Part shown: positions 1 through 64,000 of the stretch, piece after piece
How positions within the stretch are numbered: the first letter of the stretch is position 1
Layout: every line of letters begins with the position of its first letter
NCBI GenBank assembly: GCA_000002445.1
Contig: CP000068.1
Location: 640,001 to 704,000 of the forward strand
Reading direction: 5' to 3'
Origin: Trypanosoma brucei
Lineage: Eukaryota
Length of the DNA: 64,000 nucleotides
Program-made: the position numbers and the translations under genes
Notes under the pieces: model-generated
The model's input: the letters and a program-made list of their open reading frames with translations, nothing else
Databases searched by the model: none
What the model was told of the DNA's origin: nothing

Positions 1-1496
1 ATTAACACCCAGCACGCACCCTCTGTGGCTAGTTGAAGGATGGGTAGATACGCACAGTTTCTTAAACGCAAACTCCGCCGTCTTCCTCATTCGAAACCGT
101 TGACGGCAATCGACCTCATTCACCACACTTCCAATAACGCAGAGTTTTTATTGCGGGAAAGATCAAGCACCTTCAGGTTGCACCTTCTTCCTCCTTCAAT
201 ACCACCAATGCGCATCGGCGATTTCCCTGCTGCCCACGCGCTGTTCCCAGGTTTGTGCATTCGCGACGGCGTCGCCTGCTGTCGCCACGATGCGCACGAA
301 ACCATTTGGCGGAAGCACACCCTCAATGTCACTTCCCCTTTCCCCTGCGAATTCTCACTACACGCACAGGACGACGGTGCCATCGATCCGACACTAATCA
401 AAACGGGGAAACGGAGCTGCCCACTAGGTCGCTTCTTCACCCACGGAAATTTCGAAAACCCTGGCAGATTCCCGCAGCCCCACAAAAATACCTAATAAGG
501 TGCTGAGTTTCTGGTCCCATTCATGGGCAAACATTTTGGGTGGCATTAGTAAGGTATGGGGAATGAATGATTAGTAACAGTATGGGAGGTGCCGGAACAC
601 TTCCTATTTTCGACGCCGCGTCCACAACCTTTGCCAATGGTTCAGTTTCGATCCCAAGGTTTTGGGGTATTTAGGAGGAGCCGTCCCGGTTACACGGCTG
701 GGCACATCCGTCGCCCCACCGAGGGTGCAAGTCTAATTTCCCCACTCAGGGTTTTTCAGAGTGGGAGATTCGATCAAATAGGAGAGTGTCGGCACCCCAA
801 CCCCGGTGCGTGGCACTTTTCCTTCCCTTCCTGACCGCACGCTTGTCCGGCAGCTGTTAAATAAACTCGTCGGGGCTCATCAAAGTAACCCGTTCCCCTT
901 GGACAGAAGCGTAGTCGGTCCCCTTTTTAGATTGTGCTCGTGCGCGCCGCCACGTTGAATCGCACTTCGCCACACGAGGTTCGCCTCCTACGTGTTGTTG
1001 TTCTCTCCCGCAGCGCGAGTCAGCATGCACTGCTGGGGGCACGTTTCTCCAATGTCTTCGTCCTCGCACCAAGGGGTGGGGAGCGTTTCACCATTGCGTG
1101 AAAACTGACCTTCCGCCAAAAACCTCTACACATTAACATCTTCATGAGGGCTTCCGGTCATAACCGCCCGCCCACCCGAAACGCTGAGAAGGGATTGGGA
1201 TCGAGCATATCTCTGGACCGAGGGTCGATTCTGGTGCACTCTGCCCTTAAATATGTAGAAAAAAAAAACGCGCACAAAATAAAATTAGCAAAGTTGGCGT
1301 CGCACGAACCGTTTCCGTGACATTATTTCGACATCGGCGCGCATCACTGCGCAGTTTATTCCGCACGGAGAAAAACAAGGAGGAGGAAGCATGCGAAAAG
1401 CCATCGGCTCGCTGCGCTGTTGCAATGTGAGTTATGGCAAACACCAACGTGCACGTATAGAGGATCGAAAGGGACATGCAATACCGGTTTGTTCAT

Positions 1497-4106
1497 TTAA
1501 CCTTCGCGGCGCCGGACTACGGCAAAAGACGGCCTTCCATGAGAACAGACGCTGTACTGGCCCACGGCCCTCAATGAATCAACTAACAGTTTTGCGTGCT
1601 CATCCTTGATGCGGTCCCCAAACATTATGGCACCGCGGCAAGAGCGAGTGACGAAGAACTGCAATACAGCCGATGGTATTACTCTGAATTCGTGGTGGCG
1701 CCGGTGTCGTTCACAATTATCGCCCTCCGGGGTGTTCGTGGCGCGGAGGGCGGAAACATGTGATGCAGGGAAAACTGCTGCAATCTCTTCCAGCGTTTGG
1801 CGAAGAGCACAAACGGTGTCTAGCACAAGCCGGTGCCCCTCCAAAGTGAGACAGGGCCATTGTGTAATGGTATCAAAGAGTTTCCTCGGACATGGGGTGT
1901 CCGGAAAATCGATGGTAGCTTCTGGAAAGCAAGCCAAATTTGGTTGCGGTGTGTTGTGTGAGAAGCGCCAGCCCCAACGCTTGAGAGCACCCTCATAAGC
2001 AGCAACGCAATGCCGCATGTCATGAGGTATTTTTACGGGGAAGGTTGTTAAAGACGGTTGCGGCTCCACATACGACTCTGCGTGGGCCAGGAAGTATTCG
2101 AGGCGCAAGCGCTCATGAATAGCGTGCTGATCTGTGATGAACAACTTGGGGGGGATAGGCGAATGTCGACTTTCGGTTGCTGTTGCTCGTGCGGATGGGA
2201 GCCGCTGTTCATTGCACTCTGTCGACGCAGTGTCGTTCAATCCCGCTGCATCGCCCGTGTCAAGCAAGAGAAACTTACGATCCCACTGCGCCAAAAAATG
2301 ATTACCACGAAACGGACAAATAATCGGCTCGTTCTCGTCCGGAGCTTCCCCTCCCCTCCAAACAACGGGGCAACGGAATATCCGGGGCACAATGCACGAC
2401 GGTTTCGGTGCAACTGGCATGGCGGTACGGGCCCGCGGGAGGGTATCAGCCGAGGGCACTGGCTTCATCAACGTATATGGACAGAAGGGCGTCCGGCGGG
2501 GGACCGAGGCAGCGGCGGCATTGATTCCCCCGATTGCGCGACTTGTTGCCGGGACGGAAACTGTGGACGCGAGCTGTCTGGCCAAAAATGACACTCGCAC
2601 CCCAGTGGCCACTGCATTGTGAGACTCTTTACCTTCGGTTTTTGTGAGAACTTTTCTGACGGTGGGGAGGTCATCTTCATCCGAGCCGCGTTTGGGGTTA
2701 TTCCCGTTTGCTCTATGGGGAATCCGACCGACACCTGGAACGTGCTGCTGCACGACCGCCTGAAACATCCGTTTGAGCTGGGCATCCCTTCCCTCCAACA
2801 GCTTCCCGTCCACGAAGACAAATAGGGGATGCAGTGATTTAGGGAGCGTTGCCAAATGACGGTACACGCGGTGCCGTTCATCAACAACGTAACATTCACC
2901 GGAGACCGGGTCCGCGGACAAAATAAGTACGGAACCAAGGCAATTGTAAGCGTGTCTGCAGAGACCGGTACCGACGTGCGTTTCACAATGCGGCGCATGA
3001 TACACCATAGCAAACTTGGCACGTGCTACAACAACTTCTCGAAGGCACAAAGTTTCCGCGTTGTTTCCAAGTCCCAACGCCACGGCCAACTGGCTGAGGT
3101 GCGGCAGGAAAGCTTGCAACAAACGGTAAACGGTAGAAAGGGTTTCCGATTCCCCACCTGCGTGGGCGTACTCGCGCTTCCGTTTGACCAACGAATCTAC
3201 CCCCGCCCCATCGCCCGATCTTGAAGCCCCTATGAACACTACACTGGCTGTATCGTATGCTGCTCTTCCCCCCTCGGCGATGACATCGCTTAGGCGAAGG
3301 TACACTGAGGTGGCCCGACGCCCCCCTCCCTGTGGTAAGAGATAAAAAGGTGCCAAGATCCGCTCCGCGGCCACGCGATACGCAACCATAACCACTGCCT
3401 GCCGTTCGCTTCGCATCCGATTGTTGAAACCCCCGCGTGATTGGAGTGCAATGCGGCGTCGCACAGGCATGTTGCAGAAGAGGCCGATAACCTCACACTG
3501 TAACTTGATCAGTGAGGAACATTTGGCGATGCGGTCGGCACACGAACATCGACACCACTGTTCAGCTCGTTCTCCAATGGGGATAAGAACTTCCGACAAA
3601 ACGTCTTTCCCTTTCAGTGGTGAACAAGAGGTCCAGCGACCTTCGTAGAGCACGCATGCGTGATGCGGGGGCGAGGGGACTCCAGCACGCGAGCGCTCTG
3701 CTAGAACTTCGACATTAACTCGCAACTTAACCTCTTGACTTACCACTGTCAAATGCGCGAGGGAAGCGGCATCGATTGCGTCGTCGCCCTCGAGCGATAT
3801 TTGTTTAACATTTTCGACTCTACTACAGCATGGGGGGAGCTCAAACAGCAGATCCAGCAGAAAGTTTAGGTCGCGCGGGTCCGCCACAACCCGAATGTGA
3901 CGCGCCACACTCCCTACACCGAGCAAGCGAAGGAATTGATACGCAGCTTCCACAGCAACAGCGAACGTCGGCAAATAGTGCGCAGCGCGTACTCTCGCTG
4001 CGTCAAATGCACCCAATGGCTCAATGGTGGTACATATACCGCGTTCCGGTGTGCATGCAGACGGAGGAAATGGGGATCCTCCGCGAAATTTCGTTTCCAT
4101 CAGCAT
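1497..4106 (-). CDS. Hypothetical protein (869 aa), no confidently recognised domain
   Basis: 2.6-kb uninterrupted ORF on the strand shared by the neighbouring genes. Only short ORFs lie on the opposite strand. No motif I can name with confidence. Confidence 0.5.
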   Translation of the reverse strand: MLMETKFRGGSPFPPSACTPERGICTTIEPLGAFDAARVRAAHYLPTFAVAVEAAYQFLRLLGVGSVARHIRVVADPRDLNFLLDLLFELPPCCSRVENVKQISLEGDDAIDAASLAHLTVVSQEVKLRVNVEVLAERSRAGVPSPPHHACVLYEGRWTSCSPLKGKDVLSEVLIPIGERAEQWCRCSCADRIAKCSSLIKLQCEVIGLFCNMPVRRRIALQSRGGFNNRMRSERQAVVMVAYRVAAERILAPFYLLPQGGGRRATSVYLRLSDVIAEGGRAAYDTASVVFIGASRSGDGAGVDSLVKRKREYAHAGGESETLSTVYRLLQAFLPHLSQLAVALGLGNNAETLCLREVVVARAKFAMVYHAPHCETHVGTGLCRHAYNCLGSVLILSADPVSGECYVVDERHRVYRHLATLPKSLHPLFVFVDGKLLEGRDAQLKRMFQAVVQQHVPGVGRIPHRANGNNPKRGSDEDDLPTVRKVLTKTEGKESHNAVATGVRVSFLARQLASTVSVPATSRAIGGINAAAASVPRRTPFCPYTLMKPVPSADTLPRARTAMPVAPKPSCIVPRIFRCPVVWRGGEAPDENEPIICPFRGNHFLAQWDRKFLLLDTGDAAGLNDTASTECNEQRLPSARATATESRHSPIPPKLFITDQHAIHERLRLEYFLAHAESYVEPQPSLTTFPVKIPHDMRHCVAAYEGALKRWGWRFSHNTPQPNLACFPEATIDFPDTPCPRKLFDTITQWPCLTLEGHRLVLDTVCALRQTLEEIAAVFPASHVSALRATNTPEGDNCERHRRHHEFRVIPSAVLQFFVTRSCRGAIMFGDRIKDEHAKLLVDSLRAVGQYSVCSHGRPSFAVVRRREG

Positions 4107-5465
4107 GCTATCCTGTAATAATGTGCCTGGGGATGGAATTTAACAGTGAAATTGGGGTGAGAATGCGAGTACAAACACCAAGGCGGAACGATTACTTATT
4201 TAGGAGGCAGAAGGAGCAAGTCATCCGGTGATGTGACCCTTCCCCCTATTAACCCTTCACCGCTTTCATTCCCAGTAGGGGAAGGATTGTGCCGGTAGCA
4301 GCTTCACGCCGACCACACTTTCGCACTCACCCACTAAAAACTCCATATACTGAAGGGGTGCGGGGCTGATTGAAAAAAATCGCTATTGCCCCCATATCGC
4401 AGTAATGCGTTCCGGAACAGTTTTACTAGAGAAAAATCTAATATCGATAATACCACGCCGAACTCTAGCGAAAACAATAATCATAAAACACGGCTCGACC
4501 ACCGCAACGCGCGGCCCGACGCTCCGCCAAGAGGGGTGCAAGTTCCCAGGAGACGAACGGGGCCCAGGAACCACCGGAACAAATGGAAAGCCCACCCCCC
4601 AAATATCCAATGTAGCCCAAGCTCCCCCAAACTACATGGATACGCGTTTCCTCGGCGACCAATCATGCGTCCACCCCGGCGTCCGCCTTGAGGCGTGGGT
4701 CTTGATCACGAGGCTCGCCTGGCAGTTTAGCCAGCGCTGCGGGATCCTTGTTCTCCCAGCTTCCGGGAAAGAAAAAACGGACACCGAAGATGGTGAGGAA
4801 ACCCGTTCCCCTCAGTGTCAGAGAATGAAAACAACGCTTTGGTACGTGTGACAAGTGATCCTTTTGGTAAAACACGAAGGAGAGGGCGGTCGTGGCGTTT
4901 TGTCTGCTGCGACCCGGGCCCCCTCGCCTGTCTCGAACTGTGTCGGGCTTGGGAAGGAGGAAGGGCCAAATGAAGCGAGACGACCCAATTTGTTAGCGGG
5001 TTCTTCTGGGGTTGGCCAGATGATGTTTCTGGTCCAAGTCGCGCAACCACAGTGGCATCAATGCTGTGAGCCTTGCTTTAGACAGTTTGTCAACGATTGG
5101 CACGTGTTAGATCGGATCAGGTACGGCAGATACAGCGTTTTTCCTAGGGGCTAGTATCTCATCTTCCTAGAATGCCCCAATTTGTCGCAGCCGTCTACAG
5201 AGGGTAGGCTCTCACCAAGGGTTTTAACGGGGTGGATTGAGGAAGGAGTTTGAGCCCAAATGCAAAAAAGCAGAGGATGTGAGGTAGGGATGGATTTCTA
5301 CGGAGAGTAGGGAACCGAAGGAAGACGACCTGCAACGGTAAGCATTTGTTGCTTCGCTGAGTATAACAATCAAAGCGCAGAAAACGTTTGGAAAAGAGGT
5401 GAAGCGCAATGTTGCGCAGTTTGCCCGCGCTCCGTTCACTCGCGTCGGTCGGCTACCCATGCCCT

Positions 5466-6719
5466 TCAACCGCCGTCGTGGCCCCGTCTCTTGCGCCGCC
5501 GATCGTTTTCCCTTAGCTGCAATTCATCAAAGTGGCGCTCCGCCACCTCATCGGCCGAGGGCCCCACATCATCCTCTTTGAAAGCCAGAGTTGCTGGGGG
5601 AGCCACGCCATCACTCTCACCATCTCCCCGTTCCCTCAGCTCCCGCTCCTTCCGCCTCGTTCGCGCTATGTTCAACTTTTTCTTCAGTCTTTCTGCCTCA
5701 TGCTCCGCTTCTTCCACGCTGTCAAAAAGCCCCGTACGGTTAAGCAAGCGGTGTAGACGGACGTTGCATTCGTAATCGAGCGCCTTCTTTTGGGTCTGCC
5801 ACATATGGCGCCGCTCTTCCACATCAACGCCTGTAAAGGCGAGTCGATACTCATGAACTTCGGCAGTGCACGTCGCCCCATGTTTGCCGTGACTCGGCGG
5901 GTAGTCCTGAATGCGAAAGAGCGCGCGCATGGGCGCCGTGTGGTTCACCAGAATGCTTTTGCACAAGCTCGTTATGCTTATGCCCAACCAGGTGGGTGCT
6001 ACATGTGGTGGGAGAAAGCCAGCAAAACTTGTGACAAACTGCGCGGAGAGGGTAATGACTGTAAAAACACCCCACGCTCCAGTCACATATCCCTTTCCTC
6101 GCCGAATCCAGGCGTCCAATCCGTCACTGAAGCCCATGCGTCGCTGCAAGTGGTCCCGTATGCTGATGAGTGTGAGGGTGGCAGCGAAACAAAGAGTGGG
6201 GTCAACCACTGTGCCCATTAGTCGGAATGACAGAGGAGATGTAACGGAAACGACGGCGAGGTGGTCACTGAGTTGTTGCGCGGGAGAACAGAAACTGTAC
6301 CACGTCATCAAAACTGCGACAGCATGGGGAAGGACAAGGCGAACGTTATCAACATGATGGCTACGAAATATGCGATTACGATCATTTTTTAGTTTCTGCG
6401 CCGCAACCTTCTTCTCCCAAAAAATAGCACGCGGGTGATCAACGATGGTTTTGTACTGCTCGTGTGCCTCCTGCAACTCGGGAAGCGCACACGCCGCGCG
6501 GGCAACGCAGCGGTCACCGTATATGCTGGCTGCGAGAGAAATGAATCGAAACACGACACCGCCAACCAATAACACACCGAACACATCGTGTATACTCAAG
6601 GCGTTCGCCGCGAAGAGAGCTAAGTTAGCCAGAATAGTAGACGTTGTTCCTATGCGACGCCTCACAGTGCAGCGAAACATTTGTAATCCACTATTCGACG
6701 CGCCCCGTGAGTTGTCCAC
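5466..6719 (-). CDS. Hypothetical multi-pass membrane protein (417 aa) with charged, coiled C-terminal tail
   Basis: Several ~20-aa hydrophobic stretches (e.g. ILANLALFAANALSI, VLLVGGVVFRFISLAASIYG, WGVFTVITLSAQFVTSFAGFL) followed by a K/R/E-rich C-terminus. Same strand as the cluster. Confidence 0.5.
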   Translation of the reverse strand: MDNSRGASNSGLQMFRCTVRRRIGTTSTILANLALFAANALSIHDVFGVLLVGGVVFRFISLAASIYGDRCVARAACALPELQEAHEQYKTIVDHPRAIFWEKKVAAQKLKNDRNRIFRSHHVDNVRLVLPHAVAVLMTWYSFCSPAQQLSDHLAVVSVTSPLSFRLMGTVVDPTLCFAATLTLISIRDHLQRRMGFSDGLDAWIRRGKGYVTGAWGVFTVITLSAQFVTSFAGFLPPHVAPTWLGISITSLCKSILVNHTAPMRALFRIQDYPPSHGKHGATCTAEVHEYRLAFTGVDVEERRHMWQTQKKALDYECNVRLHRLLNRTGLFDSVEEAEHEAERLKKKLNIARTRRKERELRERGDGESDGVAPPATLAFKEDDVGPSADEVAERHFDELQLRENDRRRKRRGHDGG

Positions 6720-7809
6720 TTATGGCTGCAACGGAACGTTCTCCCCGTACCCGTTACTTTCTCTCGACCGTGCCGAGAACACCCTACACCACCGAGAATT
6801 GTTTTGATTGACGGTAGAAAGCGAGTCAAAAGATAAGAGGACGGAGGTTTATAATGACATACGGGCGCGGCAAAACACACTACCGGTGCACAATTCCCCT
6901 TACCAACAATAGAGATGGGAGTTCATATAACGAACTGTACGCAGTGGCGAAGCAATACCTGGAATCTCGAGACCAATGAATGTGAGAACATTTGTCTATA
7001 CACAAACCGACACATTAATGGGCGCGTGGAAAGGGAAAGTTGAACACAAAACAAATGGATATATGGGGGAGTAGGTGATTTGACACATTTTCGTGGGAGG
7101 AGAAAGAACTTGGGTAGAATGGGAAAAAATACAAATGGAAATCAGTGTACGAATCGATCAAGTTTCACTGTTTTCAATCGCAGGGTCCCTGCGTCCAAAG
7201 GTGTCCTAAGCTTAAAATTCATCACATCAAACTGTTAGCTGCAGCAAAAAGCATCGTATATGCTGAGGTAGACAGCCGTTCAAAGGGGGGAAAAAGGAGC
7301 GAAGGTCATTCTGGAGCAACGTCGCCGACATTAGGACCATGCATCAGATCCCATAATTTCTCACACACTGTTGTGAGGTGTCGGAAATGGAGGTTCAAGA
7401 AAGTTTCAAATGTAAAATAACTAGGGGAACTGCCGTAAAGAAACTAGATAGGATTGAAAAAGAGCACCATTGTTGTTGCATATTGCAAAGCACTGCAAAG
7501 CGGAGAGGGCGCCAGTTCAATAAATCATTTGGCGGTGAACACAAGTAGGCGGAAGTATAGAGGGCCTTACGGTAAAGGGGGGGGTGAAACTTCACAAGCC
7601 CGCGGTAAGAGTGGGCAAAAAGCCATACCGCCGTGCCCCATGATAGTGTATTTGTACCGTCTCCGAAGAAAAAAGAGAAAAAAAACGTATTTTCCTGTTG
7701 GAAACAGAACCGACAAGATTCGTGCTGGTGTGAGTTCCTCCCTACCGTACAACCCACCGTGTCCTTTTCCATCAGGGAAGAAATGAGAGAACCCGATGTT
7801 TTGTTTCCG

Positions 7810-8793
7810 TTAAATGCGGTTAAGTAAACAACGGTTGAGACCTTCGTGTAGAAGCCGCTCCCTCTGCTTCATATTGTCCCGCCATCGACAGCGCTCGTTA
7901 GCCGATACACTACTGCCAACACTACCGCACTCGCTCGCCGCCTCAACGAGCTCTTTTCCAAAAGGGTCGCTCAAACCGCTTGGCGTCGCGTTTCCCGGTC
8001 CAGAAGTAAGCAGCTCATCCAGCACAACTCGAGTGTCGGACGTCGGCAACGTGTCTATGCCACACGTGCCCATGCTGCGCCTCGTCATGTCTTTCGCGTA
8101 AAAGAATCGCATGGCTTCATCATCGCTTTCACTACCCTCCAGTGAGCAACAATTCCTCTCAACGCTCAGCTCCTGCGACAGGTTTTTCATCTCGTTGCTT
8201 AGCAACTCCAATGGTTCTGACAACAGCTTCCGCACATCCTCCAACTCCTTTGCGATCATTTGCCGAGCTTCAGCATTAATCGTTCTTTTCTCCTCTGCTA
8301 CCTCATCACTGGTTGGATCCCTCAGCCCCGCCGCCTTCGCTAGGGTGTCTGCACCGTGCAATATTTTTCGCGCCTCATCAGCAAAACTCTGGCGCTTGCG
8401 TGACCAATGGCAAATCGCTGCAACACGCCTCTGCTCAACAGCGTTCAGTTCCTTGTCTATGAGCAACACGTCGCGCCTGAGTTCCTGCAGCCCCTTCAAC
8501 TTCTGTTCTCGCTGCTGCTTCAGGTGCTCCAGCGCCCTGCCAAGGGCCAGCATGTGCTCTGCCCTTGGTTGCTCATATTCATCCCGTAAACGTTGAAGGA
8601 GGGTGTTTGCATTACGAAGAAGCGCGGAGGGAAAGTATTGCGTTGCCAGAGAAAGCGGAATGCGACTGTGCCCGGTGTGTGGTCCAACCAAGAGGGACAA
8701 GGCACTACAAGAGGTGTGGCAGTTTGTGCAATAAAAATCCTCAACTTCACCGGGGAATAACGGGCACGGGAAATAGCGTAGTGCCGCCATCAA
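7810..8793 (-). CDS. B-box-like zinc-finger / coiled-coil protein (327 aa), hypothetical
   Basis: N-terminal Cys/His cluster CTNCHTSCSALSLLVGPHTGHSRI resembles a B-box. It is followed by long heptad-like E/K/L/R-rich segments (LKQQREQKLKGLQELRRDVLLIDKELNAVEQRR). Confidence 0.5.
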   Translation of the reverse strand: MMAALRYFPCPLFPGEVEDFYCTNCHTSCSALSLLVGPHTGHSRIPLSLATQYFPSALLRNANTLLQRLRDEYEQPRAEHMLALGRALEHLKQQREQKLKGLQELRRDVLLIDKELNAVEQRRVAAICHWSRKRQSFADEARKILHGADTLAKAAGLRDPTSDEVAEEKRTINAEARQMIAKELEDVRKLLSEPLELLSNEMKNLSQELSVERNCCSLEGSESDDEAMRFFYAKDMTRRSMGTCGIDTLPTSDTRVVLDELLTSGPGNATPSGLSDPFGKELVEAASECGSVGSSVSANERCRWRDNMKQRERLLHEGLNRCLLNRI

Positions 8794-9180
8794 CGCCGCC
8801 TTTAAAGAGAGTATCTAGGTGCGCGTGTATATGTGCGCGTGGGTTTATAGGCTTAAATCTATCTTTTTTCTATGATTCCAACAGCCAGCGCCGTTGTTCC
8901 TCTCGAATCTAACGAATGTAAGGCCTCGAAAGTTAAGTAGGAGAGAAAAATTAAACAACAGCTATAATAAGGGCAGTGAAGTAAATTAAAGTGAGGTGTC
9001 AACCTAAGTGGACGTTGCGTTGGCACGTGGGTAACGGATACAAAGGGTTGCATGCACGCTCAGCTACAGCGCAAACGCTATAAGCGCCAGGTTACTGCGG
9101 TCAGTTGTTAACACCTCTCTTTCTCTTGCACTCTTTCAGGTTTTAGACGACAGTCTTCACCGAAGCAGCTAAGTAAAAAA

Positions 9181-10290
9181 CTATCGAGTCCGCTCTCGCT
9201 TACGCCCCCCACTTTTCCTCCCTAAATCGGCACCATCAACAACCACATCACGCGAGGCGGTGGAAGCACCTGTCCCCCATTTTCCACTACGATGCACCCA
9301 ACTAATGCGTGTTACTCGGACGGGCATACCCAAATCGCTCGGTCCCTCCCCAACGACTTCTGTTGACGTCGACCATTTGTATGACCCCCGCATCCGCAAT
9401 AGCGCTTCCTCCATTGTTTCGTTTCCCTCTGGTCCCACCGCACTGTTGGCAGGTGGTGGCAACTTCGCATTCTCCTGCTGGAGGAGATTCAAGAAATCCC
9501 CTTCCACATCATCCACTCGTTGCTCACAAAAGTTTATCACTTCACAACGAGGGTTCGCTGCTAGTATTTCCGACAACGTATATAACAACTGTGGCCAGCT
9601 TTTCGGGTTTCCGTAGAGGGCGTCACAGAGTACAACAAGGTCTACATGATCGAGCAACCGCTGCATTTCGACGAATGCGGGAGAGGGTAAGAGGTACGGT
9701 GAGCGCCCTCTCTCGTTTTGTGCGCTCGGCACGTCTGCATTTGAAGAATGTTGCCGCGCATTATTAATTTTGACCCGCTTAGCATTATGCTTTTGCTTCA
9801 CCAGAGGCGGCGGACCCCACCTCCAGGTCATTGCAACACAACTTCCCTTTCCATTGCTTCGTGAGAGAATTCTCTCCTTATTTAACTCAATATTCTTTTC
9901 CATGAGTGGCACAAGTTCCTTCATGTCAGTGATTACCACGCGCGCACCCGCCATCGCGAGCCCAATACCCAAACAGCCGACCCCCGCCCCGAGCTCCACC
10001 ACATGACACGCCTTGTCGTGGTTCTGGAGGACGTGTTTCTGCAGGTGGCCCATCGCAACTGAGTTGCTGTTCCACAACACGGCACCGAGTTGGTCTTCTG
10101 CATCTTCCAGGAGGTGCTGCAATTCGGGTTGGACTTTCCCGCCTTGTCCCACCTTGTGGTGCAGTTTCTGAGACTCCGCGGTGTTGTCGCTGCTCTCACC
10201 GTCGTCCTGCCCTTCTGGCACGGCCCAATGTATAGTGGCTATATTGCCAAACGGCCCTTCCACCTCTTTCACGACCCATTGGAGCATCAA
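9181..10290 (-). CDS. Class-I SAM-dependent methyltransferase, METTL21/FAM86-like putative protein-lysine methyltransferase
   Basis: Motif I VVELGAGVGCLGIGLAMAGARVVITDM and post-motif DLVVLCDALY, typical of the Methyltransf_16 family (established family signature). Confidence 0.7.
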   Translation of the reverse strand: MMLQWVVKEVEGPFGNIATIHWAVPEGQDDGESSDNTAESQKLHHKVGQGGKVQPELQHLLEDAEDQLGAVLWNSNSVAMGHLQKHVLQNHDKACHVVELGAGVGCLGIGLAMAGARVVITDMKELVPLMEKNIELNKERILSRSNGKGSCVAMTWRWGPPPLVKQKHNAKRVKINNARQHSSNADVPSAQNERGRSPYLLPSPAFVEMQRLLDHVDLVVLCDALYGNPKSWPQLLYTLSEILAANPRCEVINFCEQRVDDVEGDFLNLLQQENAKLPPPANSAVGPEGNETMEEALLRMRGSYKWSTSTEVVGEGPSDLGMPVRVTRISWVHRSGKWGTGASTASRDVVVDGADLGRKSGGRKRERTR

Positions 10291-10650
10291 CTGTGAGAAG
10301 CCTTAACGGCCTACGTAGGATAAGTACAGAGAGAGATGAGGTCAAAGGAAATACCCTTCGAACAAACTATACCCGAACATGAAGCAGCCTTTCTTCACAC
10401 GAGGAGTGTTTAGTGGTGCCGGCTGCGGGACTCGCTGACGGACTGAGGGCCTCAAAAGAAAGGACCAGTGAGTCTCTCTCAACATGCTGTTAGCAATTAA
10501 ACAACTCTTCTTTAGGCAAACCTAACTAACGAGACGGCGGATGGGTCTTAATCTACTCAGTCCACCGAACGCAACAACCAAAGGCAATGCAGCCCATTTA
10601 CACTTACATGTACCACTTCCCGCACACGAGCTTACTGCACCTGCCTTACA

Positions 10651-12843
10651 TTAGCTGACCTGTTTGTTGCGGAACTCTTCCTGCAGGGTGCGCTCCTTCT
10701 GCTCCACTGCCTCCAACTGGCTAGCGACACACTCAAGCCGCCTCTTCATTTCCCTTTGTTCTGCCCTGCGCACCTCAGTGTAAAAGATGAGCTTTCTCTG
10801 TGCTTCCCGCAGCCGTTCACTCCAAAAAAGGCAAATGCTCTGGACCAACCGATGTATGCCGCAGCCGTAACCCTTGGCACCGTACTTCGCTGCAGTGCCG
10901 GACGCAGTGGGGCAAACATACGTATAACCGGAGCGGGGCGAGAAGCAAACACTTATTATACGTTCAGGGCATTTTACCCCCGGCTTTCCTGACCCCACCG
11001 ACTCCGAACACTCCGAGACGAGCGCTTCGACCTGCCCCCTTTGCTGGTGCAACTGATTGTCAAGTTGGATGATGGCTTCACTCGCTTTCACGGATCTCCA
11101 TAGATCAGGGTCAGACTCCTCTTGGCATTCTGCAACTTTAGAGACCTGCTCATCCAGCACACCTCCACCCCTTCGCAACCCCAGGGAGGCAGCACCAACG
11201 CCCTTCCTTTGTTGCGTGATCGCTCCAGGACCATTCACACACCCTTTTCGAGCAGCACTCCCATGCAGCAGCAGTTGTGTTGTTATACCGAGCTGATTCG
11301 CAATGAGGGCGTACACAAGTTGCCTTGTGGTTCCATCGCCCAAATCATCATTCACCACCTCGTTCACACCTTGGCACTGCTCATAACTGTCGCCACGGCT
11401 CCTTTTGCTGTGAAGAAACATGTGGCGTCCTACGGCCGCGACGCGCCGTTTTGCTTCACCAAGAAGGGTGCGACCACTCGGTGAGGTGAAGTCCAAAAGA
11501 ACTGGCGTGTCGCCGACTGATCCCACTGAGGGGCGCGACGAGGACCTCCCAAAGTCTTCACTAGCAGGAGCCGATGGTACCTCCTTGAGCCCCTCCTCTG
11601 CTTCATGGTTGCCAGGAAATGGGTCTGGAAGGTCACCGAACAAAGTATCGATGTTTGTTTCTGTTCCAGCGACGAGCTTGCGCGATTCATCAACCACACG
11701 TGGCAAGGAGGCAAAAAGATCGTCAAGATCCACACGCTCGTGACCAACGGAAGACGGGTCAGCATCACTTCTAGGTTCACCAACACTGCAGCCGCTGCCG
11801 GTGCTCTTAGACACCCACTCGAGTGAAGCCACAACCTTATTATTTTCCAACTGTGGTGTGAGGGAAGCTGCACCGGCGCTTGCAACACGCAACAAGTTCA
11901 AGTTTAAACCGGTAGACGACGCACCTTTCGGCGGCGGTAGGCCTGCATCTGAGTCAACGGTGCTGCGAAGCTCCTTGACAAGAACGCGCTGTTTCGGCTG
12001 TATCCCAGCAGCCCTTTTGTCTGTGCCAAGATCGATTGGCTGAAATTTTCCTTTTGTCGAGGCAATTGACTCTTCACCTTCACCGCCTTCCCCGATGTCC
12101 TCCGTAATGCTGTCCACAAGATATGCCTCACTCGGTCCGGAACGATCCTCCATCATGGCTCGTTCCATCCGCTTCTTCGCCCTGGCCGACAACGTGCCGG
12201 ATTCGATAGCCTCGCGGTTACTTTGGAGTTTAGCCAGGAAGCTTGTGTGCTCCAGCTGTTTCCTGCGCTCTTTGCGCAGCCCCTTTTTCCCATCTTGATT
12301 GGCCAATCGGCTCATGGCAAACTCGACCATCTCCTTCTCAGACGCTTCCATGTTTACAGCGTCTGGACGAGCGGTGCGCGTCTCGATACCCCTGTGGACC
12401 CCGCGCTGCCGCTTGCGCTCCTCAAGAAACTCTCCTAAGGTAAGGGAAGCACTGTTTCTGGACTCGCTGGACTCCTGCTGCCGCCTATACTCTAGTGCGT
12501 CAAGCAGGGAGTGATATTGCTCCTCGCACAACCACGCCGGCCTGTTCATACCACAACGACGTGACACTTCTTGAGATATCAGACTCCATTGGTTTGGAAA
12601 GAGCGACTGCAGTTGGACAAGGTTCTCCTCTTCCTCCGCCGTCCACGCTTCGTTAATGTTTAGCCGAGGGTCGAGAAAATTTTCCCAGCGCTCCCGGCAC
12701 TGGGTTGCAGTTTTTTTTACCAGCGTTGAGGCCACGCGTTCCCAGTTCTGCAGTCCATACACCGTAAGAGACGCACGGAGTACCTGATCTTCACTGTTTG
12801 TCCACGCACCTCCCTTGAAGTGTAGGCGCGTCATTTCCTCCAA
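10651..12843 (-). CDS. CDC5: CDC5/Cef1-like Myb-domain pre-mRNA splicing factor (730 aa)
   Basis: Two N-terminal Myb/SANT repeats: FKGGAWTNSEDQVLRASLTVYGLQNWERVASTLVKKTATQCRERWENFLDP and WTAEEEENLVQLQSLFPNQWSLIS. They parallel the CDC5L N-terminus (IKGGVWRNTEDEIL...QCKARWYEWLDP). True start is probably the second Met (MTRLHFKGG). Confidence 0.8.
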   Translation of the reverse strand: MEEMTRLHFKGGAWTNSEDQVLRASLTVYGLQNWERVASTLVKKTATQCRERWENFLDPRLNINEAWTAEEEENLVQLQSLFPNQWSLISQEVSRRCGMNRPAWLCEEQYHSLLDALEYRRQQESSESRNSASLTLGEFLEERKRQRGVHRGIETRTARPDAVNMEASEKEMVEFAMSRLANQDGKKGLRKERRKQLEHTSFLAKLQSNREAIESGTLSARAKKRMERAMMEDRSGPSEAYLVDSITEDIGEGGEGEESIASTKGKFQPIDLGTDKRAAGIQPKQRVLVKELRSTVDSDAGLPPPKGASSTGLNLNLLRVASAGAASLTPQLENNKVVASLEWVSKSTGSGCSVGEPRSDADPSSVGHERVDLDDLFASLPRVVDESRKLVAGTETNIDTLFGDLPDPFPGNHEAEEGLKEVPSAPASEDFGRSSSRPSVGSVGDTPVLLDFTSPSGRTLLGEAKRRVAAVGRHMFLHSKRSRGDSYEQCQGVNEVVNDDLGDGTTRQLVYALIANQLGITTQLLLHGSAARKGCVNGPGAITQQRKGVGAASLGLRRGGGVLDEQVSKVAECQEESDPDLWRSVKASEAIIQLDNQLHQQRGQVEALVSECSESVGSGKPGVKCPERIISVCFSPRSGYTYVCPTASGTAAKYGAKGYGCGIHRLVQSICLFWSERLREAQRKLIFYTEVRRAEQREMKRRLECVASQLEAVEQKERTLQEEFRNKQVS

Positions 12844-13242
12844 GCCAATCCTCCACGGTACAACCCCCTGCTTCTTCCCGTCGTAGGACCGCCACCATCA
12901 ATGCCACAACCGCATGACGAAGAGAGAGGGAGATGCAAAGGGGAAGAGGAAAGAAGGAAGAAAAAGAAGTGTGATATGGGAAGATTGGTCTCATGCATAA
13001 TGGATAAGGGGAAAAAAACTCTCAACAGAGGCATCGCAGTAGTTTTTGAAGGACGTAAGTGGTACGATAATTAACTTAACACCACAGCATCTCGTCGGGG
13101 GAAAAAAGTAACGGCACAAGGTAGACGGTGGCCATTTGGGAACATGAATATGTACCGAAATACTGACACGTTCACCCTCCGTTTCCTGGGAGCTGTTTGC
13201 CACCCATTATTACTCTCATCTCTTCCCATACCCCTCCCTCAC

Positions 13243-13264
13243 AACACACACACACACACACACC
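13243..13264. repeat. (AC)n microsatellite
   Basis: acacacacacacacacacacac, just 3' of the 634-aa gene. Confidence 0.9.
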
Positions 13265-13288
13265 GTCGAGACCTACATCAGGAAGCAC

Positions 13289-15193
13289 CTACACTACCGG
13301 CACCCCAACCTCGTTCGTTATTTTGCGCAGACTCGCGACAGCCTCAACACATGCCGATAATTCAGGTGGAACTTGTAGCGAGGGGTCGTGGACAAGACGC
13401 AACATGCGATGAACATCTTCCTCACGGAGAACCATATCATTCCCATCATTCACACCACCCTCACCGTGGGACTTCGCAGCACGTAGCCTCCGCAACTCTT
13501 TACTCCACTCACGCATAATGCGTCCATAAAAGTAGTAAATAGCCTCAGACTGGCAGAGGCCTAGACGGAGACAGAGATCAAATATTTCGTAGTCAATGGG
13601 GGGAATCTCTGGGGCACGCGGTGATGTGTTTGGGATGCGAGCGAGGGCACTGGCGCTAATAAGTTGGTTGCACTCTTGCTGGGCACGTTGAAGTGCCGGA
13701 GCATCGTGCTTGCCAAATACACTTGGTGCAAGACGGGTTGATCTCCCCTCAGCCTCATCTGCCAGCATTGGGGACCGCGGGCGGGTGGACGCGAGCGTGC
13801 CCACTTTAACTGGAAGAGGAGGTTTAATAATGGGCGGTGGAGCAACAAAAGGGGCGCTTCCATTTGTACAAACACAGCCCTCTTCTCCCCACACAGCCTC
13901 AGTGCCCTTTTGCTGTAGCGCGTCGCTTCCGTCAGTCGCATCGCCTTTTGGATGCGGGGATATACCACTGAGGCACTTGATATGGCGACGTACATGCCCC
14001 TCCAGTGGTACGACGTAATTTGTGTACAAACGTGCCTTTTCACGCAAATCCTCCTTGAGTTCATCGGAAAGTGTCAACGAAATGGTAACCTCAACGTCAC
14101 ACTCGCCTGTACCGGTTGGATTGCCGTCGGCGGCGCACCCCGTGTTAGAGGCCCAAACCACCCCACCATGGGTGCAACGACATTCCCTTAGGGCGCTTCT
14201 TATACTATCTCGCAACAGGTTCCGCCTTGTCTCCAACACATAACGAACGTTCTCGTTTCCCCTCCCCACGCCCTCGGGTGTCGCTGTATATCTCCTGCTG
14301 TCCTCGATACCTTTGTTTCTTTCTCTACTGCTACCGCAGCCAACCTGTTGGTCTCTTTGCTCACAGTCGGGAAATGGGTCAAGGTAGGAGTGGGACTGAA
14401 CTGCAAACGTGACCGTGGGAGATTCCAACTCACCATCAGGGAAGAAGCGGGAAATATCGTAGCCCTCTAACGAAAGCTGCAGTCGTCTCTGTCGCAGCTC
14501 GCTGAAGGATGGTGTGTCCGCCGCAGGTGGCTCCACAGGGGCGATAAAGGCGATGTCGATAGGCTGGCGAATAGCCCCGCTCCAAAAGCACAGCCCCTGT
14601 GCCGCGGACTCAGGACTCATGACGAACAGCATGCCCGGGATAATGGAAGCGCCAAGAGTTGAGCACTGTGGACCGCTCACAAAATCAGCAGCCGTACCGG
14701 TGGTTGGGTCAGTTACCACTCCAAGTGAGTCTTCCACTTCTTTCCACCCCTTAGTCGCAACCGCGCTCCCACCGTCGACGGCCCCCCCACTGCCGCCAAG
14801 TCCGTGTCGCACACCGACCTCCCCAAGCACGCTTCCACCATTTCCCGGAGGCTCGAGCACACTCATGGAGAGCCCGCGTTGCACTTCCCAGGGAAGCACC
14901 GCTGACCACAGCAACAATCGAACGCGCTTCGTGTAGCTAAGCGACGCGGCCTCTCCTGGTCGACGACAGACTTCCCCACTCATTTTGGGGTCACCTTGAG
15001 TGTAAACACGTGACATCGATTTAACTGAGGGGTGCACCGTGATGCATAGCTCCGCGGGGAAGGCTGGTTTCGCTTGAAGTGACTGGCATTCCGTGTAGTC
15101 CAGCCAGTCCTTCAGCACCCGCCGTAACGCTGTGCCGTCCCTCGAAACAGGAAACGTGACATGACTTCTGGCAATATCAAACACAGATTTCAT
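13289..15193 (-). CDS. Hypothetical protein (634 aa)
   Basis: Long ORF in the cluster orientation. The overlapping plus-strand ORFs are much shorter. No recognised domain. Confidence 0.5.
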   Translation of the reverse strand: MKSVFDIARSHVTFPVSRDGTALRRVLKDWLDYTECQSLQAKPAFPAELCITVHPSVKSMSRVYTQGDPKMSGEVCRRPGEAASLSYTKRVRLLLWSAVLPWEVQRGLSMSVLEPPGNGGSVLGEVGVRHGLGGSGGAVDGGSAVATKGWKEVEDSLGVVTDPTTGTAADFVSGPQCSTLGASIIPGMLFVMSPESAAQGLCFWSGAIRQPIDIAFIAPVEPPAADTPSFSELRQRRLQLSLEGYDISRFFPDGELESPTVTFAVQSHSYLDPFPDCEQRDQQVGCGSSRERNKGIEDSRRYTATPEGVGRGNENVRYVLETRRNLLRDSIRSALRECRCTHGGVVWASNTGCAADGNPTGTGECDVEVTISLTLSDELKEDLREKARLYTNYVVPLEGHVRRHIKCLSGISPHPKGDATDGSDALQQKGTEAVWGEEGCVCTNGSAPFVAPPPIIKPPLPVKVGTLASTRPRSPMLADEAEGRSTRLAPSVFGKHDAPALQRAQQECNQLISASALARIPNTSPRAPEIPPIDYEIFDLCLRLGLCQSEAIYYFYGRIMREWSKELRRLRAAKSHGEGGVNDGNDMVLREEDVHRMLRLVHDPSLQVPPELSACVEAVASLRKITNEVGVPVV

Positions 15194-15646
15194 TCTGCCA
15201 GTCTGGTAGCCGGTGTTTAATCAACGTCTCTTCTCCCTTGGAAAACCGCATTGCTGTCACTGGAACTCGTGGACTTGCCAGCTAGAAACAAATAAGAGAA
15301 TGCAGAAGACGAAAAAGAGCAAAGGCGAGAAAAGAACGAAAGGAAGGGGAAACCACGAGAAACAACCTGCGCCAGACCGACAGCTTGTGCATAAGGTTGT
15401 GGATGCCTTTCTTTATTTGATTTTGACATACCTCACCCGGCCGCTCCGGCAAAAGCCACGTCCGACACCGAGATGATTCGGAATACTCCGAGGTTTCCAA
15501 CTTTAAACTCTCTATACCATGATCGCTATATCTGTCCTTCGTTCAACAATCCTATTACTTTCTCGTTCATGTTTTCCTCCCTGTCTACCCCTGATCTTTT
15601 TTTTTAAAGGAACAATTTCCCGCATATGATTGTGTAATATATATAT

Positions 15647-15668
15647 ATATATATATATGTAAAGCTAC
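15647..15668. repeat. (TA)n microsatellite
   Basis: tatatatatatatatatatata in an intergenic region. Confidence 0.9.
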
Positions 15669-16343
15669 ATTGAATAAGTTCTCCTTAGCTGAACATTAAA
15701 TGAAGGTGGTCGCTATTTTCCTTGTTTTTCTTCTTTTCCCCAGCCTTCCGGTGCAAAGTGTCACTAACCGGTGGTAGCTGTGGTCCAGCACCGTAACGAA
15801 CGACCACAGAATACAGGAAAAAACAGGGGGATAAATCGCAACGTACGGGCACACATCCTCCGTAAGCCGAATTTCACCACCCACGCATCAACAAATGGTA
15901 CACAACCCAAAACCGCAGTAGAAAAGTTGAAACATAAAAAGGTTGGAAAGCGCTAATTATAGGGCAGGTAAGAAGGGAAGAAAGAAAATCCACGACCCTC
16001 ATCTAGAGGATTTTTCTTCGTCTCCATATGTTCTTTTTCCCTTTCCCTTCGTTTTACCTTACTAACTGCTGGGTGACAACAGGCGGATTCACCACCCTCC
16101 AATCCAGTGCGTGTTGCCAGAGGGGTAGGATATCGTTTCAGGAAAATTTATAGCACACCAACCGCATATTTACGTAATCACAGAAAATGGAAAGAGAAAA
16201 CTTACGCTTCCTAATAACCACTAACGCCACAACGTATTGCAAGTACGGGGAAAAACAAACAAAGTACCAAGTTTTTTTTTTTAACCGCATATCCGACGAT
16301 CGTGCTGAAACGGCGACCACAAAGTGAATAGGTTTATGCACGT

Positions 16344-17819
16344 TTAAAGTTTGGCAACACCGTGACTTCCACTCTCACGCAGACCAGCGCCCGTCATGCG
16401 CACGAAACGCGTCCTCCGCTGCATCTCCTCGATCGACTTGGCACCGCTGTATGACATACCGGAGCGCAAACCACCTACCAGCTGTCGAACGATTGGCCCA
16501 ACGGGCCCTTTGCACGCCACACTCCCCTCCACACCCTCAGGGACCAAAGATGAGAAGACATCTTCATCCTGAGTTCGTTCCCGCTCGGCCTTGCTTAGGT
16601 TGGCACCGAATCCCGCCATCCCCCGAATGATCTTGACCTTCTGCCCATCCTTAACGAGCACACGACCCGGAGCTTCGTCCGTTCCAGCGAGCATATTTCC
16701 CAACATCACAGTGTCAGCACCAGCACCAATCGCCTTGCTGATATCCCCGGACGTCCGCAGTCCACCATCGGCAATACAAGGTACACCCCTGCGACGTGCC
16801 ACCCGCGTGCATGCCAACACAGCGCTTAGTTGAGGCACACCGGCGCCAGCAACGAGGCGGGTAATGCAAATACTCCCAGGACCGACACCAATTTTCAGCC
16901 CATCGGCACCAGCATCAATTAACGCCTCCGCAGCCTCGGCTGACGCGATGTTCCCGGCGATAATATCCACACTAGCGGTGCGCGGGTCCCCCTTAAGGCG
17001 CTTTACCATATTGATACACAGATCGCTGTGTCCGTGTGCAATATCGACCACAAGAACATCGGCACCAGCCTCCACGAGTCTGATGGCGCGGTTCATGTCG
17101 TCTTTCTTCACACCCACGGCAGCCCCGACAAGAAGGCGACCACGGGAGTCAAGCGACGCCTGTTTGTTCTTTCTCAACTTCACAACATCAGAGAGAGTCA
17201 CAAGGTACAGCAACTGACCGTTTTGCCCAACGATAGGAACGTTTGCCGTGCGCCCCTTCCGCATCAAGTGCGTTACCTCCTCCAGCGATATGGATGTATT
17301 CGTCGAAACCACCATTTTGTCTACGGGCGTCATTAGTGATTCCACTGTCGTGCTCTCGTCAGCGAGTTTAAGATCGTGTCTGGTGATTATGCCCAACAGT
17401 TTGCGCTCATTCTTGCAGTTCACAACCAATAGGCAACCCACGCCACCCACGCGCCCCTTCCAGTTCAACCCCTCCCATGCCTCACGAGCCGTTTCGTGAG
17501 GCAAAATTATGCGGGGGCTCTCAATAAGGAAGGACTGTGCGCGCTTCACCTCCCGCAGCATCGCGCACTGCTCCTCAATGCTGCAAAAGCGATGTAAAAT
17601 ACCAATACCCCCCTCACGAGCCATGGCGACCGCCATCCGCTGTTCACACACCGTGTCCATGTTACTGGCAACGATAGGAATGCTGAGTTTTACATTACGC
17701 GAGAGTCGAGTGGTGGTATTCACCTCCTTGCGGGAGGTCACCCGGCTGTGCTGCGGGATTATGAGGACATCATCGTACGTGAGACCTGTGGGAATGGATG
17801 CCGATTCATTGAAGGACAT
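16344..17819 (-). CDS. IMP dehydrogenase / GMP reductase family enzyme with CBS pair and C-terminal PTS1-like AKL; length suggests trypanosomatid GMP reductase
   Basis: [14 protein letters not shown]-terminus, [11 protein letters not shown], and [17 protein letters not shown]. Catalytic Cys loop is [24 protein letters not shown]-like insert lies between. Terminal tripeptide is AKL. Confidence 0.85.
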
Positions 17820-19120
17820 TTAAGCGATATGCAGTTAACGTATGTATATATACGTATTAATAGACCGATCTTCGACAAAGTTTGCGATAAATCCTTTTTT
17901 AAAAAACTTAAACAAGGGGGAAAATACAAATTGAATAAAAAGGGAAAGTTTCGAAAGTGCTACACACGGGATATGCGCTCAAGTAGTATAGTGCAGACAA
18001 GTGAGGGCATTGTGTGCGTAGCAAAATGACGCAGAAGGGCGAATAAGAGAAAAACACCTACAGCAGTTTGTGGTGTTGCTCCGCGCTAGGAAAACAAGAG
18101 AGAAAAAAGCGAATGATTCCTCGTGTACAGCCCAGCAGTAACGCTCACAAGTGTGTGTGTGGGAACCGGCTGGCGCATGCCCGCGCAACTTTCTCTTGAC
18201 AAGGCGCTATAAGGTGCAATTTGGTACACGTATAGGGCAGCAAAAGGGGGGAAATAAAAAAACAGTTAGTGCAACATAAGCAACAACGGAATCAAATCGA
18301 AACAAACAGAAAAAAGAAAAATGTGGTGGAGGGAACGGCGGAAATGGTGCAGGGGCAAAAGTTGACGCCCAACACTAGGAAGCAATAAAAGAAGGAAGCA
18401 AATGCGTGACGGCTCCCCCCCCCCTCCTCCTCCTCCAAATAGGCAAAAAATACACACAGACGGAAACCGTCTAATGCACATAAATGAGCAACGAACCCAA
18501 ATACGCCTGTGACAAGTGTGGCGTGACCCCCGTCGCGTTCCCTTCGATCCCTCACCTCCCCGTTCCCACAGACGGACTGAGAAAACGTTGAAAGGAGCAA
18601 ATTAATAGTAACTAAAGGGAATAAGTGTTGATCGTGGGACCAAGGAGAAACCATATATATGTTGCACAATCGGTTAGAGGGAAAAAAAGGAACCCTCCTT
18701 TGCAGCTGTGTGTTTGTGGAGGCGGAGGGGGGGACTCATGTCGCGAATCGAAAGAATGAGGATAGGGCCAAGGTAACAGCAAAAAAATGTTCATAACAAC
18801 AACCACAAAAACAAAAGCAGCATCGCAATAATTGTGTTCCCCCGTCATCCTGTGCTGCCGCTTCCTACTTCCCCAGTTCCTCCAGTGCAAAGATAAGCAC
18901 AACAGTACACGCTCATCTGTCCACTTTTTCGCTCCACTTCGCTCGCCATTCCTCATTTTTATTTTTATTATTTACCGTGCTGAGTGCTGGACGGTGGTGT
19001 TCTTGCGTTCGCCACACAGACAAAAAAGGAAAATATGTAGGGATAGGGGTATATTGATAACAGAAATATGTTGTGGGGGCGAAATAAAAAATGTGCAACC
19101 CTTAGCCTCCCTTACACACA

Positions 19121-19190
19121 CATATATATATATATATATCCTTCACTTGTACATGCACATCCAAGCGCAGACACACACACACACAGTTAT
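19121..19190. repeat. Compound (TA)n ... (CA)n microsatellite region
   Basis: catatatatatatatatat followed ~30 bp later by acacacacacacaca, in the intergenic region upstream of the kinesin gene. Confidence 0.85.
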
Positions 19191-19614
19191 TTTGCTTTCC
19201 TTCCCTTTGCGTTTACATATTTGATATCGTCTTATATCTATCTGCCACCACCATCCCCGCTTGCTTGCGCAGTTTCCAACAGAAGAGAATGGAGCATAAC
19301 CCCAATTTCCACGTATCAACGAAAAAAGTCAATGAAAACGAAGGTAAACAAACGCAAAAAAAAAAAAAAGAACGGCACAATGGGGAATTGGTAGGAAGCG
19401 CTGCTAATATATAAACGACTCCACAAGTCGTGGTGTAGAGCCAAAAGGCAGAGAAGGAAAAGGAGAATAAGCGGGGGGAAAGAAAGTAAAACATATATAC
19501 ATGCGCGGCTGCAATACGTGTATGCCACATTCTTGAAAAATGCCGCAGCATTGTGTACACTCTTAGTCAACCACCTCGGTCAGGCTCAACCACGCGGACC
19601 ACTGTCCCCCTCCC

Positions 19615-22600
19615 TTAGAAATCAGCTCTTCGGACGTTCTCCACTTCACCAAGAGCAAATAGATCCTTCTTGCGCCGCCGCTCCTCCTTTGCGCGTTCGA
19701 GCGCATTTTGTATTTGTTCCTTCTTCTCATACACTTGCGCCTCTTCCGCCGTCTGTCCCATTCGCCGCAGCAACCGCATGTGGTCCACCTTGTGCTCTTC
19801 AACGGCATTGCGCAGTTCTTCACATTCACAAACTTTTCGGTCGTAGTCTTCTTTGCATTTGTCCACCTCCATTTCCATTTTCTTGATCTTCTTCTTTAGC
19901 TTCTTCATTTTCGCCTCGATCTGCTCGGTCTCATCGCGGTGATTTTGTGTGGATTCCTGTAGGCGTTGGTTAAGCACGCGTTGGAAGTTCTCATCCCGTT
20001 CCTGGATCTTTTGGCGGTACTGCATCTCTTTCTCCTGCCATTCTGCCATTCCGTCGCGTAGTTTCTGCTGCAACGCCTCTGATTTTTGATTGCTTCGCAC
20101 AATTAGTGCTTTCTGCTTCTCAAGAAGCCCTCGCATTTGCTCAACTTGCTCCCCTCGCTCCTTTAACCGAGAGGTGAGATTAGCAATTTCGTCTGCGCCC
20201 CCTTGCGAATTCTCCAACCGTCGCTCGTACTCACTCATTGTTTCGCGCATCTTACCTTGAAGTTCAACATACCGCTTCTCCGCCTCAGCCGCCTCTGCAC
20301 GCAGCGCCTTGACTTCCTCTTGCAGGGATACTCTTGCCTGCGCGAGTGCCGCATTTCGCTCCCGCTCTTCCTCTAACTCAACGCGAATGTCGTCAGCGTC
20401 TGCAAGCAATGAGGAGCCACGCTTCAGACCAGTGGCTGCGGTATCACCGGCGTTCTTCGAGTGTTTGTCCCGCCTTGTTGGTGAATTCGCGGTCTTGGCG
20501 ACCTCGTTACGCAGCTCTGCCGTCGCCTGTAGACGAAGGTTTTCTACCTCAGCGGTGAGTTGTGAGGACCTCTGGCGTAACTCGTTATTCTCTTGCACTA
20601 CCCTGCGAAGCTCCTCTCTTAGATCTACTGGGGCTTCGGAGGATTCAGTAAGCGCTTCGAGAATACGATTACGTTGACCGTGGGCCTTGTTTACGTTATC
20701 GTGTAAACTTGATAGAGCATTAGCGTACACCTGAGCCTCTGATGCATCCACAGCCTTCAGCTTCTTCAATGCCTTTTGTGAGGCAGCTGCGTCTCCGTTC
20801 AGGGCTACCATTGGCACAATTTGGGCTTCACGCACGACAGCAACCAAATCCGTTGTGATATTCTGCATGGTCTTCATGTGTTCCACTGCAATATTATACG
20901 TTTTGTCATCCTCCTTAAGAATGTTTCTGAGTTGTTTCACAACAGCTGAGTCACTCTCGCCAGGAGTGCTTAGTATCTCTCGCGCCTGCTTCATCTGCTC
21001 CAAGTATGCGCGAGTTGTCTCATCCTGAGTTTTCTGAATCTCTTGCAGCTTGGCCTCCACATTCGCCATAGCACCTCTACCTTCCAATTCTTTCTGGGCG
21101 CTCTCCAGAGCAATCCGCAGCTTCGCCACCTCCTTCTCGCTGGCCGCCGATCCCCCGTCCTCTGAGTTTGATGAAACCGCCGCGGAACTTGCTGCATTCT
21201 TTAGTGCTTCCTTTGCCTCGCTTAACTTCTTCTCGTACTTCTTAAGCTTGCTCTCTGCTGACTTCAGAGCAGCTTTACTCTCCTGCATCTTCTCACTCAT
21301 TTCCTTTTTCATTGCTTCACGTTCCTGTAGAGACTGCTTCAGCTCCATCTGGACCTTTTGAAGCTCATTCTGCACCCCTACCATCTCCGAGCTGTGTCTT
21401 TCATGCGCCCTCCCACGCAATACAGCCTCGAGCTCTGTGGCATTGTTAATCTTTTCCTCCCCACCCTCCGTGCGCAGGTAGTGGGAGCAGAGACGGAGTA
21501 TCTCTTCCCTCTGCAGCCGCTCCGCGTTGATATTCGATTCCGCGAGTTGCTGATCACTCTGCAGCGTGGCAATCCGCTCCTCCAGTTCTGCAATCGTTGC
21601 AGTGAGGTTTTGTCGCTCCTGTTCCATCATCGCTTTGATGTTCTCAAAGTCCGCGCGATCAGCCTCGCGTGCCTTTACAGCATTGTCGAGACTCACCTGC
21701 ATCTCCCCCATCTTTTCCGTCAGATCATCTACATCTTGCTCCAGCGCCCCAGTCCCTCCTGCGTCGTACTTCTTCAACTTCTCCCGCAGTTCGTGCACTA
21801 ATTCCGTCAACTCAACAATCTTCTGATCTTTGGTATCCAAGTTCACAACAGGCTTGTTTTTGATTTGCTTTGCACGATCCGCGAAACGCAGGGTGCTTAT
21901 TGTCTCAGACACGTTGTGTTCGCTGGGGTTAATGTTCGCAAACATCACCGTCTTGCTGGAACCACCGAGGGAATCCTTCAATATCATCGTGAGAGGACTG
22001 CTACGGAACGGCACGTGCCCTTTACCCTTAACAATTGTGTCGATTACGGTGCCGAGTGCACTAAGTGAGAGGTTGATATTACATCCTTCCTTCAGCGTAT
22101 CGCCTAGTGCACCCGTTTTGCTCTGACGCTCGGAACCAGCAAGGTCGACAAGGTTAAGCTTGCTTGTTACCGAACGGGAATCACCGTCTTCAGACACTTC
22201 CGTGCACTCAATAATGAGAGTGAAAACGGAGTGTGAACGAGAGCTGTCAGCATTAAGTTCCGTTGCGGCGACACGGCGGCGCTCCGTTCCCTCCTCCATT
22301 TGGTGGAAAATATCGTCAATACACTTTACCTGGGGGATATGTGCCCCCTGCACGAAGAATGACTTGTCTTTATTCTCTTTCAGGGCCAATGGCACTTGCT
22401 GGCGCGCAAGTAAGTCGTGGACCTTGCCGTTGTATAACTCAATGAATGAAACGTAGAGGGAAAACTGTTTATTCGGCTCCGTTGCCTTCATCGAGCTTAT
22501 GCGGTCGAACACGTGCTCGAAGCTGCGCGGTGTTAGACCCTTCAGATCTTCATCTCCCAGTTTCCCAGTCATCGTGTGCGTCTTACCGGACCCTGACTGC

Positions 22601-22881
22601 CCGTAAGCGAAGACGGTGGCGTTGAAGCCATCCAGAACGGAGTCCACAAGGGGCATGATAAACTGCTGAAAGACATCCTTTTGGGTAAAGGTGTTGTTGA
22701 TGACGGCGTCAAACGTCCAACGGTCGGGCTCCCCAACAACGCTCTGCACGGTGACGGTATTTTCTGTGAGGTCCAAGTCTACTGATGTTTTGTACCCCTG
22801 ACTCTTTTCCTTGTCATTGAGTGGACGGCAACGGACCAACACTTTTATATTCTCCGCTGCGCTGTTGGTTTTCTTCCCCAT
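19615..22881 (-). CDS. Kinesin with N-terminal motor domain (kinesin-2-like) and long coiled-coil stalk (1088 aa)
   Basis: IKVLVRCRPLNDKEK start of motor. P-loop FAYGQSGSGKTHTMTG. Switch I NADSSRSHSVF. Switch II LVDLAGSERQSKTG. C-terminal ~700 aa is E/K/L/Q-rich coiled coil. Confidence 0.9.
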   Translation of the reverse strand: MGKKTNSAAENIKVLVRCRPLNDKEKSQGYKTSVDLDLTENTVTVQSVVGEPDRWTFDAVINNTFTQKDVFQQFIMPLVDSVLDGFNATVFAYGQSGSGKTHTMTGKLGDEDLKGLTPRSFEHVFDRISSMKATEPNKQFSLYVSFIELYNGKVHDLLARQQVPLALKENKDKSFFVQGAHIPQVKCIDDIFHQMEEGTERRRVAATELNADSSRSHSVFTLIIECTEVSEDGDSRSVTSKLNLVDLAGSERQSKTGALGDTLKEGCNINLSLSALGTVIDTIVKGKGHVPFRSSPLTMILKDSLGGSSKTVMFANINPSEHNVSETISTLRFADRAKQIKNKPVVNLDTKDQKIVELTELVHELREKLKKYDAGGTGALEQDVDDLTEKMGEMQVSLDNAVKAREADRADFENIKAMMEQERQNLTATIAELEERIATLQSDQQLAESNINAERLQREEILRLCSHYLRTEGGEEKINNATELEAVLRGRAHERHSSEMVGVQNELQKVQMELKQSLQEREAMKKEMSEKMQESKAALKSAESKLKKYEKKLSEAKEALKNAASSAAVSSNSEDGGSAASEKEVAKLRIALESAQKELEGRGAMANVEAKLQEIQKTQDETTRAYLEQMKQAREILSTPGESDSAVVKQLRNILKEDDKTYNIAVEHMKTMQNITTDLVAVVREAQIVPMVALNGDAAASQKALKKLKAVDASEAQVYANALSSLHDNVNKAHGQRNRILEALTESSEAPVDLREELRRVVQENNELRQRSSQLTAEVENLRLQATAELRNEVAKTANSPTRRDKHSKNAGDTAATGLKRGSSLLADADDIRVELEEERERNAALAQARVSLQEEVKALRAEAAEAEKRYVELQGKMRETMSEYERRLENSQGGADEIANLTSRLKERGEQVEQMRGLLEKQKALIVRSNQKSEALQQKLRDGMAEWQEKEMQYRQKIQERDENFQRVLNQRLQESTQNHRDETEQIEAKMKKLKKKIKKMEMEVDKCKEDYDRKVCECEELRNAVEEHKVDHMRLLRRMGQTAEEAQVYEKKEQIQNALERAKEERRRKKDLFALGEVENVRRADF

Positions 22882-23433
22882 GATTATCGTCCGTAAACTA
22901 TTTCGTGGGTACCAACAGCTCAGTAGTCGCGTAATAAGAGCAAAACGTATACGAATTTACCTCTGCGCAGACAATATATATGTACTTCCCTACACACAGA
23001 AAATATGTCACTACTTTTTCCCGTATGTGAAACTACACGCTTCGTGACCTAATATATTTCGTGATTTTGCCTTACTTGTTGAAAAGCCTCTTGAGCCTCC
23101 ACTAACTCTAGAAAGGACAAAAGTGCACGTGTGCACGGTAAGTTTGTGGGTGAGAGCAAAAAATAGCGAGGCGAAGTAACACACCATGAAACGAAGATGC
23201 TAAACCACCTTGCATTAGTAACAGGAACCGAACTGTCGAATCACGTCGAACAATGCATACCGCATGCGGTCACGTTATTCGAAAGCGATTGCAAACGGAC
23301 GCCACAAGGGAAAAGGGTGAGAAATAATTGCGCTTGCCCATAAGGATGGCTAAGTTAAGGGAAGTGCCCCAGCGCTGCTTTAATAAAAATGAAAGATAGA
23401 AACAAATGCGGTAGCTTAAAAGCCACACCGTGT

Positions 23434-24831
23434 TCATTTCTTTTCTGATTCCCTCTCCAACTCCTGCACCGCAGTGAGAATGTCAACGGAGACCGAGGGC
23501 ACGACGGAAAGTACGCAATCACCCTGAAGCTGATACCCATCGAGTTCTAACACTGCTCTCACTGCATGCTCCACGGCGAGAAACGTTACCTCAAAGGTCC
23601 GCTCCCGCTTTCCCAACACACTTGTACAAGATGTGGAGGACTCCTGCTTGCTAGTCTGCTCCTTGTCCCCCTCCTCCTCCTCGTGCTGTTGCGACCTATA
23701 ACGAGCACCTCGAAGACTGGTCTCGCCACTCGCCACTGAAGTCGGTCTTAAAACGCATGAAAGTACGGGACCTACGCGAGAGAACATGTCGCGAACCTCC
23801 GAGGCACCGACGTTCACTGGGATCCCGCGAACAACCACTTTTTGACTACCGATGCGTGTCACACCCGCATTATCCTTAAAAGGAAACGCCCCCGTGTTCC
23901 GTAACAGGGCAGAAAGAGACTTCGCCGACACCGGGCTACCAGCCGATTCGTTACCGTTCACACCAGCATCTTTCACCGCCTTAGAAGCTGCACGGGAAAC
24001 AGCCGCCGACGCCACATCAACTTTCGCTGACTTAAGATGGGGTTGAACAACGTTTGTAACCAGTTTCTCTGCCGTCAGCTGTTCCATGCGCGCCTGCAGA
24101 GCCTCCAGACGGGTGCTTAGTACTGAGACTCGCCTCCCGATATCCGAAATAACGGTTGATGGCGGATGCGAAGGACTCGACGAGGATATGGTTACATGCA
24201 GCGGAGTCAACGACCCCGCATGCACATCAGAAGCGACGCTGGGCGCCCCCGGTTGTCTCTCCCCCACGCTTAAATTTACCCCTCCGCTCTCCGTTGTATG
24301 GTCCTCATCGGCGCTTAAAGAGTTGGAAGATCCGTTGCCGTTTTCAGATATCGACGGCGAAAGGGCTTTCAGTACAAGTTTTTCCATTTGGCGGACCAGC
24401 GCGTCCACGTTGTGGTGTTGAAGAGACACATCCGATGCTATCCGTGTTGATTCCGCTATTTGTTGTTGCGTCCGCGCTGCCTCCTCCTCCAACGCCACAA
24501 TACGGCGTTCCAGCACTGCCTGCTGCCGTTGCATAAGTGAAACCTGTGCCACTTGCTGCTGGATTGTACCTTCGATTACGGCGCTCTTCCCTGTTACTCT
24601 TTCTAACTGGTCGTTCAAGCGCGCGAGAAGCTCACCGAGTTCACCCCCATGTGGCGGCTGTTGGCTTCGTTGCTCTTGCGGGGCAGCCGACGAAGCAAGA
24701 GGCGTCGGGGGTGATGGTGTAGAAGTTGTGCTGAGATGAAGCAACCTCGTGCAGTACATCGGTGCCCTTGCCGCGGGTGTAACCAGAAAGAGACGGCGGC
24801 CCGTCCGTGAGAAAAGACAAACAAAACGCAT
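23434..24831 (-). CDS. RNA-binding protein with C-terminal RRM-like domain, possible mitochondrial presequence (465 aa)
   Basis: C-terminal KVVVRGIPVNVGASEVRDMFSRVGPV ... FEVTFLAVEHAVRAVLELDGYQLQG resembles RNP-2/RNP-1 of an RRM. N-terminus MRFVCLFSRTGRRLFL is Arg-rich and amphipathic. Start codon uncertain. Confidence 0.55.
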   Translation of the reverse strand: MRFVCLFSRTGRRLFLVTPAARAPMYCTRLLHLSTTSTPSPPTPLASSAAPQEQRSQQPPHGGELGELLARLNDQLERVTGKSAVIEGTIQQQVAQVSLMQRQQAVLERRIVALEEEAARTQQQIAESTRIASDVSLQHHNVDALVRQMEKLVLKALSPSISENGNGSSNSLSADEDHTTESGGVNLSVGERQPGAPSVASDVHAGSLTPLHVTISSSSPSHPPSTVISDIGRRVSVLSTRLEALQARMEQLTAEKLVTNVVQPHLKSAKVDVASAAVSRAASKAVKDAGVNGNESAGSPVSAKSLSALLRNTGAFPFKDNAGVTRIGSQKVVVRGIPVNVGASEVRDMFSRVGPVLSCVLRPTSVASGETSLRGARYRSQQHEEEEGDKEQTSKQESSTSCTSVLGKRERTFEVTFLAVEHAVRAVLELDGYQLQGDCVLSVVPSVSVDILTAVQELERESEKK

Positions 24832-25206
24832 GTGTATAAATATATGCTTTGTGAGGGTAGCCTCTTTACAGCAAAAACCCTTATGTAGAACCTTGTCTTA
24901 CTTCTCCGCTAAGACACACCACCCCCTCTGTCCTGCAGCGCCGTGCATTCAATAAAGGGGCGCACGCATCAAGTATATGAAGGATAAAGCGCGGAGTCAC
25001 GAAAGACACACACAATCAGGACCTGAATCATCCATGGTGTGAGGAAGCACAGGTTTTCTTTAAGCAGGTGAATTACCCCTCTGTTACTTGTGGTTCGGGT
25101 TGCTTCGCAACATTCAACAACCTTTAGCATTTGCTTTCACAACAATCCTCAGTAATTACGCAGCGAAACTAGCCCTGCTGCTGACAAAACGAACAAAGTC
25201 ATGACC

Positions 25207-25755
25207 TCAGTGGCCGCGGTGTGATTCTTCAATTCGGCGGAGCTTCCCGTTGAAGAAACGGTGACGACCAGCCCGTCCCAAGCGCACTCCGCCGCACCGC
25301 TCCAGCAATTCCTTGTCCGACATCCGCAATATATCAACTTCCTTACCTTCGTCAGAGCTACTACTGCCACTGGTGCTGCTGCAATTACTGGCGCAGTCGT
25401 CAGTGGCGCTGCTACTGTCGTCGCTGGGACCACGCGTCCTCTTCTCTCCCTTTACTTCAACGCTGGCCTGACGTGTCTTTCCTCTTTCATCATCCACATC
25501 GCATTCCTGGTCCTTCTTACTCATCTTAGTCTTCGCTTTCCGTTCGCTGGACGCGAGGCTGGAATAGACGGCGTCGAGTTCCACTTCAAAGGATGAGGTC
25601 TGTCCCATTTCAGCGGCGTGGCCAAGTCCCGTTGCCACTCCGGGATCACGGCGGTTGACCTTAATGTACGTCTTCACACCTTGTCCGTTTTTCCCAAGCC
25701 CTGAGCCCTCCTTCCAGCCTTGCCGCTCGAGCATTCGTTTGGCAATCGATGACAT
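25207..25755 (-). CDS. G-patch domain protein (182 aa)
   Basis: N-terminal AKRMLERQGWKEGSGLGKNGQGVKTYIKV matches the glycine-rich G-patch consensus. Acidic, Ser-rich tail. Confidence 0.6.
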   Translation of the reverse strand: MSSIAKRMLERQGWKEGSGLGKNGQGVKTYIKVNRRDPGVATGLGHAAEMGQTSSFEVELDAVYSSLASSERKAKTKMSKKDQECDVDDERGKTRQASVEVKGEKRTRGPSDDSSSATDDCASNCSSTSGSSSSDEGKEVDILRMSDKELLERCGGVRLGRAGRHRFFNGKLRRIEESHRGH

Positions 25756-26008
25756 TTCCCTTTTTGTAACCTTCTTCCTCCTTCACCGATCACCTCAAGT
25801 CTCCTCGAACGCCCAAAGCAATAAGTTCGCTCCCTACTGAAGCGGTGCCGCCGCACTCTCTTTCGGACCTTTGTTCAACCTACAAATTCTTCTTGACCCC
25901 GCAACAGTAGTACGAAAGAAGAAGGCAAATTTACTTGGTGGTCACAGTTTTCACGGTAGTCGTACTTCCCGCGAGTTTCGCATCTGTATGAAAAAGAGGT
26001 GATCAAAC

Positions 26009-26030
26009 ATATATATATATATATATATAT
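26009..26030. repeat. (AT)n microsatellite
   Basis: atatatatatatatatatatat. A second (AT)n lies at ~26459-26476 and a (CT)n at ~27623-27642 in the same 3-kb intergenic region. Confidence 0.85.
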
Positions 26031-28857
26031 TCAAAAAAAAAGTCTCTCCTTCGCACATTTCACGTGTAACACTTTCCTGACGTTTGGATTAGGGTTCTCT
26101 TTCATTGTTTCTTTTTTTTTTTTGCTTCTTTTGCGCATCTGCGTGGGTGCGGGCGGGTGCCAACAGTCCTTTCCTTTCATTTCACGTCCGTCCGCTCTTG
26201 TTCCTACCGTTTTTATAGTTTACTTCTTATTTCACGTGTCTGTTTCCTGCAAGTTATCCCCATGCACGCCACAAACACATACACTCTGTGGCATAGTCAA
26301 AAACCAACAAACAAAATAATAAAATGAAAATTATGATAGATGGGAAGTAGGATTAGATATATGTAACATACAGAGGCACAAACAGAAAAGATCAAATATA
26401 TATGTGTATGACCACATTTGGCAACCCCAGTCCCCGCTTCCACACAATCTTTCCCGAACATATATATATATATATGTTCTCTTTGTCAGCCCTCCTTCCC
26501 AACACCGCACACTCCTTGCTCCCTCTACTCGCTTCACCTCTTTTTCTTTATTTTCACTTTCATTTCGCTACTACCACACGTTTGTTAGTGTTCCACATAC
26601 GTAGGTAAAGACGTTCTAGTGATAGTCCACCCCTGCCTTCGTAATTTCACAACACACCCTCGACGATGATGGCAAGGAACGGTAACGGAAGAAAACAAAA
26701 GGGGGGAAGGAAAAGGGTGAAAGAAAGAAAATTAGTCCGGGAGAAGCGGTGCCACGTTGGCACTAATTACATATGCCACATCAGCAAAAACTTGGCGAAA
26801 ACAGCGACGGTGGTGGTAGTAGTATTAGTAGGGTCTTACCGAACAAAACGAATGGATGGAGATATATATGGATATACATATCGGTAAATAGATACACAAA
26901 AAAGGACACAGGTTAAAAAAAAAAGCAACTTGACGGGAAGCAGCTAGAAAGGAAGGGAAAGTAAAAAGCAATCGGAAAAAAAAAACGACAACAGCAATAA
27001 CAATAATAGCACCAGGGCCCACTACCCTCACAATATTCAAACTCACCTTTAGGCGCCCTTACGCCTCGCATCATTGTTTTCCTACTTCCCCTTAAGGTAT
27101 TTTCTCTCCATCACCGCAGAATTACGTGGGGTTCCCTTTCGAGTTGCATTCATTTGCCCACCCACGTTTTGGCCACATCTCCCACTCCTCTTATTTCCTT
27201 TTTTCCCCTGGCGTTGCTCTCTCACTTTTCATTTCTTTTTGTCCAGTAAAACGAGTGCACATAACAAAAATGAGCGACAAGTAAAGGAGAGGATGGGATA
27301 TGGGATAAAATATACAGAGGGACGTGGTATGTGGGTGCATGCAAATGCTCCATATCCGCGCATGCGGTGTGGACAAGTAGGAAGGCAACTAAGCATGCAG
27401 AAGAGTACAAGGAAATATATACATACCTTCCCCTTTACTGCACTGCACTATCGCTTCACGCCTTACATGCACACACCCAGAAAGCTTAGACCTCTAGCGG
27501 AGATGAAGAAGGGAAGTGAACTTAACGGGTAAAACAGGACAAAACAATACAAAAAAAAACAGGAACATCTTCTAGTCCATGCATTTAATGTGCAATCAAA
27601 AAAAACATCCACGAACGCCTTTGCGTCTCTCTCTCTCTCTCCTCCTTGCAACCACTTTGTACATCCTCTACACATTACTGCCCGCTTATAGGCCCTCATA
27701 AACACGTGGTGTGGAAGGCGTGTCTACACGGACGCACGCAGCTGTCGGAGAGTAGGAAGACCCGAAGAAAGAAAAAAAAGTACGTGAGAGAGTGAGGGAA
27801 AGCACCGTCAGTTGAAAGTGAGAAAGTAATAATGATAGTGGTTGTGGAACAAAAGGGAGAAACTGCACTAACCACATGGGTAAGAAGAATGAAAACAGTG
27901 CGTCGGCAAGCCAGGTGCAGTTGTTCAACACATCGCTTCCCGTGGAGCGGGGTACCCGTGGTGAGGGAAAGAAAAAAAAACGCAAACGGATGTTCAGAAA
28001 GTTAGGCACGGGCGATCTCAAAAAGAAATTTCGTTTCAACGAGAAATGAGTCGAACAAAACGAAAGGCCGAAAAAGATAGCAGAATAAAAGGGGTACAAA
28101 AAAGCAAGGGACTTTCATTCACATTCCGTTCTATTGATGTTATGGATGGAGACCCTCATCTGAAGGCAAAGTGGGAGTGGCGAGTGTCGTGCCAACCGCC
28201 GTCAATCGGATACCATAACATCCCGTATGCAAAGGGTAGCGGTTACCCGTTAATACTTACATACTCTTCCTTCACACATATTTGCTCGTTAGTCCCTTTT
28301 CATCACTTTCCTTCCTTTTGTTTTCAGGCACGTACTATAAACGACAACAGTACCAGCTACTTTTCCGTCACTTTCTAGTGCGCAATCTCATCCGCTTCCA
28401 TTATTTCCCCCCTCCCCCAAGTTCTACCCCAGTTTCCCTTAGCGACGCCTGCTCACCGTCTACCTCTTCTCTTCCAATCATGTATCGCTCGCCTCCTTTT
28501 GCTCCCAGTTTTTCCTTTTCAACTCGCCCCCACCTTTCCTTCCTAACTTATACCAACAACAATACGCATAACCACCGCTACACACTACTTGCTAATGATG
28601 CTGCTACCACTGCTCTTTGCTGTCGGCCGCACGTAGAAAAGCTTAAGGCGCCAAAGCGCTGCAGCCCAAGGGCACTCGCCCAGATCTCATTCGACCGGCC
28701 TTCCCCGTTTTGTGTACATGCATTCTCTACAAATCGGCGTTCTCCATTACATCAAGCCCTTGTTTTGACGTTGTTGTCTTCTCTTCCCCACATGCAAATA
28801 CTCCCGCCACCCGAAAAAAACTCACACACACAAACAGGTTCTGCGACCCATGCCCCC

Positions 28858-29913
28858 CTACTTCATCATGGTATTTGTTCCAGCGGTAGTGCGGGATATC
28901 AAGCTGCTCACCTCGCCAGTGTCACCGGCGGAGCACTCCGAAAAAGCAGAGCTGGCGGAGCGCAGCACCTTTTTAGTACTTGTTGTCACTTGGCGCCGAT
29001 CTATGGGATCACGTGCGGAGTTGCGCGGGTGCTGCGGCTGTGGCCGCAGCACCCCTGTACCGGAAAGTCGCTTGTTCAGAGAAGTAGCAGTAAGAACCGC
29101 ACTATTCACTGCTTGTGATGTACTGGACCCCTCCATAACAGAGGTTGTGGGGCGTCCATTGTTGGCACCGCTGCCGTTGCCATTGCTGTTTACCCCAGCG
29201 CTTGCAACCGTGGGCGGTGTGCTGCGCCATAAGTGCGGCTGCTGCACCTGTCCCTGCCCCTGCGCTTGCGTTTGCATCCCGTTCCCCGTGGAAAATGCCG
29301 TTGCGCGCGGACTAATGTTCACAGCGCCGCCGCAACCTCTACCTGCATATGGGTGGTGCGGTCTCGGGATGTCAGTGCCCGGCGCTGGCCCCTCACGACC
29401 GTTCCTCAAGGAGAGCACTACTTCTTTATCGATTGTCAAGCGGCCGTCTCCCCCACTTGGCATGCCACCGTGAGGCTGCATGTTGGTGCGGTGTAACTCC
29501 TCAACGAACTGCAGTATCAGCTGCCGCTCGTACTCCTCACTGAGTTTCTCCGGTTGCTGCTCCACGTGATCGGATATATAGCGAAGAATAACTCGTGCCA
29601 CGTCCCTTGTCATACAGCGTGCCGTCTGCGGGTTACTCATCGTGGCCGAAAGGCAGCTGGAGGCGGTAGCCACAGACGAGAAGATCTCAGCGGAAGGTAC
29701 TACAGTTGGAGAAGGGGGTAACGCCTGGGCACCAGGAAAAGCAACGCCGAAGGGATTAGGAACGTTTGCGCAGTCCTTAAGCAACTGCAGGTCGAACATA
29801 TCGAGTCCATCTGAGACCCTCTCTTCCGTTGCTACCACTGGTGCTGGGCTCTGCCGCGATAAAGGTGTCTGCCGCGTACTGCCGTGTTGAGGTGGGGGTG
29901 CCTGATTCTCCAT
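28858..29913 (-). CDS. Hypothetical low-complexity (Q/G/S/T-rich) protein (351 aa)
   Basis: ORF in cluster orientation, but competing ORFs lie on the plus strand (28282..29118, 28850..29473). The minus strand is preferred only because of transcription-unit polarity. Confidence 0.35.
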   Translation of the reverse strand: MENQAPPPQHGSTRQTPLSRQSPAPVVATEERVSDGLDMFDLQLLKDCANVPNPFGVAFPGAQALPPSPTVVPSAEIFSSVATASSCLSATMSNPQTARCMTRDVARVILRYISDHVEQQPEKLSEEYERQLILQFVEELHRTNMQPHGGMPSGGDGRLTIDKEVVLSLRNGREGPAPGTDIPRPHHPYAGRGCGGAVNISPRATAFSTGNGMQTQAQGQGQVQQPHLWRSTPPTVASAGVNSNGNGSGANNGRPTTSVMEGSSTSQAVNSAVLTATSLNKRLSGTGVLRPQPQHPRNSARDPIDRRQVTTSTKKVLRSASSAFSECSAGDTGEVSSLISRTTAGTNTMMK

Positions 29914-31841
29914 CGTTTACCCACGCTAAATCGACCAGCAAGAACAAAAAATCTGTTTCCTCACGGCCTCGTCCACCCCGAAAACAGAAAATTAAAAATA
30001 AAACACAAGCACACAAAGCGACAAAAACCCGGCTTTACTCCTCAACAACCTTTGAAAACAAGCCAAAGAGCGTCCTAGTACCAAAAAAAGATAATGATCA
30101 CAAATTCACAAGAAAATATGCAAACTCTCTGCTCTCACCTTTTTATCCTCAATATTTCTTTTTGTTACCCCCTTCCGGTTCGGACAGAGTTGTCACCACA
30201 CGCGAGAGCTTGACAAAGTCCTCTTCTCTTCGCTACCCCACCAACTAGGGATAATGAAGCGGCACAAGCGATCGCGCAAGTGGAGGATCGCTCTGTACAA
30301 GAGCCAGAATGATGCAACAAAAAAAGAGGAAAAGTTCCTGTGGTCCTACAGGAGAAAGCGAAACAGCCGATCAAACAACCTACGGATAACGAAAGAATTC
30401 AGTGTACCGATTCTCAGGGCGCGAGCCGTCCTGGTACTGTCGCTTTCTACCACTATACCCCAATATCCTTCCTCTATTTCTCTCTCTGCAGAAACCAAAA
30501 GACACGTACAGATCCAAAGAAAAAAAAGGCGCGAACAAACCGACCTTCTTAATCCAATGTTAGCTTGCGTCACAGGTTTTTTTGTGATCCTTCCCTCCTC
30601 GTACCTTTTGCTTCCTTCCCTTCCCCTATTTGCACCTTCCCGACCTTTGCTTTGCTGCCAAGCACTCCTTCTTTCCTGATCTTCAACAAAAGGCGCTCGC
30701 ACCCACTGCAAAAGGAAATGGAGATATAAATGGACAAGCGAAAATACACCACGCGCCCCTCGTGCTTGTACTTTACTATGGTTGTACGGCCGTGACGGTC
30801 CGCCAGTCAGGAAGACCACCAATAGGACGGTAGAGGGGACAAGGAAAAAGTAGAAAGATATTTTATTCCCTTTGGGCAGCCGGGAAGGAGGAGGATTGCG
30901 AATGAGAGGGCGAGGAGAGATAATAAAAAAAGTGTATATGGAGGTTGCGAAGCTGCCTCAACAAAGTCAAAAGAATACTAGCACAGAAAAATGCCAATGT
31001 GGGTCCTCCTCTTCACTTCCCTCCTCTTTTCTATTTTTTCTTCTTCCCTGGTTTATCGACCTTTGTTGACTCGCCCCCGTTCCTCTTCTTTTATTCCTCC
31101 CTGTCGCCAGTCCGCTTCTTAAGTTAAACAAAAAAAATAGAACTGAACTTCTGGTACGAAAAAAAAAAAGGCTGAGGAAAGGAAAAACCAAACCAAACTA
31201 AACAGGGGGGTCTTTCGTTCTGTGTTGCCTTGTTCGGTTCTCGACACAAAAAGAAAGAGGACAAGCGATGCTTCAGTTGTTTTTTTTTTTCGTTTTTAGT
31301 TATTAATCTTTTCTCTAATCCTTTCCTTTCCTTCACTTCCTTCCCTACCAGTGCACCCCTGCTACACACAGAATGCTCTATAAGCTGGGGTTTAACTGGC
31401 AGACTAAAAAGGGCGCCAGAAAGCACAAAATAAGCTTGAGAGAAAGCAAAGAAAAGAGAAGAGAAAACCAACATAGAATGGTGCAGAGGTGAAAAGCAAG
31501 CTGAGATGTGGCCAGAAGGAAATCAACGTATATATATATGTATGAGGTACAGCTGTGGGATGAGATTTCTCGCTTTCTTCCCAATATATGCGACAATGAA
31601 AAGGGGACACATAAGGGGACCAAATACAAACCAGTCCAACACCTTCCAATATGGGCACAAACTACTGGTCTTTGCAGAACCTCGGGAGGGGGGGAAACAC
31701 ATGACGTTGTCACGGGAACTCGTGCGCTTCACTAGGAAGAATAAATAGCGCTAGCGCCAAAGAACCGGCCTTATCAAGGCAACTTGTTGCACCCCAACCT
31801 CTTTCTCAAATCCGCCCTCACCTCCCCCCCCTTACTTTTCA

Positions 31842-33407
31842 TCACACATCCCCTACGGCATCCTCCACCCACGGCAAATCGTTCCCAGCGTCAACACCAT
31901 CTTCAGTGCGAGCGCCGTTCCAATCAGCCGGCCTCGTTGCTACCGATGAGCAGTTGGCATCCGGCGCTCCCGCCTTATCGTCCAGTTTCGCATGCCCACT
32001 GCCCGTCACCGGACGATGATGTCCAGAACCCCCCCCTGCTACGACCGCAATTGTTGACTGTGGTTGGGCCTGCTGGATTGGAGAGGGTGGGAGTCCTAGC
32101 GATTGCAGTAACTGTTTTGTGCTATGGGCTGGTATCGAGACTTCGGTACTTATCGGCTCCTCCTCGGAACTTTGTAGGAAGTTGCACGTTTCAGACGACC
32201 AACTATCGTCGTTTGCTGATAAGTAGTTGTGTGATTCCCTCAACACCCTCAACCACAGAGGATGGTGAACAACTCGATCCACATCACTTTTCCGCCCCAC
32301 AGCACCGCGTTCCCCTGGAACATCAATAAAGTCGATAAACCCCTTACCCTTAGCAGGTTTGTCCAGTGCGAGAAATTTCGTTTTCTGCTGGGTCGCCACC
32401 GGGGAAGTGGTACCTGCAGTGGTGCATTTGCCGCTCGTGTTCTCATGTGGGACGGTAGCCTCAAATCGGCAGTGTAAATGGGCAGCTATCCAGTACCGCG
32501 GTTTTATATCCTGCAGCAGCTTCACAGTGTGCGGATTGCCCAGGACACCGTGTCGTATATCTTCCCTGAAGTACGGCTTATATCGGAGTAATTGTTCTTC
32601 ATCACCGTATTTTGTTACACCAGTAGGCCAGTCGTGGGAAACAAATATGTCAACAGGAGGGAGGGTAATATGGGAGTTGGTAGTGTCATTTCCCCCATCC
32701 TGAGATACTTTCTGTGCCGGATTCGCGATGTTCGCAGCTGTAGCCAACGGTGATACTGACTGTGCACCCCATTTCCGGCCCCACTGCTGCATGTGCCGAA
32801 GGGCACGCACAAAAGCCCTTAATTTTTCTACCTCAATGCGGCGCACGTGGTAGGCGGAGCGCTTTGAGGCCTCAGAGACATGAAACGGCCGGTTGGGATA
32901 AGGCCGCACGTAGTCATGGGCCTTGAAAATCCCACTTATGCCTGCAACCGTAATGCAACCATCAACAACAACAACTCCTGAGTGACCTAAATAATAAATG
33001 TTGGGTGCGAGGAAGCCACCGTACGACTCTTCGGCGAGCCAATCGGAGCACTCGTGGTTTCCGCCAACGAACAATGTAAGGTACGGTGCCCGCTTTTCGC
33101 CCTGATAGTACTTTACAAAGTCGCCGAGAGAGCGATACTTCTCCGGCACAGCCATACACTTCAAGTCCTCCTCTCTGCGGAGGGCTTGGAAATCGCCAGC
33201 ACAGATGACAAAATCAATCTTTTTCCCCGATGAAACCTCGTGGTCGGAGCACGCTAGATATATTTTATCGAGTTCTCCGTGGCAACACCCCACCACGGCC
33301 ACGTGCAAATTAGCAAATGTCTCGGTTGCTCCACCACTGCTTGAGGGAGCCGTCCTCTCGGTTACGCCCCCCTTTACATTAAAAAAGTGATGCACCAGAC
33401 TCGACAT
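31842..33407 (-). CDS. DBR1: Lariat debranching enzyme DBR1 (metallophosphoesterase)
   Basis: HVAVVGCCHGELDKIY, FVICAGDFQALRREEDLKCMAVPEKYR, GGNHECS, APNIYYLGHSGVV, ISGIFKAHDY, SAYHVRRIEVEKL and FVSHDWP align colinearly with human DBR1 (VAVAGCCHGELDKIY.../GGNHEAS/ISGIFKSHDY). The ORF extends to 33707. The start is placed at internal Met MSSLVHH (ATG at 33405-33407) because the upstream 100 codons are hydrophobic and unlike DBR1. Confidence 0.85.
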   Translation of the reverse strand: MSSLVHHFFNVKGGVTERTAPSSSGGATETFANLHVAVVGCCHGELDKIYLACSDHEVSSGKKIDFVICAGDFQALRREEDLKCMAVPEKYRSLGDFVKYYQGEKRAPYLTLFVGGNHECSDWLAEESYGGFLAPNIYYLGHSGVVVVDGCITVAGISGIFKAHDYVRPYPNRPFHVSEASKRSAYHVRRIEVEKLRAFVRALRHMQQWGRKWGAQSVSPLATAANIANPAQKVSQDGGNDTTNSHITLPPVDIFVSHDWPTGVTKYGDEEQLLRYKPYFREDIRHGVLGNPHTVKLLQDIKPRYWIAAHLHCRFEATVPHENTSGKCTTAGTTSPVATQQKTKFLALDKPAKGKGFIDFIDVPGERGAVGRKSDVDRVVHHPLWLRVLRESHNYLSANDDSWSSETCNFLQSSEEEPISTEVSIPAHSTKQLLQSLGLPPSPIQQAQPQSTIAVVAGGGSGHHRPVTGSGHAKLDDKAGAPDANCSSVATRPADWNGARTEDGVDAGNDLPWVEDAVGDV

Positions 33408-34981
33408 TTTGAATAAACAAAGAGAGCAGACGAATATATCTGCACCTTCCCACCCCTTGGTCTCTCTCCTGTTGTCTCCCTTTGCCTGATTCCCCTCCCA
33501 GTCATACGGAACAAAGGGACAAAGAACAATACATTGCCAACCGAGAAAATAGACAAAAATGCAAGGCCAACATAAAACGAATGGGGAACAAACGGCAACC
33601 GCTGCTGCCACAAACATCGTCAGCAAGGAAGGATGAAACATCAGGGCTCCGTTCACAACATCTGCTATTTGATGCAAATTATTTATCCACAGTCGCTTTA
33701 TTATCATTATTATTGTTATTTAGTCATAGGTATTTACAACAAACCACTTTGCTGCCGGTGCGATTCCCCGCTACCTTCCTCACCACCGTCCCACTCGGTG
33801 CGCCTTTCCCCCTTTTCCACCCCGCGGCCCGTTCGATGGCGGTTATACATGTAGTTCAAACAAACAAAGACAAGCGAAGCTACTCCTTTTGTCCGCCACA
33901 GCAAAGCAAGCCATTTGGCGATCAAACAAGAGTCAGATGCAAGAAGGTGGACCCCACTGACCGTCACTAATCCCCGTCACTTCCAACCACACGAAAAAAA
34001 GCGTCAGGGGAGGGCACGCAACATCACCAAATTTACGTTTACTTCGCGTGTTAGTGGACGTCACGCAGCACCGAAAATAACGAAGAGAATGAGAGCAGAA
34101 CGGCAGCATGCTCCTATGGGATCAGCCACCGCACACACAACGCAATAGACCCCGTCAAGTGCACTCTTTCTAAACTTCCTTCCTGTGGTGTAGTGTTGCT
34201 AATTATAGCGTCGCTGCCATGGCCCTTTTGTGCTTCATGACTCATTTACACAACAACCAAACCCCCCATTTCCCCGTTCATCGCGCTCCATGACGGTGGC
34301 ACTCCTTGTATGCCAAACAAAACAAAGCCATCGGAAGCAACCCCTCTTGCGTCTGCCCTCCCCCTCCACTGTCGCGGGCGCTACCAATATTTGAATGCGG
34401 GCACGGGAATCGGCACCTGGAATACACACAAAACCCCAGGGAAATCACAGGGCTAATGCGGTTTTCGGAAAACAAAGAAAAGCAGCACTCCGCAAGACAT
34501 ACGGGCACTGCGGTTCGCGGTTCTCTGAAAACCACGAGGGGTAACAAAGCAACAGATCAACCCCCTCCCCTCACCAATGACGCGTCACCTCATTACCGTT
34601 CCGACACAGCGACAAGAAAACGTATGCCGCCACTTTACCCGGATGCCCAACCATCGTCGAGACCCTGAGTGTCTTCCTATCCCATGTCCACGGTTCCCCC
34701 TAGTGATCTGTAGACCAAAAGAGACCGACCATTGGGCGGCAACACGGCACCCCAGCAGCCCTCAAATATTTTTGGTAAATCATGGTTACAGGGAAGCGCC
34801 ACCGGTAGCTCAGATCCTTGGGGGTTAGCTCGTCAAGGTACTCTTTTAGACTGTTGATATCAACGCCGTCTTGCAGTAGAGCGTTGTTGGTGCGTCTCTT
34901 TCCGCATCAGACAAAGATTTTGAATTACGACTTCGCACCCCAGCACGAAGAACGCGATTCAAGTCAAGAGAAAAGAAGGCA

Positions 34982-37516
34982 TCAAGACTCACCAGGCAAG
35001 AACAATGGCGAGTCGGATTCTTCCCCTTTCAATTTACCACCTCTTTTCCGTGGTTTCTGCAGCACCACCGCCGAGGGAACGAGGTCGTCAATAGGGCCTT
35101 CCACGATCAACGACAAAGAATTCATATGCACAAGGAGTTCGTGCCAGCCCGGGTACCGTGAGAAAAGCTGCACATTGCCCATTATAATTAGCCCACGCTT
35201 CGCCCGGGTTAGCGAAACATTAAGCCTCCTCCCGTCCGTCACAAACCCCGCACCCTGACGGTGATTGCTCCGAACGCACGACAAAATTATGAATTCCTTT
35301 TCTCTTCCCTGAAACGCATCAACAGACGAAATTTCGACGCGATCATACACTTCCATAGGAAGACGACCACTACGTGAAAGATAGCTTCTCAAATATCGAC
35401 ATTGTGACCTATACGGAGTTATGACACCGATATCCCCGGGTTCCACTCCCCCCTGTATAAGCTTCGTTACAATCTGCTCAGTCAATGCAGCCTCCGCTCG
35501 ATTCAGATATGATCTTCCGTTTGACCCAAGTTCCTCATTCCCGGTTGCATTGTAGAAAAAAATGGGCTTCGTTACGTCCGGCCAGGGGAAGACTTCCGAC
35601 GCATCGCGTTGCTCAGCGGTAACGCCATTCTGAAGGGTCCCCTCATAATAATGATGAGAGGGGAAGAAAGAGAGAGAAGGATTCATCCGGTATTGCACGT
35701 CCAACCGCACTGGTCGGTGTCCCATCAACACTAGTCGTTCAAACAAACTTCGTTGGTATCCAGCTTTCTCTGCTGCGGTAGAGAAAACCAACGGACGTAA
35801 TTGACAGTGGTCCCCAACCAAAATAACTTGCTTCGCCCCTCGGACCAATGGAATCAACACTTCCGGCTCAGTTCCTTGGGTTGCCTCGTCTATAAGGACA
35901 TGTTTGAACTTCATAGTTTTCAATCTATAGTCGCCCGCTCCAATGCATGTGCAGCATACGACGTCTGCATTCCGAAGGATTAACCGCTCAATTTTCTCCA
36001 CACCATCTTTGTAAGTGCCGTAGTCTTTGTCATTTAAACTCTTACCTGTTTGCATCGAGTCCAGAAGTTCTTTCAATCTCTCGAGACCTGAACTCGCGTT
36101 AATGTAATCTCCTACCTGTCTTTCAAGCCCAATACTTTCCACAGAGCAAGGAATGTCGTTGCGGTACTTAGCTTGCAATCGAACAACTTTTAATCCAGTT
36201 CCACTAACTCTTTGTGCTAGGTGGTCGACTGCAACATTACTTGGAGCGCAAACCAAAATCCTCGACTTTACGTGACTGTGCAACTCCCGAATAATTGCCA
36301 CACTTGTTGACGTTTTCCCTGTGCCGGGCGGTCCTTGAATAAGGGTCAATGGATTTCTGAGGGCCACTCTCAAGGCCTGTTCTTGGGAATAATTCAAATT
36401 GTGGTGCCCCCTCGGCTCAGGTTCGGTATCAAACCCAGAATTCCTGTGCGCAGCACGTTCCTTCTGCCCAAGAATGGTGAAGTACAAATAAGCGGAGACC
36501 GAGCCTTCAGACCGTGCAAACTGCTGCAGTGCTTCCATCTTCCGTTTATCAGCAACCCCGTTGTACTCTGGAGAAATAGTTACAGTGGTTGCAGCAAGAA
36601 TCTCATTCACAGCCTTCTTATCCACCGAACGTGCTGTGGTATCAGTTACGAAAACAGCGTGTTCGTTGTCGACTGAAGTTGCACTAACTTCAGTGATAGT
36701 GCCAGATAGACTGCTTTCACTTCCCTTAACGCGGATTGATACGTTATCACCGCGATTTACACCTACGTCGAAGAGGGGGAACGGTTTCAACACGAAAAAA
36801 TGCCTACCGCCGATCTTCTTCTGTTGTGTGCACTGGATACCCTCAAAAGAAGTATCCTTTGAATCTCTTGCCCCTTGGGAATCAAGAGCAATTAAACTCG
36901 AAAATACTTCCACGTATTTCGTTCCACTCTCAAAATATAATGGAACCTCTGGGACACTCTCAACAGGATCAACAAATTCTTTGACCTTCTGTTCCCAACT
37001 CATTTCAAGTGCCTTAATGTCATGCAACGTCAGTGGTCGGCGCAGGGTACTGGGAATACTGCAAATCCATGGAAGCAACCTCCGCTCTTCTATCAGGGGT
37101 AGCCAAGTAGAAGAGTCCCAGTTTAGGTCACGTAGCGTCTTCGAATGAAGACACGGTTCGCGACAGACAAGTACAACGACAGCTTCCTCCTTTGAAGGCA
37201 TAAATCCCAAGGAAAAAATATTCGAAGATCGACATATGTAGCACTCTAAAGTGGAATCACCAAGCGAATTCTCTGCGTGCAGTTTCAGTGAATTATGCCC
37301 ACTTTTTACGAGGTGAAGAATAATGTGAGAACCGCTGGTACCATTTGACCCATTACAAAACCATTTTGAGCATCCATTGCAAAAGGCTAAGCAGGTCGGG
37401 CTCTCTTCGCTACAGTACGAGCAGCTGGGTTTCTTGTTCGTCTCCCCACTTGCAACCGGTGTGGTAGCAACACCGAGCGCTCGTTCATCACTAGCATGCT
37501 CACTGAACATAAACAA
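34982..37516 (-). CDS. UPF1: UPF1 / regulator of nonsense transcripts 1, superfamily-1 RNA helicase (844 aa)
   Basis: N-terminal Cys/His-rich CH domain (CSYCSEESPTCLAFCNGCSKWFCN...HIILHLVKSGH...CYICRSSN). Walker A LIQGPPGTGKTSTSVAII. Motif II HVLIDEATQGTEPEVLIPL. VILVGDHCQLRPLV. QYRMNPSLSFFPSHHYYEG. Confidence 0.9.
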   Translation of the reverse strand: MFMFSEHASDERALGVATTPVASGETNKKPSCSYCSEESPTCLAFCNGCSKWFCNGSNGTSGSHIILHLVKSGHNSLKLHAENSLGDSTLECYICRSSNIFSLGFMPSKEEAVVVLVCREPCLHSKTLRDLNWDSSTWLPLIEERRLLPWICSIPSTLRRPLTLHDIKALEMSWEQKVKEFVDPVESVPEVPLYFESGTKYVEVFSSLIALDSQGARDSKDTSFEGIQCTQQKKIGGRHFFVLKPFPLFDVGVNRGDNVSIRVKGSESSLSGTITEVSATSVDNEHAVFVTDTTARSVDKKAVNEILAATTVTISPEYNGVADKRKMEALQQFARSEGSVSAYLYFTILGQKERAAHRNSGFDTEPEPRGHHNLNYSQEQALRVALRNPLTLIQGPPGTGKTSTSVAIIRELHSHVKSRILVCAPSNVAVDHLAQRVSGTGLKVVRLQAKYRNDIPCSVESIGLERQVGDYINASSGLERLKELLDSMQTGKSLNDKDYGTYKDGVEKIERLILRNADVVCCTCIGAGDYRLKTMKFKHVLIDEATQGTEPEVLIPLVRGAKQVILVGDHCQLRPLVFSTAAEKAGYQRSLFERLVLMGHRPVRLDVQYRMNPSLSFFPSHHYYEGTLQNGVTAEQRDASEVFPWPDVTKPIFFYNATGNEELGSNGRSYLNRAEAALTEQIVTKLIQGGVEPGDIGVITPYRSQCRYLRSYLSRSGRLPMEVYDRVEISSVDAFQGREKEFIILSCVRSNHRQGAGFVTDGRRLNVSLTRAKRGLIIMGNVQLFSRYPGWHELLVHMNSLSLIVEGPIDDLVPSAVVLQKPRKRGGKLKGEESDSPLFLPGES

Positions 37517-38504
37517 CTTTTCAGAAACACGGATTCAGCTTGGACTCAGAACGCTAACCAAAATAATTTTGATAAGGAAAGGACAAAAAATAATGAGAGT
37601 TTGACGTAACAACTCATTTTTTTTTTTGGAGGGGTGCGTATCATGGATGGAACAGTATTAACAAAAAAGGGAGTCGCAAAGCTTCAAAAAAAAAAAATGA
37701 GTGCATGTTCGAAAAGAGGATAGTAAAAAGAACAGTGATCACACGAGTTCAAACCTACATCGTGCACGCACATCTCTCCGGGATCCGTCATGATGTATTT
37801 ACTTGAAGTATCTAGTGAACTTCTGTAAAGATGGACAGGGACAAACCACAGACTTATGATATAGTATCGATTCCTCTAAACAAACATACGGCCGGTCGCC
37901 TTACGTGAGAGACCGCCACATGATCGCTGTGTAGTCCGTCTCAAAAAGGTAAAAACAGTTTGGTGCGCCAAGTGACACTAACAGTGATGATGATGCTATG
38001 GGTTTACAGACGCATTCGAACATGATTCTGTATGTTAACCAGCTGTAGTTGAAATGCCTCTCTACCGAAAGAAACCGACTGAAGTGTGAGAAAACGGACG
38101 AGGAGTTTCAAAATAAAAACTGATTTTCTGGATACCACTTAAACGGTGATAGCACGTTCATCAATAAATACGCTACACTTCAACACAAATATGTTCGCAG
38201 GTGAAGAGACCACTTTTCACATCCTGATAAGGCGAAATAATCAGAGGCGACGTAAAACATAAGTAAAACCAATGACAACAACAACTTCTCAGGAACAGCA
38301 CTGTATCTGGAAAAAAAAACCGATTATGGCACCACCTCGATGGGATAGGGCGCACCAAGTATGTTCCCTTGCGTTCATTTTATTAAATTGTAGACAGTTA
38401 CCACATGATTCGCGTAGTTTTATAAGAATTACAAAAGTAATAATAATTTTACCCTACCTGTTATGTGCTAGAATGAGAGACATAAAACAGCTCACCGTAC
38501 ATTA

Positions 38505-40100
38505 CTACCTGGCCGCGAGGCGGTACTCGTCCTCGAGTTGCCTCAGGAGAGTTGGGAAACTCTCCTTCTCGTAGTCGTCAGGACAACCTCCGCTCACCCA
38601 CCGAATAACACCCTCGTGGTCTACAAGTATCACATGGGGCGAAAGGTAATTGCGTAGGCCCACCGATTTGTAAAACGGTACAAGCAACTTACTTCCAACA
38701 AACGTGGACGACGAGGTTATGAATCCATTGAGAAGGGACCTATCGTCAGAGCTTTCAGCACCTGTCGCCGTGGGAAACAAGGATCCTGCAAACCGCCGCA
38801 CATAAAGTTTGTGCACCCATCGATACTTGTAGACATCCATGCTCCGAAGTGAAAGCACACTAATTGGCATGTTACGGTCAACGGGGCATGCTAAGGTTTC
38901 ATTTCGGCAACGTCTCAACCCCCTTCCATGTTGGGCCTCTTCTGAGTTTACATGTCCCTCACCTTTTGCATTTTCTTTCGGAAGATAAGAGAGAAGTTTG
39001 GGGTTCAACACCGAATATGCAAGACGCCGCCACTCCAAATCGGCCTGTGCGCCTAGTTTCTGACCCAATTGTGAATAAATAACTACAGCAGGTCGCCGAA
39101 ACATCACCCTAGAGATCTCAGTAAGTTGTTGAGTGTCCGTTTCATCAAAAGAACGATTCAAATATAGCTTGCCAAGTGATTCCTCTGTAAGTTCAGCAGT
39201 GTTGTTGAAAAACGTCTTTTGCTTCATCAAGATACACAGCCTCTTCTCTGCCTCTTCATTGAGGGAACAGTATTGACTTACCCTTGCCGCTTTTAGGGTT
39301 GGAAAGAAGGGTACTGTATCGAACCCCAAAGATTCACACACAGTGCGGACCTTCTTTTGGCTAAGGGCAGCAGGGCCCCTCATAAGTTTACTGTTCTGGA
39401 TTATCTTCAACTCATTAAGGGCATGTTCGTTAAAGTAACGTAGCATCCGCTCCAGCTCATTGTCAACCGCGTATTCAATACCATACCTAAAATACTTGAG
39501 GACGAGGAAAACATCCCTTGACAGTATCGGTTTGTCTAGATCCATACCAACATCGCGGAAAACAAGCATCTTCTTTCTTTCACCTAGAACTTTTTGCTCC
39601 GCAGCACGGTTGTGGCGTCGTGCTACTTGTGACGTGGCTGACGGTCGACTTAAGCCAGCCGTTTCCAGATCCGTGAGCTTGCGCAGAAATTTATTTCCCA
39701 TGTGGTTTCTATCCAAACTATAGCTAACACGGGAGGTAGCCTTTGCAGTACCATTAACACCAAACGCCGTGGAACTCTCCTTCCTCGACATAACCCTCTT
39801 GTCCGCGCCTTGGTGGTGGCTGTACTGGACCCTCGCATCGTAGCTTTCCCTGGTAGCAGCATCCTTGTCTCCGCGTTGGATCCCCAAAGTTGCAGAAGCG
39901 TTTGCAGTATCATCACCTGCAGTAATTCTTATGTCCCTCGTGCCACTGGTTGTGTTAGAACGTGAGCGTGTACTGCACAATCGTTTCGGTGTCACAAAAC
40001 ATTGAATTACACACCGACCGAGATCTGACCGCCTGCAACACAAATCCGCCTGGATGTGTACGTTTGCATTCATCAGCGCACGCCTCTCCAGCATGTTCAC
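38505..40100 (-). CDS. Hypothetical protein (531 aa)
   Basis: Long ORF in cluster orientation. It is the last gene of the leftward cluster, i.e. nearest the strand-switch region. No recognised domain. Confidence 0.5.
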   Translation of the reverse strand: MNMLERRALMNANVHIQADLCCRRSDLGRCVIQCFVTPKRLCSTRSRSNTTSGTRDIRITAGDDTANASATLGIQRGDKDAATRESYDARVQYSHHQGADKRVMSRKESSTAFGVNGTAKATSRVSYSLDRNHMGNKFLRKLTDLETAGLSRPSATSQVARRHNRAAEQKVLGERKKMLVFRDVGMDLDKPILSRDVFLVLKYFRYGIEYAVDNELERMLRYFNEHALNELKIIQNSKLMRGPAALSQKKVRTVCESLGFDTVPFFPTLKAARVSQYCSLNEEAEKRLCILMKQKTFFNNTAELTEESLGKLYLNRSFDETDTQQLTEISRVMFRRPAVVIYSQLGQKLGAQADLEWRRLAYSVLNPKLLSYLPKENAKGEGHVNSEEAQHGRGLRRCRNETLACPVDRNMPISVLSLRSMDVYKYRWVHKLYVRRFAGSLFPTATGAESSDDRSLLNGFITSSSTFVGSKLLVPFYKSVGLRNYLSPHVILVDHEGVIRWVSGGCPDDYEKESFPTLLRQLEDEYRLAAR

Positions 40101-42939
40101 TTTCTCTATATGTGTTTGTTTGTGTGTTTGAGGATGACAAGTGGTAGTGTTTTCAATGCGTGACCATGTTAACGAATTACAGTTAAAGTGCTATCAACGA
40201 GGGCACTTCCAGCGATGTAACACGCACATCTTCTACGATAGATTGCTAAAAGGATTTTATTTTTAAGGGCACGACAATGATCATATAAAACGAGAAACAG
40301 CATGCTCTTTCAGATGATACTGACAGAATAAGTGGAGAGGAGTACCAAAAAAGTCACAGAAAGAGCGCTGACCAGCAAAGGATGACGAAAAAAATCAATA
40401 CAAACGACTAAGTACCGGAGAGATTCACAAATACACACGCAAAACGCGCTTTGTATCACTTATACGCTTTCATGCGTGCTTTGCTCGTGAGGTCCAGAAA
40501 TAAAGCAAAAATTATACGCGGTGACATCACTCAATAGGAAACAATCTGAAACGGCTGCTAATAGTGTTCACGACAGCGATAGCGAAGCAATGGCGTAACA
40601 ACCTTCACAAAGAGCGGTTGGGATCATTTAAAAATGCGCACAGACACACCAAATCATGGTGGTGAGGACCAGTGTAAAACCACCCACTCTGGTAATCACA
40701 CCAAGGAAATTTAGTTCCATGGGTAAAATACAATAACAGAACCATCACACCCCTCACGGTCACACTTCAAGGGGGTTACGTGGAGGAAACCATACTAGAA
40801 ACCGTGGTATGCGCAGAATGATGCTAATGAACAGTAGAACCAAAAAAAAAGTAGCACTCATGACCCGCCTCGAGGGTACACACCTTCTCGAAAACTCACG
40901 TGCCACGTTAGAATGACAGTGCAACTACCCACGGGGGCAGAACGGCAAACATAAATAAGTACAAGGAGTTCTATCGCAAAAAATTCCGAAATAACCCCTA
41001 ATGCACTATTTGACAAAAATAAACAATGATGCAGTAATTACAAAAAAAAACAGCAACACTCCCCATACACACTAGCTTAAGGAGCATTCGATTATAAACA
41101 CAGCGGTACAGTGGTCAAAAGGAACAAAAAGTGAAATACTACTTAGGGTCCGTTATAAGGAATAGTGGAAACGCACCGATATTTTAACCAATATACCAGA
41201 ACAAAAAACTTCAAAATAAAGAAAAAATACATCCAACAAACGCTTGGCACACCAAATGGAGAAATTGGAGATCGCAAGCAACCCTCTCATGCTTTTCTAA
41301 ATACGGCTAATCAATCAAAAAAGCAAACACCCCATAGTCCGTTTCTGGTCCCCTTACGTCTTGCAGAAGGAAATTATGAAGATCATCAAAATATTTACGA
41401 GGGTTGTCGGAAACCCCACGGTAATGACATCTTTAGGCACCAAAAACTCCTGGGAGCAGCACGCACTTGCCCCAAGAAATAACGAAAACGCAAAAAACAC
41501 AAAAGATTCTCAGACAACTACTCCCACAATTTTATAAGCCTTAAAACCTGCGATACGGAGAGGAAGGTCCTGGTCCACCCGCTCCCTGTCCCTTGAAAAA
41601 GCTGTTTACGTGACCACTTTCTTTGTACGCTCATATGCATAAGCTAACATTGCCCTTACTAACTCCATTAATCCACAGGCAATCGCCTCAGACCACACGG
41701 CCGCGAAAAGGAAAATGGTCGCAAGAACGGCAAAGCCAATAGGTACGCGGTGTATCTTGGGGGTTCAGCCACCGCGTAACCGCGGCTGATGCCCACATTC
41801 ACTACAGACGTGTGCCCAACCCTCCGAGCAATATGATAAGGAGACTACCTCTAACACGTCAGCCTGTTCGAACGGATCACCTTCAACTTCGCCAGCAACG
41901 AGACACAATGACCCTGGCGGAAAACAGCTGCCTTTTCATTTAAAGGGGTGCATCGGCCATAGCGCAGCACACCACCGCCTGTTCTCCCACTACTGCCCGC
42001 CTACTGAAGGACAGTCGCGTCCCGAGGCCACGCTCAGTCGACGATAATACCTCTGCGAAGAGAGCAAATCCACAGCCGGGCGGAGACCATCACACATCCC
42101 GTGCCCCCAGAGGGGCGGTCCTGCGACCAGCAACATCGAACCTGACCCCTGCACCGACCCCTGTTCCATTTCTCTCTGCCTTTCCACCCACACCCGTACC
42201 TCATGCGCGATACCTCGGTTTCCTAAAGGGGATCGCCCCGACCCCCAGGAACATCCGACTCCAAATGTGGCCCTAGGGCCCGGCACCTCCAGTTTTAGAG
42301 GAAGCGGATCATCGCAACGTTCAGAGGGCGAAAATAAAAAAAAAGTCACCAGCCTCGTCCCCCGGAAGATGTGGCCTTGAGCTCACGCTGAAAAAGACCC
42401 GCTACCTACGATAACTCAGCGCTTTCTTCGAACCCCACTAGCACACACCCGTTTCGCTCGGCAATCCTCACTGCTGATGTATCGAAAAGGAGTGCCTCCT
42501 CCAAAGAAAACACCACCACACCCTACTCTTTAAGACTTCGCCTTCCGGAGACATGATTTTTCCTGGATGGCGGACGCCGATTTGCCCACTGCATCGGCGC
42601 TATGGGGACGCGTGCTGGGGGCCCTAAGGCGGGTGAAAGTTCTGGGGAAACGGAAAGTTTGGCCTTCCGAAAAATGAAAGACGGCGGCGCCGGCACCCCG
42701 GGTTTGCCATAAGAAAACATCGAACCTTTATTTTTCTTTTAACCCCCGCATCATTGAGGGCGTTTCGCCGCACGACACCACCGGGGCGGCGCCGTGTCGG
42801 TGGTGAAATGTTAGTGGGGCGTTTAGCGCGTGCCAAGTGGGGTGAGGTTATCCAATTTGGAAAGGTGCATACCTGGTGGGGTGGGGTTGTCGATAGGCAG
42901 TCCTCGGAGGGTCTCGTTGTCCGCATCAGTCATGGCGTA

Positions 42940-42953
42940 GCATTGTGAGAATT
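42940..42953. repeat. Target-site duplication (left copy) of the L1Tc insertion
   Basis: gcattgtgagaatt directly precedes the T11 run (element A-tail). The identical 14-mer follows the element 5' end at 48214-48227. Confidence 0.75.
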
Positions 42954-43222
42954 TTTTTTTTTGAATTTTCTTCGTGCCTTCGTGAGAGTTTCCCCCCACT
43001 GGCGCGGCCATCAGCCACCACCGTAGAGCCCTGAGATGCTATCGGTCTGGCGACTGTGGCAGAGTCTCCCTTTTTTATTCATCCTAACACACCCTCTATA
43101 ATTTTTGTTGTATTTCCGCATTTGAACGGAATACAGCAGATGGGGCGAGAAGCCTCCCACCCCGGACTCTCCAAAAGATGTCAATTGGCAATCCTTTTTT
43201 TTTGATTTTTGTTATTCGTTTA

Positions 43223-44143
43223 TTATTCTCTCTCCCTCTTTCTGTTTCTGTTGCTTGTTGATTGCATACCTCCTCTGTCTCTGAGGGTGTCTGGACTATT
43301 CCTGCGTCCGGTGCTTTTCCTGCTAGCTCCACATTCGGCAATAAGGGGGAAAGTTGCAGAAGGGAGAGTGGGTTGTATGACTGTTACATTGAATGAGGAC
43401 TTCACCTGCGGCCGGCCCCGTTCAACCGCAATGAGAAACTGCGCCAGCCTTTTGGAGAAGCATATATCCTGCACACACTCACCTTCTACCGCAAACCTGA
43501 CACGTAACTCCTTCAAACCTAGACAGCTCATCGGGTGCAGCGACGTTTCTTCGCAGTCGCCGCGTTGGCTGGTAACAGCGCACTCTACCTTCATACCGTG
43601 CATCTTCTTTTGATGTAGGGTGAGGCCAGTTTTGCTAGCACACTGCCTTCCGCATGTCGTGCACACCAACATGGATGCGTTTGTATGTGAGGAATTAGTG
43701 GCACACAATTTTGTGCTTTTGCTGCATTTAAGCTCGACTCCCTCACCTTTGTGGAAAGCCTTACAGTGTCGGATGAAGGAGTCCCTGCAACTGAGCACTT
43801 TTTGGCACACACCACACCGCACCTCGCCTTTCCCCGGGACGTCAACATTTCCCTCACTGGCACGCTTACGAGGGAATTGCACCACCACCACGGTACCGTC
43901 TTCCGTCACTATGCTCTTATGTTTGAATTTCTGGTGTAGTGACAGGGAAGAGCGTGTACCGAAGCTCGCCTCGCACAGGTCACATTGAAACGGCAGCTTC
44001 CGTGTATCCTGAGGGGCTGGCGCTGCTGGGGCTCTACCATCTCCTTGTACTGAGTCCTCGTTCTCTCGCCCCCTTTTCACGCGGCAACTACCGCTGCCTA
44101 TGCCATGTATTGTTCTAAGGTGGTGTAATAGTCGGCCTGGCAC
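43223..44143 (-). pseudogene. L1Tc C-terminal C2H2 zinc-finger (nucleic-acid chaperone) segment
   Basis: Three C2H2 fingers: FQCDLCEASFGTRSSLSLHQKFKH, VRCGVCQKVLSCRDSFIRHCKAFHKG and LVCTTCGRQCASKTGLTLHQKKMHG. In a different frame from the RNase H segment. Confidence 0.7.
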
Positions 44144-45636
44144 ATTCTAATTTGGAGGCACAGAGGGTACAATGAAGCACCTGCGGTCTCATCAAAACTC
44201 GTGTGCTTCGATGGTAAAGGAACGATCGCCACCACTGGAGGGGGCTCCGGGGGGATGTCCACTGCAGGTGTTGCATCGCCGTATTTGATCCTCCGGATGG
44301 CATCAGCTCGCACAAAGCCATGTTTGTTTACCATATGCGTTACAGCACTCGAGCGGCATTGGTATGTGGCATCATATTCCGTACATTTGGTCGGTTCGGA
44401 GGTTCTCTGAAGAGTGCGTGTCGCAACAGATGGGGTTGTTTGTGTTTGTATTGTTGTTCCTATCACTGCATGTTGCGGATTGCACCATCGGCACTGTGGA
44501 GGCACACTCGGGTTGATCTTTCGCAACATCCATCCATAGTGTCTTGAAGACCCAACCCGAAAGCGTGCCAATACCGTTTCTTCTTCCCTCGTTAGTTCTT
44601 CCTTATGTTTTGTTGGAAAGTGATTGCCCGTGATACCAAACCTATGAGTGTTCTCATGGACTTCTTCCGACCTAAGCACTCGCTTCGCATAAGCAATGAT
44701 GTCGGGGATCCATGTGTCTCGCAACTGTGGTAAATCTGCGGCCTTTTTGGCCATGTCATCACAAACCTCATTCCGTTTCACGCCACAATGGCCAAACACA
44801 AATTGCAGTCGGATACGTATCTTCCTTCTCTGAACTTGAAGCAGAAGCCTCCATAGTCGTCTTAGAATTGGGTCCGTTACGGCTAGGGGGCCTGTCTGCA
44901 GTGCTGTTAACATTGACAGCGAGTCAGAGAAGATGGACAACCTGCTCGGTGTGCTTCTGTGTGCCGGAAGCCATTTCAGCAGCCGTTGCAGTCCTATCTC
45001 TAATGCTACGCATTCCGCTCTGTAACTGCATGAGAGTTCCCCTGCTCCGGTCTTGGGTGCGCAAATCAGCGTGTTGTTTCTATAGAGCAGGGCAGCTGCT
45101 CCGGACTTCTCACCGAGGGACACGGATCCATCAGTCCACAATTCGTAGTGCTCTCGCCGCGGTGGCTCCTTCCCCCTCCGTGCAAAATGCCGTGCAATCC
45201 ACTTTTCGGAAGCTTCCCTTTTGACATCGTCAGGGTCATCAGCGCACACAGGCCTAATCTGCGTGTGAAATATCGGTCGGCAGCTGTGGCGGAGCGTCGA
45301 TGTCTCTAGTTGGTGCTCGCGTGGCTCAATGCGGAGGTGGGGGTAGGACCGCATGATGCGGGAATGTAGGGCTCTGAGTGGATGTTTGCTGTGGTATACT
45401 TCCTCAGCACTGCGCCGCAAACATCCGCCTCGTGACTCACACATCAGCATGAACTTCATGCTGCGCACAAGAGTGGTCGTCTTGAGTGGGAGGAGGTTTG
45501 CTTCCAGCAGAGAGTCCTCTTCGCGCGTCCCATGCGGTATGCAAGCTATGATGCAACTACCCTTGTGTTGTGCTGCTGCAAGGAGGTCGCGACTTCGTTC
45601 CGAAGCGTCCCAGTACCATACCTCAATGCCATACAT
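44098..45636 (-). pseudogene. L1Tc RNase H-containing segment
   Basis: ELWTDGSVSLGEKSGAAALLYR...ELSCSYRAECVALEIGL matches the RNase H fold motif (TDGS...E...AE). Separated from the RT segment by an in-frame stop. Confidence 0.65.
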
Positions 45637-45720
45637 GGTGTGTGCCTGTACGAGTGCTAGATAAAAAGCTCTCAGTACTTGTCGTCTTGGCCCCCATGTA
45701 TAAACTGAGATGGCTGTTAT

Positions 45721-47394
45721 CTACAGTAGTCGGAAGTCCATCTTGCGTCTCGTCTCGGCCGCATGTGTTGCCATCCCTTGCAGACACTGGAATGTTACTC
45801 CTAGAAGCTTCGGTGTCCTGTCAGCTCCTATTCTTTCGCCGTCCAGTCGTAATGTAAGGGGGTGGCGCTCTGTACACCCGAAGAGTGTGCACTTTGTTTT
45901 CGCTACATTGATAGACATGAAGTACTCTTTTGACCACTGTAACACCACGTTGAGGCCGCATTGTAGTGTGTGGTTGATGACATCCCTCTCTGTGTGCCTC
46001 GCAAGTAGCGTCAGGTCGTCTGCAAAGAATCCGTGCTGCAGTAACGGCACTTCTGCAAGGCGTTGGCTCAACGAGTTCATGACAATAATGAACATGATTG
46101 GGCCAAGGACAGTTCCTTGTGGCACTCCTCGCTCAAATGTTCTGCTTCTGGAAAGCCTTTCCCTGAGTCTCACTCTGCCAGTTCGGTTACTCAGAAATGA
46201 TACGCACCACTTCACAATGTGGGGTGATACCTTCATTTTGTGCATTTCCCTCGCAATTTTGTCGTGGTCTACTGTATCGAATGCCTTCTCGTAGTCGACG
46301 AATACAGCACCCGTACGATATTGGTGCGTGGGACGGCAGAGGGCAGCGCGGACGTGCAGCAGCTGTTCGAGCGTTGAGCATCCGGGGCGAAAGCCTGATT
46401 GCTGCGGCGTCAGCTGGGACTCAACAGTGTCTCTAAGTCTCGCGGCAATTATGCGCTCCATGACTTTGCAGAGACAGCTCGTGAGCGTCACAGGCCTGTA
46501 AGAATCGAGGTCCTCCGCCTTTTTTCCGGCCTTCAGGATGGGGATGATAACACCGGTCTTCCATGCAGGCGGCACGACTCCCGTTCGTAGGCTCTCACTG
46601 AATAGCCTCAGAACAACATTCAGCGCTGTTCTACCGAGATGTTGTATTGCCTCGTTGTATAAGCAATCAGGTCCGGCTGCGGATCCACTCGGTAGCAGTT
46701 TGATCGATCTCCGTAGTTCAGCCATCGTGATGGGACTGAACTCACTCGCTATCGTCTTTATGTGTGCTGGTGGGTGTGAGTTGGGGTGCCTTCTTGCGCG
46801 GGACGAGTACAGTTTAATGAACCTCTCAGCTTGACAGTAGTCCGTGATGGCCGCGTTATCAACAAGTACAGTCGGTGTGGTTAGTGGTCGTGGCGCATAT
46901 ACCTTCTTGACAATGTGCCAACTGCAGCGGTCTGACACCGCAAGTCTGGAGCATAGCGTGCTCCATCTCTTCTTTGTGGTACGGTCCAGAATCTGCTTAC
47001 GCGTGGCTACCAACTTTTCCCTTCGGTGGGAGGGTCCGCATCCAGCAATCTCTTCATCGAGTTTCGCGAGCGCAGGTATCCAATGTGGTGGCGTTGCTCT
47101 GCAGCCACGGGGGACGGATGCCTTCGTCGCAATGCGGATGGCGGAGCTCAATATCTGTTCCAGGGTGTTGACTTTCTTCTCTCTACCAATTTTCCTGCAG
47201 ACCTCGTCAACCTTGAGACGGAAATTCCTCCAGTCAGCTTTTAGCCATGCGTACATGGGCTTTTGAAGCCGCGGGCAACTCAGTGCATCTGTGTCGTCTC
47301 CAACGATAACGTCGAAAAATATGTGATGGTGATCGCTATCGGGAGAATACAGCGATGTCCACGTGTACACTGTGCAATTCCTTGACAGTGTCAC
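45721..47394 (-). pseudogene. L1Tc reverse-transcriptase segment
   Basis: RT motifs YRPVTLTSCLCKVMERIIAARL, FRPGCST, and the FADD box (LQHGFFADDLTLLA). Lies between the endonuclease and RNase H segments. Confidence 0.8.
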
Positions 47395-47460
47395 ATCAGG
47401 GGTGGACTCCCCGTGGTGGCGCGCGTACCTGGTGCACTCACCAGTGTTGCAGACCAGAAC

Positions 47461-48066
47461 CTAGTTGTCAATGCACCACTGTGTGAGGGTTTCATCCTTG
47501 GTATTTGATGGGCTCGCGCGATCCCATGCCAACGCGTGTGCGTTAGCGTCTGCACCGATGAGCTGGGCACTGTCAGTCGTCAGAAGCGTATCTAGGTCAG
47601 TTGCCGTGAAGGTGCGTTTTGGTGGGATGTATGCTGACGTGACGGTCAGCGCCGTTCCACGTGCAAGGTGAATTGTTGCATGCACTTGTTCAATGCGACC
47701 AACAACGGCCATACCGGTCTCGACTAGTAGGTCCTCCTTTACTAGTATTGGTACACCACCTTCTTTGCAGTTACGAGCTATTCCGTGATGTTGATAGCCA
47801 GCAACGCTAAAGCAAGCCGCCTCTCCAGGCGTCATCCTTGTCTCGCTCAACAGACAAAAGGCGATCCGCTCATCAACAAGGGTTTTGTGGAGTGCTAATC
47901 TCTTTCCTTGAGATAGCCCCGGCGCAGTTCCACTGCATCCCGCGCAACGACGGGCCGGGATTCTCTTCCACATCACCGGACAGCAGCATCTTACTGCGGA
48001 TGATACTGCTGATGGCACGCTGGCACGTGCCCAGGGGCCGACAAATGAAAAACGGTGTCCCAGCAA
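47461..48066 (-). pseudogene. L1Tc AP-endonuclease segment (interrupted)
   Basis: Sits immediately downstream of the 2A motif and upstream of the RT segment, i.e. where L1Tc carries its AP endonuclease. The ORF ends in an in-frame stop before the RT ORF. Confidence 0.6.
47951..47980 (-). other. 2A-like self-processing peptide motif (SGDVEENPGP) at N-terminus of L1Tc polyprotein
   Basis: Minus-strand translation gives ...KMLLSGDVEENPGPSLRG.... The canonical D(V/I)ExNPGP 2A motif sits upstream of the endonuclease, as in L1Tc. Confidence 0.75.
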
Positions 48067-48136
48067 GACGCTGCTGATCCCTGTGCTGTATGATGCCGTA
48101 GCCGGAGCAAAGCAGTGTTCCCCATGAAAGGAACGC

Positions 48137-48213
48137 CGCTGGCTCTTGGCTTCCCCCGATGATACGGGGTACTGGACCCTGGCACCACGTGGAGGTGGCC
48201 GGCATCGCCAGGG
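48137..48213 (-). promoter_or_regulatory. Pr77-like 5' hallmark of L1Tc/ingi elements (internal promoter / HDV-like ribozyme region in the literature)
   Basis: Reverse complement begins CCCTGGCGATGCCGGCCACCTCC...GTACCCCGTATCATCGGGGGAAGCCAAGAGCCAG, the conserved first 77 nt of L1Tc/NARTc/ingi. Confidence 0.7.
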
Positions 48214-48227
48214 GCATTGTGAGAATT
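48214..48227. repeat. Target-site duplication (right copy) of the L1Tc insertion
   Basis: gcattgtgagaatt immediately after ...ggcatcgccaggg (reverse complement of CCCTGGCGATGCC). Confidence 0.75.
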
Positions 48228-48610
48228 AATCCCACGCCACCACCCCTTGCTTGGAATGCGTCTCTTCAGGGTCCCTCGGCACGTTTTTTTTTTGTGGCGC
48301 CCCATTCCGTCGCGTTACTCAGTAAGTGGTGATATAACTGTAGTCACTTCAGATGCTTCCATGTAGCTGCGCGTTTTTCTTCGGTACTTTTTGGTTGGCA
48401 CGCTTATCTTCTGCCTGTTTCACTGCACTGCGAGAATCTGCGTGCTTTGTTGTAATTTTTGTACGCCACCCTCTGTCAATGCGATTGTTCCTAAAGTGTG
48501 GAGAGGCTTCGTTGCACGTGTGTCGTGCGAACGCTCAGTGCAACCACGCGCCTGAAAAGTCTTTCATGCTTCTAGACTTTGGTGATCCTATGCAGGGGGT
48601 TTGCTCCAGT

Positions 48611-48639
48611 TCTGCTTCCGTATTATTATTATTATTATT
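48611..48639. repeat. (TTA)n microsatellite
   Basis: gtattattattattattattatga. Confidence 0.85.
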
Positions 48640-50538
48640 ATGATCATTTGTTATGCCCTCTCTTTTGAATGTCGTTTCTTCATCATCTTGTCCTCGTTTC
48701 CTCGTTGCTCACAGTGTCTGCGGGCAGTTTCTGTCGACTCAAACGGCTACGTTGGAACTGACGTGCGTTCCGCACGCATTTAAGGTTCATGTAAGTCATT
48801 GGCACTTGTGCCATAGTCTCCTTCTCGTCGGTGAGGAAATTGAATGCTGTGCCCGTCTAGTGTGGCAGCCGTAGGGGGGCCCTGTTGTGACGTCGTATGT
48901 TGTTTACAACTGCTCTTTATGAGCCGCAACTGGAGTTCTTGAACCTCCGAGGGCTTGTGCGCTGTGGTGGCGACATAAAGAGGAGACCAAATTTCGCTCG
49001 GGGTTCAGTGTAGTTACCGTGTTCCAATGTAGCATCTCTGCTTGCGAATGGGGGAAAAGAACATGCGCCTCGTTTTCTCTCTCGCTCCGCACTAAAGCAT
49101 GAGGTGCTCTGACACCGGTGCCGTGCTATCCCTCTGTGCTTCTGCTTCCCTGAGCTATGCCCAGCTGCCTTTCCGTCTCGAGTTTTGGCACTGAAGCAGA
49201 CTTTCGCAAACCCTACAGCGTGCATGGCTTCCGCGCACCCATGCATAGCTATGCATTTTCTAGGGCTAGCGTTTCACTGTTCCTAGCTTGTCACCCCAAC
49301 TCCTTTTCCAGGGTCTAAACTAGGACGCGGGCGCGTGTTTGTTTTGATTTATGTGAGTGTTCGGGAGTGTCTGACGGAGGTTGCGTTGACGCGACGTGAC
49401 ATACTCCAAGTCAATGCTTTCAGGTTTTGATTCCCATTATTATCTAACCATGGAACCCGGGGAGGGAGGGGGGGGGGGCGTTTTGTCCCGCAACGATCGT
49501 GGAGCGGTAAAAAGCAAGGCGCTGCCATGGCGCCGCTGCGGGAGTGCGCCGTTGCGCGCTGTCTGGCACGCTCGTGGTGAATAGCGCGCGCTCATGAGCG
49601 CGTGAGGCCTTCTATTGTTCCGGCACCCCGCTACGCTGATACCAGCTGAATTCAGGGTTAGGAGCACCCATCAGCATGTCAAATGCTGCGGCGAGGTGGT
49701 GGGGAAAGTCTCTCCAGTTGGGGCTCCATCAGTTACAAGCTACCCGCTTACAGCGGCTGACTCCGTATAGAAAATTATCACTGCGTTTCCGCGCCGCGTT
49801 GGAAGCGTTGCCAACAGACATGGAGACGTCAAGTCTCTCCCAGATTCAGACAAAAAATCGAAAAAAAGAACAGCCAGGCTAAAAAAAAAAAAATTGGCAC
49901 ATTAATAGATAGGAGATAGGAGATAAATGCTGTCAACAATACACTCCATGTTAAACATTTCCTTCTCCACCCAGAAGAGGTGGGTAAAATACCAACGTTG
50001 CCCCTAACGACCCTATATGGGGGTGGCACCAACCGTGCAGTTGAAACCAATATCAACTTGATGGGAAGAGCCTTCCCTGAAATCGATATCTTAAAGAGTA
50101 AAAGGCTGTCGAGGCCGTACACGAGACTTACCAACGCAGCTAGTGTTGTCTCGTTTTATTCCGTGTCTCCCATCAATGCGAGATGTTCACATATGACATT
50201 CGATGCCACACTATTGACCGGTGGACGGTGCGAGATTGCATCACCACAGCCCTTCCCTCAATAAGTACACCAAGTCCAATACAAACAAGATAATGAAGCA
50301 CACCTTGCCTTTCCACATCACGGCCGATAGCGTTTGGTACCCAGTTTTCTTTCGATATAGCGAATTAAAGAAAGTAGCACCATCGTTGACCAGCACAAAA
50401 CGATCAGGAAGTTACAAAGACAGAATCAACTAAACAGCCCAAAAACGACAAAGTTCCTTATTTTCACATACAGCACAACCCAAAGAAAAGCACCCCTACT
50501 ACGTTTCCAGGAGCAGCAGAGGTTTGTTGCCGCCTACC

Positions 50539-51210
50539 GCTGTCAAAAGCATTCCATGTTATAATTTGTTTGCCGCGCTTGGTCTCGTGATGCTGAGTGA
50601 TTGTGCCTGTGTTTGTGGTTTCACCCCCTCTTGTCACGCCTTCCGCGGTTGGTGTGATTCCATTTGTGTTTGTTTCATGTGTTTTGTTTCCCTCACTACA
50701 TTGTGTGGTGAGGTTTGCTACTCTTATGATGAGTGCGCCTTGTGCCGCGTGCGTGTGTAGTGCTCATTTACCACTTGCTGCTTTCCCTTAACCTATTTCT
50801 GGATGAAAGAGACTTTACTCTTGTTTTTACCCACGTTCAAGCCGACACGGATAACAATGGCCACCTGCCCTAAACACCTGTTCGGGAAGTACCATCTAAA
50901 GAGTTTTAATGGCAAAAGCGCCTTGGAGGGCGAACTGGCCGGTGTGACACTGGAGCTTGGTGAAGAAGACGGTCGTGTCACAGTACGCGCGAAGGCGGGA
51001 AATGCGATGAGTGGTGTGTTGAAGTATGAAGGTGGGATGCTCACCGGTCCCTTGATGTCTACAATGATGATGCCTCCCCCTGCTGTCTTGAAAGTAGAAC
51101 GAACCCTCGTGTCCGGTTTTTCCAGCGGTATGCATGCGCTCCGTGAAGGCTCTTCTCTTACGCTTTCGCATAAGACAGACACGATGGTGTTTGAGGCCGT
51201 GGAGTAAACT
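50539..51210 (+). repeat. Truncated, diverged leading copy of the tandem-array unit (5' flank plus small-protein gene only)
   Basis: Alignable with 52026-52687, 56208-56869 and 60390-61051 from aagcattccatgttataatttgtttgccgcgcttggtctcgtgatgctgag through the stop of the small ORF. Flanks differ on both sides. Confidence 0.85.
50803..51207 (+). CDS. Small single-domain protein, diverged paralogue (array copy 0); candidate FABP/calycin-like beta-barrel domain
   Basis: Probable start at second Met (50857): MATCPKHLFGKYHLKSFNGKSALEGELAGV. About 116 aa from that Met. Differs from copies 1-3 in the C-terminal third (MSTMMMPPPAVLKVERTLVSGF vs ISTIMLSPPALMEVESAFSSGF). Confidence 0.6.
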   Translation: MKETLLLFLPTFKPTRITMATCPKHLFGKYHLKSFNGKSALEGELAGVTLELGEEDGRVTVRAKAGNAMSGVLKYEGGMLTGPLMSTMMMPPPAVLKVERTLVSGFSSGMHALREGSSLTLSHKTDTMVFEAVE

Positions 51211-52039
51211 TGTTTCTCGACATGCAGTTACCCTTTTATTTTCTACTTGTGTTGCCACTACACTTTCGTGTTTGTGGTCGGTGTTAGCGAACACTACCTT
51301 TGTTTACCACTTAGTGTTATGTTATTTATTTTTGAAATCGGGTTATTATTTTTATTTTTTTTTTCCAGGGTGTAGATATTTGAACCCTAATAAACGTCAA
51401 CGTTTTGTTAATTTATACGGGGGTACGTGTTTTTTTATTTGTTATCGAGGTATAGGCCTTCTGTCATGGTGACTACTGGACATTTTCGCTTCCTCTTTGC
51501 TGGATGCTCCCTGAATACTCAACGTAATAGTATGAAGAAAAGTGAGATGGTAGGCGGGGAATAAGTGTATGTAAGGAGTATATATTGTACGGACATCGGT
51601 AGTGGTGATGATGTTGAGATTCTCTCTCTTAAAGGTTATATCTTTGTATCAACTGATTCGGTACATAAGATCAGATTTTAAATACTATCTTCTATTTATT
51701 ATTTATTATGGAGTGTGATAATTAAAATGTAAGGGCAAATTATCTAACTGCTTATGATCAGTTGATTAGGTAGCGAGTAGTTTAGATAGTATCTTATATT
51801 TAGGAGGTGAGGTGTCCATCTGTAGTAATGGAAGAAATTGTTTGTAAGGATCGACGGCAGTGCAGATAAAACAAATATCGAAGTATATATATATGTATAG
51901 AAGTTTGGCTCAGCGACAGAGATACAATATTCTGCAAAAATAAGATATAAATATTTCATCATTACCCTACCATGCACAGATTATCGATGTGTATCCAACA
52001 AGGTGGGCGCGTGCGACTCCTTCAAGCATTCCATGTTAT

Positions 52040-52279
52040 AATTTGTTTGCCGCGCTTGGTCTCGTGATGCTGAGCGATTGTGCCTGTGTTTGTGGTTTCA
52101 CCCCCTCTTGTCACGCCTTCCGCGGTTGGTGTGATTCCATTTGTGTTTGTTTCATGTGTTTTGTTTCCCTCACTACATTGTGTGGTGAGGTTTGCTACTC
52201 TTATGATGAGTGCGCCTTGTGCCGCGTGCGTGTGTAGTGCTCATTTACCACTTGCTGCTTTCCCTTAACCTATTTCTGG
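52040..52279 (+). promoter_or_regulatory. GT/pyrimidine-rich upstream region of the small-protein gene (putative polypyrimidine tract / trans-splice acceptor zone)
   Basis: tgtgtttgtggtttcaccccctcttgtcacgccttccgcggttggtgtgattccatttgtgtttgtttcatgtgttttgtttccctcac directly upstream of the ORF in every unit. Trypanosomatid trans-splicing needs such tracts (established). The site itself is not mapped. Confidence 0.3.
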
Positions 52280-52684
52280 ATGAAAGAGACTTTACTCTTG
52301 TTTTTACCCACGTTCAAGCCGACACGGATAACAATGGCCACCTGCCCTAAACACCTGTTCGGGAAGTACCATCTAAAGAGTTTTAATGGCAAAAGCGCCT
52401 TGGAGGGCGAACTGGCCGGTGTGACACTGGAGCTTGGTGAAGAAGACGGTCGTGTCACAGTACGCGCGAAGGCGGGAAATGCGATGAATGGTGTGTTGAA
52501 GTATGAAGGTGGGATGCTCACCGGTCCCTTGATATCCACTATTATGCTCTCGCCCCCTGCTTTGATGGAGGTGGAGAGTGCTTTCAGTTCTGGATTTTCC
52601 AGCGGTATGCATGCGCTCCGTGAAGGCTCTTCTCTTACGCTTTCGCATAAGACAGACACGATGGTGTTTGAGGCCGTGGAGTAA
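52280..52684 (+). CDS. Small single-domain protein (array copy 1); candidate FABP/calycin-like domain
   Basis: Same gene as 56462..56866 with two aa differences (K/E, P/V). Probable start at MATCPKH (52334). Confidence 0.6.
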   Translation: MKETLLLFLPTFKPTRITMATCPKHLFGKYHLKSFNGKSALEGELAGVTLELGEEDGRVTVRAKAGNAMNGVLKYEGGMLTGPLISTIMLSPPALMEVESAFSSGFSSGMHALREGSSLTLSHKTDTMVFEAVE

Positions 52685-53110
52685 AGGTGACGGGCATACG
52701 TTAGTGTGTGTTTTGTTTATACGGTGATGTAAAAAATGACTTAAATTTTCATCTGTTTTTCGGTTATATTGTAGGTGCATATTCAACTTTCTCAATACCT
52801 AATGGCGGTACTATTAGTATTATTTTTTTTAAATACTTTCCTTGTTCACGAATATGTGATATCTACTGATTCGTATGAGCACTTTTGTTTTTTTATGCGT
52901 CTTCCTGTCTTCGCTAGCGTTTTGTTGTTGATGTATTTCTTGATTTGCTTTTCGTTTCTTTCTTTATGCTCTATACCTTTTTTTGCCTTTCCCTTGTATC
53001 CGCATATTCTCGTCCTCTGGTCTCTACTCCGCCATATTTATTCATGTAGTGCATGTAGTACTGGTTTGCATCCCGTGGAAACCTCTGCTTTTGTGTAGCA
53101 CCCGCGATTT

Positions 53111-54541
53111 ATGGCATCAGACAATGAGTCCACTGTCGAGGTGAGGGAGGCTCGTGACACCGAGGAGTACGATGCGCAGGCTGCTGCTCGTGGGCTGTGT
53201 GACAAGGCATGTGACATAAAGAGCCTTCTACATGGGCACGTTGAGTCGACGCGTGCCCTCGAAAGGGTTGTTGGGGAATTTTGCACTCGCGACATCGCTG
53301 AAGAGGATGCCTTCCGGAAAATCTCTCTCGACGTTATGCATGCCGAAATGCGGGCGCTACGGGACCTTCACTACGTTGCATTTTCCCAGCGGTGGGCAGA
53401 GGTAGAAAAGGGCTCCGCTGCAGAGGAGGTCACCAGCCTACCTTCAGCGGATAGGAGTGTTGGAAGTTGCGTGTCCCACCTTCTGACCTCGCTTTGTGAG
53501 GGAAAGCCTGATGCAACTTTTAGCCTTTCAGAGTATTTTGGTGTCGCTGACGTGCTTATGGAATGGCGCTCGTTAACTCCAGCATCACAGGAACAGTTGG
53601 ATATTCTTCTTCTGTCAATAACCAGGAGCGTGGAGGACATTTCATCATGTGTCCTGCTGCTGAATGGGGTTTTATATACACCATCTGATTCATTTGATTG
53701 TTGTGAACTCACTCGACGGGAGCTCACCGCGATAATTGGAAGTGGGGGACCCGCTTCCGCGGAAGAGGCACTTGTTGGATGGCTTAATTTTATTGTGAGA
53801 CGCTCGTTACTCAACCAGACCCTTCTCCAGAGGCTGATGAGTTCGACCATCGAGTTTCGGAGAAGTGATCTTTGCCTACAGGGCGACGGCGCAGACGTGC
53901 TGGTTGTAGTCGACCACAGGCGGTTGTTGAACTCCGCTGTCTTTCGTGGGTTTTTCTTTTCTGGGGAGTTGCGTGGTGTAGAGGCTATTGGGGCGCAGGT
54001 GAACTTGATGTCAGTATTATTTGCAGGCAACGGCAGCGGAGATCAGCTTGACATAGAGAAGTGTATCGCCGACATTTTCCGCGCTTTATGGGAGCAGCAG
54101 GAACTGCTTTCATGTAAGTGGAAGAACGTTACTGTGACCCTCGCTGTTCAAGCCAGGAAGGACGTCGGAGCCGGCGCTCAAACCAAGTTGATGGACTTCG
54201 TTGTGCTCGATCTTCGCCCCCTGTCGCCGAACATTCCTTTTCAGTGGCACTTTACATGGGGCGAGGTCTGTGCACTAGGCCAGCTCAGTACGAATGACGG
54301 AGATAGAGCACGACCCCTGGACATTCCTGTTTTCAAGACGACTCGTGTAGCTGTAGCCTCTCTGGGGCCTTATGATAAACTTTCACGCATAATGTTCCCT
54401 TCGATTAACGAGTATTTACGTCTTACGCGGAAAGAGCCACCATCTGTAGCCCCAGTCGCCTACGCTGCCGTCGCGGCGGCGCTTGTCGTCGGGGGATTTA
54501 TTGTTGGAAGCTGCATACTCGGTTCCCGGCGAAGACGATGA
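53111..54541 (+). CDS. 476-aa protein with single C-terminal transmembrane segment (tail-anchored-like), array copy 1
   Basis: No N-terminal signal peptide (MASDNESTVEVREARDTEEYD). Single hydrophobic segment AYAAVAAALVVGGFIVGSCILG, 5 residues from the end, followed by SRRRR-stop. Repeated at +4182 and +8364 with one substitution (T/A). Confidence 0.7.
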   Translation: MASDNESTVEVREARDTEEYDAQAAARGLCDKACDIKSLLHGHVESTRALERVVGEFCTRDIAEEDAFRKISLDVMHAEMRALRDLHYVAFSQRWAEVEKGSAAEEVTSLPSADRSVGSCVSHLLTSLCEGKPDATFSLSEYFGVADVLMEWRSLTPASQEQLDILLLSITRSVEDISSCVLLLNGVLYTPSDSFDCCELTRRELTAIIGSGGPASAEEALVGWLNFIVRRSLLNQTLLQRLMSSTIEFRRSDLCLQGDGADVLVVVDHRRLLNSAVFRGFFFSGELRGVEAIGAQVNLMSVLFAGNGSGDQLDIEKCIADIFRALWEQQELLSCKWKNVTVTLAVQARKDVGAGAQTKLMDFVVLDLRPLSPNIPFQWHFTWGEVCALGQLSTNDGDRARPLDIPVFKTTRVAVASLGPYDKLSRIMFPSINEYLRLTRKEPPSVAPVAYAAVAAALVVGGFIVGSCILGSRRRR

Positions 54542-54789
54542 GCAGTATCCGCCTCTGCTTTTTTCTGTTCATCTTGTTTTATTGACTTTAGAGCCATATT
54601 TAGGCTCCGCTATGCGTCCTTGTTGGTTAGAGGTTTAGTATTGTTGTACCTGACTCTGTGACTGATGGTGGGTGCCGCACCGTATCTGCGGCATGGGGTG
54701 CTTGCGTGAGTGAGGATCCACACTTATTTGACCGCTGTTTGCTATGAAATGTTTCCCTCCTTTCCTACTTGTAGCCAAGTTAATATTGC

Positions 54790-56130
54790 ATGATGGATAT
54801 TACTGCGTTGTGCGGAAACTATCGGTTGTGTGAGATTGACGGAAAGACGTGCTCCGAGGAAGTGTTTATTGCTCTAGAGGCGTCTGGTGGTGGTGTTGAG
54901 GTTGTTGCCATGGTGGGCAACACCCTGTGCGGGCGCGCTTGTGTGAATGGGGACAGGATTAGTGCGAACCTTACTAGCACTATGAGGCAGGTGGAAGAAG
55001 AGATGATGAGGATTGAAAGCCTGCTGACATGCGGGTTCAAGGCCGGGTTTACCTGTGAGCAGAGTGACATCATACTGACGCTGACTGGAGAGCAGAGTGT
55101 CTTCACATTGGAGCGTGATGTATTATGTGATATAAAGTTTGGTGAGTATACCCTCTGTGAGTTCAATGGGGAACCCGTGGCTTCGGACGAGATGGTGCTC
55201 ACCCTGCTCCCCGCTGTGGTAGATGGTGCCCTTGTGATTGCACAGTTCAAAAACTCTCTCCGCGGGGAGCTGGAGCTTCGCAATGGTCGTCTCCGCGGCG
55301 TTATTGCGTCGACGATGTGCGAGGTGGATGGTTCTTTGAAGTGCGCGGAGGAAGCGTTTTTGTCAGCTACCAGGGGTGATGGCATAAAAGTGTGCTCTGA
55401 CGACCACCGGCTTGTGCTTAAGGACGACCACAATGCGTTCGTTTATGTGCTGCGTCCAGCAATTCCAGAGAACCTTGTGAGCGAGTACTTACTGAAGAGC
55501 TTCAATGGCGAGTCTGTAGAGGCTGAGAGGCGTGTGATGTTCCGCTTTTCCCAATCAGCTGACGGTGTCGGTACGGATGTTGTGGCGAGTGTTGCCAATA
55601 CGATCAGGGGGAAGGTAAGAGTGGATGACGGAAAGTTAAAATCGAAGGTGATGTCATCACGAAGGAAAGGGAATGAGTCGGAGATGCGATTTGAGAATGC
55701 TCTGAAGGAAGGGTTCAAGGCTGGGTTTTCGTGGTCTCTGGACGACACGGTGCTGACTCTTGAGTGCGACGGGAACCGCCTCATCTTCGTGAAAGTTGCC
55801 GCTGTGCCGTGCGAAAATGGTAGGCCGGGGTATATTGGTGATAAGGTTTCAAGATGCTTTAAGGCCCACGACGATGCTCGAGTGTACCGTATCATCAACA
55901 CTGTGGAATCGAAGTGGGCATTTTACAATGACACGACCGAATACAATTTTAATGTGTCAGTGACTTTTGGGCGGAAATCAAAGGTACGCGGTCTGGCCAA
56001 CACGTCAATTGAGACAAATGAGGAAGGCTTGACGGTTGCCAGCGTGTCAGTCGCCCCTGGTGCGACGGAGATGTTCGTTGCTGGGGATGTAAACGGGTAC
56101 AAGTGCTCCTATGACGCAGTGCACCAGTAG
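54790..56130 (+). CDS. 446-aa multi-domain protein built from 3-4 repeats of the small-protein domain, array copy 1
   Basis: Internal repeats of about 110 aa, each beginning with a small-protein-like motif: residues 1- MMDITALCGNYRLCEIDGKTCSEEV, 118- GEYTLCEFNGEPVASDEMV, 231- SEYLLKSFNGESVEAERRV. GFKAGF recurs in repeats 1 and 3. Confidence 0.7.
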   Translation: MMDITALCGNYRLCEIDGKTCSEEVFIALEASGGGVEVVAMVGNTLCGRACVNGDRISANLTSTMRQVEEEMMRIESLLTCGFKAGFTCEQSDIILTLTGEQSVFTLERDVLCDIKFGEYTLCEFNGEPVASDEMVLTLLPAVVDGALVIAQFKNSLRGELELRNGRLRGVIASTMCEVDGSLKCAEEAFLSATRGDGIKVCSDDHRLVLKDDHNAFVYVLRPAIPENLVSEYLLKSFNGESVEAERRVMFRFSQSADGVGTDVVASVANTIRGKVRVDDGKLKSKVMSSRRKGNESEMRFENALKEGFKAGFSWSLDDTVLTLECDGNRLIFVKVAAVPCENGRPGYIGDKVSRCFKAHDDARVYRIINTVESKWAFYNDTTEYNFNVSVTFGRKSKVRGLANTSIETNEEGLTVASVSVAPGATEMFVAGDVNGYKCSYDAVHQ

Positions 56131-56461
56131 CCGACATTGCGTTGAGTGTTGATCCGGATGTAAGATACACATATGTATGCGGAGGTGGGCGCGTGCGACT
56201 CCTTCAAGCATTCCATGTTATAATTTGTTTGCCGCGCTTGGTCTCGTGATGCTGAGCGATTGTGCCTGTGTTTGTGGTTTCACCCCCTCTTGTCACGCCT
56301 TCCGCGGTTGGTGTGATTCCATTTGTGTTTGTTTCATGTGTTTTGTTTCCCTCACTACATTGTGTGGTGAGGTTTGCTACTCTTATGATGAGTGCGCCTT
56401 GTGCCGCGTGCGTGTGTAGTGCTCATTTACCACTTGCTGCTTTCCCTTAACCTATTTCTGG

Positions 56462-56866
56462 ATGAAAGAGACTTTACTCTTGTTTTTACCCACGTTCAAG
56501 CCGACACGGATAACAATGGCCACCTGCCCTAAACACCTGTTCGGGAAGTACCATCTAGAGAGTTTTAATGGCAAAAGCGCCTTGGAGGGCGAACTGGCCG
56601 GTGTGACACTGGAGCTTGGTGAAGAAGACGGTCGTGTCACAGTACGCGCGAAGGCGGGAAATGCGATGAATGGTGTGTTGAAGTATGAAGGTGGGATGCT
56701 CACCGGCGTCTTGATATCCACTATTATGCTCTCGCCCCCTGCTTTGATGGAGGTGGAGAGTGCTTTCAGTTCTGGATTTTCCAGCGGTATGCATGCGCTC
56801 CGTGAAGGCTCTTCTCTTACGCTTTCGCATAAGACAGACACGATGGTGTTTGAGGCCGTGGAGTAA
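56462..56866 (+). CDS. Small single-domain protein (array copy 2)
   Basis: Identical to copy 3. Confidence 0.6.
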   Translation: MKETLLLFLPTFKPTRITMATCPKHLFGKYHLESFNGKSALEGELAGVTLELGEEDGRVTVRAKAGNAMNGVLKYEGGMLTGVLISTIMLSPPALMEVESAFSSGFSSGMHALREGSSLTLSHKTDTMVFEAVE

Positions 56867-57292
56867 AGGTGACGGGCATACGTTAGTGTGTGTTTTGTTT
56901 ATACGGTGATGTAAAAAATGACTTAAATTTTCATCTGTTTTTCGGTAATATTGTAGGTGCATATTCAACTCTTTGAATTTCTAATGGCGGTACTATTAGT
57001 ATTATTTTTTTTAAATACTTTCCTTGTTCACGAATATGTGATATCTACTGATTCGTATGAGCACTTTTGTTTTTTTATGCGTCTTCCTGTCTTCGCTAGC
57101 GTTTTGTTGTTGATGTATTTCTTGATTTGCTTTTCGTTTCTTTCTTTATGCTCTATACCTTTTTTTGCCTTTCCCTTGTATCCGCATATTCTCGTCCTCT
57201 GGTCTCTACTCCGCCATATTTATTCATGTAGTGCATGTAGTACTGGTTTGCATCCCGTGGAAACCTCTGCTTTTGTGTAGCACCCGCGATTT

Positions 57293-58723
57293 ATGGCATC
57301 AGACAATGAGTCCACTGTCGAGGTGAGGGAGGCTCGTGACACCGAGGAGTACGATGCGCAGGCTGCTGCTCGTGGGCTGTGTGACAAGGCATGTGACATA
57401 AAGAGCCTTCTACATGGGCACGTTGAGTCGACGCGTGCCCTCGAAAGGGTTGTTGGGGAATTTTGCACTCGCGACATCGCTGAAGAGGATGCCTTCCGGA
57501 AAATCTCTCTCGACGTTATGCATGCCGAAATGCGGGCGCTACGGGACCTTCACTACGTTGCATTTTCCCAGCGGTGGGCAGAGGTAGAAAAGGGCTCCGC
57601 TGCAGAGGAGGTCACCAGCCTACCTTCAGCGGATAGGAGTGTTGGAAGTTGCGTGTCCCACCTTCTGGCCTCGCTTTGTGAGGGAAAGCCTGATGCAACT
57701 TTTAGCCTTTCAGAGTATTTTGGTGTCGCTGACGTGCTTATGGAATGGCGCTCGTTAACTCCAGCATCACAGGAACAGTTGGATATTCTTCTTCTGTCAA
57801 TAACCAGGAGCGTGGAGGACATTTCATCATGTGTCCTGCTGCTGAATGGGGTTTTATATACACCATCTGATTCATTTGATTGTTGTGAACTCACTCGACG
57901 GGAGCTCACCGCGATAATTGGAAGTGGGGGACCCGCTTCCGCGGAAGAGGCACTTGTTGGATGGCTTAATTTTATTGTGAGACGCTCGTTACTCAACCAG
58001 ACCCTTCTCCAGAGGCTGATGAGTTCGACCATCGAGTTTCGGAGAAGTGATCTTTGCCTACAGGGCGACGGCGCAGACGTGCTGGTTGTAGTCGACCACA
58101 GGCGGTTGTTGAACTCCGCTGTCTTTCGTGGGTTTTTCTTTTCTGGGGAGTTGCGTGGTGTAGAGGCTATTGGGGCGCAGGTGAACTTGATGTCAGTATT
58201 ATTTGCAGGCAACGGCAGCGGAGATCAGCTTGACATAGAGAAGTGTATCGCCGACATTTTCCGCGCTTTATGGGAGCAGCAGGAACTGCTTTCATGTAAG
58301 TGGAAGAACGTTACTGTGACCCTCGCTGTTCAAGCCAGGAAGGACGTCGGAGCCGGCGCTCAAACCAAGTTGATGGACTTCGTTGTGCTCGATCTTCGCC
58401 CCCTGTCGCCGAACATTCCTTTTCAGTGGCACTTTACATGGGGCGAGGTCTGTGCACTAGGCCAGCTCAGTACGAATGACGGAGATAGAGCACGACCCCT
58501 GGACATTCCTGTTTTCAAGACGACTCGTGTAGCTGTAGCCTCTCTGGGGCCTTATGATAAACTTTCACGCATAATGTTCCCTTCGATTAACGAGTATTTA
58601 CGTCTTACGCGGAAAGAGCCACCATCTGTAGCCCCAGTCGCCTACGCTGCCGTCGCGGCGGCGCTTGTCGTCGGGGGATTTATTGTTGGAAGCTGCATAC
58701 TCGGTTCCCGGCGAAGACGATGA
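57293..58723 (+). CDS. 476-aa tail-anchored-like membrane protein, array copy 2
   Basis: Identical to copy 3. One aa differs from copy 1. Confidence 0.7.
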   Translation: MASDNESTVEVREARDTEEYDAQAAARGLCDKACDIKSLLHGHVESTRALERVVGEFCTRDIAEEDAFRKISLDVMHAEMRALRDLHYVAFSQRWAEVEKGSAAEEVTSLPSADRSVGSCVSHLLASLCEGKPDATFSLSEYFGVADVLMEWRSLTPASQEQLDILLLSITRSVEDISSCVLLLNGVLYTPSDSFDCCELTRRELTAIIGSGGPASAEEALVGWLNFIVRRSLLNQTLLQRLMSSTIEFRRSDLCLQGDGADVLVVVDHRRLLNSAVFRGFFFSGELRGVEAIGAQVNLMSVLFAGNGSGDQLDIEKCIADIFRALWEQQELLSCKWKNVTVTLAVQARKDVGAGAQTKLMDFVVLDLRPLSPNIPFQWHFTWGEVCALGQLSTNDGDRARPLDIPVFKTTRVAVASLGPYDKLSRIMFPSINEYLRLTRKEPPSVAPVAYAAVAAALVVGGFIVGSCILGSRRRR

Positions 58724-58971
58724 GCAGTATCCGCCTCTGCTTTTTTCTGTTCATCTTGTTTTATTGACTTTAGAGCCATATTTAGGCTCCGCTATGCGTC
58801 CTTGTTGGTTAGAGGTTTAGTATTGTTGTACCTGACTCTGTGACTGATGGTGGGTGCCGCACCGTATCTGCGGCATGGGGTGCTTGCGTGAGTGAGGATC
58901 CACACTTATTTGACCGCTGTTTGCTATGAAATGTTTCCCTCCTTTCCTACTTGTAGCCAAGTTAATATTGC

Positions 58972-60312
58972 ATGATGGATATTACTGCGTTGTGCGGAAA
59001 CTATCGGTTGTGTGAGATTGACGGAAAGACGTGCTCCGAGGAAGTGTTTATTGCTCTAGAGGCGTCTGGTGGTGGTGTTGAGGTTGTTGCCATGGTGGGC
59101 AACACCCTGTGCGGGCGCGCTTGTGTGAATGGGGACAGGATTAGTGCGAACCTTACTAGCACTATGAGGCAGGTGGAAGAAGAGATGATGAGGATTGAAA
59201 GCCTGCTGACATGCGGGTTCAAGGCCGGGTTTACCTGTGAGCAGAGTGACATCATACTGACGCTGACTGGAGAGCAGAGTGTCTTCACATTGGAGCGTGA
59301 TGTATTATGTGATATAAAGTTTGGTGAGTATACCCTCTGTGAGTTCAATGGGGAACCCGTGGCTTCGGACGAGATGGTGCTCACCCTGCTCCCCGCTGTG
59401 GTAGATGGTGCCCTTGTGATTGCACAGTTCAAAAACTCTCTCCGCGGGGAGCTGGAGCTTCGCAATGGTCGTCTCCGCGGCGTTATTGCGTCGACGATGT
59501 GCGAGGTGGATGGTTCTTTGAAGTGCGCGGAGGAAGCGTTTTTGTCAGCTACCAGGGGTGATGGCATAAAAGTGTGCTCTGACGACCACCGGCTTGTGCT
59601 TAAGGACGACCACAATGCGTTCGTTTATGTGCTGCGTCCAGCAATTCCAGAGAACCTTGTGAGCGAGTACTTACTGAAGAGCTTCAATGGCGAGTCTGTA
59701 GAGGCTGAGAGGCGTGTGATGTTCCGCTTTTCCCAATCAGCTGACGGTGTCGGTACGGATGTTGTGGCGAGTGTTGCCAATACGATCAGGGGGAAGGTAA
59801 GAGTGGATGACGGAAAGTTAAAATCGAAGGTGATGTCATCACGAAGGAAAGGGAATGAGTCGGAGATGCGATTTGAGAATGCTCTGAAGGAAGGGTTCAA
59901 GGCTGGGTTTTCGTGGTCTCTGGACGACACGGTGCTGACTCTTGAGTGCGACGGGAACCGCCTCATCTTCGTGAAAGTTGCCGCTGTGCCGTGCGAAAAT
60001 GGTAGGCCGGGGTATATTGGTGATAAGGTTTCAAGATGCTTTAAGGCCCACGACGATGCTCGAGTGTACCGTATCATCAACACTGTGGAATCGAAGTGGG
60101 CATTTTACAATGACACGACCGAATACAATTTTAATGTGTCAGTGACTTTTGGGCGGAAATCAAAGGTACGCGGTCTGGCCAACACGTCAATTGAGACAAA
60201 TGAGGAAGGCTTGACGGTTGCCAGCGTGTCAGTCGCCCCTGGTGCGACGGAGATGTTCGTTGCTGGGGATGTAAACGGGTACAAGTGCTCCTATGACGCA
60301 GTGCACCAGTAG
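58972..60312 (+). CDS. 446-aa multi-domain protein, array copy 2
   Basis: Identical translation to copy 1. Confidence 0.7.
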   Translation: MMDITALCGNYRLCEIDGKTCSEEVFIALEASGGGVEVVAMVGNTLCGRACVNGDRISANLTSTMRQVEEEMMRIESLLTCGFKAGFTCEQSDIILTLTGEQSVFTLERDVLCDIKFGEYTLCEFNGEPVASDEMVLTLLPAVVDGALVIAQFKNSLRGELELRNGRLRGVIASTMCEVDGSLKCAEEAFLSATRGDGIKVCSDDHRLVLKDDHNAFVYVLRPAIPENLVSEYLLKSFNGESVEAERRVMFRFSQSADGVGTDVVASVANTIRGKVRVDDGKLKSKVMSSRRKGNESEMRFENALKEGFKAGFSWSLDDTVLTLECDGNRLIFVKVAAVPCENGRPGYIGDKVSRCFKAHDDARVYRIINTVESKWAFYNDTTEYNFNVSVTFGRKSKVRGLANTSIETNEEGLTVASVSVAPGATEMFVAGDVNGYKCSYDAVHQ

Positions 60313-60643
60313 CCGACATTGCGTTGAGTGTTGATCCGGATGTAAGATACACATATGTATGCGGAGGTGGGCGCGTGCGACTCCTTCAAGCATTCCATGT
60401 TATAATTTGTTTGCCGCGCTTGGTCTCGTGATGCTGAGCGATTGTGCCTGTGTTTGTGGTTTCACCCCCTCTTGTCACGCCTTCCGCGGTTGGTGTGATT
60501 CCATTTGTGTTTGTTTCATGTGTTTTGTTTCCCTCACTACATTGTGTGGTGAGGTTTGCTACTCTTATGATGAGTGCGCCTTGTGCCGCGTGCGTGTGTA
60601 GTGCTCATTTACCACTTGCTGCTTTCCCTTAACCTATTTCTGG

Positions 60644-61048
60644 ATGAAAGAGACTTTACTCTTGTTTTTACCCACGTTCAAGCCGACACGGATAACAATG
60701 GCCACCTGCCCTAAACACCTGTTCGGGAAGTACCATCTAGAGAGTTTTAATGGCAAAAGCGCCTTGGAGGGCGAACTGGCCGGTGTGACACTGGAGCTTG
60801 GTGAAGAAGACGGTCGTGTCACAGTACGCGCGAAGGCGGGAAATGCGATGAATGGTGTGTTGAAGTATGAAGGTGGGATGCTCACCGGCGTCTTGATATC
60901 CACTATTATGCTCTCGCCCCCTGCTTTGATGGAGGTGGAGAGTGCTTTCAGTTCTGGATTTTCCAGCGGTATGCATGCGCTCCGTGAAGGCTCTTCTCTT
61001 ACGCTTTCGCATAAGACAGACACGATGGTGTTTGAGGCCGTGGAGTAA
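60644..61048 (+). CDS. Small single-domain protein (array copy 3)
   Basis: Identical to copy 2. Confidence 0.6.
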   Translation: MKETLLLFLPTFKPTRITMATCPKHLFGKYHLESFNGKSALEGELAGVTLELGEEDGRVTVRAKAGNAMNGVLKYEGGMLTGVLISTIMLSPPALMEVESAFSSGFSSGMHALREGSSLTLSHKTDTMVFEAVE

Positions 61049-61474
61049 AGGTGACGGGCATACGTTAGTGTGTGTTTTGTTTATACGGTGATGTAAAAAA
61101 TGACTTAAATTTTCATCTGTTTTTCGGTAATATTGTAGGTGCATATTCAACTCTTTGAATTTCTAATGGCGGTACTATTAGTATTATTTTTTTTAAATAC
61201 TTTCCTTGTTCACGAATATGTGATATCTACTGATTCGTATGAGCACTTTTGTTTTTTTATGCGTCTTCCTGTCTTCGCTAGCGTTTTGTTGTTGATGTAT
61301 TTCTTGATTTGCTTTTCGTTTCTTTCTTTATGCTCTATACCTTTTTTTGCCTTTCCCTTGTATCCGCATATTCTCGTCCTCTGGTCTCTACTCCGCCATA
61401 TTTATTCATGTAGTGCATGTAGTACTGGTTTGCATCCCGTGGAAACCTCTGCTTTTGTGTAGCACCCGCGATTT

Positions 61475-62905
61475 ATGGCATCAGACAATGAGTCCACTGT
61501 CGAGGTGAGGGAGGCTCGTGACACCGAGGAGTACGATGCGCAGGCTGCTGCTCGTGGGCTGTGTGACAAGGCATGTGACATAAAGAGCCTTCTACATGGG
61601 CACGTTGAGTCGACGCGTGCCCTCGAAAGGGTTGTTGGGGAATTTTGCACTCGCGACATCGCTGAAGAGGATGCCTTCCGGAAAATCTCTCTCGACGTTA
61701 TGCATGCCGAAATGCGGGCGCTACGGGACCTTCACTACGTTGCATTTTCCCAGCGGTGGGCAGAGGTAGAAAAGGGCTCCGCTGCAGAGGAGGTCACCAG
61801 CCTACCTTCAGCGGATAGGAGTGTTGGAAGTTGCGTGTCCCACCTTCTGGCCTCGCTTTGTGAGGGAAAGCCTGATGCAACTTTTAGCCTTTCAGAGTAT
61901 TTTGGTGTCGCTGACGTGCTTATGGAATGGCGCTCGTTAACTCCAGCATCACAGGAACAGTTGGATATTCTTCTTCTGTCAATAACCAGGAGCGTGGAGG
62001 ACATTTCATCATGTGTCCTGCTGCTGAATGGGGTTTTATATACACCATCTGATTCATTTGATTGTTGTGAACTCACTCGACGGGAGCTCACCGCGATAAT
62101 TGGAAGTGGGGGACCCGCTTCCGCGGAAGAGGCACTTGTTGGATGGCTTAATTTTATTGTGAGACGCTCGTTACTCAACCAGACCCTTCTCCAGAGGCTG
62201 ATGAGTTCGACCATCGAGTTTCGGAGAAGTGATCTTTGCCTACAGGGCGACGGCGCAGACGTGCTGGTTGTAGTCGACCACAGGCGGTTGTTGAACTCCG
62301 CTGTCTTTCGTGGGTTTTTCTTTTCTGGGGAGTTGCGTGGTGTAGAGGCTATTGGGGCGCAGGTGAACTTGATGTCAGTATTATTTGCAGGCAACGGCAG
62401 CGGAGATCAGCTTGACATAGAGAAGTGTATCGCCGACATTTTCCGCGCTTTATGGGAGCAGCAGGAACTGCTTTCATGTAAGTGGAAGAACGTTACTGTG
62501 ACCCTCGCTGTTCAAGCCAGGAAGGACGTCGGAGCCGGCGCTCAAACCAAGTTGATGGACTTCGTTGTGCTCGATCTTCGCCCCCTGTCGCCGAACATTC
62601 CTTTTCAGTGGCACTTTACATGGGGCGAGGTCTGTGCACTAGGCCAGCTCAGTACGAATGACGGAGATAGAGCACGACCCCTGGACATTCCTGTTTTCAA
62701 GACGACTCGTGTAGCTGTAGCCTCTCTGGGGCCTTATGATAAACTTTCACGCATAATGTTCCCTTCGATTAACGAGTATTTACGTCTTACGCGGAAAGAG
62801 CCACCATCTGTAGCCCCAGTCGCCTACGCTGCCGTCGCGGCGGCGCTTGTCGTCGGGGGATTTATTGTTGGAAGCTGCATACTCGGTTCCCGGCGAAGAC
62901 GATGA
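61475..62905 (+). CDS. 476-aa tail-anchored-like membrane protein, array copy 3
   Basis: Identical to copy 2. Confidence 0.7.
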   Translation: MASDNESTVEVREARDTEEYDAQAAARGLCDKACDIKSLLHGHVESTRALERVVGEFCTRDIAEEDAFRKISLDVMHAEMRALRDLHYVAFSQRWAEVEKGSAAEEVTSLPSADRSVGSCVSHLLASLCEGKPDATFSLSEYFGVADVLMEWRSLTPASQEQLDILLLSITRSVEDISSCVLLLNGVLYTPSDSFDCCELTRRELTAIIGSGGPASAEEALVGWLNFIVRRSLLNQTLLQRLMSSTIEFRRSDLCLQGDGADVLVVVDHRRLLNSAVFRGFFFSGELRGVEAIGAQVNLMSVLFAGNGSGDQLDIEKCIADIFRALWEQQELLSCKWKNVTVTLAVQARKDVGAGAQTKLMDFVVLDLRPLSPNIPFQWHFTWGEVCALGQLSTNDGDRARPLDIPVFKTTRVAVASLGPYDKLSRIMFPSINEYLRLTRKEPPSVAPVAYAAVAAALVVGGFIVGSCILGSRRRR

Positions 62906-63153
62906 GCAGTATCCGCCTCTGCTTTTTTCTGTTCATCTTGTTTTATTGACTTTAGAGCCATATTTAGGCTCCGCTATGCGTCCTTGTTGGTTAGAGGTTT
63001 AGTATTGTTGTACCTGACTCTGTGACTGATGGTGGGTGCCGCACCGTATCTGCGGCATGGGGTGCTTGCGTGAGTGAGGATCCACACTTATTTGACCGCT
63101 GTTTGCTATGAAATGTTTCCCTCCTTTCCTACTTGTAGCCAAGTTAATATTGC

Positions 63154-64000
63154 ATGATGGATATTACTGCGTTGTGCGGAAACTATCGGTTGTGTGAGAT
63201 TGACGGAAAGACGTGCTCCGAGGAAGTGTTTATTGCTCTAGAGGCGTCTGGTGGTGGTGTTGAGGTTGTTGCCATGGTGGGCAACACCCTGTGCGGGCGC
63301 GCTTGTGTGAATGGGGACAGGATTAGTGCGAACCTTACTAGCACTATGAGGCAGGTGGAAGAAGAGATGATGAGGATTGAAAGCCTGCTGACATGCGGGT
63401 TCAAGGCCGGGTTTACCTGTGAGCAGAGTGACATCATACTGACGCTGACTGGAGAGCAGAGTGTCTTCACATTGGAGCGTGATGTATTATGTGATATAAA
63501 GTTTGGTGAGTATACCCTCTGTGAGTTCAATGGGGAACCCGTGGCTTCGGACGAGATGGTGCTCACCCTGCTCCCCGCTGTGGTAGATGGTGCCCTTGTG
63601 ATTGCACAGTTCAAAAACTCTCTCCGCGGGGAGCTGGAGCTTCGCAATGGTCGTCTCCGCGGCGTTATTGCGTCGACGATGTGCGAGGTGGATGGTTCTT
63701 TGAAGTGCGCGGAGGAAGCGTTTTTGTCAGCTACCAGGGGTGATGGCATAAAAGTGTGCTCTGACGACCACCGGCTTGTGCTTAAGGACGACCACAATGC
63801 GTTCGTTTATGTGCTGCGTCCAGCAATTCCAGAGAACCTTGTGAGCGAGTACTTACTGAAGAGCTTCAATGGCGAGTCTGTAGAGGCTGAGAGGCGTGTG
63901 ATGTTCCGCTTTTCCCAATCAGCTGACGGTGTCGGTACGGATGTTGTGGCGAGTGTTGCCAATACGATCAGGGGGAAGGTAAGAGTGGATGACGGAAAGT
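63154..64000 (+). CDS. 446-aa multi-domain protein, array copy 3 (3'-truncated by window end)
   Basis: ATG at 63154 = 58972 + 4182. Translation identical as far as the window extends. Confidence 0.65.
   Translation, partial: MMDITALCGNYRLCEIDGKTCSEEVFIALEASGGGVEVVAMVGNTLCGRACVNGDRISANLTSTMRQVEEEMMRIESLLTCGFKAGFTCEQSDIILTLTGEQSVFTLERDVLCDIKFGEYTLCEFNGEPVASDEMVLTLLPAVVDGALVIAQFKNSLRGELELRNGRLRGVIASTMCEVDGSLKCAEEAFLSATRGDGIKVCSDDHRLVLKDDHNAFVYVLRPAIPENLVSEYLLKSFNGESVEAERRVMFRFSQSADGVGTDVVASVANTIRGKVRVDDGK

What the first reader, a model, noticed from the sequence alone, without database searches (positions are those of the whole stretch)
40101..50538. ~10-kb gene-free divergent strand-switch region separating the leftward gene cluster from the rightward array
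All confident genes left of 40.1 kb are on the minus strand, and all genes right of 50.5 kb are on the plus strand. The interval should therefore contain bidirectional RNA polymerase II transcription start sites. Strand-switch regions like this are known hotspots for retroelement accumulation in trypanosomatids, which fits the L1Tc copy here. It also contains a long G-run (ggggagggaggggggggggg, ~49461-49480) and a (TTA)7 repeat. The segments 40.1-42.9 kb and 48.2-50.5 kb have no convincing ORF and might hide further decayed repeats.
Basis: partly seen in the sequence, partly recalled or inferred. Interest (0 to 1): 0.5.

Follow-up and report, generated by a model that had tools for sequence, protein, structure and literature searches.

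The report
Known trypanosome promoter gap with ingi

Summary
The genes left of 40.1 kb with a domain or published splice-site support are on the minus strand. All supported genes right of 50.8 kb are on the plus strand. The 10,762 bp between the two start codons (40095-50856) have no supported protein gene.

The window is not T. cruzi. It equals T. brucei TREU927 chromosome 5, Tb927_05_v4 coordinate minus 640,000. The gap lies between Tb927.5.2150 and the META array that starts at Tb927.5.2160. Kolev et al. 2010 (Table S14) already list both gene arrays as "Divergent" Pol II initiation units.

The retroelement is a 5,262-bp Tbingi at 42952-48213 (minus strand), not L1Tc:
- It has a perfect 12-bp target-site duplication.
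- Its insertion site matches the published Tbingi target signature at 9 of 10 positions.
- It keeps an intact Pr77 5' end.
- Two premature stops and one frameshift inactivate it.

The G-run (49459-49478) and (TAT)7 (48621-48641) are real.

The two unique arms carry opposite GT-rich strand bias, which fits two dispersed, diverging start regions. The bias flips at about 42.55 kb, just left of the ingi.

I found no further decayed repeat, protein domain, tRNA or Rfam RNA in the arms. One published low-abundance spliced transcript, Tb5.NT.55, lies at 40245-40823 (minus strand).

Verdict: already known, low interest.

The parts
38505..40094 (-). Tb927.5.2150 CDS (529 aa, weak ATP10-like match). First gene of the leftward polycistronic unit. 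Its spliced-leader acceptor AG is at 40106-40107 and the mRNA starts at 40105.
   Evidence: The protein is identical to one in GCA_000210295.1 FN554968.1. Kolev supplements give the SL site at 680105, which is window 40105. The AG was checked in the sequence. Pfam ATP-synt_10 E=0.0034.
40095..42951 (.). Left arm of the strand-switch region: unique non-coding DNA. 40.4-42.4 kb is strongly AC-rich on the plus strand, so GT-rich on the minus (leftward coding) strand. I infer it is the leftward dispersed start region.
   Evidence: Keto skew -0.16 to -0.27. No intra-window repeat. No Pfam domain in six frames. No Rfam hit. No ingi/RIME remnant. No protein homologue.
40245..40823 (-). Published novel transcript Tb5.NT.55 (578 nt, RPKM 0.67, spliced-leader sites at 40245/40415). 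Probably non-coding.
   Evidence: Kolev 2010 supplementary files 23 and 28. Only ORFs of 54 aa or less lie here.
42546..42724 (.). Compositional switch point: the minima of cumulative GC, keto and TA skew. It lies 230-400 bp left of the ingi insertion point.
42940..42951 (.). Target-site duplication, copy next to the ingi 3' end (GCATTGTGAGAA).
   Evidence: A 12-bp TSD is the published size for Tbingi/TbRIME (PMC3820030).
42952..48213 (-). Tbingi non-LTR retrotransposon, 5,262 bp and degenerate.
- A11 tail: 42952-42962
- Zn-finger ORF: 43223-44143
- RNase H ORF: 44098-45636
- RT ORF: 45721-47394
- Endonuclease ORF: 47461-48066
- 79-bp Pr77 signature: 48135-48213, with CCACC at +16-20 and the CGTG downstream promoter element at +25-28
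- Lesions: two in-frame TAG stops (element nt 751 and 2491) and one frameshift (about nt 4070-4110)
   Evidence: Pfam domains. Frame analysis. Best RT hits are T. brucei equiperdum at 95% and "Tbingi" of T. theileri and T. grayi at 59%. Present at the same site with the same TSD in two other T. brucei-group assemblies. DPE position as in PMC4748587.
48214..48247 (-). 5' copy of the 12-bp target-site duplication (48214-48225), plus the 22-nt endonuclease target signature upstream of it (48226-48247). On the element strand this reads AGGGGTGGTGGCGTGGGATTAA^TTCTCACAATGC.
   Evidence: Matches 9 of 10 specified positions of the published ingi4 (Tbingi/TbRIME) consensus AxxxxxxxTxxxGTxGGxTxxx^xTxTxxTxxxxx in the exact register. 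The 7-position upstream part occurs only 7 times in 128,000 window positions (consensus from PMC3820030).
48226..50856 (.). Right arm of the strand-switch region.
- 48.4-49.6 kb is GT-rich on the plus (rightward coding) strand. I infer it is the rightward start region.
- It contains (TAT)7 at 48621-48641.
- 49.6-50.5 kb is an AC-rich block of reversed bias.
- 50547-50856 is the upstream part of the META1 repeat unit.
   Evidence: No domains, RNAs or homologues.
49459..49478 (+). G-run and G-quadruplex motif GGGGAGGGAGGGGGGGGGGG on the rightward coding strand. It is 20 nt in the first comparison assembly and 19 nt in the second.
50857..51207 (+). Tb927.5.2160, a 116-aa META-domain protein and the first gene of the rightward unit. 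The spliced-leader sites at 50810 and 50842 lie downstream of the ATG at 50803, so the 134-aa ORF is not the real CDS.
   Evidence: Pfam META E=1.3e-14. Kolev supplements. AG dinucleotides checked. The 116-aa size is stated in PMC7952579.

Best explanation
The interval is the divergent strand-switch region of T. brucei TREU927 chromosome 5 (Tb927_05_v4 about 680,095-690,856). RNA polymerase II starts two polycistronic units here: Tb927.5.2150->2020 leftward and Tb927.5.2160->2760 rightward.

The ancestral region was about 5.5 kb of unique non-coding DNA with two arms. Each arm is GT-rich on its own coding strand. That composition is reported to drive directional, dispersed initiation and H2A.Z deposition in T. 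brucei. The right arm also carries an 11-G homopolymer within a 20-nt G-quadruplex motif.

A Tbingi LINE then inserted by target-primed reverse transcription at a canonical endonuclease target site, a few hundred bp to the right of the point where the strand bias flips. This doubled the region to 10.8 kb. It most likely left two separated unidirectional start regions with the element lying between them.

The ingi is a dead passenger, but its 5' Pr77 internal promoter sequence is intact and points leftward.

Shown:
- Gene orientation and the identity of the locus.
- The published call of this region as a divergent start region.
- The ingi anatomy and its insertion signature.
- The strand bias of the arms.
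- The absence of other detectable genes or repeats.

Inferred:
- The exact placement of the two start regions in the arms.
- That the ingi sits between them rather than inside the leftward unit.
For: Locus identity:
- Published gene and splice-site coordinates map exactly onto window ORFs and AG acceptors with an offset of 640,000 (checked).
- UPF1 is Tb927.5.2140.
- The sizes and position of the META genes match PMC7952579.

Divergent initiation:
- Kolev 2010, Table S14.

Strand switch and skew:
-.
- Wedel 2017 shows that GT-rich coding-strand sequence, with long G or T stretches, drives directional initiation.
- Left arm keto skew is -0.16 to -0.27. Right arm is +0.14 to +0.17.
- The spliced transcript Tb5.NT.55 at 40245-40823 (-) shows that leftward transcription has already begun to the right of 40.8 kb.

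ingi:
- Domains; length and lesions; homologues.
- 12-bp TSD.
- 9 of 10 match to the ingi4 target consensus.
- Pr77 with its downstream promoter element at +25-28.

Ancestry:
- The divergent junction between the ATP10-like gene and the META genes is syntenic in T. cruzi, T. vivax and L. major. No RT gene was called there, and those gaps are only 1.5-4.5 kb.
Against: - No chromatin or nascent-RNA track could be examined here, so the position of the start sites within the 10.8 kb is inferred from composition only.
- The right arm's GT bias (+0.14 to +0.17) is no stronger than in the body of the rightward unit (about +0.16).
- An AC-rich block of reversed bias at 49.6-50.5 kb sits between the proposed rightward start region and the first gene, and I cannot explain it.
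- The ingi points the same way as the leftward unit and has an intact Pr77, so it could be co-transcribed with that unit.
Confidence: 0.9

Rival explanations
1. There is a single bidirectional promoter to the right of the ingi, around 48.2-49.6 kb near the G-run. The ingi is then the first transcribed element of the leftward unit, or its own Pr77 acts as the leftward promoter, rather than lying between two separate start regions.
For: - The ingi is in the same orientation as the leftward unit, and its Pr77 keeps CCACC and the CGTG element at +25-28.
- PMC4748587 proposes that Pr77 may drive adjacent polycistrons.
- SET27 loss derepresses promoter-proximal ingi transcripts.
- Kolev reports sense and antisense initiation at all start regions.
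Against: - 48.4-49.6 kb is GT-rich on the plus strand, which is the wrong strand for leftward initiation.
- The strongest minus-strand GT bias in the window lies left of the ingi.
- The skew minimum (42.55 kb) lies left of the insertion point.
- The syntenic regions in T. cruzi, T. vivax and L. major have no called RT gene, and I infer that they initiate without a retroelement; their transcription was not examined.
Confidence: 0.2
2. The two arms are not plain promoter DNA. They hide a decayed gene or retroelement (DIRE, SIDER, RIME fragment or RHS pseudogene).
For: - Tbingi/RIME often insert next to other retroelements, and T. brucei has about 22 SIDERs plus DIREs.
- The central 41.6-42.9 and 48.2-49.6 kb are relatively GC-rich, 52-59%.
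Against: - blastn of the arms against the window finds only the META1 upstream repeat, and tblastx against the ingi finds nothing.
- nhmmer with the whole ingi and with both of its ends finds nothing outside the element at E<=10. The 79-bp signature aligns no better than to shuffles.
- No Pfam domain (including RT, endonuclease, RHSP) in any of six frames at E<=1.
- No Rfam hit at E<=1.
- No homologue of any ORF of 60 aa or more among 5.8 billion proteins.
Confidence: 0.05
3. The region also, or instead, serves another chromosomal function: a centromere or an early replication origin.
For: - 19 of 42 early origins in T. brucei centre on divergent strand-switch regions (PMC3607257).
- From my own knowledge, T. 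brucei centromeres lie in retroelement-rich switch regions.
Against: - No tandem repeat array of any period up to 500 in 38-64 kb, and GC is 42-59%. This argues against a centromere, which in T. brucei carries AT-rich arrays of about 147 bp (from my own knowledge).
- Origin status could not be found in the supplements that are held.
- An origin would not exclude the promoter role.
Confidence: 0.1

Closest known systems
T. brucei divergent transcription start regions (dTSRs): Siegel 2009, Kolev 2010, Wedel 2017, Staneva 2022
   Same: - Diverging gene arrays.
- Several kb of non-coding DNA with GT-rich coding-strand bias and a G homopolymer.
- A published 5'-PPP RNA-seq call as "Divergent" for exactly these two units.
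- A low-level spliced transcript just upstream of the first gene.
   Different: Nothing essential. The region is twice the size of its syntenic counterparts because of the 5.3-kb ingi, so it probably works as two separated unidirectional promoters.
Tbingi / TbRIME (ingi4 subclade) non-LTR retrotransposons of T. brucei
   Same: - 5.26 kb, within the published 4736-5419 bp range.
- Domain order endonuclease, RT, RNase H, C2H2 zinc finger.
- 79-bp Pr77 signature and a poly(A) tail.
- 12-bp TSD and the ingi4 target-site consensus (9 of 10 positions).
   Different: This copy is dead: two stops and one frameshift. It differs by 4.4% from the copy at the same site in another subspecies, where the flanks differ by 1.5%.
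L1Tc of T. cruzi
   Same: Same ingi/L1Tc clade, the same domain order, a shared Pr77 hallmark and a 12-bp TSD.
   Different: - The host is T. brucei.
- No hit named L1Tc or T. cruzi appears among the listed RT homologues. The best is T. brucei equiperdum at 95%, followed by proteins named "Tbingi" at 59%.
- The insertion site carries the ingi4 signature, which the source paper lists as distinct from the consensus found upstream of L1Tc.
Mammalian CpG-island dispersed bidirectional promoters
   Same: Broad, motif-poor, divergent initiation over a nucleosome-unfavourable region that contains a G-run. Kolev et al. make this analogy.
   Different: CpG observed/expected is not elevated here (0.85-1.04 against a window mean of 0.95). 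Each start feeds a polycistron of dozens of genes.

Membership tests
Trypanosomatid divergent strand-switch region / Pol II dTSR | Flanking protein-coding genes point away from each other, with no supported gene on the wrong strand. | tested here: met
   Pfam-supported minus-strand genes on the left and plus-strand genes on the right. Ten opposite-strand ORFs have no domain. Published SL sites agree.
Trypanosomatid divergent strand-switch region / Pol II dTSR | Experimental evidence of Pol II initiation in both directions. | tested here: met
   Literature look-up, not my own mapping. Kolev 2010, Table S14, lists Tb927.5.2150->2020 (-) and Tb927.5.2160->2760 (+) as "Divergent".
Trypanosomatid divergent strand-switch region / Pol II dTSR | G-over-C and T-over-A skew on the coding strand that flips at the switch, with GT-rich coding-strand sequence in the start regions. 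| tested here: met
   Cumulative skew minimum at 42.5-42.7 kb. The arms are biased in opposite senses. Criterion taken from Wedel 2017.
Trypanosomatid divergent strand-switch region / Pol II dTSR | Enrichment of H2A.Z, H2B.V, H4K10ac, BDF3, SPARC and RPB1. | not testable with these tools
   No ChIP tracks are available. The SPARC supplements that are held do not list this locus.
Tbingi (ingi4 subclade LINE) | Long autonomous architecture: APE-type endonuclease, RT, RNase H and C2H2 finger on one strand, 4.7-5.4 kb. | tested here: met
   Pfam. 5,262 bp. Size range from PMC3820030.
Tbingi (ingi4 subclade LINE) | 76-79-bp Pr77 signature at the 5' end, with the CGTG downstream promoter element at about +25-28. 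| tested here: met
   The element starts CCCTGGCGATGCCGGCCACCTCCACGTGG..., with CCACC at +16-20 and CGTG at +25-28. Feature as described in PMC4748587. No reference ingi sequence was available for a full alignment.
Tbingi (ingi4 subclade LINE) | Poly(A) tail and 12-bp target-site duplication. | tested here: met
   A11 at 42952-42962. GCATTGTGAGAA at 42940-42951 and 48214-48225, 12 of 12 identical.
Tbingi (ingi4 subclade LINE) | ingi4 endonuclease target consensus AxxxxxxxTxxxGTxGGxTxxx^xTxTxxTxxxxx upstream of the element. | tested here: met
   9 of 10 specified positions match in the exact register. The upstream motif frequency is 5.5e-5 per position in the window.
Tbingi (ingi4 subclade LINE) | Closest RT relatives are T. 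brucei ingi copies. | tested here: met
   95% identity to a T. brucei equiperdum reverse transcriptase. The next hits, named "Tbingi protein", are at 59%.
Tbingi (ingi4 subclade LINE) | Ends made of the two halves of RIME. | not tested
L1Tc (T. cruzi) | Resides in a T. cruzi genome. | tested here: not met
   The window maps base-for-base onto Tb927_05_v4 gene and splice-site coordinates. It is 98% identical over 21.6 kb to two T. brucei-group assemblies. The T. cruzi syntenic locus has no RT gene in its gap.
T. brucei centromere | AT-rich tandem repeat array of about 147 bp (from my own knowledge). | tested here: not met
   Tandem Repeats Finder returns 0 arrays in 38-64 kb.

The most novel reading that the evidence does not exclude
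Start regions in T. brucei may be local mutation and recombination hot spots. Between the window strain and another T. brucei subspecies, the unique arms of this region differ three times more than intergenic DNA inside the adjacent gene array: 1.50% against 0.49%, p=1e-6. The ingi at the identical insertion site differs nine times more (4.44%), and does so uniformly along its length, with different inactivating lesions in each of three strains.

This would fit initiation-associated DNA damage (R-loops) in the arms, plus whole-element ectopic gene conversion of a promoter-embedded ingi. On that reading the intact leftward-pointing Pr77 would persist through conversion and could contribute to the leftward start.
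Probability: 0.15. Interest if true: 0.4.

Novelty: already known. Interest (0 to 1): 0.12.

Why it matters
It matters little as a discovery. The locus is in the reference genome of a model parasite, and its role as a divergent Pol II start region was published in 2010.

The value of the check is corrective:
- It fixes the species (T. brucei, not T. cruzi).
- It fixes the element (Tbingi, not L1Tc) and gives its exact ends.
- It fixes the true start codon of the first META gene.
- It shows that the two arms are unique non-coding promoter DNA, not repeat debris.

The locus is a clean natural example of a LINE inserted within a few hundred bp of the point where two divergent start regions meet. 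It could serve as a test case for two questions: whether such insertions are tolerated because the inter-promoter gap is neutral, and whether Pr77 contributes to polycistron initiation.

Tried and rejected
- **Known RNAs and tandem repeats:** Rfam at gathering score over the whole window found nothing, and neither did Rfam at E<=1 over 40-51 kb. This includes HDV-like ribozyme families. ARAGORN found no tRNA. Tandem Repeats Finder over 38-64 kb found nothing; the 4,182-bp META unit exceeds its 500-bp period limit.
- **Hidden coding sequence:** Six-frame Pfam scans of both arms found no family at E<=1.
- **Hidden repeats:** blastn and tblastx of the arms against the window and the ingi, nhmmer with the ingi and its ends, and Smith-Waterman alignment of the 79-bp signature against shuffles found no hidden ingi, RIME, SIDER or DIRE.
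- **Protein homologues:** Concatenated arm ORFs searched against 5.8 billion proteins gave no hit. One caveat: a 100-aa ORF was called at this site in another assembly's locus and was not returned either, so that ORF set is evidently not in this database.
- **Cross-species conservation:** Comparing the non-coding arms with the T. cruzi, T. vivax and L. major counterparts gave only low-complexity matches.
- **More T. brucei alleles or an empty site:** Look-ups through the META1 and 476-aa proteins were either not on record or returned only a collapsed 4.2-kb contig.
- **Published data for this locus:** Supplement searches for replication-origin or SPARC data found nothing. Siegel 2009 is not held, so its report of G-runs at start regions rests on my memory only.
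- **Rejected ideas:** Centromere (no repeat array); RHS pseudogene around the ingi (no RHSP domain); Tb5.NT.55 as a small-protein gene (no ORF longer than 54 aa).

Full report
**1. Where the window comes from**

The evidence says T. brucei.
- A 529-aa minus-strand protein (38505-40094) is encoded identically on two megabase chromosomes, FN554968.1 of GCA_000210295.1 and CM010676.1 of GCA_003543875.1.
- Those loci are 98% identical to the window over 21.6 kb, including the retroelement. From memory, the first assembly is T. brucei gambiense DAL972 and the second T. equiperdum.
- The supplements of Kolev et al. 2010 (PMC2936537) settle the identity. They place the Tb927.5.2160 CDS at Tb927_05_v4 690803-691207 and Tb927.5.2170 at 692280-692684. 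Those are exactly the window ORFs at 50803-51207 and 52280-52684.
- The window is therefore TREU927 chromosome 5, positions 640,001-704,000.
- The published spliced-leader sites fall directly after AG dinucleotides in the window: 680105 for Tb927.5.2150, and 690810 and 690842 for Tb927.5.2160.
- UPF1 (34982-37516, minus strand; Pfam) is Tb927.5.2140.

**2. The observation**

Gene orientation:
- To the left, the long minus-strand ORFs carry real domains: MutL_C-like, lysine methyltransferase, Myb, IMPDH, kinesin, DBR1 and UPF1.
- Ten opposite-strand ORFs of 150 aa or more have none.
- To the right, all supported genes are on the plus strand. There are two single META1 genes, then a 4,182-bp unit (META1, a 476-aa protein, a 446-aa META/DUF1935 protein) repeated 2.9 times at 99.7-99.9% identity.

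The gap:
- It runs from start codon to start codon, 40095-50856 (10,762 bp).
- The 134-aa ORF that starts at 50803 is not the real CDS, because both splice sites lie downstream of its ATG. The 116-aa protein starts at 50857.

Small features:
- The G-run is at 49459-49478. It is unique in the window, with 0 expected by chance. It is the only plus-strand G-quadruplex motif in 64 kb.
- The trinucleotide repeat is (TAT)7 at 48621-48641. It has 6 copies in the two other assemblies.

**3. The retroelement is Tbingi, not L1Tc**

| Feature | Result |
|---|---|
| Extent | 42952-48213, minus strand, 5,262 bp |
| Domain order | Endonuclease, RT, RNase H, C2H2 finger |
| 5' end | CCCTGGCGATGCCGGCCACCTCCACGTGG..., with CCACC at +16-20 and CGTG at +25-28, as described for the Pr77 hallmark |
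| 3' end | A11 tail |
| Target-site duplication | Perfect 12-bp GCATTGTGAGAA, the published TSD size for Tbingi/TbRIME |
| Insertion site | AGGGGTGGTGGCGTGGGATTAA^TTCTCACAATGC matches 9 of 10 specified positions of the published ingi4 target consensus, in the exact register |
| Motif rarity | The 7-position upstream motif occurs only 7 times in 128,000 window positions |
| RT homologues | 95% to a T. brucei equiperdum protein, then 59% to "Tbingi" proteins of T. theileri and T. grayi |

The copy is dead. It has two in-frame TAG stops (CAG in the other two strains) and one frameshift.

**4. What the arms are**

With the ingi and one TSD copy removed, about 5.5 kb remains.
- The left arm (40.4-42.4 kb) has the strongest strand bias in the window, with keto skew of -0.16 to -0.27. 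That means it is GT-rich on the minus strand.
- The right arm (48.4-49.6 kb) is GT-rich on the plus strand, at +0.14 to +0.17.
- Cumulative GC, keto and TA skew reach their minima at 42546, 42553 and 42724 respectively. That is 230-400 bp left of the insertion point.
- Wedel et al. 2017 showed that GT-rich sequence on the coding strand, with long G or T stretches, drives directional Pol II initiation and H2A.Z deposition in T. brucei.
- Kolev et al. list both flanking units as "Divergent" start units.
- They also report a weak spliced transcript, Tb5.NT.55, at window 40245-40823 on the minus strand. So leftward transcription is already under way to the right of 40.8 kb. That transcript has no ORF above 54 aa.

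My best model has two dispersed, oppositely directed start regions in the two arms, with the ingi inserted between them.
- Staneva et al. [quoted passage not shown]
- The same paper reports that promoter-proximal ingi transcripts are derepressed without SET27.

The placement of the start sites is inference. I had no chromatin or nascent-RNA tracks.

**5. No hidden repeats or genes**

- The arms match nothing else in the window except the META1 upstream repeat, and match nothing in the ingi by tblastx.
- nhmmer with the whole ingi and with its two ends finds nothing outside the element. The 79-bp signature aligns no better than to shuffled sequence.
- Six-frame Pfam scans, Rfam at E<=1, tRNA search and tandem-repeat search are all empty.
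- ORFs of 60 aa or more from both arms have no homologue among 5.8 billion proteins.

**6. Evolutionary context**

- The junction between the ATP10-like gene (followed by UPF1 and DBR1) and the diverging META genes is conserved:
  - T. cruzi: gap of about 4.5 kb.
  - T. vivax: gap of 1.5-4.4 kb.
  - L. major: gap of about 4.2 kb.
- No RT gene was called in any of these gaps.
- No non-coding sequence is conserved with the T. brucei arms.
- The switch region is therefore ancestral. All three T. brucei-group assemblies examined carry the ingi, while the T. cruzi, T. vivax and L. major gaps have no called RT gene, so the insertion most likely arose after T. brucei split from those lineages.

**7. 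A side observation**

| Region | Divergence, window vs GCA_000210295.1 |
|---|---|
| Coding sequence | 0.34% |
| Intergenic DNA inside the leftward unit | 0.49% |
| Arms of the switch region | 1.50% (p=1e-6 against intergenic) |
| ingi | 4.44% (p=2e-18 against the arms) |

- The ingi divergence is spread evenly along the element.
- The three strains share the TSD but carry different lesions.
- Gene conversion by other ingi copies and relaxed or damage-prone promoter DNA are plausible causes. I did not test them. Assembly artefacts in repeats cannot be excluded.

**8. Verdict**

The finding is a real and correctly recognised divergent strand-switch region. It is already annotated and experimentally characterised in the reference T. 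brucei genome. The corrections are the species, the element family, the exact boundaries, and the absence of further repeats. Interest is low.

Noticed in passing
window 42952-48213 compared with 40095-42951, 48214-50094 and 28858-38504 (against L001 and L002): There is a divergence gradient between T. brucei strains: CDS 0.34%, intra-unit intergenic 0.49%, switch-region arms 1.50%, ingi 4.44%. The ingi divergence is uniform along the element. Each of the three strains has a different set of stops and frameshifts despite an identical 12-bp TSD. This suggests ectopic gene conversion of the ingi and faster evolution of promoter arms, or assembly artefacts in repeats.
   Followed up: partly
window 49600-50546: An AC-rich block of reversed strand bias (keto skew about -0.10 to -0.12) sits between the GT-rich right arm and the first plus-strand gene. 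It has no ORF homologue, repeat or RNA family, and I have no explanation for it.
   Followed up: partly
window 50547-64000: META array. A first META1 copy (50547-51208) is only 95.5-96% identical to the later copies. A 4,182-bp unit then follows from about 52001 (META1 116 aa, a 476-aa protein with no Pfam domain, a 446-aa META+DUF1935 protein), repeated 2.9 times at 99.7-99.9% identity. Tandem Repeats Finder misses it because the period exceeds 500 bp.
   Followed up: yes
window 50803-51207: The 134-aa ORF annotated as Tb927.5.2160 in genome version 4 starts upstream of both mapped spliced-leader sites (50810, 50842). The real protein is the 116-aa form starting at 50857. The same applies to the repeated copies at 52280, 56462 and 60644.
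   Followed up: yes
window 51714-52230 (+) and 4267-5256 (-): Two further published "novel transcripts" (Tb5.NT.57 and Tb5.NT.53 of Kolev 2010) map inside the window, between annotated genes.
   Followed up: no
window 1-1500: Tb927.5.2020 (1497-4106, minus strand) is the last gene of the leftward unit. Published plus-strand transcripts end at Tb927_05 about 637 kb. The convergent strand-switch region therefore lies at or just before the left edge of the window. The 151-aa plus-strand ORF at 40-495 has no domain.
   Followed up: partly
window 18415-18424 and 18540-18567: A C10 run, and the only minus-strand G-quadruplex motif of the window, lie together in the intergenic region upstream of the IMPDH-like gene (16344-17819, minus strand). 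That is on the coding strand of the leftward unit and far from any strand switch.
   Followed up: no
window 25800-28800: About 3 kb of low-GC sequence (43-46%) inside the leftward unit has no ORF of 150 aa or more on the minus strand. It is probably long UTRs.
   Followed up: no
L003 8839 (T. cruzi syntenic switch region): The T. cruzi counterpart of this switch region carries a G8 run on the strand of the ATP10-like gene. That is the opposite arm from the T. brucei G-run.
   Followed up: no

What the first reader, a model, noticed from the sequence alone, without database searches (positions are those of the whole stretch)
42940..48227. Degenerate L1Tc-type retrotransposon with intact hallmarks (Pr77, 2A, 14-bp TSD) inserted in the strand-switch region
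All hallmarks are present: the 5' CCCTGGCGATGCC... Pr77 sequence, the SGDVEENPGP 2A motif, endonuclease/RT/RNase H/C2H2 order, an A-tail, and perfect 14-bp direct repeats (gcattgtgagaatt) at both ends. These show a bona fide retrotransposition event rather than recombination. The coding capacity is broken by two in-frame stops and two frameshifts, so the copy is non-autonomous. The perfect TSD nonetheless suggests a relatively recent insertion.
Basis: partly seen in the sequence, partly recalled or inferred. Interest (0 to 1): 0.6.

Follow-up and report, generated by a model that had tools for sequence, protein, structure and literature searches.

The report
Broken ingi retrotransposon of Trypanosoma brucei
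This is an ordinary, already catalogued, full-length but coding-dead copy of ingi, the LINE-like retrotransposon of Trypanosoma brucei and sister of T. cruzi L1Tc; it sits between two diverging gene clusters on chromosome 5 and predates the split of the T. brucei subspecies.

Summary
A 5,260-bp non-LTR retrotransposon lies on the minus strand at 42954-48213. It has the CCCTGGCGATGCC 5' end, an in-frame 2A motif (SGDVEENPGP), endonuclease/RT/RNase H/C2H2 order, an A-tail, and an exact 14-mer at both ends. The naming needs correction: it is Tbingi (T. brucei ingi), not L1Tc.

- It is 5.26 kb long (ingi 5.25 kb, L1Tc 4.9 kb).
- Its RT is 95% identical to a T. brucei protein.
- Its first 79 nt are only 76% identical to L1Tc Pr77, the published ingi/L1Tc value.
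- The upstream flank matches the published Tbingi target signature 9/10, and only if the duplication is the canonical 12 bp. The other two bases are A's that merge with the poly(A) tail.
- The L1Tc target signature fails (3/11).

The copy carries two CAG>TAG stops and three +1 frameshifts, not two.

The same insertion with the same repeat is present in T. b. gambiense and T. b. equiperdum, and one frameshift is shared. It is therefore not recent, and no empty site was found.

Its upstream 100 nt are identical to a published TREU927 chromosome 5 INGI/RIME entry. It is already known and of low interest.

The parts
42954..48213 (-). Full-length Tbingi element, 5,260 bp by the 14-mer boundaries. 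Under the 12-bp duplication model the poly(A) tail extends to 42952.
   Evidence: collinear over 1-5260 with three other T. brucei ingi copies at 95.0-95.4% identity.
48214..48225 (-). Upstream copy of the 12-bp target-site duplication (sense TTCTCACAATGC). 48226-48227 are the two target A's that extend the repeat to 14 bp.
42940..42951 (-). Downstream copy of the 12-bp target-site duplication.
48226..48247 (-). Target-recognition motif upstream of the first-strand nick (sense AGGGGTGGTGGCGTGGGATTAA). Together with the duplication it matches the Tbingi/TbRIME signature AxxxxxxxTxxxGTxGGxTxxx^xTxTxxTxxxxx at 9/10 positions.
   Evidence: The signature is quoted from PMC3820030. Only one other distinct sequence in the 128,000 positions scanned reaches 9/10.
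42952..42962 (-). Poly(A) tail: 11 A's with a 12-bp duplication, 9 with a 14-bp one.
48135..48213 (-). The 79-bp 5' signature (Pr77 hallmark) of the ingi/L1Tc clade.
   Evidence: 76% identity to the L1Tc Pr77 oligonucleotide printed in PMC1874656, which reports 76.6% for ingi/RIME.
48203..48205 (-). First ATG (element nt 9-11), in frame with 2A and, after repair, with the whole 1,659-codon ORF.
47951..47980 (-). 2A-like peptide SGDVEENPGP. DVEENPGP is encoded at 47974-47951.
47320..47646 (-). AP-endonuclease domain (Pfam Exo_endo_phos_2 match), interrupted by the first TAG.
   Evidence: 43.5 bits, E 3.5e-11 on the repaired ORF; sub-threshold when the domain is split by the stop.
45790..46518 (-). 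Reverse transcriptase domain (RVT_1).
   Evidence: E about 1e-45; 95% identity to a T. brucei equiperdum reverse transcriptase.
44737..45150 (-). RNase H domain.
   Evidence: E about 1e-9.
43598..44171 (-). Four C2H2 zinc-finger motifs (repaired residues 1345, 1407, 1463, 1514). The first is broken by the third frameshift.
47920..47923 (-). Frameshift 1: one extra G in a G-run (GGGG where the other copies have GGG), private to the window's copy.
47461..47463 (-). In-frame stop 1: TAG where all other copies have CAG; private.
45721..45723 (-). In-frame stop 2: TAG where all other copies have CAG; private.
44444..44449 (-). Private 6-bp in-frame insertion (ACAAAC duplication).
44207..44210 (-). 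Frameshift 2: one extra A (CGAAG where paralogues have CGAG). It is shared with the orthologous copies in L001 and L002 and absent from four paralogous sequences.
44142..44147 (-). Frameshift 3: one extra base (TTAGAATGTG where the others have TTCGCA-GTG); private.
43223..43225 (-). Natural stop (TAA) of the long ORF. The 3' untranslated part runs from 43222 to 42963.

Best explanation
The feature is one full-length copy of Tbingi, the autonomous LINE-like retroposon of Trypanosoma brucei (ingi4 subclade of the ingi/L1Tc clade). It lies in the divergent strand-switch region of chromosome 5. UPF1 is the second gene of the minus-strand cluster to its left. A tandem array encoding a 476-aa protein and a META/DUF1935 protein runs on the plus strand to its right.

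How it got there (inferred from the anatomy and from established knowledge of the family): target-primed reverse transcription. The element-encoded AP endonuclease recognised the motif A-N7-T-N3-GT-N-GG-N-T and nicked three bases downstream of it. A full-length RNA was reverse transcribed from its poly(A) end. A second nick 12 bp away produced the 12-bp duplication TTCTCACAATGC.

How an intact copy works (known for relatives, not tested here): the 79-nt 5' signature serves at the DNA level as an internal Pol II promoter and at the RNA level as an HDV-like ribozyme. Translation from the ATG at nt 9 gives a short leader that the 2A sequence separates from the endonuclease/RT/RNase H/zinc-finger polyprotein.

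This copy is dead for coding. It has two CAG>TAG stops and three +1 frameshifts. Removing the three extra bases restores one ORF of 1,659 codons. One frameshift is shared with the orthologous copies in T. b. gambiense and T. b. equiperdum. The insertion therefore predates their divergence, and it was already defective then or on arrival. Because both ends are intact, it could at most be mobilised in trans, as RIME is.
For: - Anatomy: 5,260 bp, 5' signature, 2A, domain order, A-tail and repeat.
- Family identity: 95% amino-acid identity to a protein named 'reverse transcriptase [Trypanosoma brucei equiperdum]', with Tbingi proteins of T. theileri and T. grayi next at 59%. It is collinear over its full length with a non-orthologous T. 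brucei copy, at 95.0% identity.
- Length: 5.26 kb, against the published ingi 5.25 kb and L1Tc 4.9 kb (PMC2323293).
- 5' end: the first 79 nt are 76% identical to L1Tc Pr77. This equals the published ingi-versus-L1Tc figure of 76.6%.
- Target site: the Tbingi target signature matches 9/10, and only in the 12-bp register. TSDs of this clade are reported as a conserved 12 bp.
- Host: the flanks are 98-99.8% identical to chromosome-scale contigs of two T. brucei subspecies assemblies, which carry the element at the same site with the same repeat.
- Prior record: the upstream 100 nt are 100/100 identical to the flank of an INGI/RIME entry for NC_007278 (TREU927 chromosome 5) in the supplement of PMC4660242.
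- Lesions: placed by alignment to six other sequences. The repaired ORF has 1,659 codons with all three enzymatic domains above the Pfam cut-offs.
Against: - No curated Tbingi consensus or GenBank ingi sequence could be aligned directly. Family assignment rests on other genomic copies, one named protein and published descriptions.
- The RIME-A and RIME-B halves were not checked against a RIME sequence.
- Promoter, ribozyme and 2A activities are inferred from relatives. One study cited in PMC1874656 found no promoter activity for the ingi/RIME 5' end.
- The single-base lesions could in principle be assembly errors.
- The organism names of FN554968.1 (T. b. gambiense DAL972 chromosome 5) and NC_007278 (TREU927) come from my own knowledge of those accessions and from the cited dataset, not from a tool label.
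Confidence: 0.95

Rival explanations
1. It is an L1Tc element in the strict sense: the T. cruzi retrotransposon.
For: It shares the clade hallmarks: the CCCTGGC... 5' signature, in-frame 2A, APE/RT/RNase H/C2H2 order, A-tail and duplication.
Against: - The length is 5.26 kb, not 4.9 kb.
- Pr77 is only 76% identical, whereas L1Tc and NARTc share it at 100%.
- The L1Tc/NARTc target signature GAxxAxGaxxxxxtxTATG^A matches 3/11.
- The nearest protein is from T. brucei at 95%.
- The flanks are T. brucei chromosome 5.
Confidence: 0.01
2. It is a DIRE, a long-extinct degenerate ingi/L1Tc-related element, rather than a member of the still-active ingi family.
For: The coding capacity is broken in five places.
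Against: - DIREs are described as highly degenerate vestiges that share only the 5' signature.
- This copy is 95% identical over its full length to other ingi copies.
- Removing three bases and two stops restores a 1,659-codon ORF with intact domains.
- Its private divergence is about 2.1%, within the about 4% median reported for active TbRIME.
Confidence: 0.02
3. The copy is really intact and autonomous, and the stops and frameshifts are sequencing or assembly errors.
For: Frameshift 1 lies in a homopolymer G-run. Four of the five lesions are private to this assembly.
Against: - Two lesions are C>T substitutions, not homopolymer errors.
- One frameshift is reproduced in two independent assemblies.
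- The orthologous copies carry their own, different disruptions.
- 111 private substitutions show ordinary neutral decay.
Confidence: 0.02
4. The element reached this site by recombination or segmental duplication rather than by retrotransposition, and the repeat is fortuitous.
For: ingi/RIME elements are reported to recombine and cause rearrangements (PMC2854126).
Against: - The exact 14-mer lies precisely at both element ends (0.03 expected by chance).
- The insertion is full length from nt 1 to the poly(A) tail.
- The family-specific endonuclease motif sits in the correct register.
- No other ingi/RIME sequence is present in the window.
Confidence: 0.01

Closest known systems
Tbingi (ingi) of Trypanosoma brucei, ingi4 subclade; partner of the 0.5-kb non-autonomous RIME
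   Same: Length 5.26 kb. 79-bp 5' signature. Single long ORF (when repaired) with 2A, AP endonuclease, RT, RNase H and C2H2 fingers. A-tail. 12-bp duplication. Tbingi-specific upstream target motif at 9/10. 95% identity to other T. brucei copies. T. brucei chromosome 5 flanks. Location in a strand-switch region, the compartment with the highest retroposon density in T. brucei (PMC2323293).
   Different: Nothing qualitative. This copy has two stops, three +1 frameshifts and a 6-bp insertion, so it is a pseudogene copy. The repeat reads as 14 bp because two target A's merge with the poly(A) tail.
L1Tc of Trypanosoma cruzi
   Same: Same clade and architecture: Pr77 hallmark, in-frame 2A, APE/RT/RNase H/nucleic-acid-chaperone C2H2 region, poly(A) tail and a 12-bp duplication.
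   Different: L1Tc is 4.9 kb. Its Pr77 is only 76% identical to this 5' end. Its target motif (GAxxAxGaxxxxxtxTATG^A) is not present here (3/11). It lives in a different host species.
DIRE (degenerate ingi/L1Tc-related elements)
   Same: Long ingi-related elements that cannot encode their own machinery.
   Different: DIREs are ancient, heavily mutated vestiges. This copy is about 2% from its relatives and only five lesions away from an intact ORF.
Human LINE-1 and other APE-type non-LTR retrotransposons
   Same: Target-primed reverse transcription, target-site duplication, poly(A) tail, APE plus RT, many dead copies, and trans-mobilisation of short partners (Alu; RIME here).
   Different: ingi has a single ORF with an N-terminal 2A, an RNase H domain, a fixed 12-bp duplication, a 5' signature with reported promoter and ribozyme roles, and a longer sequence-specific target motif.

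Membership tests
Tbingi (T. brucei ingi, ingi4 subclade) | Length about 5.25 kb | tested here: met
   5,260 bp between the repeats. The published size is 5.25 kb (PMC2323293).
Tbingi (T. brucei ingi, ingi4 subclade) | 76-79 bp 5' signature starting CCCTGGC | tested here: met
   Present at 48213-48135 (minus strand). It is 76% identical to L1Tc Pr77, equal to the published ingi/RIME value of 76.6%. It is near-identical to three other T. brucei copies.
Tbingi (T. brucei ingi, ingi4 subclade) | One long ORF encoding AP endonuclease, RT, RNase H and C2H2 fingers | tested here: met
   A 1,659-codon ORF is restored after removing three inserted bases and reading through two TAGs. The three enzymatic domains are above the Pfam cut-offs, and four C2H2 motifs are present. 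As it stands, the ORF is broken.
Tbingi (T. brucei ingi, ingi4 subclade) | Conserved 12-bp target-site duplication | tested here: met
   The exact repeat is 14 bp. The 12-bp register is the only one that fits the target motif, and the extra AA abuts the poly(A) tail.
Tbingi (T. brucei ingi, ingi4 subclade) | Upstream target motif AxxxxxxxTxxxGTxGGxTxxx^xTxTxxTxxxxx | tested here: met
   9/10 specified positions match (7/7 upstream of the nick). Other registers score at most 7/10. Only one other distinct sequence in the window reaches 9/10.
Tbingi (T. brucei ingi, ingi4 subclade) | High sequence identity to other T. brucei ingi copies | tested here: met
   95.0-95.4% identity over 5,260 bp to three full copies, and about 94-95% to fragments. 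The RT is 95% identical to the T. brucei equiperdum protein P0001.
Tbingi (T. brucei ingi, ingi4 subclade) | Ends correspond to the two halves of RIME (RIME A and RIME B) | not tested
   No RIME sequence was available in the window or the fetched loci. The only indirect evidence is that the published dataset labels nt 1-294 of this very copy 'RIME A'.
L1Tc (T. cruzi) | Length about 4.9 kb | tested here: not met
   5,260 bp.
L1Tc (T. cruzi) | Pr77 sequence as in L1Tc/NARTc (reported 100% identical between the two) | tested here: not met
   61/80 aligned positions (76%) against the R77 oligonucleotide.
L1Tc (T. cruzi) | Upstream target motif GAxxAxGaxxxxxtxTATG^Axxxxxxxxxxx | tested here: not met
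   3/11 in the 12-bp register, and at most 5/11 in any register.
L1Tc (T. cruzi) | Resides in the T. cruzi genome | tested here: not met
   The flanks are 98-99.8% identical to T. brucei subspecies chromosomes, and 100/100 identical to a TREU927 chromosome 5 flank.
DIRE | Heavy degeneration: many stops and frameshifts, with little similarity beyond the 5' signature | tested here: not met
   Five lesions only, and 95% identity to other ingi copies over the full length.
2A 'ribosome-skipping' peptides | C-terminal motif D(V/I)ExNPGP in frame with the downstream protein | tested here: met
   DVEENPGP at 47974-47951 is in frame with the ATG at nt 9 and, once the private +1 G is removed, with the endonuclease. 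Cleavage activity is not testable here.
HDV-like ribozyme of the Pr77 hallmark (L1TcRz type) | Double-pseudoknot fold with self-cleavage at nt +1 | tested here: inconclusive
   No Rfam family matched. Nested MFE folding cannot represent the pseudoknot and gave z = -1.65. Activity of T. brucei LINE ribozymes is stated only as unpublished work in PMC4035085.

The most novel reading that the evidence does not exclude
Between subspecies, the orthologous ingi copies differ three times more (4.4-4.6%) than the non-coding DNA immediately around them (1.4-1.5%). The ordinary reading is that the element drifts at the genome-wide non-coding rate (95.4% identity published). The most novel reading not excluded has two parts:
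- The strand-switch DNA flanking the element is under purifying selection as transcription-start or regulatory sequence.
- The old, fixed ingi, which points the same way as the minus-strand gene cluster it heads, has been tolerated or co-opted there. Alternatively, its excess divergence reflects gene conversion from paralogous ingi copies.
Probability: 0.1. Interest if true: 0.35.

Novelty: already known. Interest (0 to 1): 0.1.

Why it matters
It matters little beyond correct annotation. The element belongs to a family described in 1987. This insertion is already listed in a published TREU927 catalogue, and retroposon enrichment in strand-switch regions is documented.

The useful outputs are corrections:
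- The right family name is Tbingi, not L1Tc.
- The duplication is 12 bp, not 14 bp.
- There are three frameshifts, not two.
- The insertion is ancient and fixed across subspecies.

There is also a small caution for users of the published catalogue. It labels this full-length copy 'RIME A', and its match stops at element nt 294, the position of the private frameshift.

Tried and rejected
- Rfam scan of 42500-48700 at E<=1 gave only a chance snoRNA hit (sR22, 21 bits against a 40-bit threshold). No ribozyme family matched.
- MFE folding of the first 78 nt of this copy, of the ortholog and of L1Tc Pr77 gave non-significant z-scores and cannot model a pseudoknot.
- The tRNA scan and tandem-repeat scan of the region found nothing.
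- BLAST of the element against the window found no second ingi, RIME or DIRE.
- The empty-site search found the left-flank gene only in two filled-site assemblies. The right-flank gene returned only a 4.2-kb contig with no upstream DNA. No empty site was found, but few strains were reachable.
- Gene conversion was considered as the cause of the excess divergence. 82 of 100 window-private alleles are absent from paralogous fragments, and private changes are spread evenly along the element. This favours ordinary mutation, but 18-19% of alleles are shared, so the question stays open.
- The key family paper (Bringaud 2009, PMC2756862) is not held. The recalled ORF length of 1,657 aa could therefore not be cited. 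The repaired ORF here has 1,659 codons including a private 2-codon insertion.
- L1Tc proteins did not appear among the protein hits, so no direct protein identity to L1Tc was obtained.
Full report
**1. What is in the sequence**

The element lies on the minus strand.

- In sense orientation it begins CCCTGGCGATGCCGGCCACC at 48213 and ends ...GAAAATTC(A)n at 42954.
- The 14-mer GCATTGTGAGAATT occurs exactly twice in the 64-kb window, at 42940-42953 and 48214-48227. The expectation from shuffles is 0.03.
- The body is 5,260 bp.
- Six-frame translation gives four long open segments on the minus strand.
- Pfam places Exo_endo_phos_2, RVT_1, RNase_H and C2H2 fingers in that 5'-to-3' order.
- SGDVEENPGP is encoded from 47980 to 47951, upstream of the endonuclease.

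**2. Which element it is**

Several independent lines point to T. brucei ingi.

- *Nearest protein.* The RT segment's best match among 5.8 billion proteins is 95% identical and is named 'reverse transcriptase [Trypanosoma brucei equiperdum]'. The next named hits are 'Tbingi protein' of T. theileri and T. grayi at 59%.
- *Flanking genes.* They encode UPF1, a DBR1-like phosphoesterase and a tandem array containing META/DUF1935 proteins.
- *Orthologous contigs.* An exact-sequence look-up of the nearest left-hand protein returned two chromosome-scale contigs.
  - One is FN554968.1. From my knowledge of the accession, this is T. b. gambiense DAL972 chromosome 5.
  - The other is CM010676.1 of GCA_003543875.1, the assembly that also carries the T. 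b. equiperdum protein above.
- *Flank identity.* The window is 98-99.8% identical to both outside the element.
- *Prior catalogue entry.* The 100 nt upstream of the element are 100/100 identical to the flank printed for an INGI/RIME entry on NC_007278. That record is T. b. brucei TREU927 chromosome 5, minus strand, in the supplement of PMC4660242. The window is therefore most likely TREU927 chromosome 5, and this insertion is already on record.
- *Length.* The published sizes are ingi 5.25 kb and L1Tc 4.9 kb (PMC2323293). This element is 5.26 kb.
- *5' signature.* Its first 79 nt are 76% identical to the L1Tc Pr77 oligonucleotide printed in PMC1874656. That paper gives 76.6% as the ingi/RIME-to-L1Tc similarity.
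- *Similarity to paralogues.* The element is collinear over its full length with a non-orthologous ingi copy on another T. b. equiperdum chromosome, at 95.0% identity.

**3. The duplication and the target site**

PMC3820030 states that duplications of this clade are a conserved 12 bp. It gives the Tbingi/TbRIME target signature as AxxxxxxxTxxxGTxGGxTxxx^xTxTxxTxxxxx.

- Sliding this pattern over the upstream flank gives 9/10 matches, including 7/7 upstream of the nick. This occurs only when the duplication is taken as 12 bp (TTCTCACAATGC).
- Every other register gives 2 to 7 matches.
- Only one other distinct sequence in both strands of the window reaches 9/10.
- The L1Tc/NARTc signature (GAxxAxGaxxxxxtxTATG^A, PMC5814959) matches 3/11.
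- The 'ingi6' signature matches 2/6.

The two additional bases of the 14-mer are A's in sense orientation. At the 3' junction they are indistinguishable from the poly(A) tail, which then has 11 A's. This supports insertion by the ingi endonuclease through target-primed reverse transcription. That last step is inferred from the anatomy and from family knowledge.

**4. The lesions**

I aligned the copy with its two orthologs (L001, L002), one full paralogue (L003) and three paralogous fragments (L004). Relative to all of these the window's copy has the following changes:

| Lesion | Window position | Status |
|---|---|---|
| +1 G in a G-run | 47923-47920 | private |
| CAG>TAG | 47463-47461 | private |
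| CAG>TAG | 45723-45721 | private |
| 6-bp in-frame insertion | 44449-44444 | private |
| +1 A | about 44208 | shared with both orthologs, absent from all four paralogous sequences |
| +1 base | about 44144 | private |

- That makes three frameshifts and two stops. The last two frameshifts are 64 nt apart, which explains why a reader would see only one.
- Deleting the three bases gives one ORF of 1,659 codons, from the ATG at element nt 9 to a TAA at 43225-43223.
- In the repaired ORF the endonuclease (43.5 bits), RT (155.9 bits) and RNase H (37.1 bits) all pass Pfam cut-offs. Four C..C...H...H motifs are present.

**5. Age**

- Both other assemblies carry the element at the same site with the identical 14-mer at both ends. 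The insertion therefore predates their divergence from the window's strain. The shared +1 A shows it was already defective by then.
- Site patterns over the element are star-like:
  - 111 changes are private to the window's copy (2.1%).
  - 84 are shared by the two orthologs.
  - 120 separate the paralogue.
- Of those 120, 107 could be checked against the L004 fragments. Most are private to the paralogue, so only about 17 can be derived changes shared by the three orthologs. The insertion therefore happened not long before the split, but before it.
- With about 2% divergence per lineage, 24 nt of duplication remain unchanged with probability about 0.6. A perfect duplication is not evidence of recency.
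- No empty site was found. Only two other assemblies could be reached.

**6. Context**

- ORFs of at least 180 aa from 1497 to 40100 are on the minus strand, apart from a few that overlap longer minus-strand ORFs. The gene array from 53111 onwards is on the plus strand.
- The element points the same way as the minus-strand cluster.
- This placement is typical. Strand-switch regions have the highest retroposon density in T. brucei, holding 23.4% of its retroposons (PMC2323293). PMC4035085 also notes the accumulation of mobile elements in these regions.

**7. How it works**

For an intact family member the following roles are reported:

- The 2A peptide separates an N-terminal leader from the enzymes (PMC5814959).
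- The protein carries out target-primed reverse transcription.

None of these activities can be tested here. One study cited in PMC1874656 found no promoter activity for the ingi/RIME 5' end. Rfam has no matching family, and nested folding is uninformative. This copy cannot make the protein. With intact ends it could only be a passenger of functional copies.

**8. An extra observation**

- Between the window and the orthologs, the element differs at 4.4-4.6% of sites. The adjacent non-coding DNA differs at only 1.4-1.5% (Fisher p about 1e-18).
- The published genome-wide non-coding identity between TREU927 and DAL972 is 95.4% (PMC2854126). The element therefore looks neutral, and the strand-switch flanks look unusually conserved.
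- Gene conversion from paralogues is a possible alternative. It is not favoured, because 82 of 100 private alleles are not seen in paralogous fragments and the changes are evenly spread.

**9. Verdict**

This is a correctly spotted but ordinary feature: a known, already catalogued, fixed and decayed Tbingi copy. The family name, the frameshift count, the duplication length and the 'recent' inference need correction. Novelty: already known. Interest: low.

Noticed in passing
window 53111-64000 (+); partial copies at 50547-51208 and 52024-52685: A tandem array of at least three units, period 4,182 bp. Each unit encodes a 476-aa protein without Pfam hits and a 446-aa META/DUF1935 protein. The units are about 99% identical. 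A 662-bp piece of the inter-unit spacer is duplicated upstream of the array.
   Followed up: partly
window 40095-42939 and 48228-50094, compared with 42954-48213: Non-coding strand-switch DNA flanking the element differs from the T. b. gambiense and T. b. equiperdum orthologs at only 1.4-1.5% of sites. The orthologous ingi copies differ at 4.4-4.6% (p about 1e-18). The element matches the published genome-wide non-coding divergence, so the flanks look constrained. Gene conversion among ingi copies is an untested alternative.
   Followed up: partly
window 47920-48213 (element nt 1-294): The published TREU927 INGI/RIME catalogue (PMC4660242, supplementary file 1) lists this insertion only as element positions 1-294 and labels it 'RIME A'. 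The match ends at element nt 294, the position of the private +1 G frameshift, so a full-length ingi appears to be misclassified there.
   Followed up: partly
window 53934, 58116 and 62298 (+): The only other sequence in the window that reaches 9/10 on the Tbingi target signature is CCGCTGTCTTTCGTGGGTTTTTCTTTTCTGGGGA. It is repeated once per unit of the tandem array, inside the 476-aa ORF. It is unoccupied here.
   Followed up: no
L004 4118-13263 (T. b. equiperdum CM010677.1): A cluster of rearranged ingi fragments. One copy has an internal deletion of element nt 322-572. It is followed by two inverted partial copies, which suggests recombination between ingi elements at that locus.
   Followed up: no
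window 42624-42926 (-): A 100-aa ORF immediately 3' of the element is called as a gene in the T. b. gambiense assembly (L001 7168-7470). It has no Pfam hit and is probably a spurious call in the strand-switch region.
   Followed up: no

What the first reader, a model, noticed from the sequence alone, without database searches (positions are those of the whole stretch)
50539..64000. 4,182-bp tandem array of a three-gene cassette (small domain protein + tail-anchored 476-aa protein + multi-domain 446-aa protein)
Three complete or partial head-to-tail units at an exact 4,182-bp period follow a truncated leading copy. Each unit carries the same three ORFs on the plus strand, and units 2 and 3 are identical at the protein level. 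The array starts at the edge of a strand-switch region and runs off the window, so true copy number is unknown and may be collapsed in assembly. None of the three products matches a family I can name from memory. Dosage-amplified cassettes in trypanosomatids usually encode abundant structural or surface proteins, so this is a candidate uncharacterised abundant protein system.
Basis: seen in the sequence. Interest (0 to 1): 0.85.

Follow-up and report, generated by a model that had tools for sequence, protein, structure and literature searches.

The report
Trypanosoma brucei META gene tandem array
The repeat is real, but it is the already annotated and published META1/META2 gene cluster of Trypanosoma brucei chromosome 5, amplified to three copies; the only new point is that its unnamed middle gene encodes a membrane-anchored protein folded like the translation-factor assembly protein Cdc123.

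Summary
An exact 4,182-bp head-to-tail repeat runs from 52001 to the window end, preceded by a partial leading copy at 50547-51207. Units 2 and 3 are identical at DNA level.

The window is T. brucei brucei TREU927 chromosome 5, not T. cruzi, and the genes are Tb927.5.2160-2260. The small protein is a META-domain protein, the META1 homologue. The 446-aa protein has three META domains plus DUF1935, the META2 architecture. Toh 2021, Kabani 2009, Ling 2011 and Jensen 2009 already describe these genes, including very high procyclic-form mRNA.

The locus is syntenic with the Leishmania major chromosome 17 META cluster. The cassette is single-copy in T. theileri and amplified in T. brucei and T. vivax. 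The likely cause is unequal crossing-over between flanking META1 copies, which raises dosage at the head of a polycistronic unit.

The parts
48306..50546 (.). Divergent strand-switch / intergenic region between the minus-strand retroposon and the first plus-strand META1 gene. It contains a G-run at about 49459-49479. It is the presumed RNA polymerase II transcription start zone.
   Evidence: ORF orientation and the sequence. PMC7952579 states that the META genes lie at the beginning of a polycistronic unit. No tRNA or Rfam hit was found.
50547..51207 (+). Leading partial copy: the META1 5' flank plus the META1 CDS (Tb927.5.2160). The longest ORF is 50803-51207. The 116-aa CDS is 50857-51207.
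   Evidence: Shift-1477 identity to 52024-52684. Pfam META E 1.3e-14. Exact match to AAZ11331/XP_844890. It is 88-90% identical to the unit copies, with a divergent patch.
51208..52000 (+). Unique AT-rich 3' flank of the leading META1. Its first ~360 nt are homologous to the 3' flank of the trailing META1 in T. b. gambiense.
   Evidence: No period-4182 or shift-1477 identity here. L005 13096-14108 aligns to window 50547-51566 at 96.7%.
52001..56182 (+). Repeat unit 1 (4,182 bp): Tb927.5.2170, Tb927.5.2180 and Tb927.5.2190.
   Evidence: It has 11 mismatches to unit 2.
56183..60364 (+). Repeat unit 2 (4,182 bp): Tb927.5.2200, Tb927.5.2210 and Tb927.5.2220.
   Evidence: It is identical to unit 3 over all comparable bases.
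60365..64000 (+). Repeat unit 3, cut by the window end inside the third META2 gene: Tb927.5.2230, Tb927.5.2240 and part of Tb927.5.2250.
   Evidence: The GenBank protein order AAZ11331-11341 shows three full units followed by a trailing META1.
52334..52684 (+). META1-like CDS of unit 1 (116 aa from Met19 of the 134-aa ORF): a single META domain. The equivalent CDSs are 56516-56866 and 60698-61048.
   Evidence: Pfam PF03724, 57.4 bits against a cut-off of 24. The 116-aa length is given in PMC7952579. Alignment.
53111..54541 (+). Middle gene 'X' of unit 1 (476 aa, Tb927.5.2180). It has an N-terminal long helical region (aa 22-103), a Cdc123-like ATP-grasp-fold core (about aa 120-440) and a C-terminal transmembrane anchor (aa 452-470) followed by RRRR. 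The equivalent CDSs are 57293-58723 and 61475-62905.
54790..56130 (+). META2-like CDS of unit 1 (446 aa, Tb927.5.2190): three META domains (about aa 1-112, 113-224 and 225-336) plus a C-terminal DUF1935 / calpain-type domain (aa 342-444). The equivalent CDSs are 58972-60312 and 63154-64000 (cut).
   Evidence: Pfam META, 95.1 bits in 3 stretches, and DUF1935, 117.4 bits. PDB 2fe0 (Leishmania SMP-1), E 1e-23. Internal repeat alignment.

Best explanation
This is the META locus of Trypanosoma brucei brucei TREU927 chromosome 5 (Tb927.5.2160-2260). It is the orthologue of the Leishmania chromosome 17 'META cluster'.

The ancestral single cassette was META1 - X - META2 - META1, followed by an LRR protein gene. 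That arrangement survives in T. theileri. In T. brucei it has expanded to three 4,182-bp head-to-tail units. The expansion most likely arose by unequal homologous recombination between the two flanking META1 copies (inferred). Gene conversion keeps the units almost identical (inferred from 0-11 differences per 4.2 kb).

The array is the first thing transcribed from a divergent strand-switch region. Trypanosomes have no gene-specific RNA polymerase II promoters, so copy number acts as a dosage device. Stage-specific levels are then set post-transcriptionally. This is shown in the literature: the mRNAs are procyclic-enriched, META1 mRNA depends on ZC3H20, and the META genes fall on ZC3H45 knock-down and in metacyclics.

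The three products are:
- META1, a single HslJ/META-domain protein.
- META2, with three META domains plus a DUF1935 calpain-type domain.
- X, a tail-anchored protein whose core has a Cdc123-like ATP-grasp fold with most catalytic residues replaced. It is therefore more likely a binding or assembly factor at a membrane than a ligase (inferred).
For: **Identity**
- All window proteins match T. brucei TREU927 GenBank entries AAZ11331-AAZ11340 exactly, on a 1,608,198-bp contig. The cluster also holds a further TREU927 META1 entry, AAZ11341, taken as the trailing copy beyond the window end.

**Families**
- Pfam META and DUF1935 hits lie far above their gathering cut-offs. PDB SMP-1 matches at E 1e-23.

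**Literature**
- PMC7952579 lists the gene IDs, states the position at the start of a polycistronic unit, notes synteny with Leishmania meta-1, and reports down-regulation in ZC3H45 RNAi and in purified metacyclics.
- PMC2753553 calls Tb927.5.2160 a homologue of Leishmania Meta1 that is induced on differentiation to procyclics.
- PMC3121479 reports that 2160, 2170 and 2260 (META1) fall 7-10-fold on ZC3H20 RNAi.
- PMC2771046 ranks Tb927.5.2260 10th by expression and states that gene amplification is a strategy for raising expression in T. brucei.

**Synteny**
- L. major chromosome 17: META2(444) - X(561) - META1(112) - LRR - acyltransferase - SNRNP200.
- Novymonas has a similar order.
- T. theileri has a single cassette with the same flanks, DBR1/UPF1 upstream and LRR/acyltransferase downstream.
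- T. vivax has at least 3 complete units plus a partial one.
- T. b. gambiense has the same locus with one unit.

**Concerted evolution**
- META1 copies are 88-100% identical within a species and 41-51% identical between Trypanosoma species. The two flanking copies in T. theileri are 92% identical.

**Protein X**
Against: - The copy number of three rests on one Sanger-era assembly. Units 2 and 3 are 100% identical, so they could not be told apart by sequence.
- The DAL972 assembly shows only one unit.
- The unequal-crossover origin and the dosage rationale are inferences. No read-depth or expression data were analysed here.
- The gene order around X differs between Trypanosoma (META1-X-META2) and Leishmaniinae (META2-X-META1). 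Orthology of the individual META genes is therefore by architecture and neighbourhood, not strict collinearity.
- T. brucei expression is procyclic-enriched and low in metacyclics. This is the opposite of the metacyclic up-regulation that named the Leishmania genes.
- The Cdc123 relationship of X rests on a predicted structure and a weak profile match (hhalign probability 14.6%). Neither Pfam D123 nor a PDB sequence search detects it.
Confidence: 0.9

Rival explanations
1. The three genes form a co-functioning module, the 'abundant protein system' the first reader proposed. On this reading the membrane-anchored Cdc123-like protein X works together with the META-domain proteins, for example by anchoring or assembling them at a membrane near the flagellar pocket. 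The cassette would then be amplified as a functional unit.
For: - META1, X and META2 are adjacent in Trypanosoma, Novymonas and Leishmania.
- They are co-amplified in T. brucei and T. vivax.
- Members of all three gene sets (2190, 2220, 2230, 2240, 2250) fall together in ZC3H45 RNAi.
- Leishmania META1 localises around the flagellar pocket (PMC3270026).
Against: - Gene order in trypanosomatid polycistronic units is broadly conserved regardless of function. Here the unrelated flanking genes (DBR1, UPF1, LRR, acyltransferase, SNRNP200) are just as syntenic.
- Co-amplification follows automatically from recombination between META1 copies that bracket X and META2.
- Only META1 is documented as very abundant.
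- No interaction data were found. A search for Tb927.5.2180/2210/2240 returned only the RNAi table.
Confidence: 0.2
2. The array is an assembly artefact. On this reading there is one cassette, as in the T. b. gambiense DAL972 assembly, and the identical units were duplicated during assembly.
For: - Units 2 and 3 have zero differences over 3,685 comparable bases.
- The DAL972 assembly has a single unit.
Against: - Unit 1 differs from unit 2 at 11 positions, including three amino-acid changes. At least two distinct copies therefore exist.
- The T. equiperdum OVI contig closes on itself with exactly the 4,182-bp period. This requires a real META2-to-META1 tandem junction in independent data.
- The related T. 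vivax assembly has at least 3 complete units.
- Short assemblies collapse repeats far more often than they invent them.
Confidence: 0.03
3. X is not related to Cdc123. On this reading the fold match is an AlphaFold or fold-search coincidence, and X is a kinetoplastid-specific membrane protein of a new fold family.
For: - No sequence-level hit was found to Pfam D123, to any ATP-grasp family or to PDB sequences.
- The hhalign probability is only 14.6%.
- There is no similarity to the T. brucei CDC123 family member Tb11.01.0660.
- The canonical catalytic residues are mostly absent.
Against: - The match was already top with the shallow first model.
- The hhalign alignment is collinear over 178 columns and pairs the conserved motifs: FRGFFF with EFRCFV, VLDxRP with LIDFNP, FTWxE with FTWEE, and VFKxT with AFRCT. 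It outscores all 31 reversed or shuffled controls.
Confidence: 0.12

Closest known systems
Leishmania META cluster (META1, META2, LRR17) on chromosome 17
   Same: - It has the same gene set and the same flanking genes. In L. major the order is META2 (444 aa; META plus DUF1935) - X orthologue (561 aa) - META1 (112 aa) - LRR protein - acyltransferase - SNRNP200-like helicase, downstream of a strand switch.
[quoted passage not shown]
   Different: - Each gene is single-copy in L. major, against three tandem units plus extra leading and trailing META1 copies in T. brucei.
- META1 and META2 sit on opposite sides of X in the two lineages.
- The Leishmania genes are up-regulated in metacyclic promastigotes. 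The T. brucei genes are procyclic-enriched and low in metacyclics.
Bacterial HslJ / META-domain proteins (Pfam PF03724)
   Same: The ~110-residue META domain is shared. META1 and each of the three META2 repeats match the Pfam model. PMC3270026 argues that META1, HslJ and the secretin pilot MxiM share a fold, and that META1 was acquired by lateral transfer.
   Different: The trypanosomatid proteins are cytosolic or flagellar-pocket associated and lack lipoprotein signals. In META2 the domain is triplicated and fused to DUF1935.
Cdc123 / D123 (R2K clade ATP-grasp; eIF2 assembly factor)
   Same: - A collinear profile alignment covers the protein-kinase-like half. It pairs the invariant Arg of the ExR strand (R279 with human R179), D367 with D246, and the FTWxE and C-terminal FK/R-x-T motifs.
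   Different: - X is not detected by Pfam D123.
- X carries an extra N-terminal ~80-residue helical region and a C-terminal transmembrane anchor.
- Catalytic positions are replaced: N248 becomes R369, D233 becomes T343, and the K104 region is hydrophobic.
- T. brucei has a separate CDC123 family member, Tb11.01.0660, which shows no similarity to X.
Other dosage-type tandem arrays in T. brucei (tubulin, histones, PAD array)
   Same: They show head-to-tail amplification of near-identical units inside a polycistronic unit. PMC2771046 shows that multicopy genes are skewed toward high expression.
   Different: The unit here holds three unrelated genes rather than one or two, and copy number is low (3).

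Membership tests
META domain family (Pfam PF03724; Leishmania META1 homologues) | Sequence match to the META domain model above Pfam's gathering score. | tested here: met
   Small protein: 57.4 bits (unit copy) and 54.6 bits (leading copy) against a cut-off of 24. The 446-aa protein: 95.1 bits in 3 stretches.
META domain family (Pfam PF03724; Leishmania META1 homologues) | Positional orthology with Leishmania META1 (the same neighbourhood). | tested here: met
   L. major chromosome 17, Novymonas, T. theileri, T. vivax and T. b. gambiense all carry META1, X, META2, an LRR gene and an acyltransferase next to the same strand switch.
META domain family (Pfam PF03724; Leishmania META1 homologues) | Up-regulation in metacyclic (infective insect-stage) forms, the property that named the genes. 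| not testable with these tools
   Literature only. T. brucei transcripts are procyclic-enriched (PMC2753553; PMC2771046). They are down-regulated in purified metacyclics (PMC7952579). On published data this feature is not shared.
META2 architecture | Three META domains followed by a C-terminal calpain-like (DUF1935) domain in a ~445-aa protein. | tested here: met
   Three META stretches plus DUF1935 at aa 342-444 (E 4e-34) in 446 aa. Internal repeats are 24-32% identical. PDB SMP-1 2fe0 matches at E 1e-23. The published description is in PMC3270026.
Tandem gene array | Head-to-tail copies at a constant period, with the junction confirmed independently. | tested here: met
   The period is exactly 4,182 bp, with 0-11 mismatches per unit. 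The T. equiperdum contig is 4,195 bp, which is 4,182 plus a 13-bp overlap.
Tail-anchored membrane protein | A single hydrophobic segment at the extreme C-terminus and no N-terminal signal peptide. | tested here: met
   The maximum Kyte-Doolittle 19-mer score is 2.41 at aa 452-470 of 476, followed by RRRR. The N-terminus is hydrophilic. The same layout occurs in about 28 of 35 family members. This is a hydropathy analysis only. No dedicated predictor or experiment was used.
Cdc123 / D123 (R2K ATP-grasp clade) | ATP-grasp fold closest to Cdc123. | tested here: met
   [not shown]
Cdc123 / D123 (R2K ATP-grasp clade) | Sequence match to the family model (Pfam PF07065) or to Cdc123 sequences. | tested here: not met
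   None of the 35 family members hits D123 at E up to 1. The family profile against PDB sequences gives nothing. Only hhalign gives a signal: P 0.0018, probability 14.6%. That score is above all 31 shuffled controls.
Cdc123 / D123 (R2K ATP-grasp clade) | Catalytic constellation: Lys in RAGNYA strand 2 (human K104) plus a second K/R, Asp D233, the D246-x-N248 motif, and Arg of ExR (PMC4431377). | tested here: not met
   - R279 (human R179) is invariant, 35 of 35.
- D367 (human D246) is kept in 29 of 35.
- The N248 position is R369 (R in 22, H in 5, never N).
- The D233 position is T343 or a hydrophobic residue.
- The E177 position is V or L.
- The K104 region, 'VLLLNG', is hydrophobic. This alignment was made by eye, because the region lies outside the hhalign range.

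Sources.
Cdc123 / D123 (R2K ATP-grasp clade) | Binds eIF2-gamma domain III and promotes eIF2 assembly. | not testable with these tools
   No interaction data exist. T. brucei has a separate CDC123-family gene, Tb11.01.0660, in the Burroughs alignment, and it is unrelated in sequence to X. X is therefore described as 'Cdc123-like fold' and not filed as Cdc123.

The most novel reading that the evidence does not exclude
The unnamed middle gene (Tb927.5.2180/2210/2240 and its orthologues, including the gene between META2 and META1 on L. major chromosome 17) would found an undescribed, trypanosomatid-wide lineage of tail-anchored Cdc123-like ATP-grasp proteins with a remodelled active site. Its ancient linkage and co-amplification with the META-domain genes would reflect a shared function. 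One example would be a membrane-bound assembly or anchoring factor for META proteins, or for a translation GTPase, near the flagellar pocket.
Probability: 0.12. Interest if true: 0.6.

Novelty: already known. Interest (0 to 1): 0.27.

Why it matters
The array itself adds little, because it is annotated and has been discussed in several T. brucei expression studies. It remains a clean example of how trypanosomes raise dosage. Flanking paralogues (META1) seed unequal crossing-over, and the bracketed genes are carried along.

Two points may be useful to specialists.

1. The 'hypothetical conserved' gene inside the META cluster of every trypanosomatid examined is predicted to be a tail-anchored Cdc123-like protein. 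This gives a concrete, testable handle on a gene that sits between two long-studied virulence-associated genes in Leishmania.
2. Copy number differs between assemblies: 3, 1, collapsed, and at least 3 complete units in T. vivax. Expression and knock-out studies of META genes must therefore allow for multi-copy, near-identical targets.

Tried and rejected
- **RNA genes in the window:** an Rfam gathering scan and a tRNA scan of the whole window found nothing, so no RNA gene explains the strand-switch region.
- **Sequence-only identification of the 476-aa protein failed.** Pfam on the protein gave nothing. Pfam on all 35 family members gave nothing. The family profile against PDB sequences gave only chance hits, to IgG and surfactant protein B.
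- **Word-index homologue search:** it found only Trypanosoma orthologues. The exhaustive profile search was needed to reach Leishmaniinae and more distant relatives.
- **First AF2 model:** the 8-sequence alignment gave a mediocre model (pLDDT 62.8). It was replaced by a 35-sequence model (pLDDT 83.1).
- **X as a recent duplicate of the T. brucei CDC123 gene Tb11.01.0660:** rejected. BLASTP and hhalign show no similarity.
- **afdb50 fold search:** the library was unavailable.
- **Ramos et al. 2004 (the META cluster paper):** not held in the library. The Leishmania locus was read directly instead.
- **Literature search for CDC123 together with Trypanosoma brucei:** returned nothing.
- **PMC8269394:** this paper cites Tb927.5.2190 as TbSTi1. 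I judged that a probable accession typo and did not use it.
- **Logan contig joining X to a PARP_regulatory-domain gene:** treated as a probable chimera.

Full report
**1. Observation**

A direct-repeat search and a base-by-base self-comparison show an exact 4,182-bp period from 52001 to the end of the window.
- Unit 1 is 52001-56182, unit 2 is 56183-60364, and unit 3 is 60365-64000, cut by the window end.
- Unit 1 differs from unit 2 at only 11 positions. These cluster in the first 800 nt, with one more at 53486.
- Units 2 and 3 are identical at every comparable base.
- A leading partial copy at 50547-51207 matches 52024-52684 at a shift of 1,477 nt and contains only the small ORF. It is followed by about 800 nt of unique AT-rich sequence.
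- Each unit carries three plus-strand ORFs of 134, 476 and 446 aa.
- Every ORF of 220 aa or more upstream of 47.4 kb is on the minus strand. The array therefore begins at a divergent strand switch.

**2. Source of the window**

All six ORF translations tested (four distinct protein sequences among them recur as the unit copies) are exact matches to GenBank entries of Trypanosoma brucei brucei TREU927, on a 1,608,198-bp contig, which is chromosome 5. The consecutive accessions AAZ11331-AAZ11341 give the full assembled structure. It runs: leading small gene, three copies of [small, 476 aa, 446 aa], then a trailing small gene.

In current nomenclature these are Tb927.5.2160 to Tb927.5.2260. Toh et al. 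[quoted passage not shown] They call the locus syntenic with Leishmania meta-1. The organism is therefore T. brucei, not T. cruzi, and the array is annotated and published.

**3. The two META genes**

- The small protein hits Pfam META (PF03724) at 57 bits against a cut-off of 24. Its likely start is Met19, giving the published 116 aa.
- The 446-aa protein has three META stretches (95 bits) plus DUF1935 at aa 342-444 (117 bits). It also matches the solved structure of Leishmania SMP-1 at E 1e-23.
- Its three internal repeats are 24-32% identical to each other and to the small protein.

**4. Published expression data**

- Kabani et al. 2009 call Tb927.5.2160 a homologue of Leishmania Meta1 and show induction during differentiation to procyclic forms.
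- Jensen et al. [quoted passage not shown] They also show that multicopy genes are skewed to high expression.
- Ling et al. 2011 find that 2160, 2170 and 2260 (META1) drop 7-10-fold on ZC3H20 RNAi.
- Toh et al. 2021 find that 2190, 2220, 2230, 2240 and 2250 are down in ZC3H45 RNAi, and that both families are down in purified metacyclics.

The stage specificity is the opposite of the Leishmania genes, which are metacyclic-enriched.

**5. Comparative anatomy**

| Species (locus) | Arrangement downstream of the strand switch |
|---|---|
| T. theileri | META1(105) - X(503) - META2(443) - META1(122) - LRR(467) - acyltransferase; single cassette, with DBR1, UPF1 and a 531-aa gene on the minus strand upstream, as in the window |
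| T. vivax | At least three complete [META1, X, META2] units plus a partial one, a trailing META1, then LRR, acyltransferase and an SNRNP200-like helicase |
| T. b. gambiense DAL972 | Leading META1, one unit, trailing META1, then LRR and the same downstream genes |
| Novymonas | META2 - X - META1 - ... - META1 - LRR |
| L. major chromosome 17 | META2(444) - X(561) - META1(112) - LRR(675) - acyltransferase - SNRNP200 |

Further points:
- The 3' flank of the DAL972 trailing META1 is homologous to the 3' flank of the window's leading copy.
- T. equiperdum OVI has a 4,195-bp contig with a 13-bp terminal overlap. This is one 4,182-bp unit closed on itself, the signature of a collapsed tandem repeat.
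- The array is the T. brucei version of the Leishmania META cluster, and X is a constant member of that cluster.
- META1 copies are 88-100% identical within a species but only 41-51% identical between Trypanosoma species. The two flanking copies of T. theileri are 92% identical. This indicates concerted evolution.

**6. Mechanism (inferred)**

Two near-identical META1 copies bracket X and META2 in the unamplified state. Unequal crossing-over between them yields exactly the observed product, [META1-X-META2]n followed by a trailing META1. The period equals the META1-to-META1 distance. X and META2 are then co-amplified whether or not they need to be.

Differences are confined to the first unit and the leading copy. 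This fits homogenisation by gene conversion that is weaker at array edges.

The array sits first after a divergent strand switch, and trypanosomes do not regulate RNA polymerase II initiation gene by gene. Copy number is therefore the available dosage lever. Stage control is post-transcriptional.

I did not measure read depth. The copy number of three rests on the TREU927 assembly.

**7. The middle gene X**

*Family and distribution*
- X has no Pfam family.
- The word-index search found only Trypanosoma orthologues at 44-54% identity, besides the near-identical (99%) T. b. gambiense copy.
- An exhaustive profile search found 47 cluster representatives. They include Leishmania spp. (on chromosome 17), Phytomonas and Novymonas, plus unnamed environmental and SRA contigs.
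- About 28 of 35 aligned members end in a hydrophobic segment followed by basic residues and lack an N-terminal signal. The tail-anchor call is sound.

*Structure*
- Foldseek against the PDB ranks ten Cdc123 chains, from S. pombe and human, first at E 1.3e-6 to 7.9e-5.

*Sequence support*
- I assembled nine Cdc123 sequences. The human sequence was verified as identical to PDB 8phd_A.
- Profile-profile alignment with these gives a collinear 178-column alignment with P 0.0018 and probability 14.6%.
- It pairs FRGFFF(278-283) with EFRCFV, VLDLRP(365-370) with LIDFNP, FTWGEV with FTWEEL, and PVFKTT with PAFRCT.
- Its score of 32.8 exceeds all 31 reversed or block-shuffled controls, whose maximum was 28.6 over 27 columns.

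*Catalytic residues*

I checked the catalytic features listed by Burroughs et al. 2015: K104, D233, D246xN248 and the ExR arginine.
- The family keeps the Arg (R279, 35 of 35) and mostly keeps D367.
- It has R or H in place of N248.
- It has T or a hydrophobic residue in place of D233.
- It has a hydrophobic stretch where K104 should be.

*Relation to the T. brucei CDC123 gene*

T. brucei has a separate CDC123-family gene, Tb11.01.0660, in the Burroughs alignment. It shows no detectable similarity to X.

*Conclusion on X*

X has a Cdc123-like ATP-grasp fold and is probably an ancient, divergent relative. It fails the sequence and catalytic-residue tests for membership. It is more likely a membrane-tethered binding or assembly protein than a ligase. 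I found no paper linking CDC123 and T. brucei and none discussing Tb927.5.2180/2210/2240 beyond an RNAi table.

**8. Verdict**

The feature is real and the description is correct. The headline interpretation, a candidate uncharacterised system with no nameable families, does not hold. Two of the three genes belong to named families, and the array is annotated, published and orthologous to a cluster studied in Leishmania since the 1990s. Novelty of the finding as stated is 'already known'. The modest residual interest lies in the structural assignment of the middle gene and in the clear comparative picture of how the array arose.

Noticed in passing
window 43223-48305 (minus strand): An ingi-like non-LTR retroposon lies directly upstream of the strand-switch region. 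It is broken into at least four ORFs: C2H2 zinc fingers at 43223-44143, RNase H at 44098-45636, reverse transcriptase at 45721-47394 (E 5.6e-46), and an endonuclease fragment at 47461-48066. The same element sits at the same place in T. b. gambiense DAL972, where L005 1-13757 aligns to window 43104-56867 at 97.3%.
   Followed up: partly
window ~49459-49479 and 48621-48641: A G-run (GGGAGGGAGGGGGGGGGGC) and an (ATT)n microsatellite lie inside the divergent strand-switch region. No tRNA or Rfam family was found anywhere in the window.
   Followed up: no
L004 (T. equiperdum OVI contig CZPT02001251.1, 4,195 bp): The contig has a 13-bp terminal direct overlap, so it is one 4,182-bp unit closed on itself. 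The array is collapsed in that assembly, and the period is conserved exactly.
   Followed up: yes
L011 (L. major chr 17), L003 (Novymonas), against L001/L002/window: META1 and META2 lie on opposite sides of X in Leishmaniinae (META2-X-META1) and in Trypanosoma (META1-X-META2-META1). One reading is differential loss from an ancestral array that was already duplicated. I did not test this.
   Followed up: no
L005 13096-14108 against window 50547-51566: The leading META1 copy (Tb927.5.2160) shares its 3' flank with the trailing META1 copy of T. b. gambiense (96.7% over 1,021 nt). The unit-internal META1 copies do not share it. The leading and trailing genes probably have the same 3' UTR, which may explain why 2160 and 2260 behave alike in expression studies.
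   Followed up: partly
L006 (Logan contig ERR7929157_721, 3,861 bp): Here the X gene is joined, 31 nt upstream of its ATG, to an unrelated 511-aa gene with a PARP_regulatory (cap methyltransferase-like) domain instead of META1. It is probably an assembly chimera or an engineered or rearranged line.
   Followed up: partly
window 1-42000 (minus strand): The upstream polycistronic unit encodes ordinary housekeeping genes: a UPF1-like helicase (34982-37516), lariat debranching enzyme DBR1 (31842-33707), a kinesin (19615-22881), IMPDH/GMP reductase (16344-17819), a Myb-domain protein (10651-12843), a lysine methyltransferase (9181-10290) and a MutL-like protein (1497-4106). DBR1 and UPF1 are syntenic in T. 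theileri.
   Followed up: partly
Literature: PMC7952579 and PMC8269394: Toh et al. describe the 446-aa protein as having two predicted META domains, whereas Pfam and the internal alignment show three. Separately, PMC8269394 gives Tb927.5.2190 as the accession of TbSTi1, which looks like a typo.
   Followed up: no
Burroughs 2015 supplementary alignment, row Tb11.01.0660: The T. brucei CDC123-family gene is itself very divergent. Only its N-terminal half aligns to human CDC123 by BLASTP (E 2e-5). In that alignment it has 'GVVLCG' at the position of the K104 strand. Protein X preserves the C-terminal FTWxE and FK/R-x-T motifs of opisthokont Cdc123 better than Tb11.01.0660 does.
   Followed up: partly

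What the first reader, a model, noticed from the sequence alone, without database searches (positions are those of the whole stretch)
50539..52001. Array edge: truncated leading copy with its own AT-rich 3' flank and graded sequence divergence (concerted evolution signature)
Copy 0 keeps only the 5' flank and the small-protein gene. Downstream it diverges into a unique ~800-bp AT-rich spacer instead of the 476/446-aa genes. Its protein differs at >10 positions from copies 1-3. Copy 1 differs from copies 2 and 3 at 2 positions in the small protein and 1 position in the 476-aa protein, while copies 2 and 3 are identical. This shows homogenisation in the array interior and escape at the edge. The edge copy may be a functionally diverged paralogue.
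Basis: seen in the sequence. Interest (0 to 1): 0.5.

Follow-up and report, generated by a model that had tools for sequence, protein, structure and literature searches.

The report
Trypanosoma brucei META1 gene array edge
This is the leading edge of the known META1/META2 tandem gene array on Trypanosoma brucei chromosome 5: the first META1 copy is an intact gene kept nearly identical to its neighbours by gene conversion, apart from a 61-base island and a different 3' flank, which is an ordinary pattern for trypanosome gene arrays.

Summary
The window is T. brucei brucei TREU927 chromosome 5. Copy 0 (Tb927.5.2160, a 116-aa META-domain protein) is followed by 792 bp at 34.5% GC. Three 4182-bp units follow, each holding META1, a 476-aa membrane protein and META2. 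Units 2 and 3 are identical. Unit 1 differs from them at 11 bases, all in its first 1.5 kb.

- Copy 0 does not escape homogenisation. Outside a 61-nt patch (51057-51117, 25 differences, synonymous sites saturated) it differs from copy 1 at 2 of 601 bases. It also shares strain-specific substitutions with all other copies.
- The patch is specific to each paralogue and is conserved in T. b. gambiense and T. b. equiperdum, so it is not a sequencing error.
- The spacer is unique only within the window. Its first 358 nt (51209-51566) recur after the trailing META1 copy (Tb927.5.2260 type) in other T. brucei assemblies. The two edge copies therefore share a 3' flank.
- In T. b. equiperdum IVM-t1 the spacer is missing and the type-A gene is fused to unit 1.

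The array itself (Toh 2021) and this kind of mosaic concerted evolution in T. brucei arrays (Jackson 2007) are both published. Interest is low.

The parts
43223..48305 (-). Context: a degenerate ingi-like non-LTR retrotransposon. It is the last feature on the minus strand before the strand switch.
   Evidence: Pfam finds RVT_1, Exo_endo_phos_2, RNase_H and C2H2 fingers on successive minus-strand ORFs. A 2A-like GDVEENPGP peptide is present. The same element sits at the same place in DAL972.
48306..50546 (.). Divergent strand-switch region. Domain-bearing genes to its left are all on the minus strand; the META array to its right is on the plus strand.
   Evidence: ORF orientation, no Pfam hits on ORFs here, AT-skew flip near 50.4-50.5 kb. 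PMC7952579 states that the META families lie at the beginning of a polycistronic unit.
50547..50856 (+). 5' flank 'f' of copy 0 (GT/pyrimidine-rich; inferred splice-acceptor region and 5' UTR). It is shared with every META1 copy.
   Evidence: 100% identity blocks. One private difference at 50598. The strain-specific bases at 50616 and 50746 are shared by all copies in a genome.
50857..51207 (+). META1 copy 0 CDS (Tb927.5.2160, type A, 116 aa). The longer 134-aa ORF starts at 50803.
   Evidence: Exact match to AAZ11331/XP_844890. Pfam META domain, 54.6 bits. Outgroup proteins start at the second ATG. PMC7952579 gives 116 aa.
51057..51117 (+). Divergent island: 25 of 61 bases differ from copies 1-3. 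It encodes residues 67-87: the conserved ST.M strand, the PPP loop and most of the single long helix.
   Evidence: 0 of 100,000 permutations; pS 0.74, pN 0.27. (AF2 model, pLDDT 90.7, helix 75-90). The island is paralogue-specific across three strains.
51085..51117 (+). The half of the island that is private to copy 0 (17 of 33 bases; residues 77-87 of the helix). In this half the trailing type-C copy equals the interior type B.
51209..51566 (+). Xa: the 3' flank (probable 3' UTR) of copy 0. It also occurs after the trailing META1 copy in other T. brucei assemblies, and it holds one UA(U)6 motif at 51353.
   Evidence: DAL972 self-match 7430-8442 = 13096-14108. Alignment. IVM-t1 trailing copy. 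Logan contigs L001-L003. Motif.
51567..52000 (+). Xb: junction sequence between Xa and unit 1. It is found only at the leading edge of TREU927 and DAL972 and is absent from the IVM-t1 locus. Its origin is unknown.
52001..56182 (+). Array unit 1: META1 type B (52334-52684), 476-aa membrane protein (53111-54541) and META2 (54790-56130; 3 META domains + DUF1935).
56183..60364 (+). Array unit 2: META1 56516-56866, 476-aa gene 57293-58723, META2 58972-60312.
60365..64000 (+). Array unit 3, cut by the window end. It is identical to unit 2 over 3636 nt.

Best explanation
The region is the leading edge of the META1 / 476-aa / META2 tandem array. The array opens a plus-strand polycistronic unit on T. 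brucei chromosome 5.

Shown: the locus reads strand switch, then META1(A)-Xa-Xb, then [META1(B)-U-TM476-META2] x3, then, beyond the window, META1(C)-Xa'-LRR gene. U is the 3' flank of the interior copies. An upstream and a trailing META1 flanking the TM/META2 genes also occurs in T. conorhini, so that arrangement is old.

Shown and inferred: recombination between copies (gene conversion and unequal crossing-over) keeps the 5' flank and most of the CDS of all five META1 copies virtually identical within a genome. It also keeps the Xa flank of the two edge copies nearly identical to each other.

Shown and inferred: a 61-nt segment, encoding the conserved strand, the loop and the single helix of the META domain, is not homogenised. 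It keeps three position-specific versions across T. brucei subspecies: A in the leading copy, B in the interior copies, C in the trailing copy. Synonymous sites in it are saturated. I infer that it is a relic of old paralogue divergence. I also infer that its density of mismatches blocks heteroduplex formation (mismatch-repair rejection), with or without selection for isoform-specific helices.

Inferred: trypanosomes regulate genes mainly through 3' UTRs, so the two 3' flank classes (Xa on the edge copies, U on the interior copies) give two mRNA classes for almost the same protein.
For: - Identity of the locus: exact protein matches to TREU927 AAZ11331-11340; gene IDs and position in PMC7952579.
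- Repeat structure.
- Clustering of the differences and dS = 0 outside the patch against pS 0.74 inside it.
- Genome-specific substitutions shared by all paralogues, copy 0 included, against a patch that stays paralogue-specific across TREU927, DAL972 and IVM-t1.
- A shuffled S/N polymorphism at 51011.
- Xa repeated after the trailing copy: DAL972, IVM-t1, three Logan assemblies.
- A natural recombinant: IVM-t1 has type A fused to U-TM476 with exactly the 1477-bp copy0-copy1 interval missing.
- Synteny in T. conorhini of META1 - TM - META2 - META1 - LRR - acyltransferase.
- The general phenomenon is documented for T. brucei arrays, including divergent end copies with remodelled UTRs (PMC1855330).
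Against: - The trailing copy's flank could not be read in TREU927 itself. Its proteins are not in the position index, so the Xa sharing is shown in other strains only.
- The perfect identity of units 2 and 3 could partly reflect how a repeat was assembled.
- Copy number differs between assemblies: 3 units here, 1 in DAL972, 2 in IVM-t1.
- The mismatch-repair barrier and any functional difference between isoforms or between 3' UTR classes are inferences.
- Both flank classes carry one UA(U)6 motif, which argues against a large stage difference.
- Literature hints are indirect and confounded by multi-mapping reads: 2160 and 2260 are both enriched with EIF4E3 (PMC9585242), and interior-unit genes are listed as down after ZC3H45 RNAi (PMC7952579).
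Confidence: 0.8

Rival explanations
1. Assembly or sequencing artefact. The copy-0 differences are errors, or the array was built by pasting a collapsed consensus unit several times, so the gradient says nothing about biology.
For: Units 2 and 3 are identical over 3636 nt. The T. equiperdum OVI assembly collapses the unit into one 4195-bp contig that breaks at the patch. Unit number differs among assemblies.
Against: The type A, B and C patches recur base for base in three independent assemblies and in Logan contigs. There is no indel or frameshift compensation in the patch. The long-read IVM-t1 assembly also has two units with identical 476-aa proteins.
Confidence: 0.07
2. Copy 0 is a truncated, decaying remnant of a full unit at the array border, drifting towards a pseudogene.
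For: It lacks the 476-aa and META2 genes and is followed by non-homologous sequence.
Against: The ORF is intact, with a full META domain scoring 54.6 bits. In the patch pN (0.27) is well below pS (0.74). The type-A sequence is conserved in three subspecies with one synonymous change. Its 3' flank is a conserved sequence shared with the trailing copy. Tb927.5.2160 mRNA is reported as induced on differentiation to procyclic forms (PMC2753553).
Confidence: 0.03
3. The 61-nt island was imported by a short ectopic conversion from a distant META-domain donor. It is not a relic of old paralogue divergence.
For: There is 41% divergence over 61 nt with sharp borders and no indels. The type-C copy is a mosaic, A-like in the 5' half and B-like in the 3' half.
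Against: No donor was found in the window, including the three META domains of META2 (blastn-short). The blastn-short donor search covered the window only; the fetched T. brucei loci showed no further META1 copy, but the patch was not searched against them. Jackson 2007 found ectopic conversion very rare in T. brucei arrays. The rest of the genome could not be searched.
Confidence: 0.1
4. Diversifying selection drives rapid amino-acid change in the helix of copy 0, giving a new function at the first position of the transcription unit.
For: Type A looks derived at 3-4 helix positions relative to the T. conorhini, T. vivax, T. cruzi and Leishmania sequences. The changes include charge changes, E to K and S to R.
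Against: pN/pS is below 1 and synonymous sites are saturated, which rapid recent adaptive change would not produce. There are only 22 codons, so power is low.
Confidence: 0.12

Closest known systems
T. brucei META-domain gene cluster Tb927.5.2160-2260 (described in Toh et al. 2021, PMC7952579); orthologue of Leishmania META1/META2
   Same: It is the same locus. The proteins are identical to the TREU927 entries. [quoted passage not shown]
   Different: In the passages of that paper retrieved by term search, the paper treats the five small genes as one family. Those passages do not mention the 61-nt island, the three position-specific isoforms, the shared edge 3' flank or the IVM-t1 deletion.
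Mixed concerted and divergent evolution in T. brucei tandem arrays (Jackson 2007, PMC1855330)
   Same: Shared features: tandem units homogenised by allelic gene conversion, conversion tracts that cross CDS/UTR borders, and end copies with remodelled, non-alignable UTRs that keep orthology while the others evolve in concert.
   Different: The main text of that paper does not name this array. Here the divergent part inside the CDS is unusually short (61 nt) and saturated, and the two end copies share one 3' flank with each other.
Kinetoplastid paralogue sets with near-identical CDS but distinct 3' UTRs (T. brucei hexose transporters THT1/THT2 and PGK A/B/C, cited in Jackson 2007; Leishmania HSP70-I/II, from my own knowledge)
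   Same: Near-identical coding regions carry unrelated 3' flanks starting right after the stop codon. In those systems the 3' UTR sets stage-specific expression.
   Different: Differential expression of the Xa and U classes of META1 mRNA has not been shown. Both flanks carry a UA(U)6 motif.
Bacterial HslJ / META domain (PDB 2KTS)
   Same: It is the only solved homologue by sequence (E 6e-9). It shares the strand, loop and helix segment that the island encodes.
   Different: It is a bacterial heat-shock lipoprotein. It says nothing about the array architecture.

Membership tests
META1 (single META-domain protein of kinetoplastids) | Pfam META domain (PF03724) above the gathering score in a protein of about 110-120 aa | tested here: met
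   Copy 0 scores 54.6 bits and copy 1 scores 57.4 bits against a cut-off of 24. Homologues of 112-120 aa occur in T. conorhini, T. vivax, T. cruzi and Leishmania.
META1 (single META-domain protein of kinetoplastids) | Synteny with META2 (three META domains plus a calpain-like DUF1935) | tested here: met
   The 446-aa neighbour has 3 META stretches plus DUF1935. The same neighbourhood occurs in T. conorhini.
META1 (single META-domain protein of kinetoplastids) | META/HslJ fold | tested here: inconclusive
   The AF2 model is confident (pLDDT 90.7) and the profile matches HslJ 2KTS by sequence. No fold search was run.
Tandem array under concerted evolution | Paralogues in one genome share substitutions that distinguish strains | tested here: met
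   Bases 50616 and 50746 are the same in all four TREU927 copies and differ in all DAL972 and IVM-t1 copies. Base 50777 is specific to all three DAL972 copies.
Tandem array under concerted evolution | Mosaic (conversion-tract) distribution of differences | tested here: met
   25 of 27 differences fall in 61 of 662 nt; 0 of 100,000 permutations reached this, and the largest count seen was 13. Type C is A-like and then B-like.
Tandem array under concerted evolution | Evidence of unequal exchange between copies | tested here: met
   IVM-t1 lacks exactly the 1477-bp copy0-copy1 interval. Unit number is 1, 2 or 3 in the three assemblies.
Edge copy that has escaped homogenisation | The edge copy diverges along its whole length and does not share genome-specific changes | tested here: not met
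   There are 2 differences in 601 nt outside the patch and dS = 0. Copy 0 shares the genome-specific bases.
Truncated pseudogene remnant | Disrupted ORF or relaxed constraint | tested here: not met
   The ORF is intact in three strains and pN is below pS in the patch.
Paralogues differentially regulated through distinct 3' UTRs | Unrelated 3' flanks that begin at the stop codon | tested here: met
   Homology ends 1 nt after TAA. X and U share no similarity.
Paralogues differentially regulated through distinct 3' UTRs | Different abundance, stage profile or translation for the two mRNA classes | not testable with these tools
   Only indirect hints from the literature. A search of the supplement found nothing.

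The most novel reading that the evidence does not exclude
T. brucei keeps three position-locked META1 isoforms. They differ only in the strand, loop and helix segment of the domain: A leading, B interior, C trailing. The island is held by selection against a background of continual conversion. The two edge genes use a shared 3' UTR (Xa) that gives them translational control distinct from the interior copies, for example through the EIF4E3 complex. The array would then encode both dosage (interior copies) and regulated variants (edge copies).
Probability: 0.25. Interest if true: 0.35.

Novelty: new member of a known kind. Interest (0 to 1): 0.2.

Why it matters
It matters little beyond the field. 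The locus is annotated in a reference genome, and concerted evolution with divergent end copies is documented for T. brucei arrays.

Three modest points are useful.
- The five 'identical' META1 genes fall into three conserved isoforms and two 3' flank classes. This affects how multi-mapping RNA-seq, proteomic, RNAi and tagging data for Tb927.5.2160-2260 should be read.
- The 61-nt island, together with the IVM-t1 deletion, is a clean natural example of where conversion and crossover tracts stop in trypanosomes.
- META1 is a virulence-associated protein in Leishmania, and TrypTag places one T. brucei copy at the flagellar tip (PMC9981465). Isoform-specific helices may therefore be worth testing.

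Tried and rejected
- The word-indexed protein search with copy 0 returned only its own 90% cluster. Outgroups came from the exhaustive representative search instead.
- Position look-ups for the TREU927 proteins P0009, P0003 and P0002 found nothing on record. The sequence beyond the window end in TREU927 itself therefore could not be read. DAL972, IVM-t1 and Logan contigs were used instead.
- The META2 look-up gave only a collapsed 4195-bp T. equiperdum OVI contig.
- Rfam and tRNA scans of the whole window found nothing.
- A search for a donor of the patch in the window found only chance hits of 10-14 nt.
- The spacer X, the flank U and the strand-switch region have no other copies in the window.
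- Frameshift compensation in the patch is rejected. A gapped alignment gains nothing.
- The supplement of PMC7952579 holds none of the gene IDs as searchable text.
- Logan contig L001 follows X as far as 51899, whereas DAL972 and IVM-t1 diverge at 51566 and L002/L003 end near 51531-51544. I treat the L001 extension as a probable graph path through copy 0's spacer, not as evidence.
- L006 joins an unrelated gene 31 nt upstream of the 476-aa ATG. I treat it as chimeric.
- Xa, Xb, U and f have no detectable match in the T. cruzi or T. conorhini loci.

Full report
WHAT THE WINDOW IS

The proteins encoded at 50803-51207, 52280-52684, 56462-56866, 53111-54541, 57293-58723 and 54790-56130 match exactly the entries AAZ11331-AAZ11340 of Trypanosoma brucei brucei TREU927. 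These lie on a 1,608,198-bp contig, which is chromosome 5. Pfam assigns the small protein a META domain. It assigns the 446-aa protein three META stretches plus DUF1935, making it the META2 orthologue. The 476-aa protein has no significant family and ends in a hydrophobic tail.

Toh et al. 2021 (PMC7952579) describe these families. [quoted passage not shown]

My own reading of the window agrees with that position:
- Every domain-bearing ORF from 1 to 48305 is on the minus strand, including UPF1 at 34982-37516 and an ingi-like retroelement at 43223-48305.
- The array runs on the plus strand from 50547.
- The AT skew flips near 50.4-50.5 kb.

CHECK OF THE OBSERVATION

The repeat finder gives four copies of the 5' flank plus gene start, spaced 1477, 4182 and 4182 bp apart.

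The alignment shows that copy 0 matches the others without gaps from 50547 to 51208, one base after TAA. The flanks then become unalignable. The interval 51209-52000 is 792 nt at 34.5% GC and has no other copy in the window. The 3' flank U of the interior copies is 36.6% GC, so AT-richness is the norm for these intergenic regions.

The units compare as follows:
- Units 2 and 3 are identical over 3636 nt.
- Unit 1 differs from unit 2 at 11 bases, all between 52376 and 53486.
- Four of those bases are in META1 (K15E and P65V in 116-aa numbering), six are in U, and one is in the 476-aa gene (T126A).

Copy 0 differs from copy 1 at 12 residues and from copies 2/3 at 14.

1. The differences are not graded along the gene.
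- Between copy 0 and copy 1, 25 of the 27 differences in the 662-nt homologous block lie in 61 nt (51057-51117). Only 50598 and 51011 lie outside it.
- Random placement never gave more than 13 differences in any 61-nt window in 100,000 trials.
- Inside the patch the Nei-Gojobori proportions are pS 0.74 (saturated) and pN 0.27. Outside it there are 0 synonymous differences in 66.7 synonymous sites.
- The patch has no indels and is not a frameshift-compensated stretch.
- No donor sequence exists in the window, including the META2 domains.

2. There is a fifth META1 copy beyond the window end (AAZ11341, type C).
- Its patch is A-like in the 5' half and identical to B in the 3' half.
- The same three types occur in T. 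b. gambiense DAL972 and T. b. equiperdum IVM-t1, each at the same array position. Type A carries only one synonymous change. The differences are therefore real and stable, not errors.

3. Copy 0 takes part in concerted evolution.
- In an 11-sequence alignment, bases 50616 and 50746 have one state in all four TREU927 copies and another in all copies of DAL972, IVM-t1 and a Logan assembly. The exception is 50616 in the IVM-t1 type-A copy, which is a 1-nt gap in that assembly.
- Base 50777 is specific to all three DAL972 copies.
- The S/N site at 51011 is distributed differently among the copies in each strain.
- The flanks and most of the CDS therefore evolve in concert across all copies, while the patch keeps orthology by position.

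4. The spacer is not unique in the genome.
- The complete DAL972 locus (L005, FN554968.1:634149-655579) reads: ingi, META1(A), spacer, META1(B), 476-aa gene, META2, META1(C), LRR gene, acyltransferase.
- Its region 7430-8442 (flank f, the type-A gene and 352 nt downstream) matches 13096-14108 (flank f, the type-C gene and 352 nt downstream) at 97.7%.
- In the 3' flank part the two differ at one base.
- In window coordinates this shared part, Xa, is 51209-51566.
- The remainder, Xb (51567-52000), occurs only at the leading edge of TREU927 and DAL972.
- IVM-t1 also has Xa after its trailing copy.
- Three Logan assemblies link META2, type C and Xa.

5. The leading edge is structurally polymorphic.
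- In IVM-t1 the strand-switch region and the type-A gene (L012 1-1988 = window 49216-51208) run straight into U and the 476-aa gene (L012 1328-10352 = window 52024-61049).
- The 1477-bp interval holding X and the 5' part of copy 1 is therefore missing.
- A single crossover in the 91 identical bases between the patch and the stop codon explains this.
- The reverse derivation would need Xb to come from nowhere. TREU927 and DAL972, two well-separated lineages, share the long form.
- I therefore infer that the long form is ancestral within T. brucei.

6. The basic layout is old.
- T. conorhini has META1, two ORFs of 438 and 248 aa, META2, META1, an LRR gene and an acyltransferase in the same order as the T. 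brucei trailing edge.
- T. cruzi repeats META1 every ~4.74 kb.
- Old paralogy of an upstream and a trailing META1 fits the saturated synonymous divergence in the patch.

STRUCTURE

An AlphaFold2 model of the 116-aa protein built on a 10-sequence alignment is confident (mean pLDDT 90.7). It shows a beta-rich domain with one long helix at residues 75-90.
- The patch encodes residues 67-87.
- The 5' half (67-73) is the conserved ST.M strand and the PPP loop.
- The copy-0-private half (77-87: VLKVERTLVSG against LMEVESAFSSG) is the core of the helix and includes E-to-K and S-to-R changes.
- The only solved relative by sequence is E. coli HslJ, 2KTS.
- Compared with outgroups, type A looks derived at three or four helix positions and type B looks derived in the strand/loop half. 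Type C is closest to the outgroup consensus in both halves. This rests on few sites.

MECHANISM

Shown:
- the tandem units;
- genome-specific homogenisation of all copies;
- a sharply bounded island that is not homogenised;
- near-identity of the two edge 3' flanks;
- a natural deletion between copy 0 and copy 1;
- different unit numbers among assemblies.

Inferred:
- Gene conversion and unequal crossing-over act continually on the array.
- The island persists because 41% mismatch blocks heteroduplex extension. It is known that mismatch repair restricts recombination between diverged sequences in T. brucei; this is my own knowledge and was not tested here. Selection for isoform-specific helices may also contribute.
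- Because the homology ends at the stop codon, the edge copies (Xa) and the interior copies (U) give two mRNA classes.

Literature hints:
- Tb927.5.2260 is among the ten most abundant procyclic mRNAs (PMC2771046).
- Tb927.5.2160 is induced during differentiation to procyclic forms (PMC2753553).
- Both edge genes, but none of the interior ones, appear among mRNAs enriched with EIF4E3 (PMC9585242).
- The 'uniquely down after ZC3H45 RNAi' list holds the interior-unit genes 2190, 2220, 2230, 2240 and 2250.

These hints are weak because reads in the identical CDS map to several genes. Both flank classes carry one UA(U)6 motif, which is the RBP10 recognition motif according to my own knowledge. A large stage difference is therefore not expected.

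COMPARISON WITH WHAT IS KNOWN

The array is published (PMC7952579). Jackson 2007 (PMC1855330) surveyed T. brucei tandem arrays and reported what is seen here:
- concerted evolution by allelic conversion;
- conversion tracts that cross CDS/UTR borders;
- first and last copies with curtailed or entirely different non-coding regions;
- divergent end copies with remodelled intergenic sequences that keep orthology while the others converge.

The particular details found here are not in the passages of the papers I searched and read. They are the 61-nt saturated island conserved by position, the 3' flank shared by the two edge copies, and the IVM-t1 deletion. They are refinements of a known kind, not a new kind.

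VERDICT

It is an intact gene with a conserved alternative 3' flank, not a truncated remnant. I rate it a new member of a known kind, with low interest (0.2).

Noticed in passing
window 43223-48305 (-); also L005 1-5106: A degenerate ingi-like non-LTR retrotransposon sits directly next to the strand-switch region. It is split into at least four ORFs carrying endonuclease, RT, RNase H and C2H2 fingers, and it has a 2A-like GDVEENPGP peptide near its N-terminus. It is at the same place in T. b. gambiense.
   Followed up: partly
L012 1-2414 (T. b. equiperdum IVM-t1 CM010676.1:733578-753928): The leading type-A META1 is fused directly to the interior 3' flank and the 476-aa gene. The 1477-bp copy0-copy1 interval (Xa, Xb and the 5' part of copy 1) is missing, while Xa is present after the trailing copy.
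   Followed up: yes
window 51011 and equivalent bases in L005, L012, L001: A Ser/Asn polymorphism (AGT/AAT, residue 52 of the 116-aa protein) sits in different copies in different strains. S is in copy 0 only in TREU927, in types B and C in DAL972, and in type B only in IVM-t1. This is a polymorphism shared and shuffled among the paralogues.
   Followed up: partly
window 50547-50802, 52024-52279, 56206-56461, 60388-60643: The 5' flank repeated with every META1 copy is strongly G+T-rich (about 64% G+T in 56131-56461). It lies at the very start of a polycistronic unit. I did not test whether it has any role in transcription initiation beyond supplying a splice-acceptor tract.
   Followed up: no
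window 51353-51360, 52821-52828, 57003-57010, 61185-61192: There is one TATTTTTT (UA(U)6) motif in Xa and one in each interior 3' flank. The motif is enriched in the window overall: 13 were found against 3 expected.
   Followed up: partly
L014 1-8692 (T. conorhini MKKU01000419.1): Synteny is conserved: META1, ORFs of 438 and 248 aa, META2, META1, LRR protein, acyltransferase. In this assembly the gene at the position of the 476-aa gene is called as two ORFs with no Pfam hit.
   Followed up: partly
L013 (T. cruzi MBSY01000112.1): META1 (120 aa) recurs every ~4.74 kb, each time preceded by a 280-aa ORF with no Pfam hit. No genes were called in the ~3.3 kb between repeats.
   Followed up: no
L006 1-2320 (Logan ERR7929157_721): The contig joins a 511-aa gene with a PARP_regulatory (VP39-like) domain to a point 31 nt upstream of the 476-aa ATG. 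This is probably a chimeric graph path, not a real junction.
   Followed up: partly
L012 5820-6188: The interior META1 of IVM-t1 has a 2-nt gap near its 3' end (window equivalent 51192-51193), which gives a 122-aa product with an altered C-terminus. It could be a long-read indel error or a real frameshift.
   Followed up: no
window 49600-50500 and 49881-49893: A stretch that is A-rich on the plus strand includes a run of 13 A. It lies just upstream of the array, has no ORF with a family hit and has no other copy in the window. It may be a remnant of a retroposon tail or the pyrimidine tract of the minus-strand unit.
   Followed up: no
L005 8779-9126 (equivalent to window ~51870-52240): DAL972 carries an annotated 115-aa ORF across the Xb/5'-flank junction with no Pfam hit. 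It is probably a spurious gene call.
   Followed up: no
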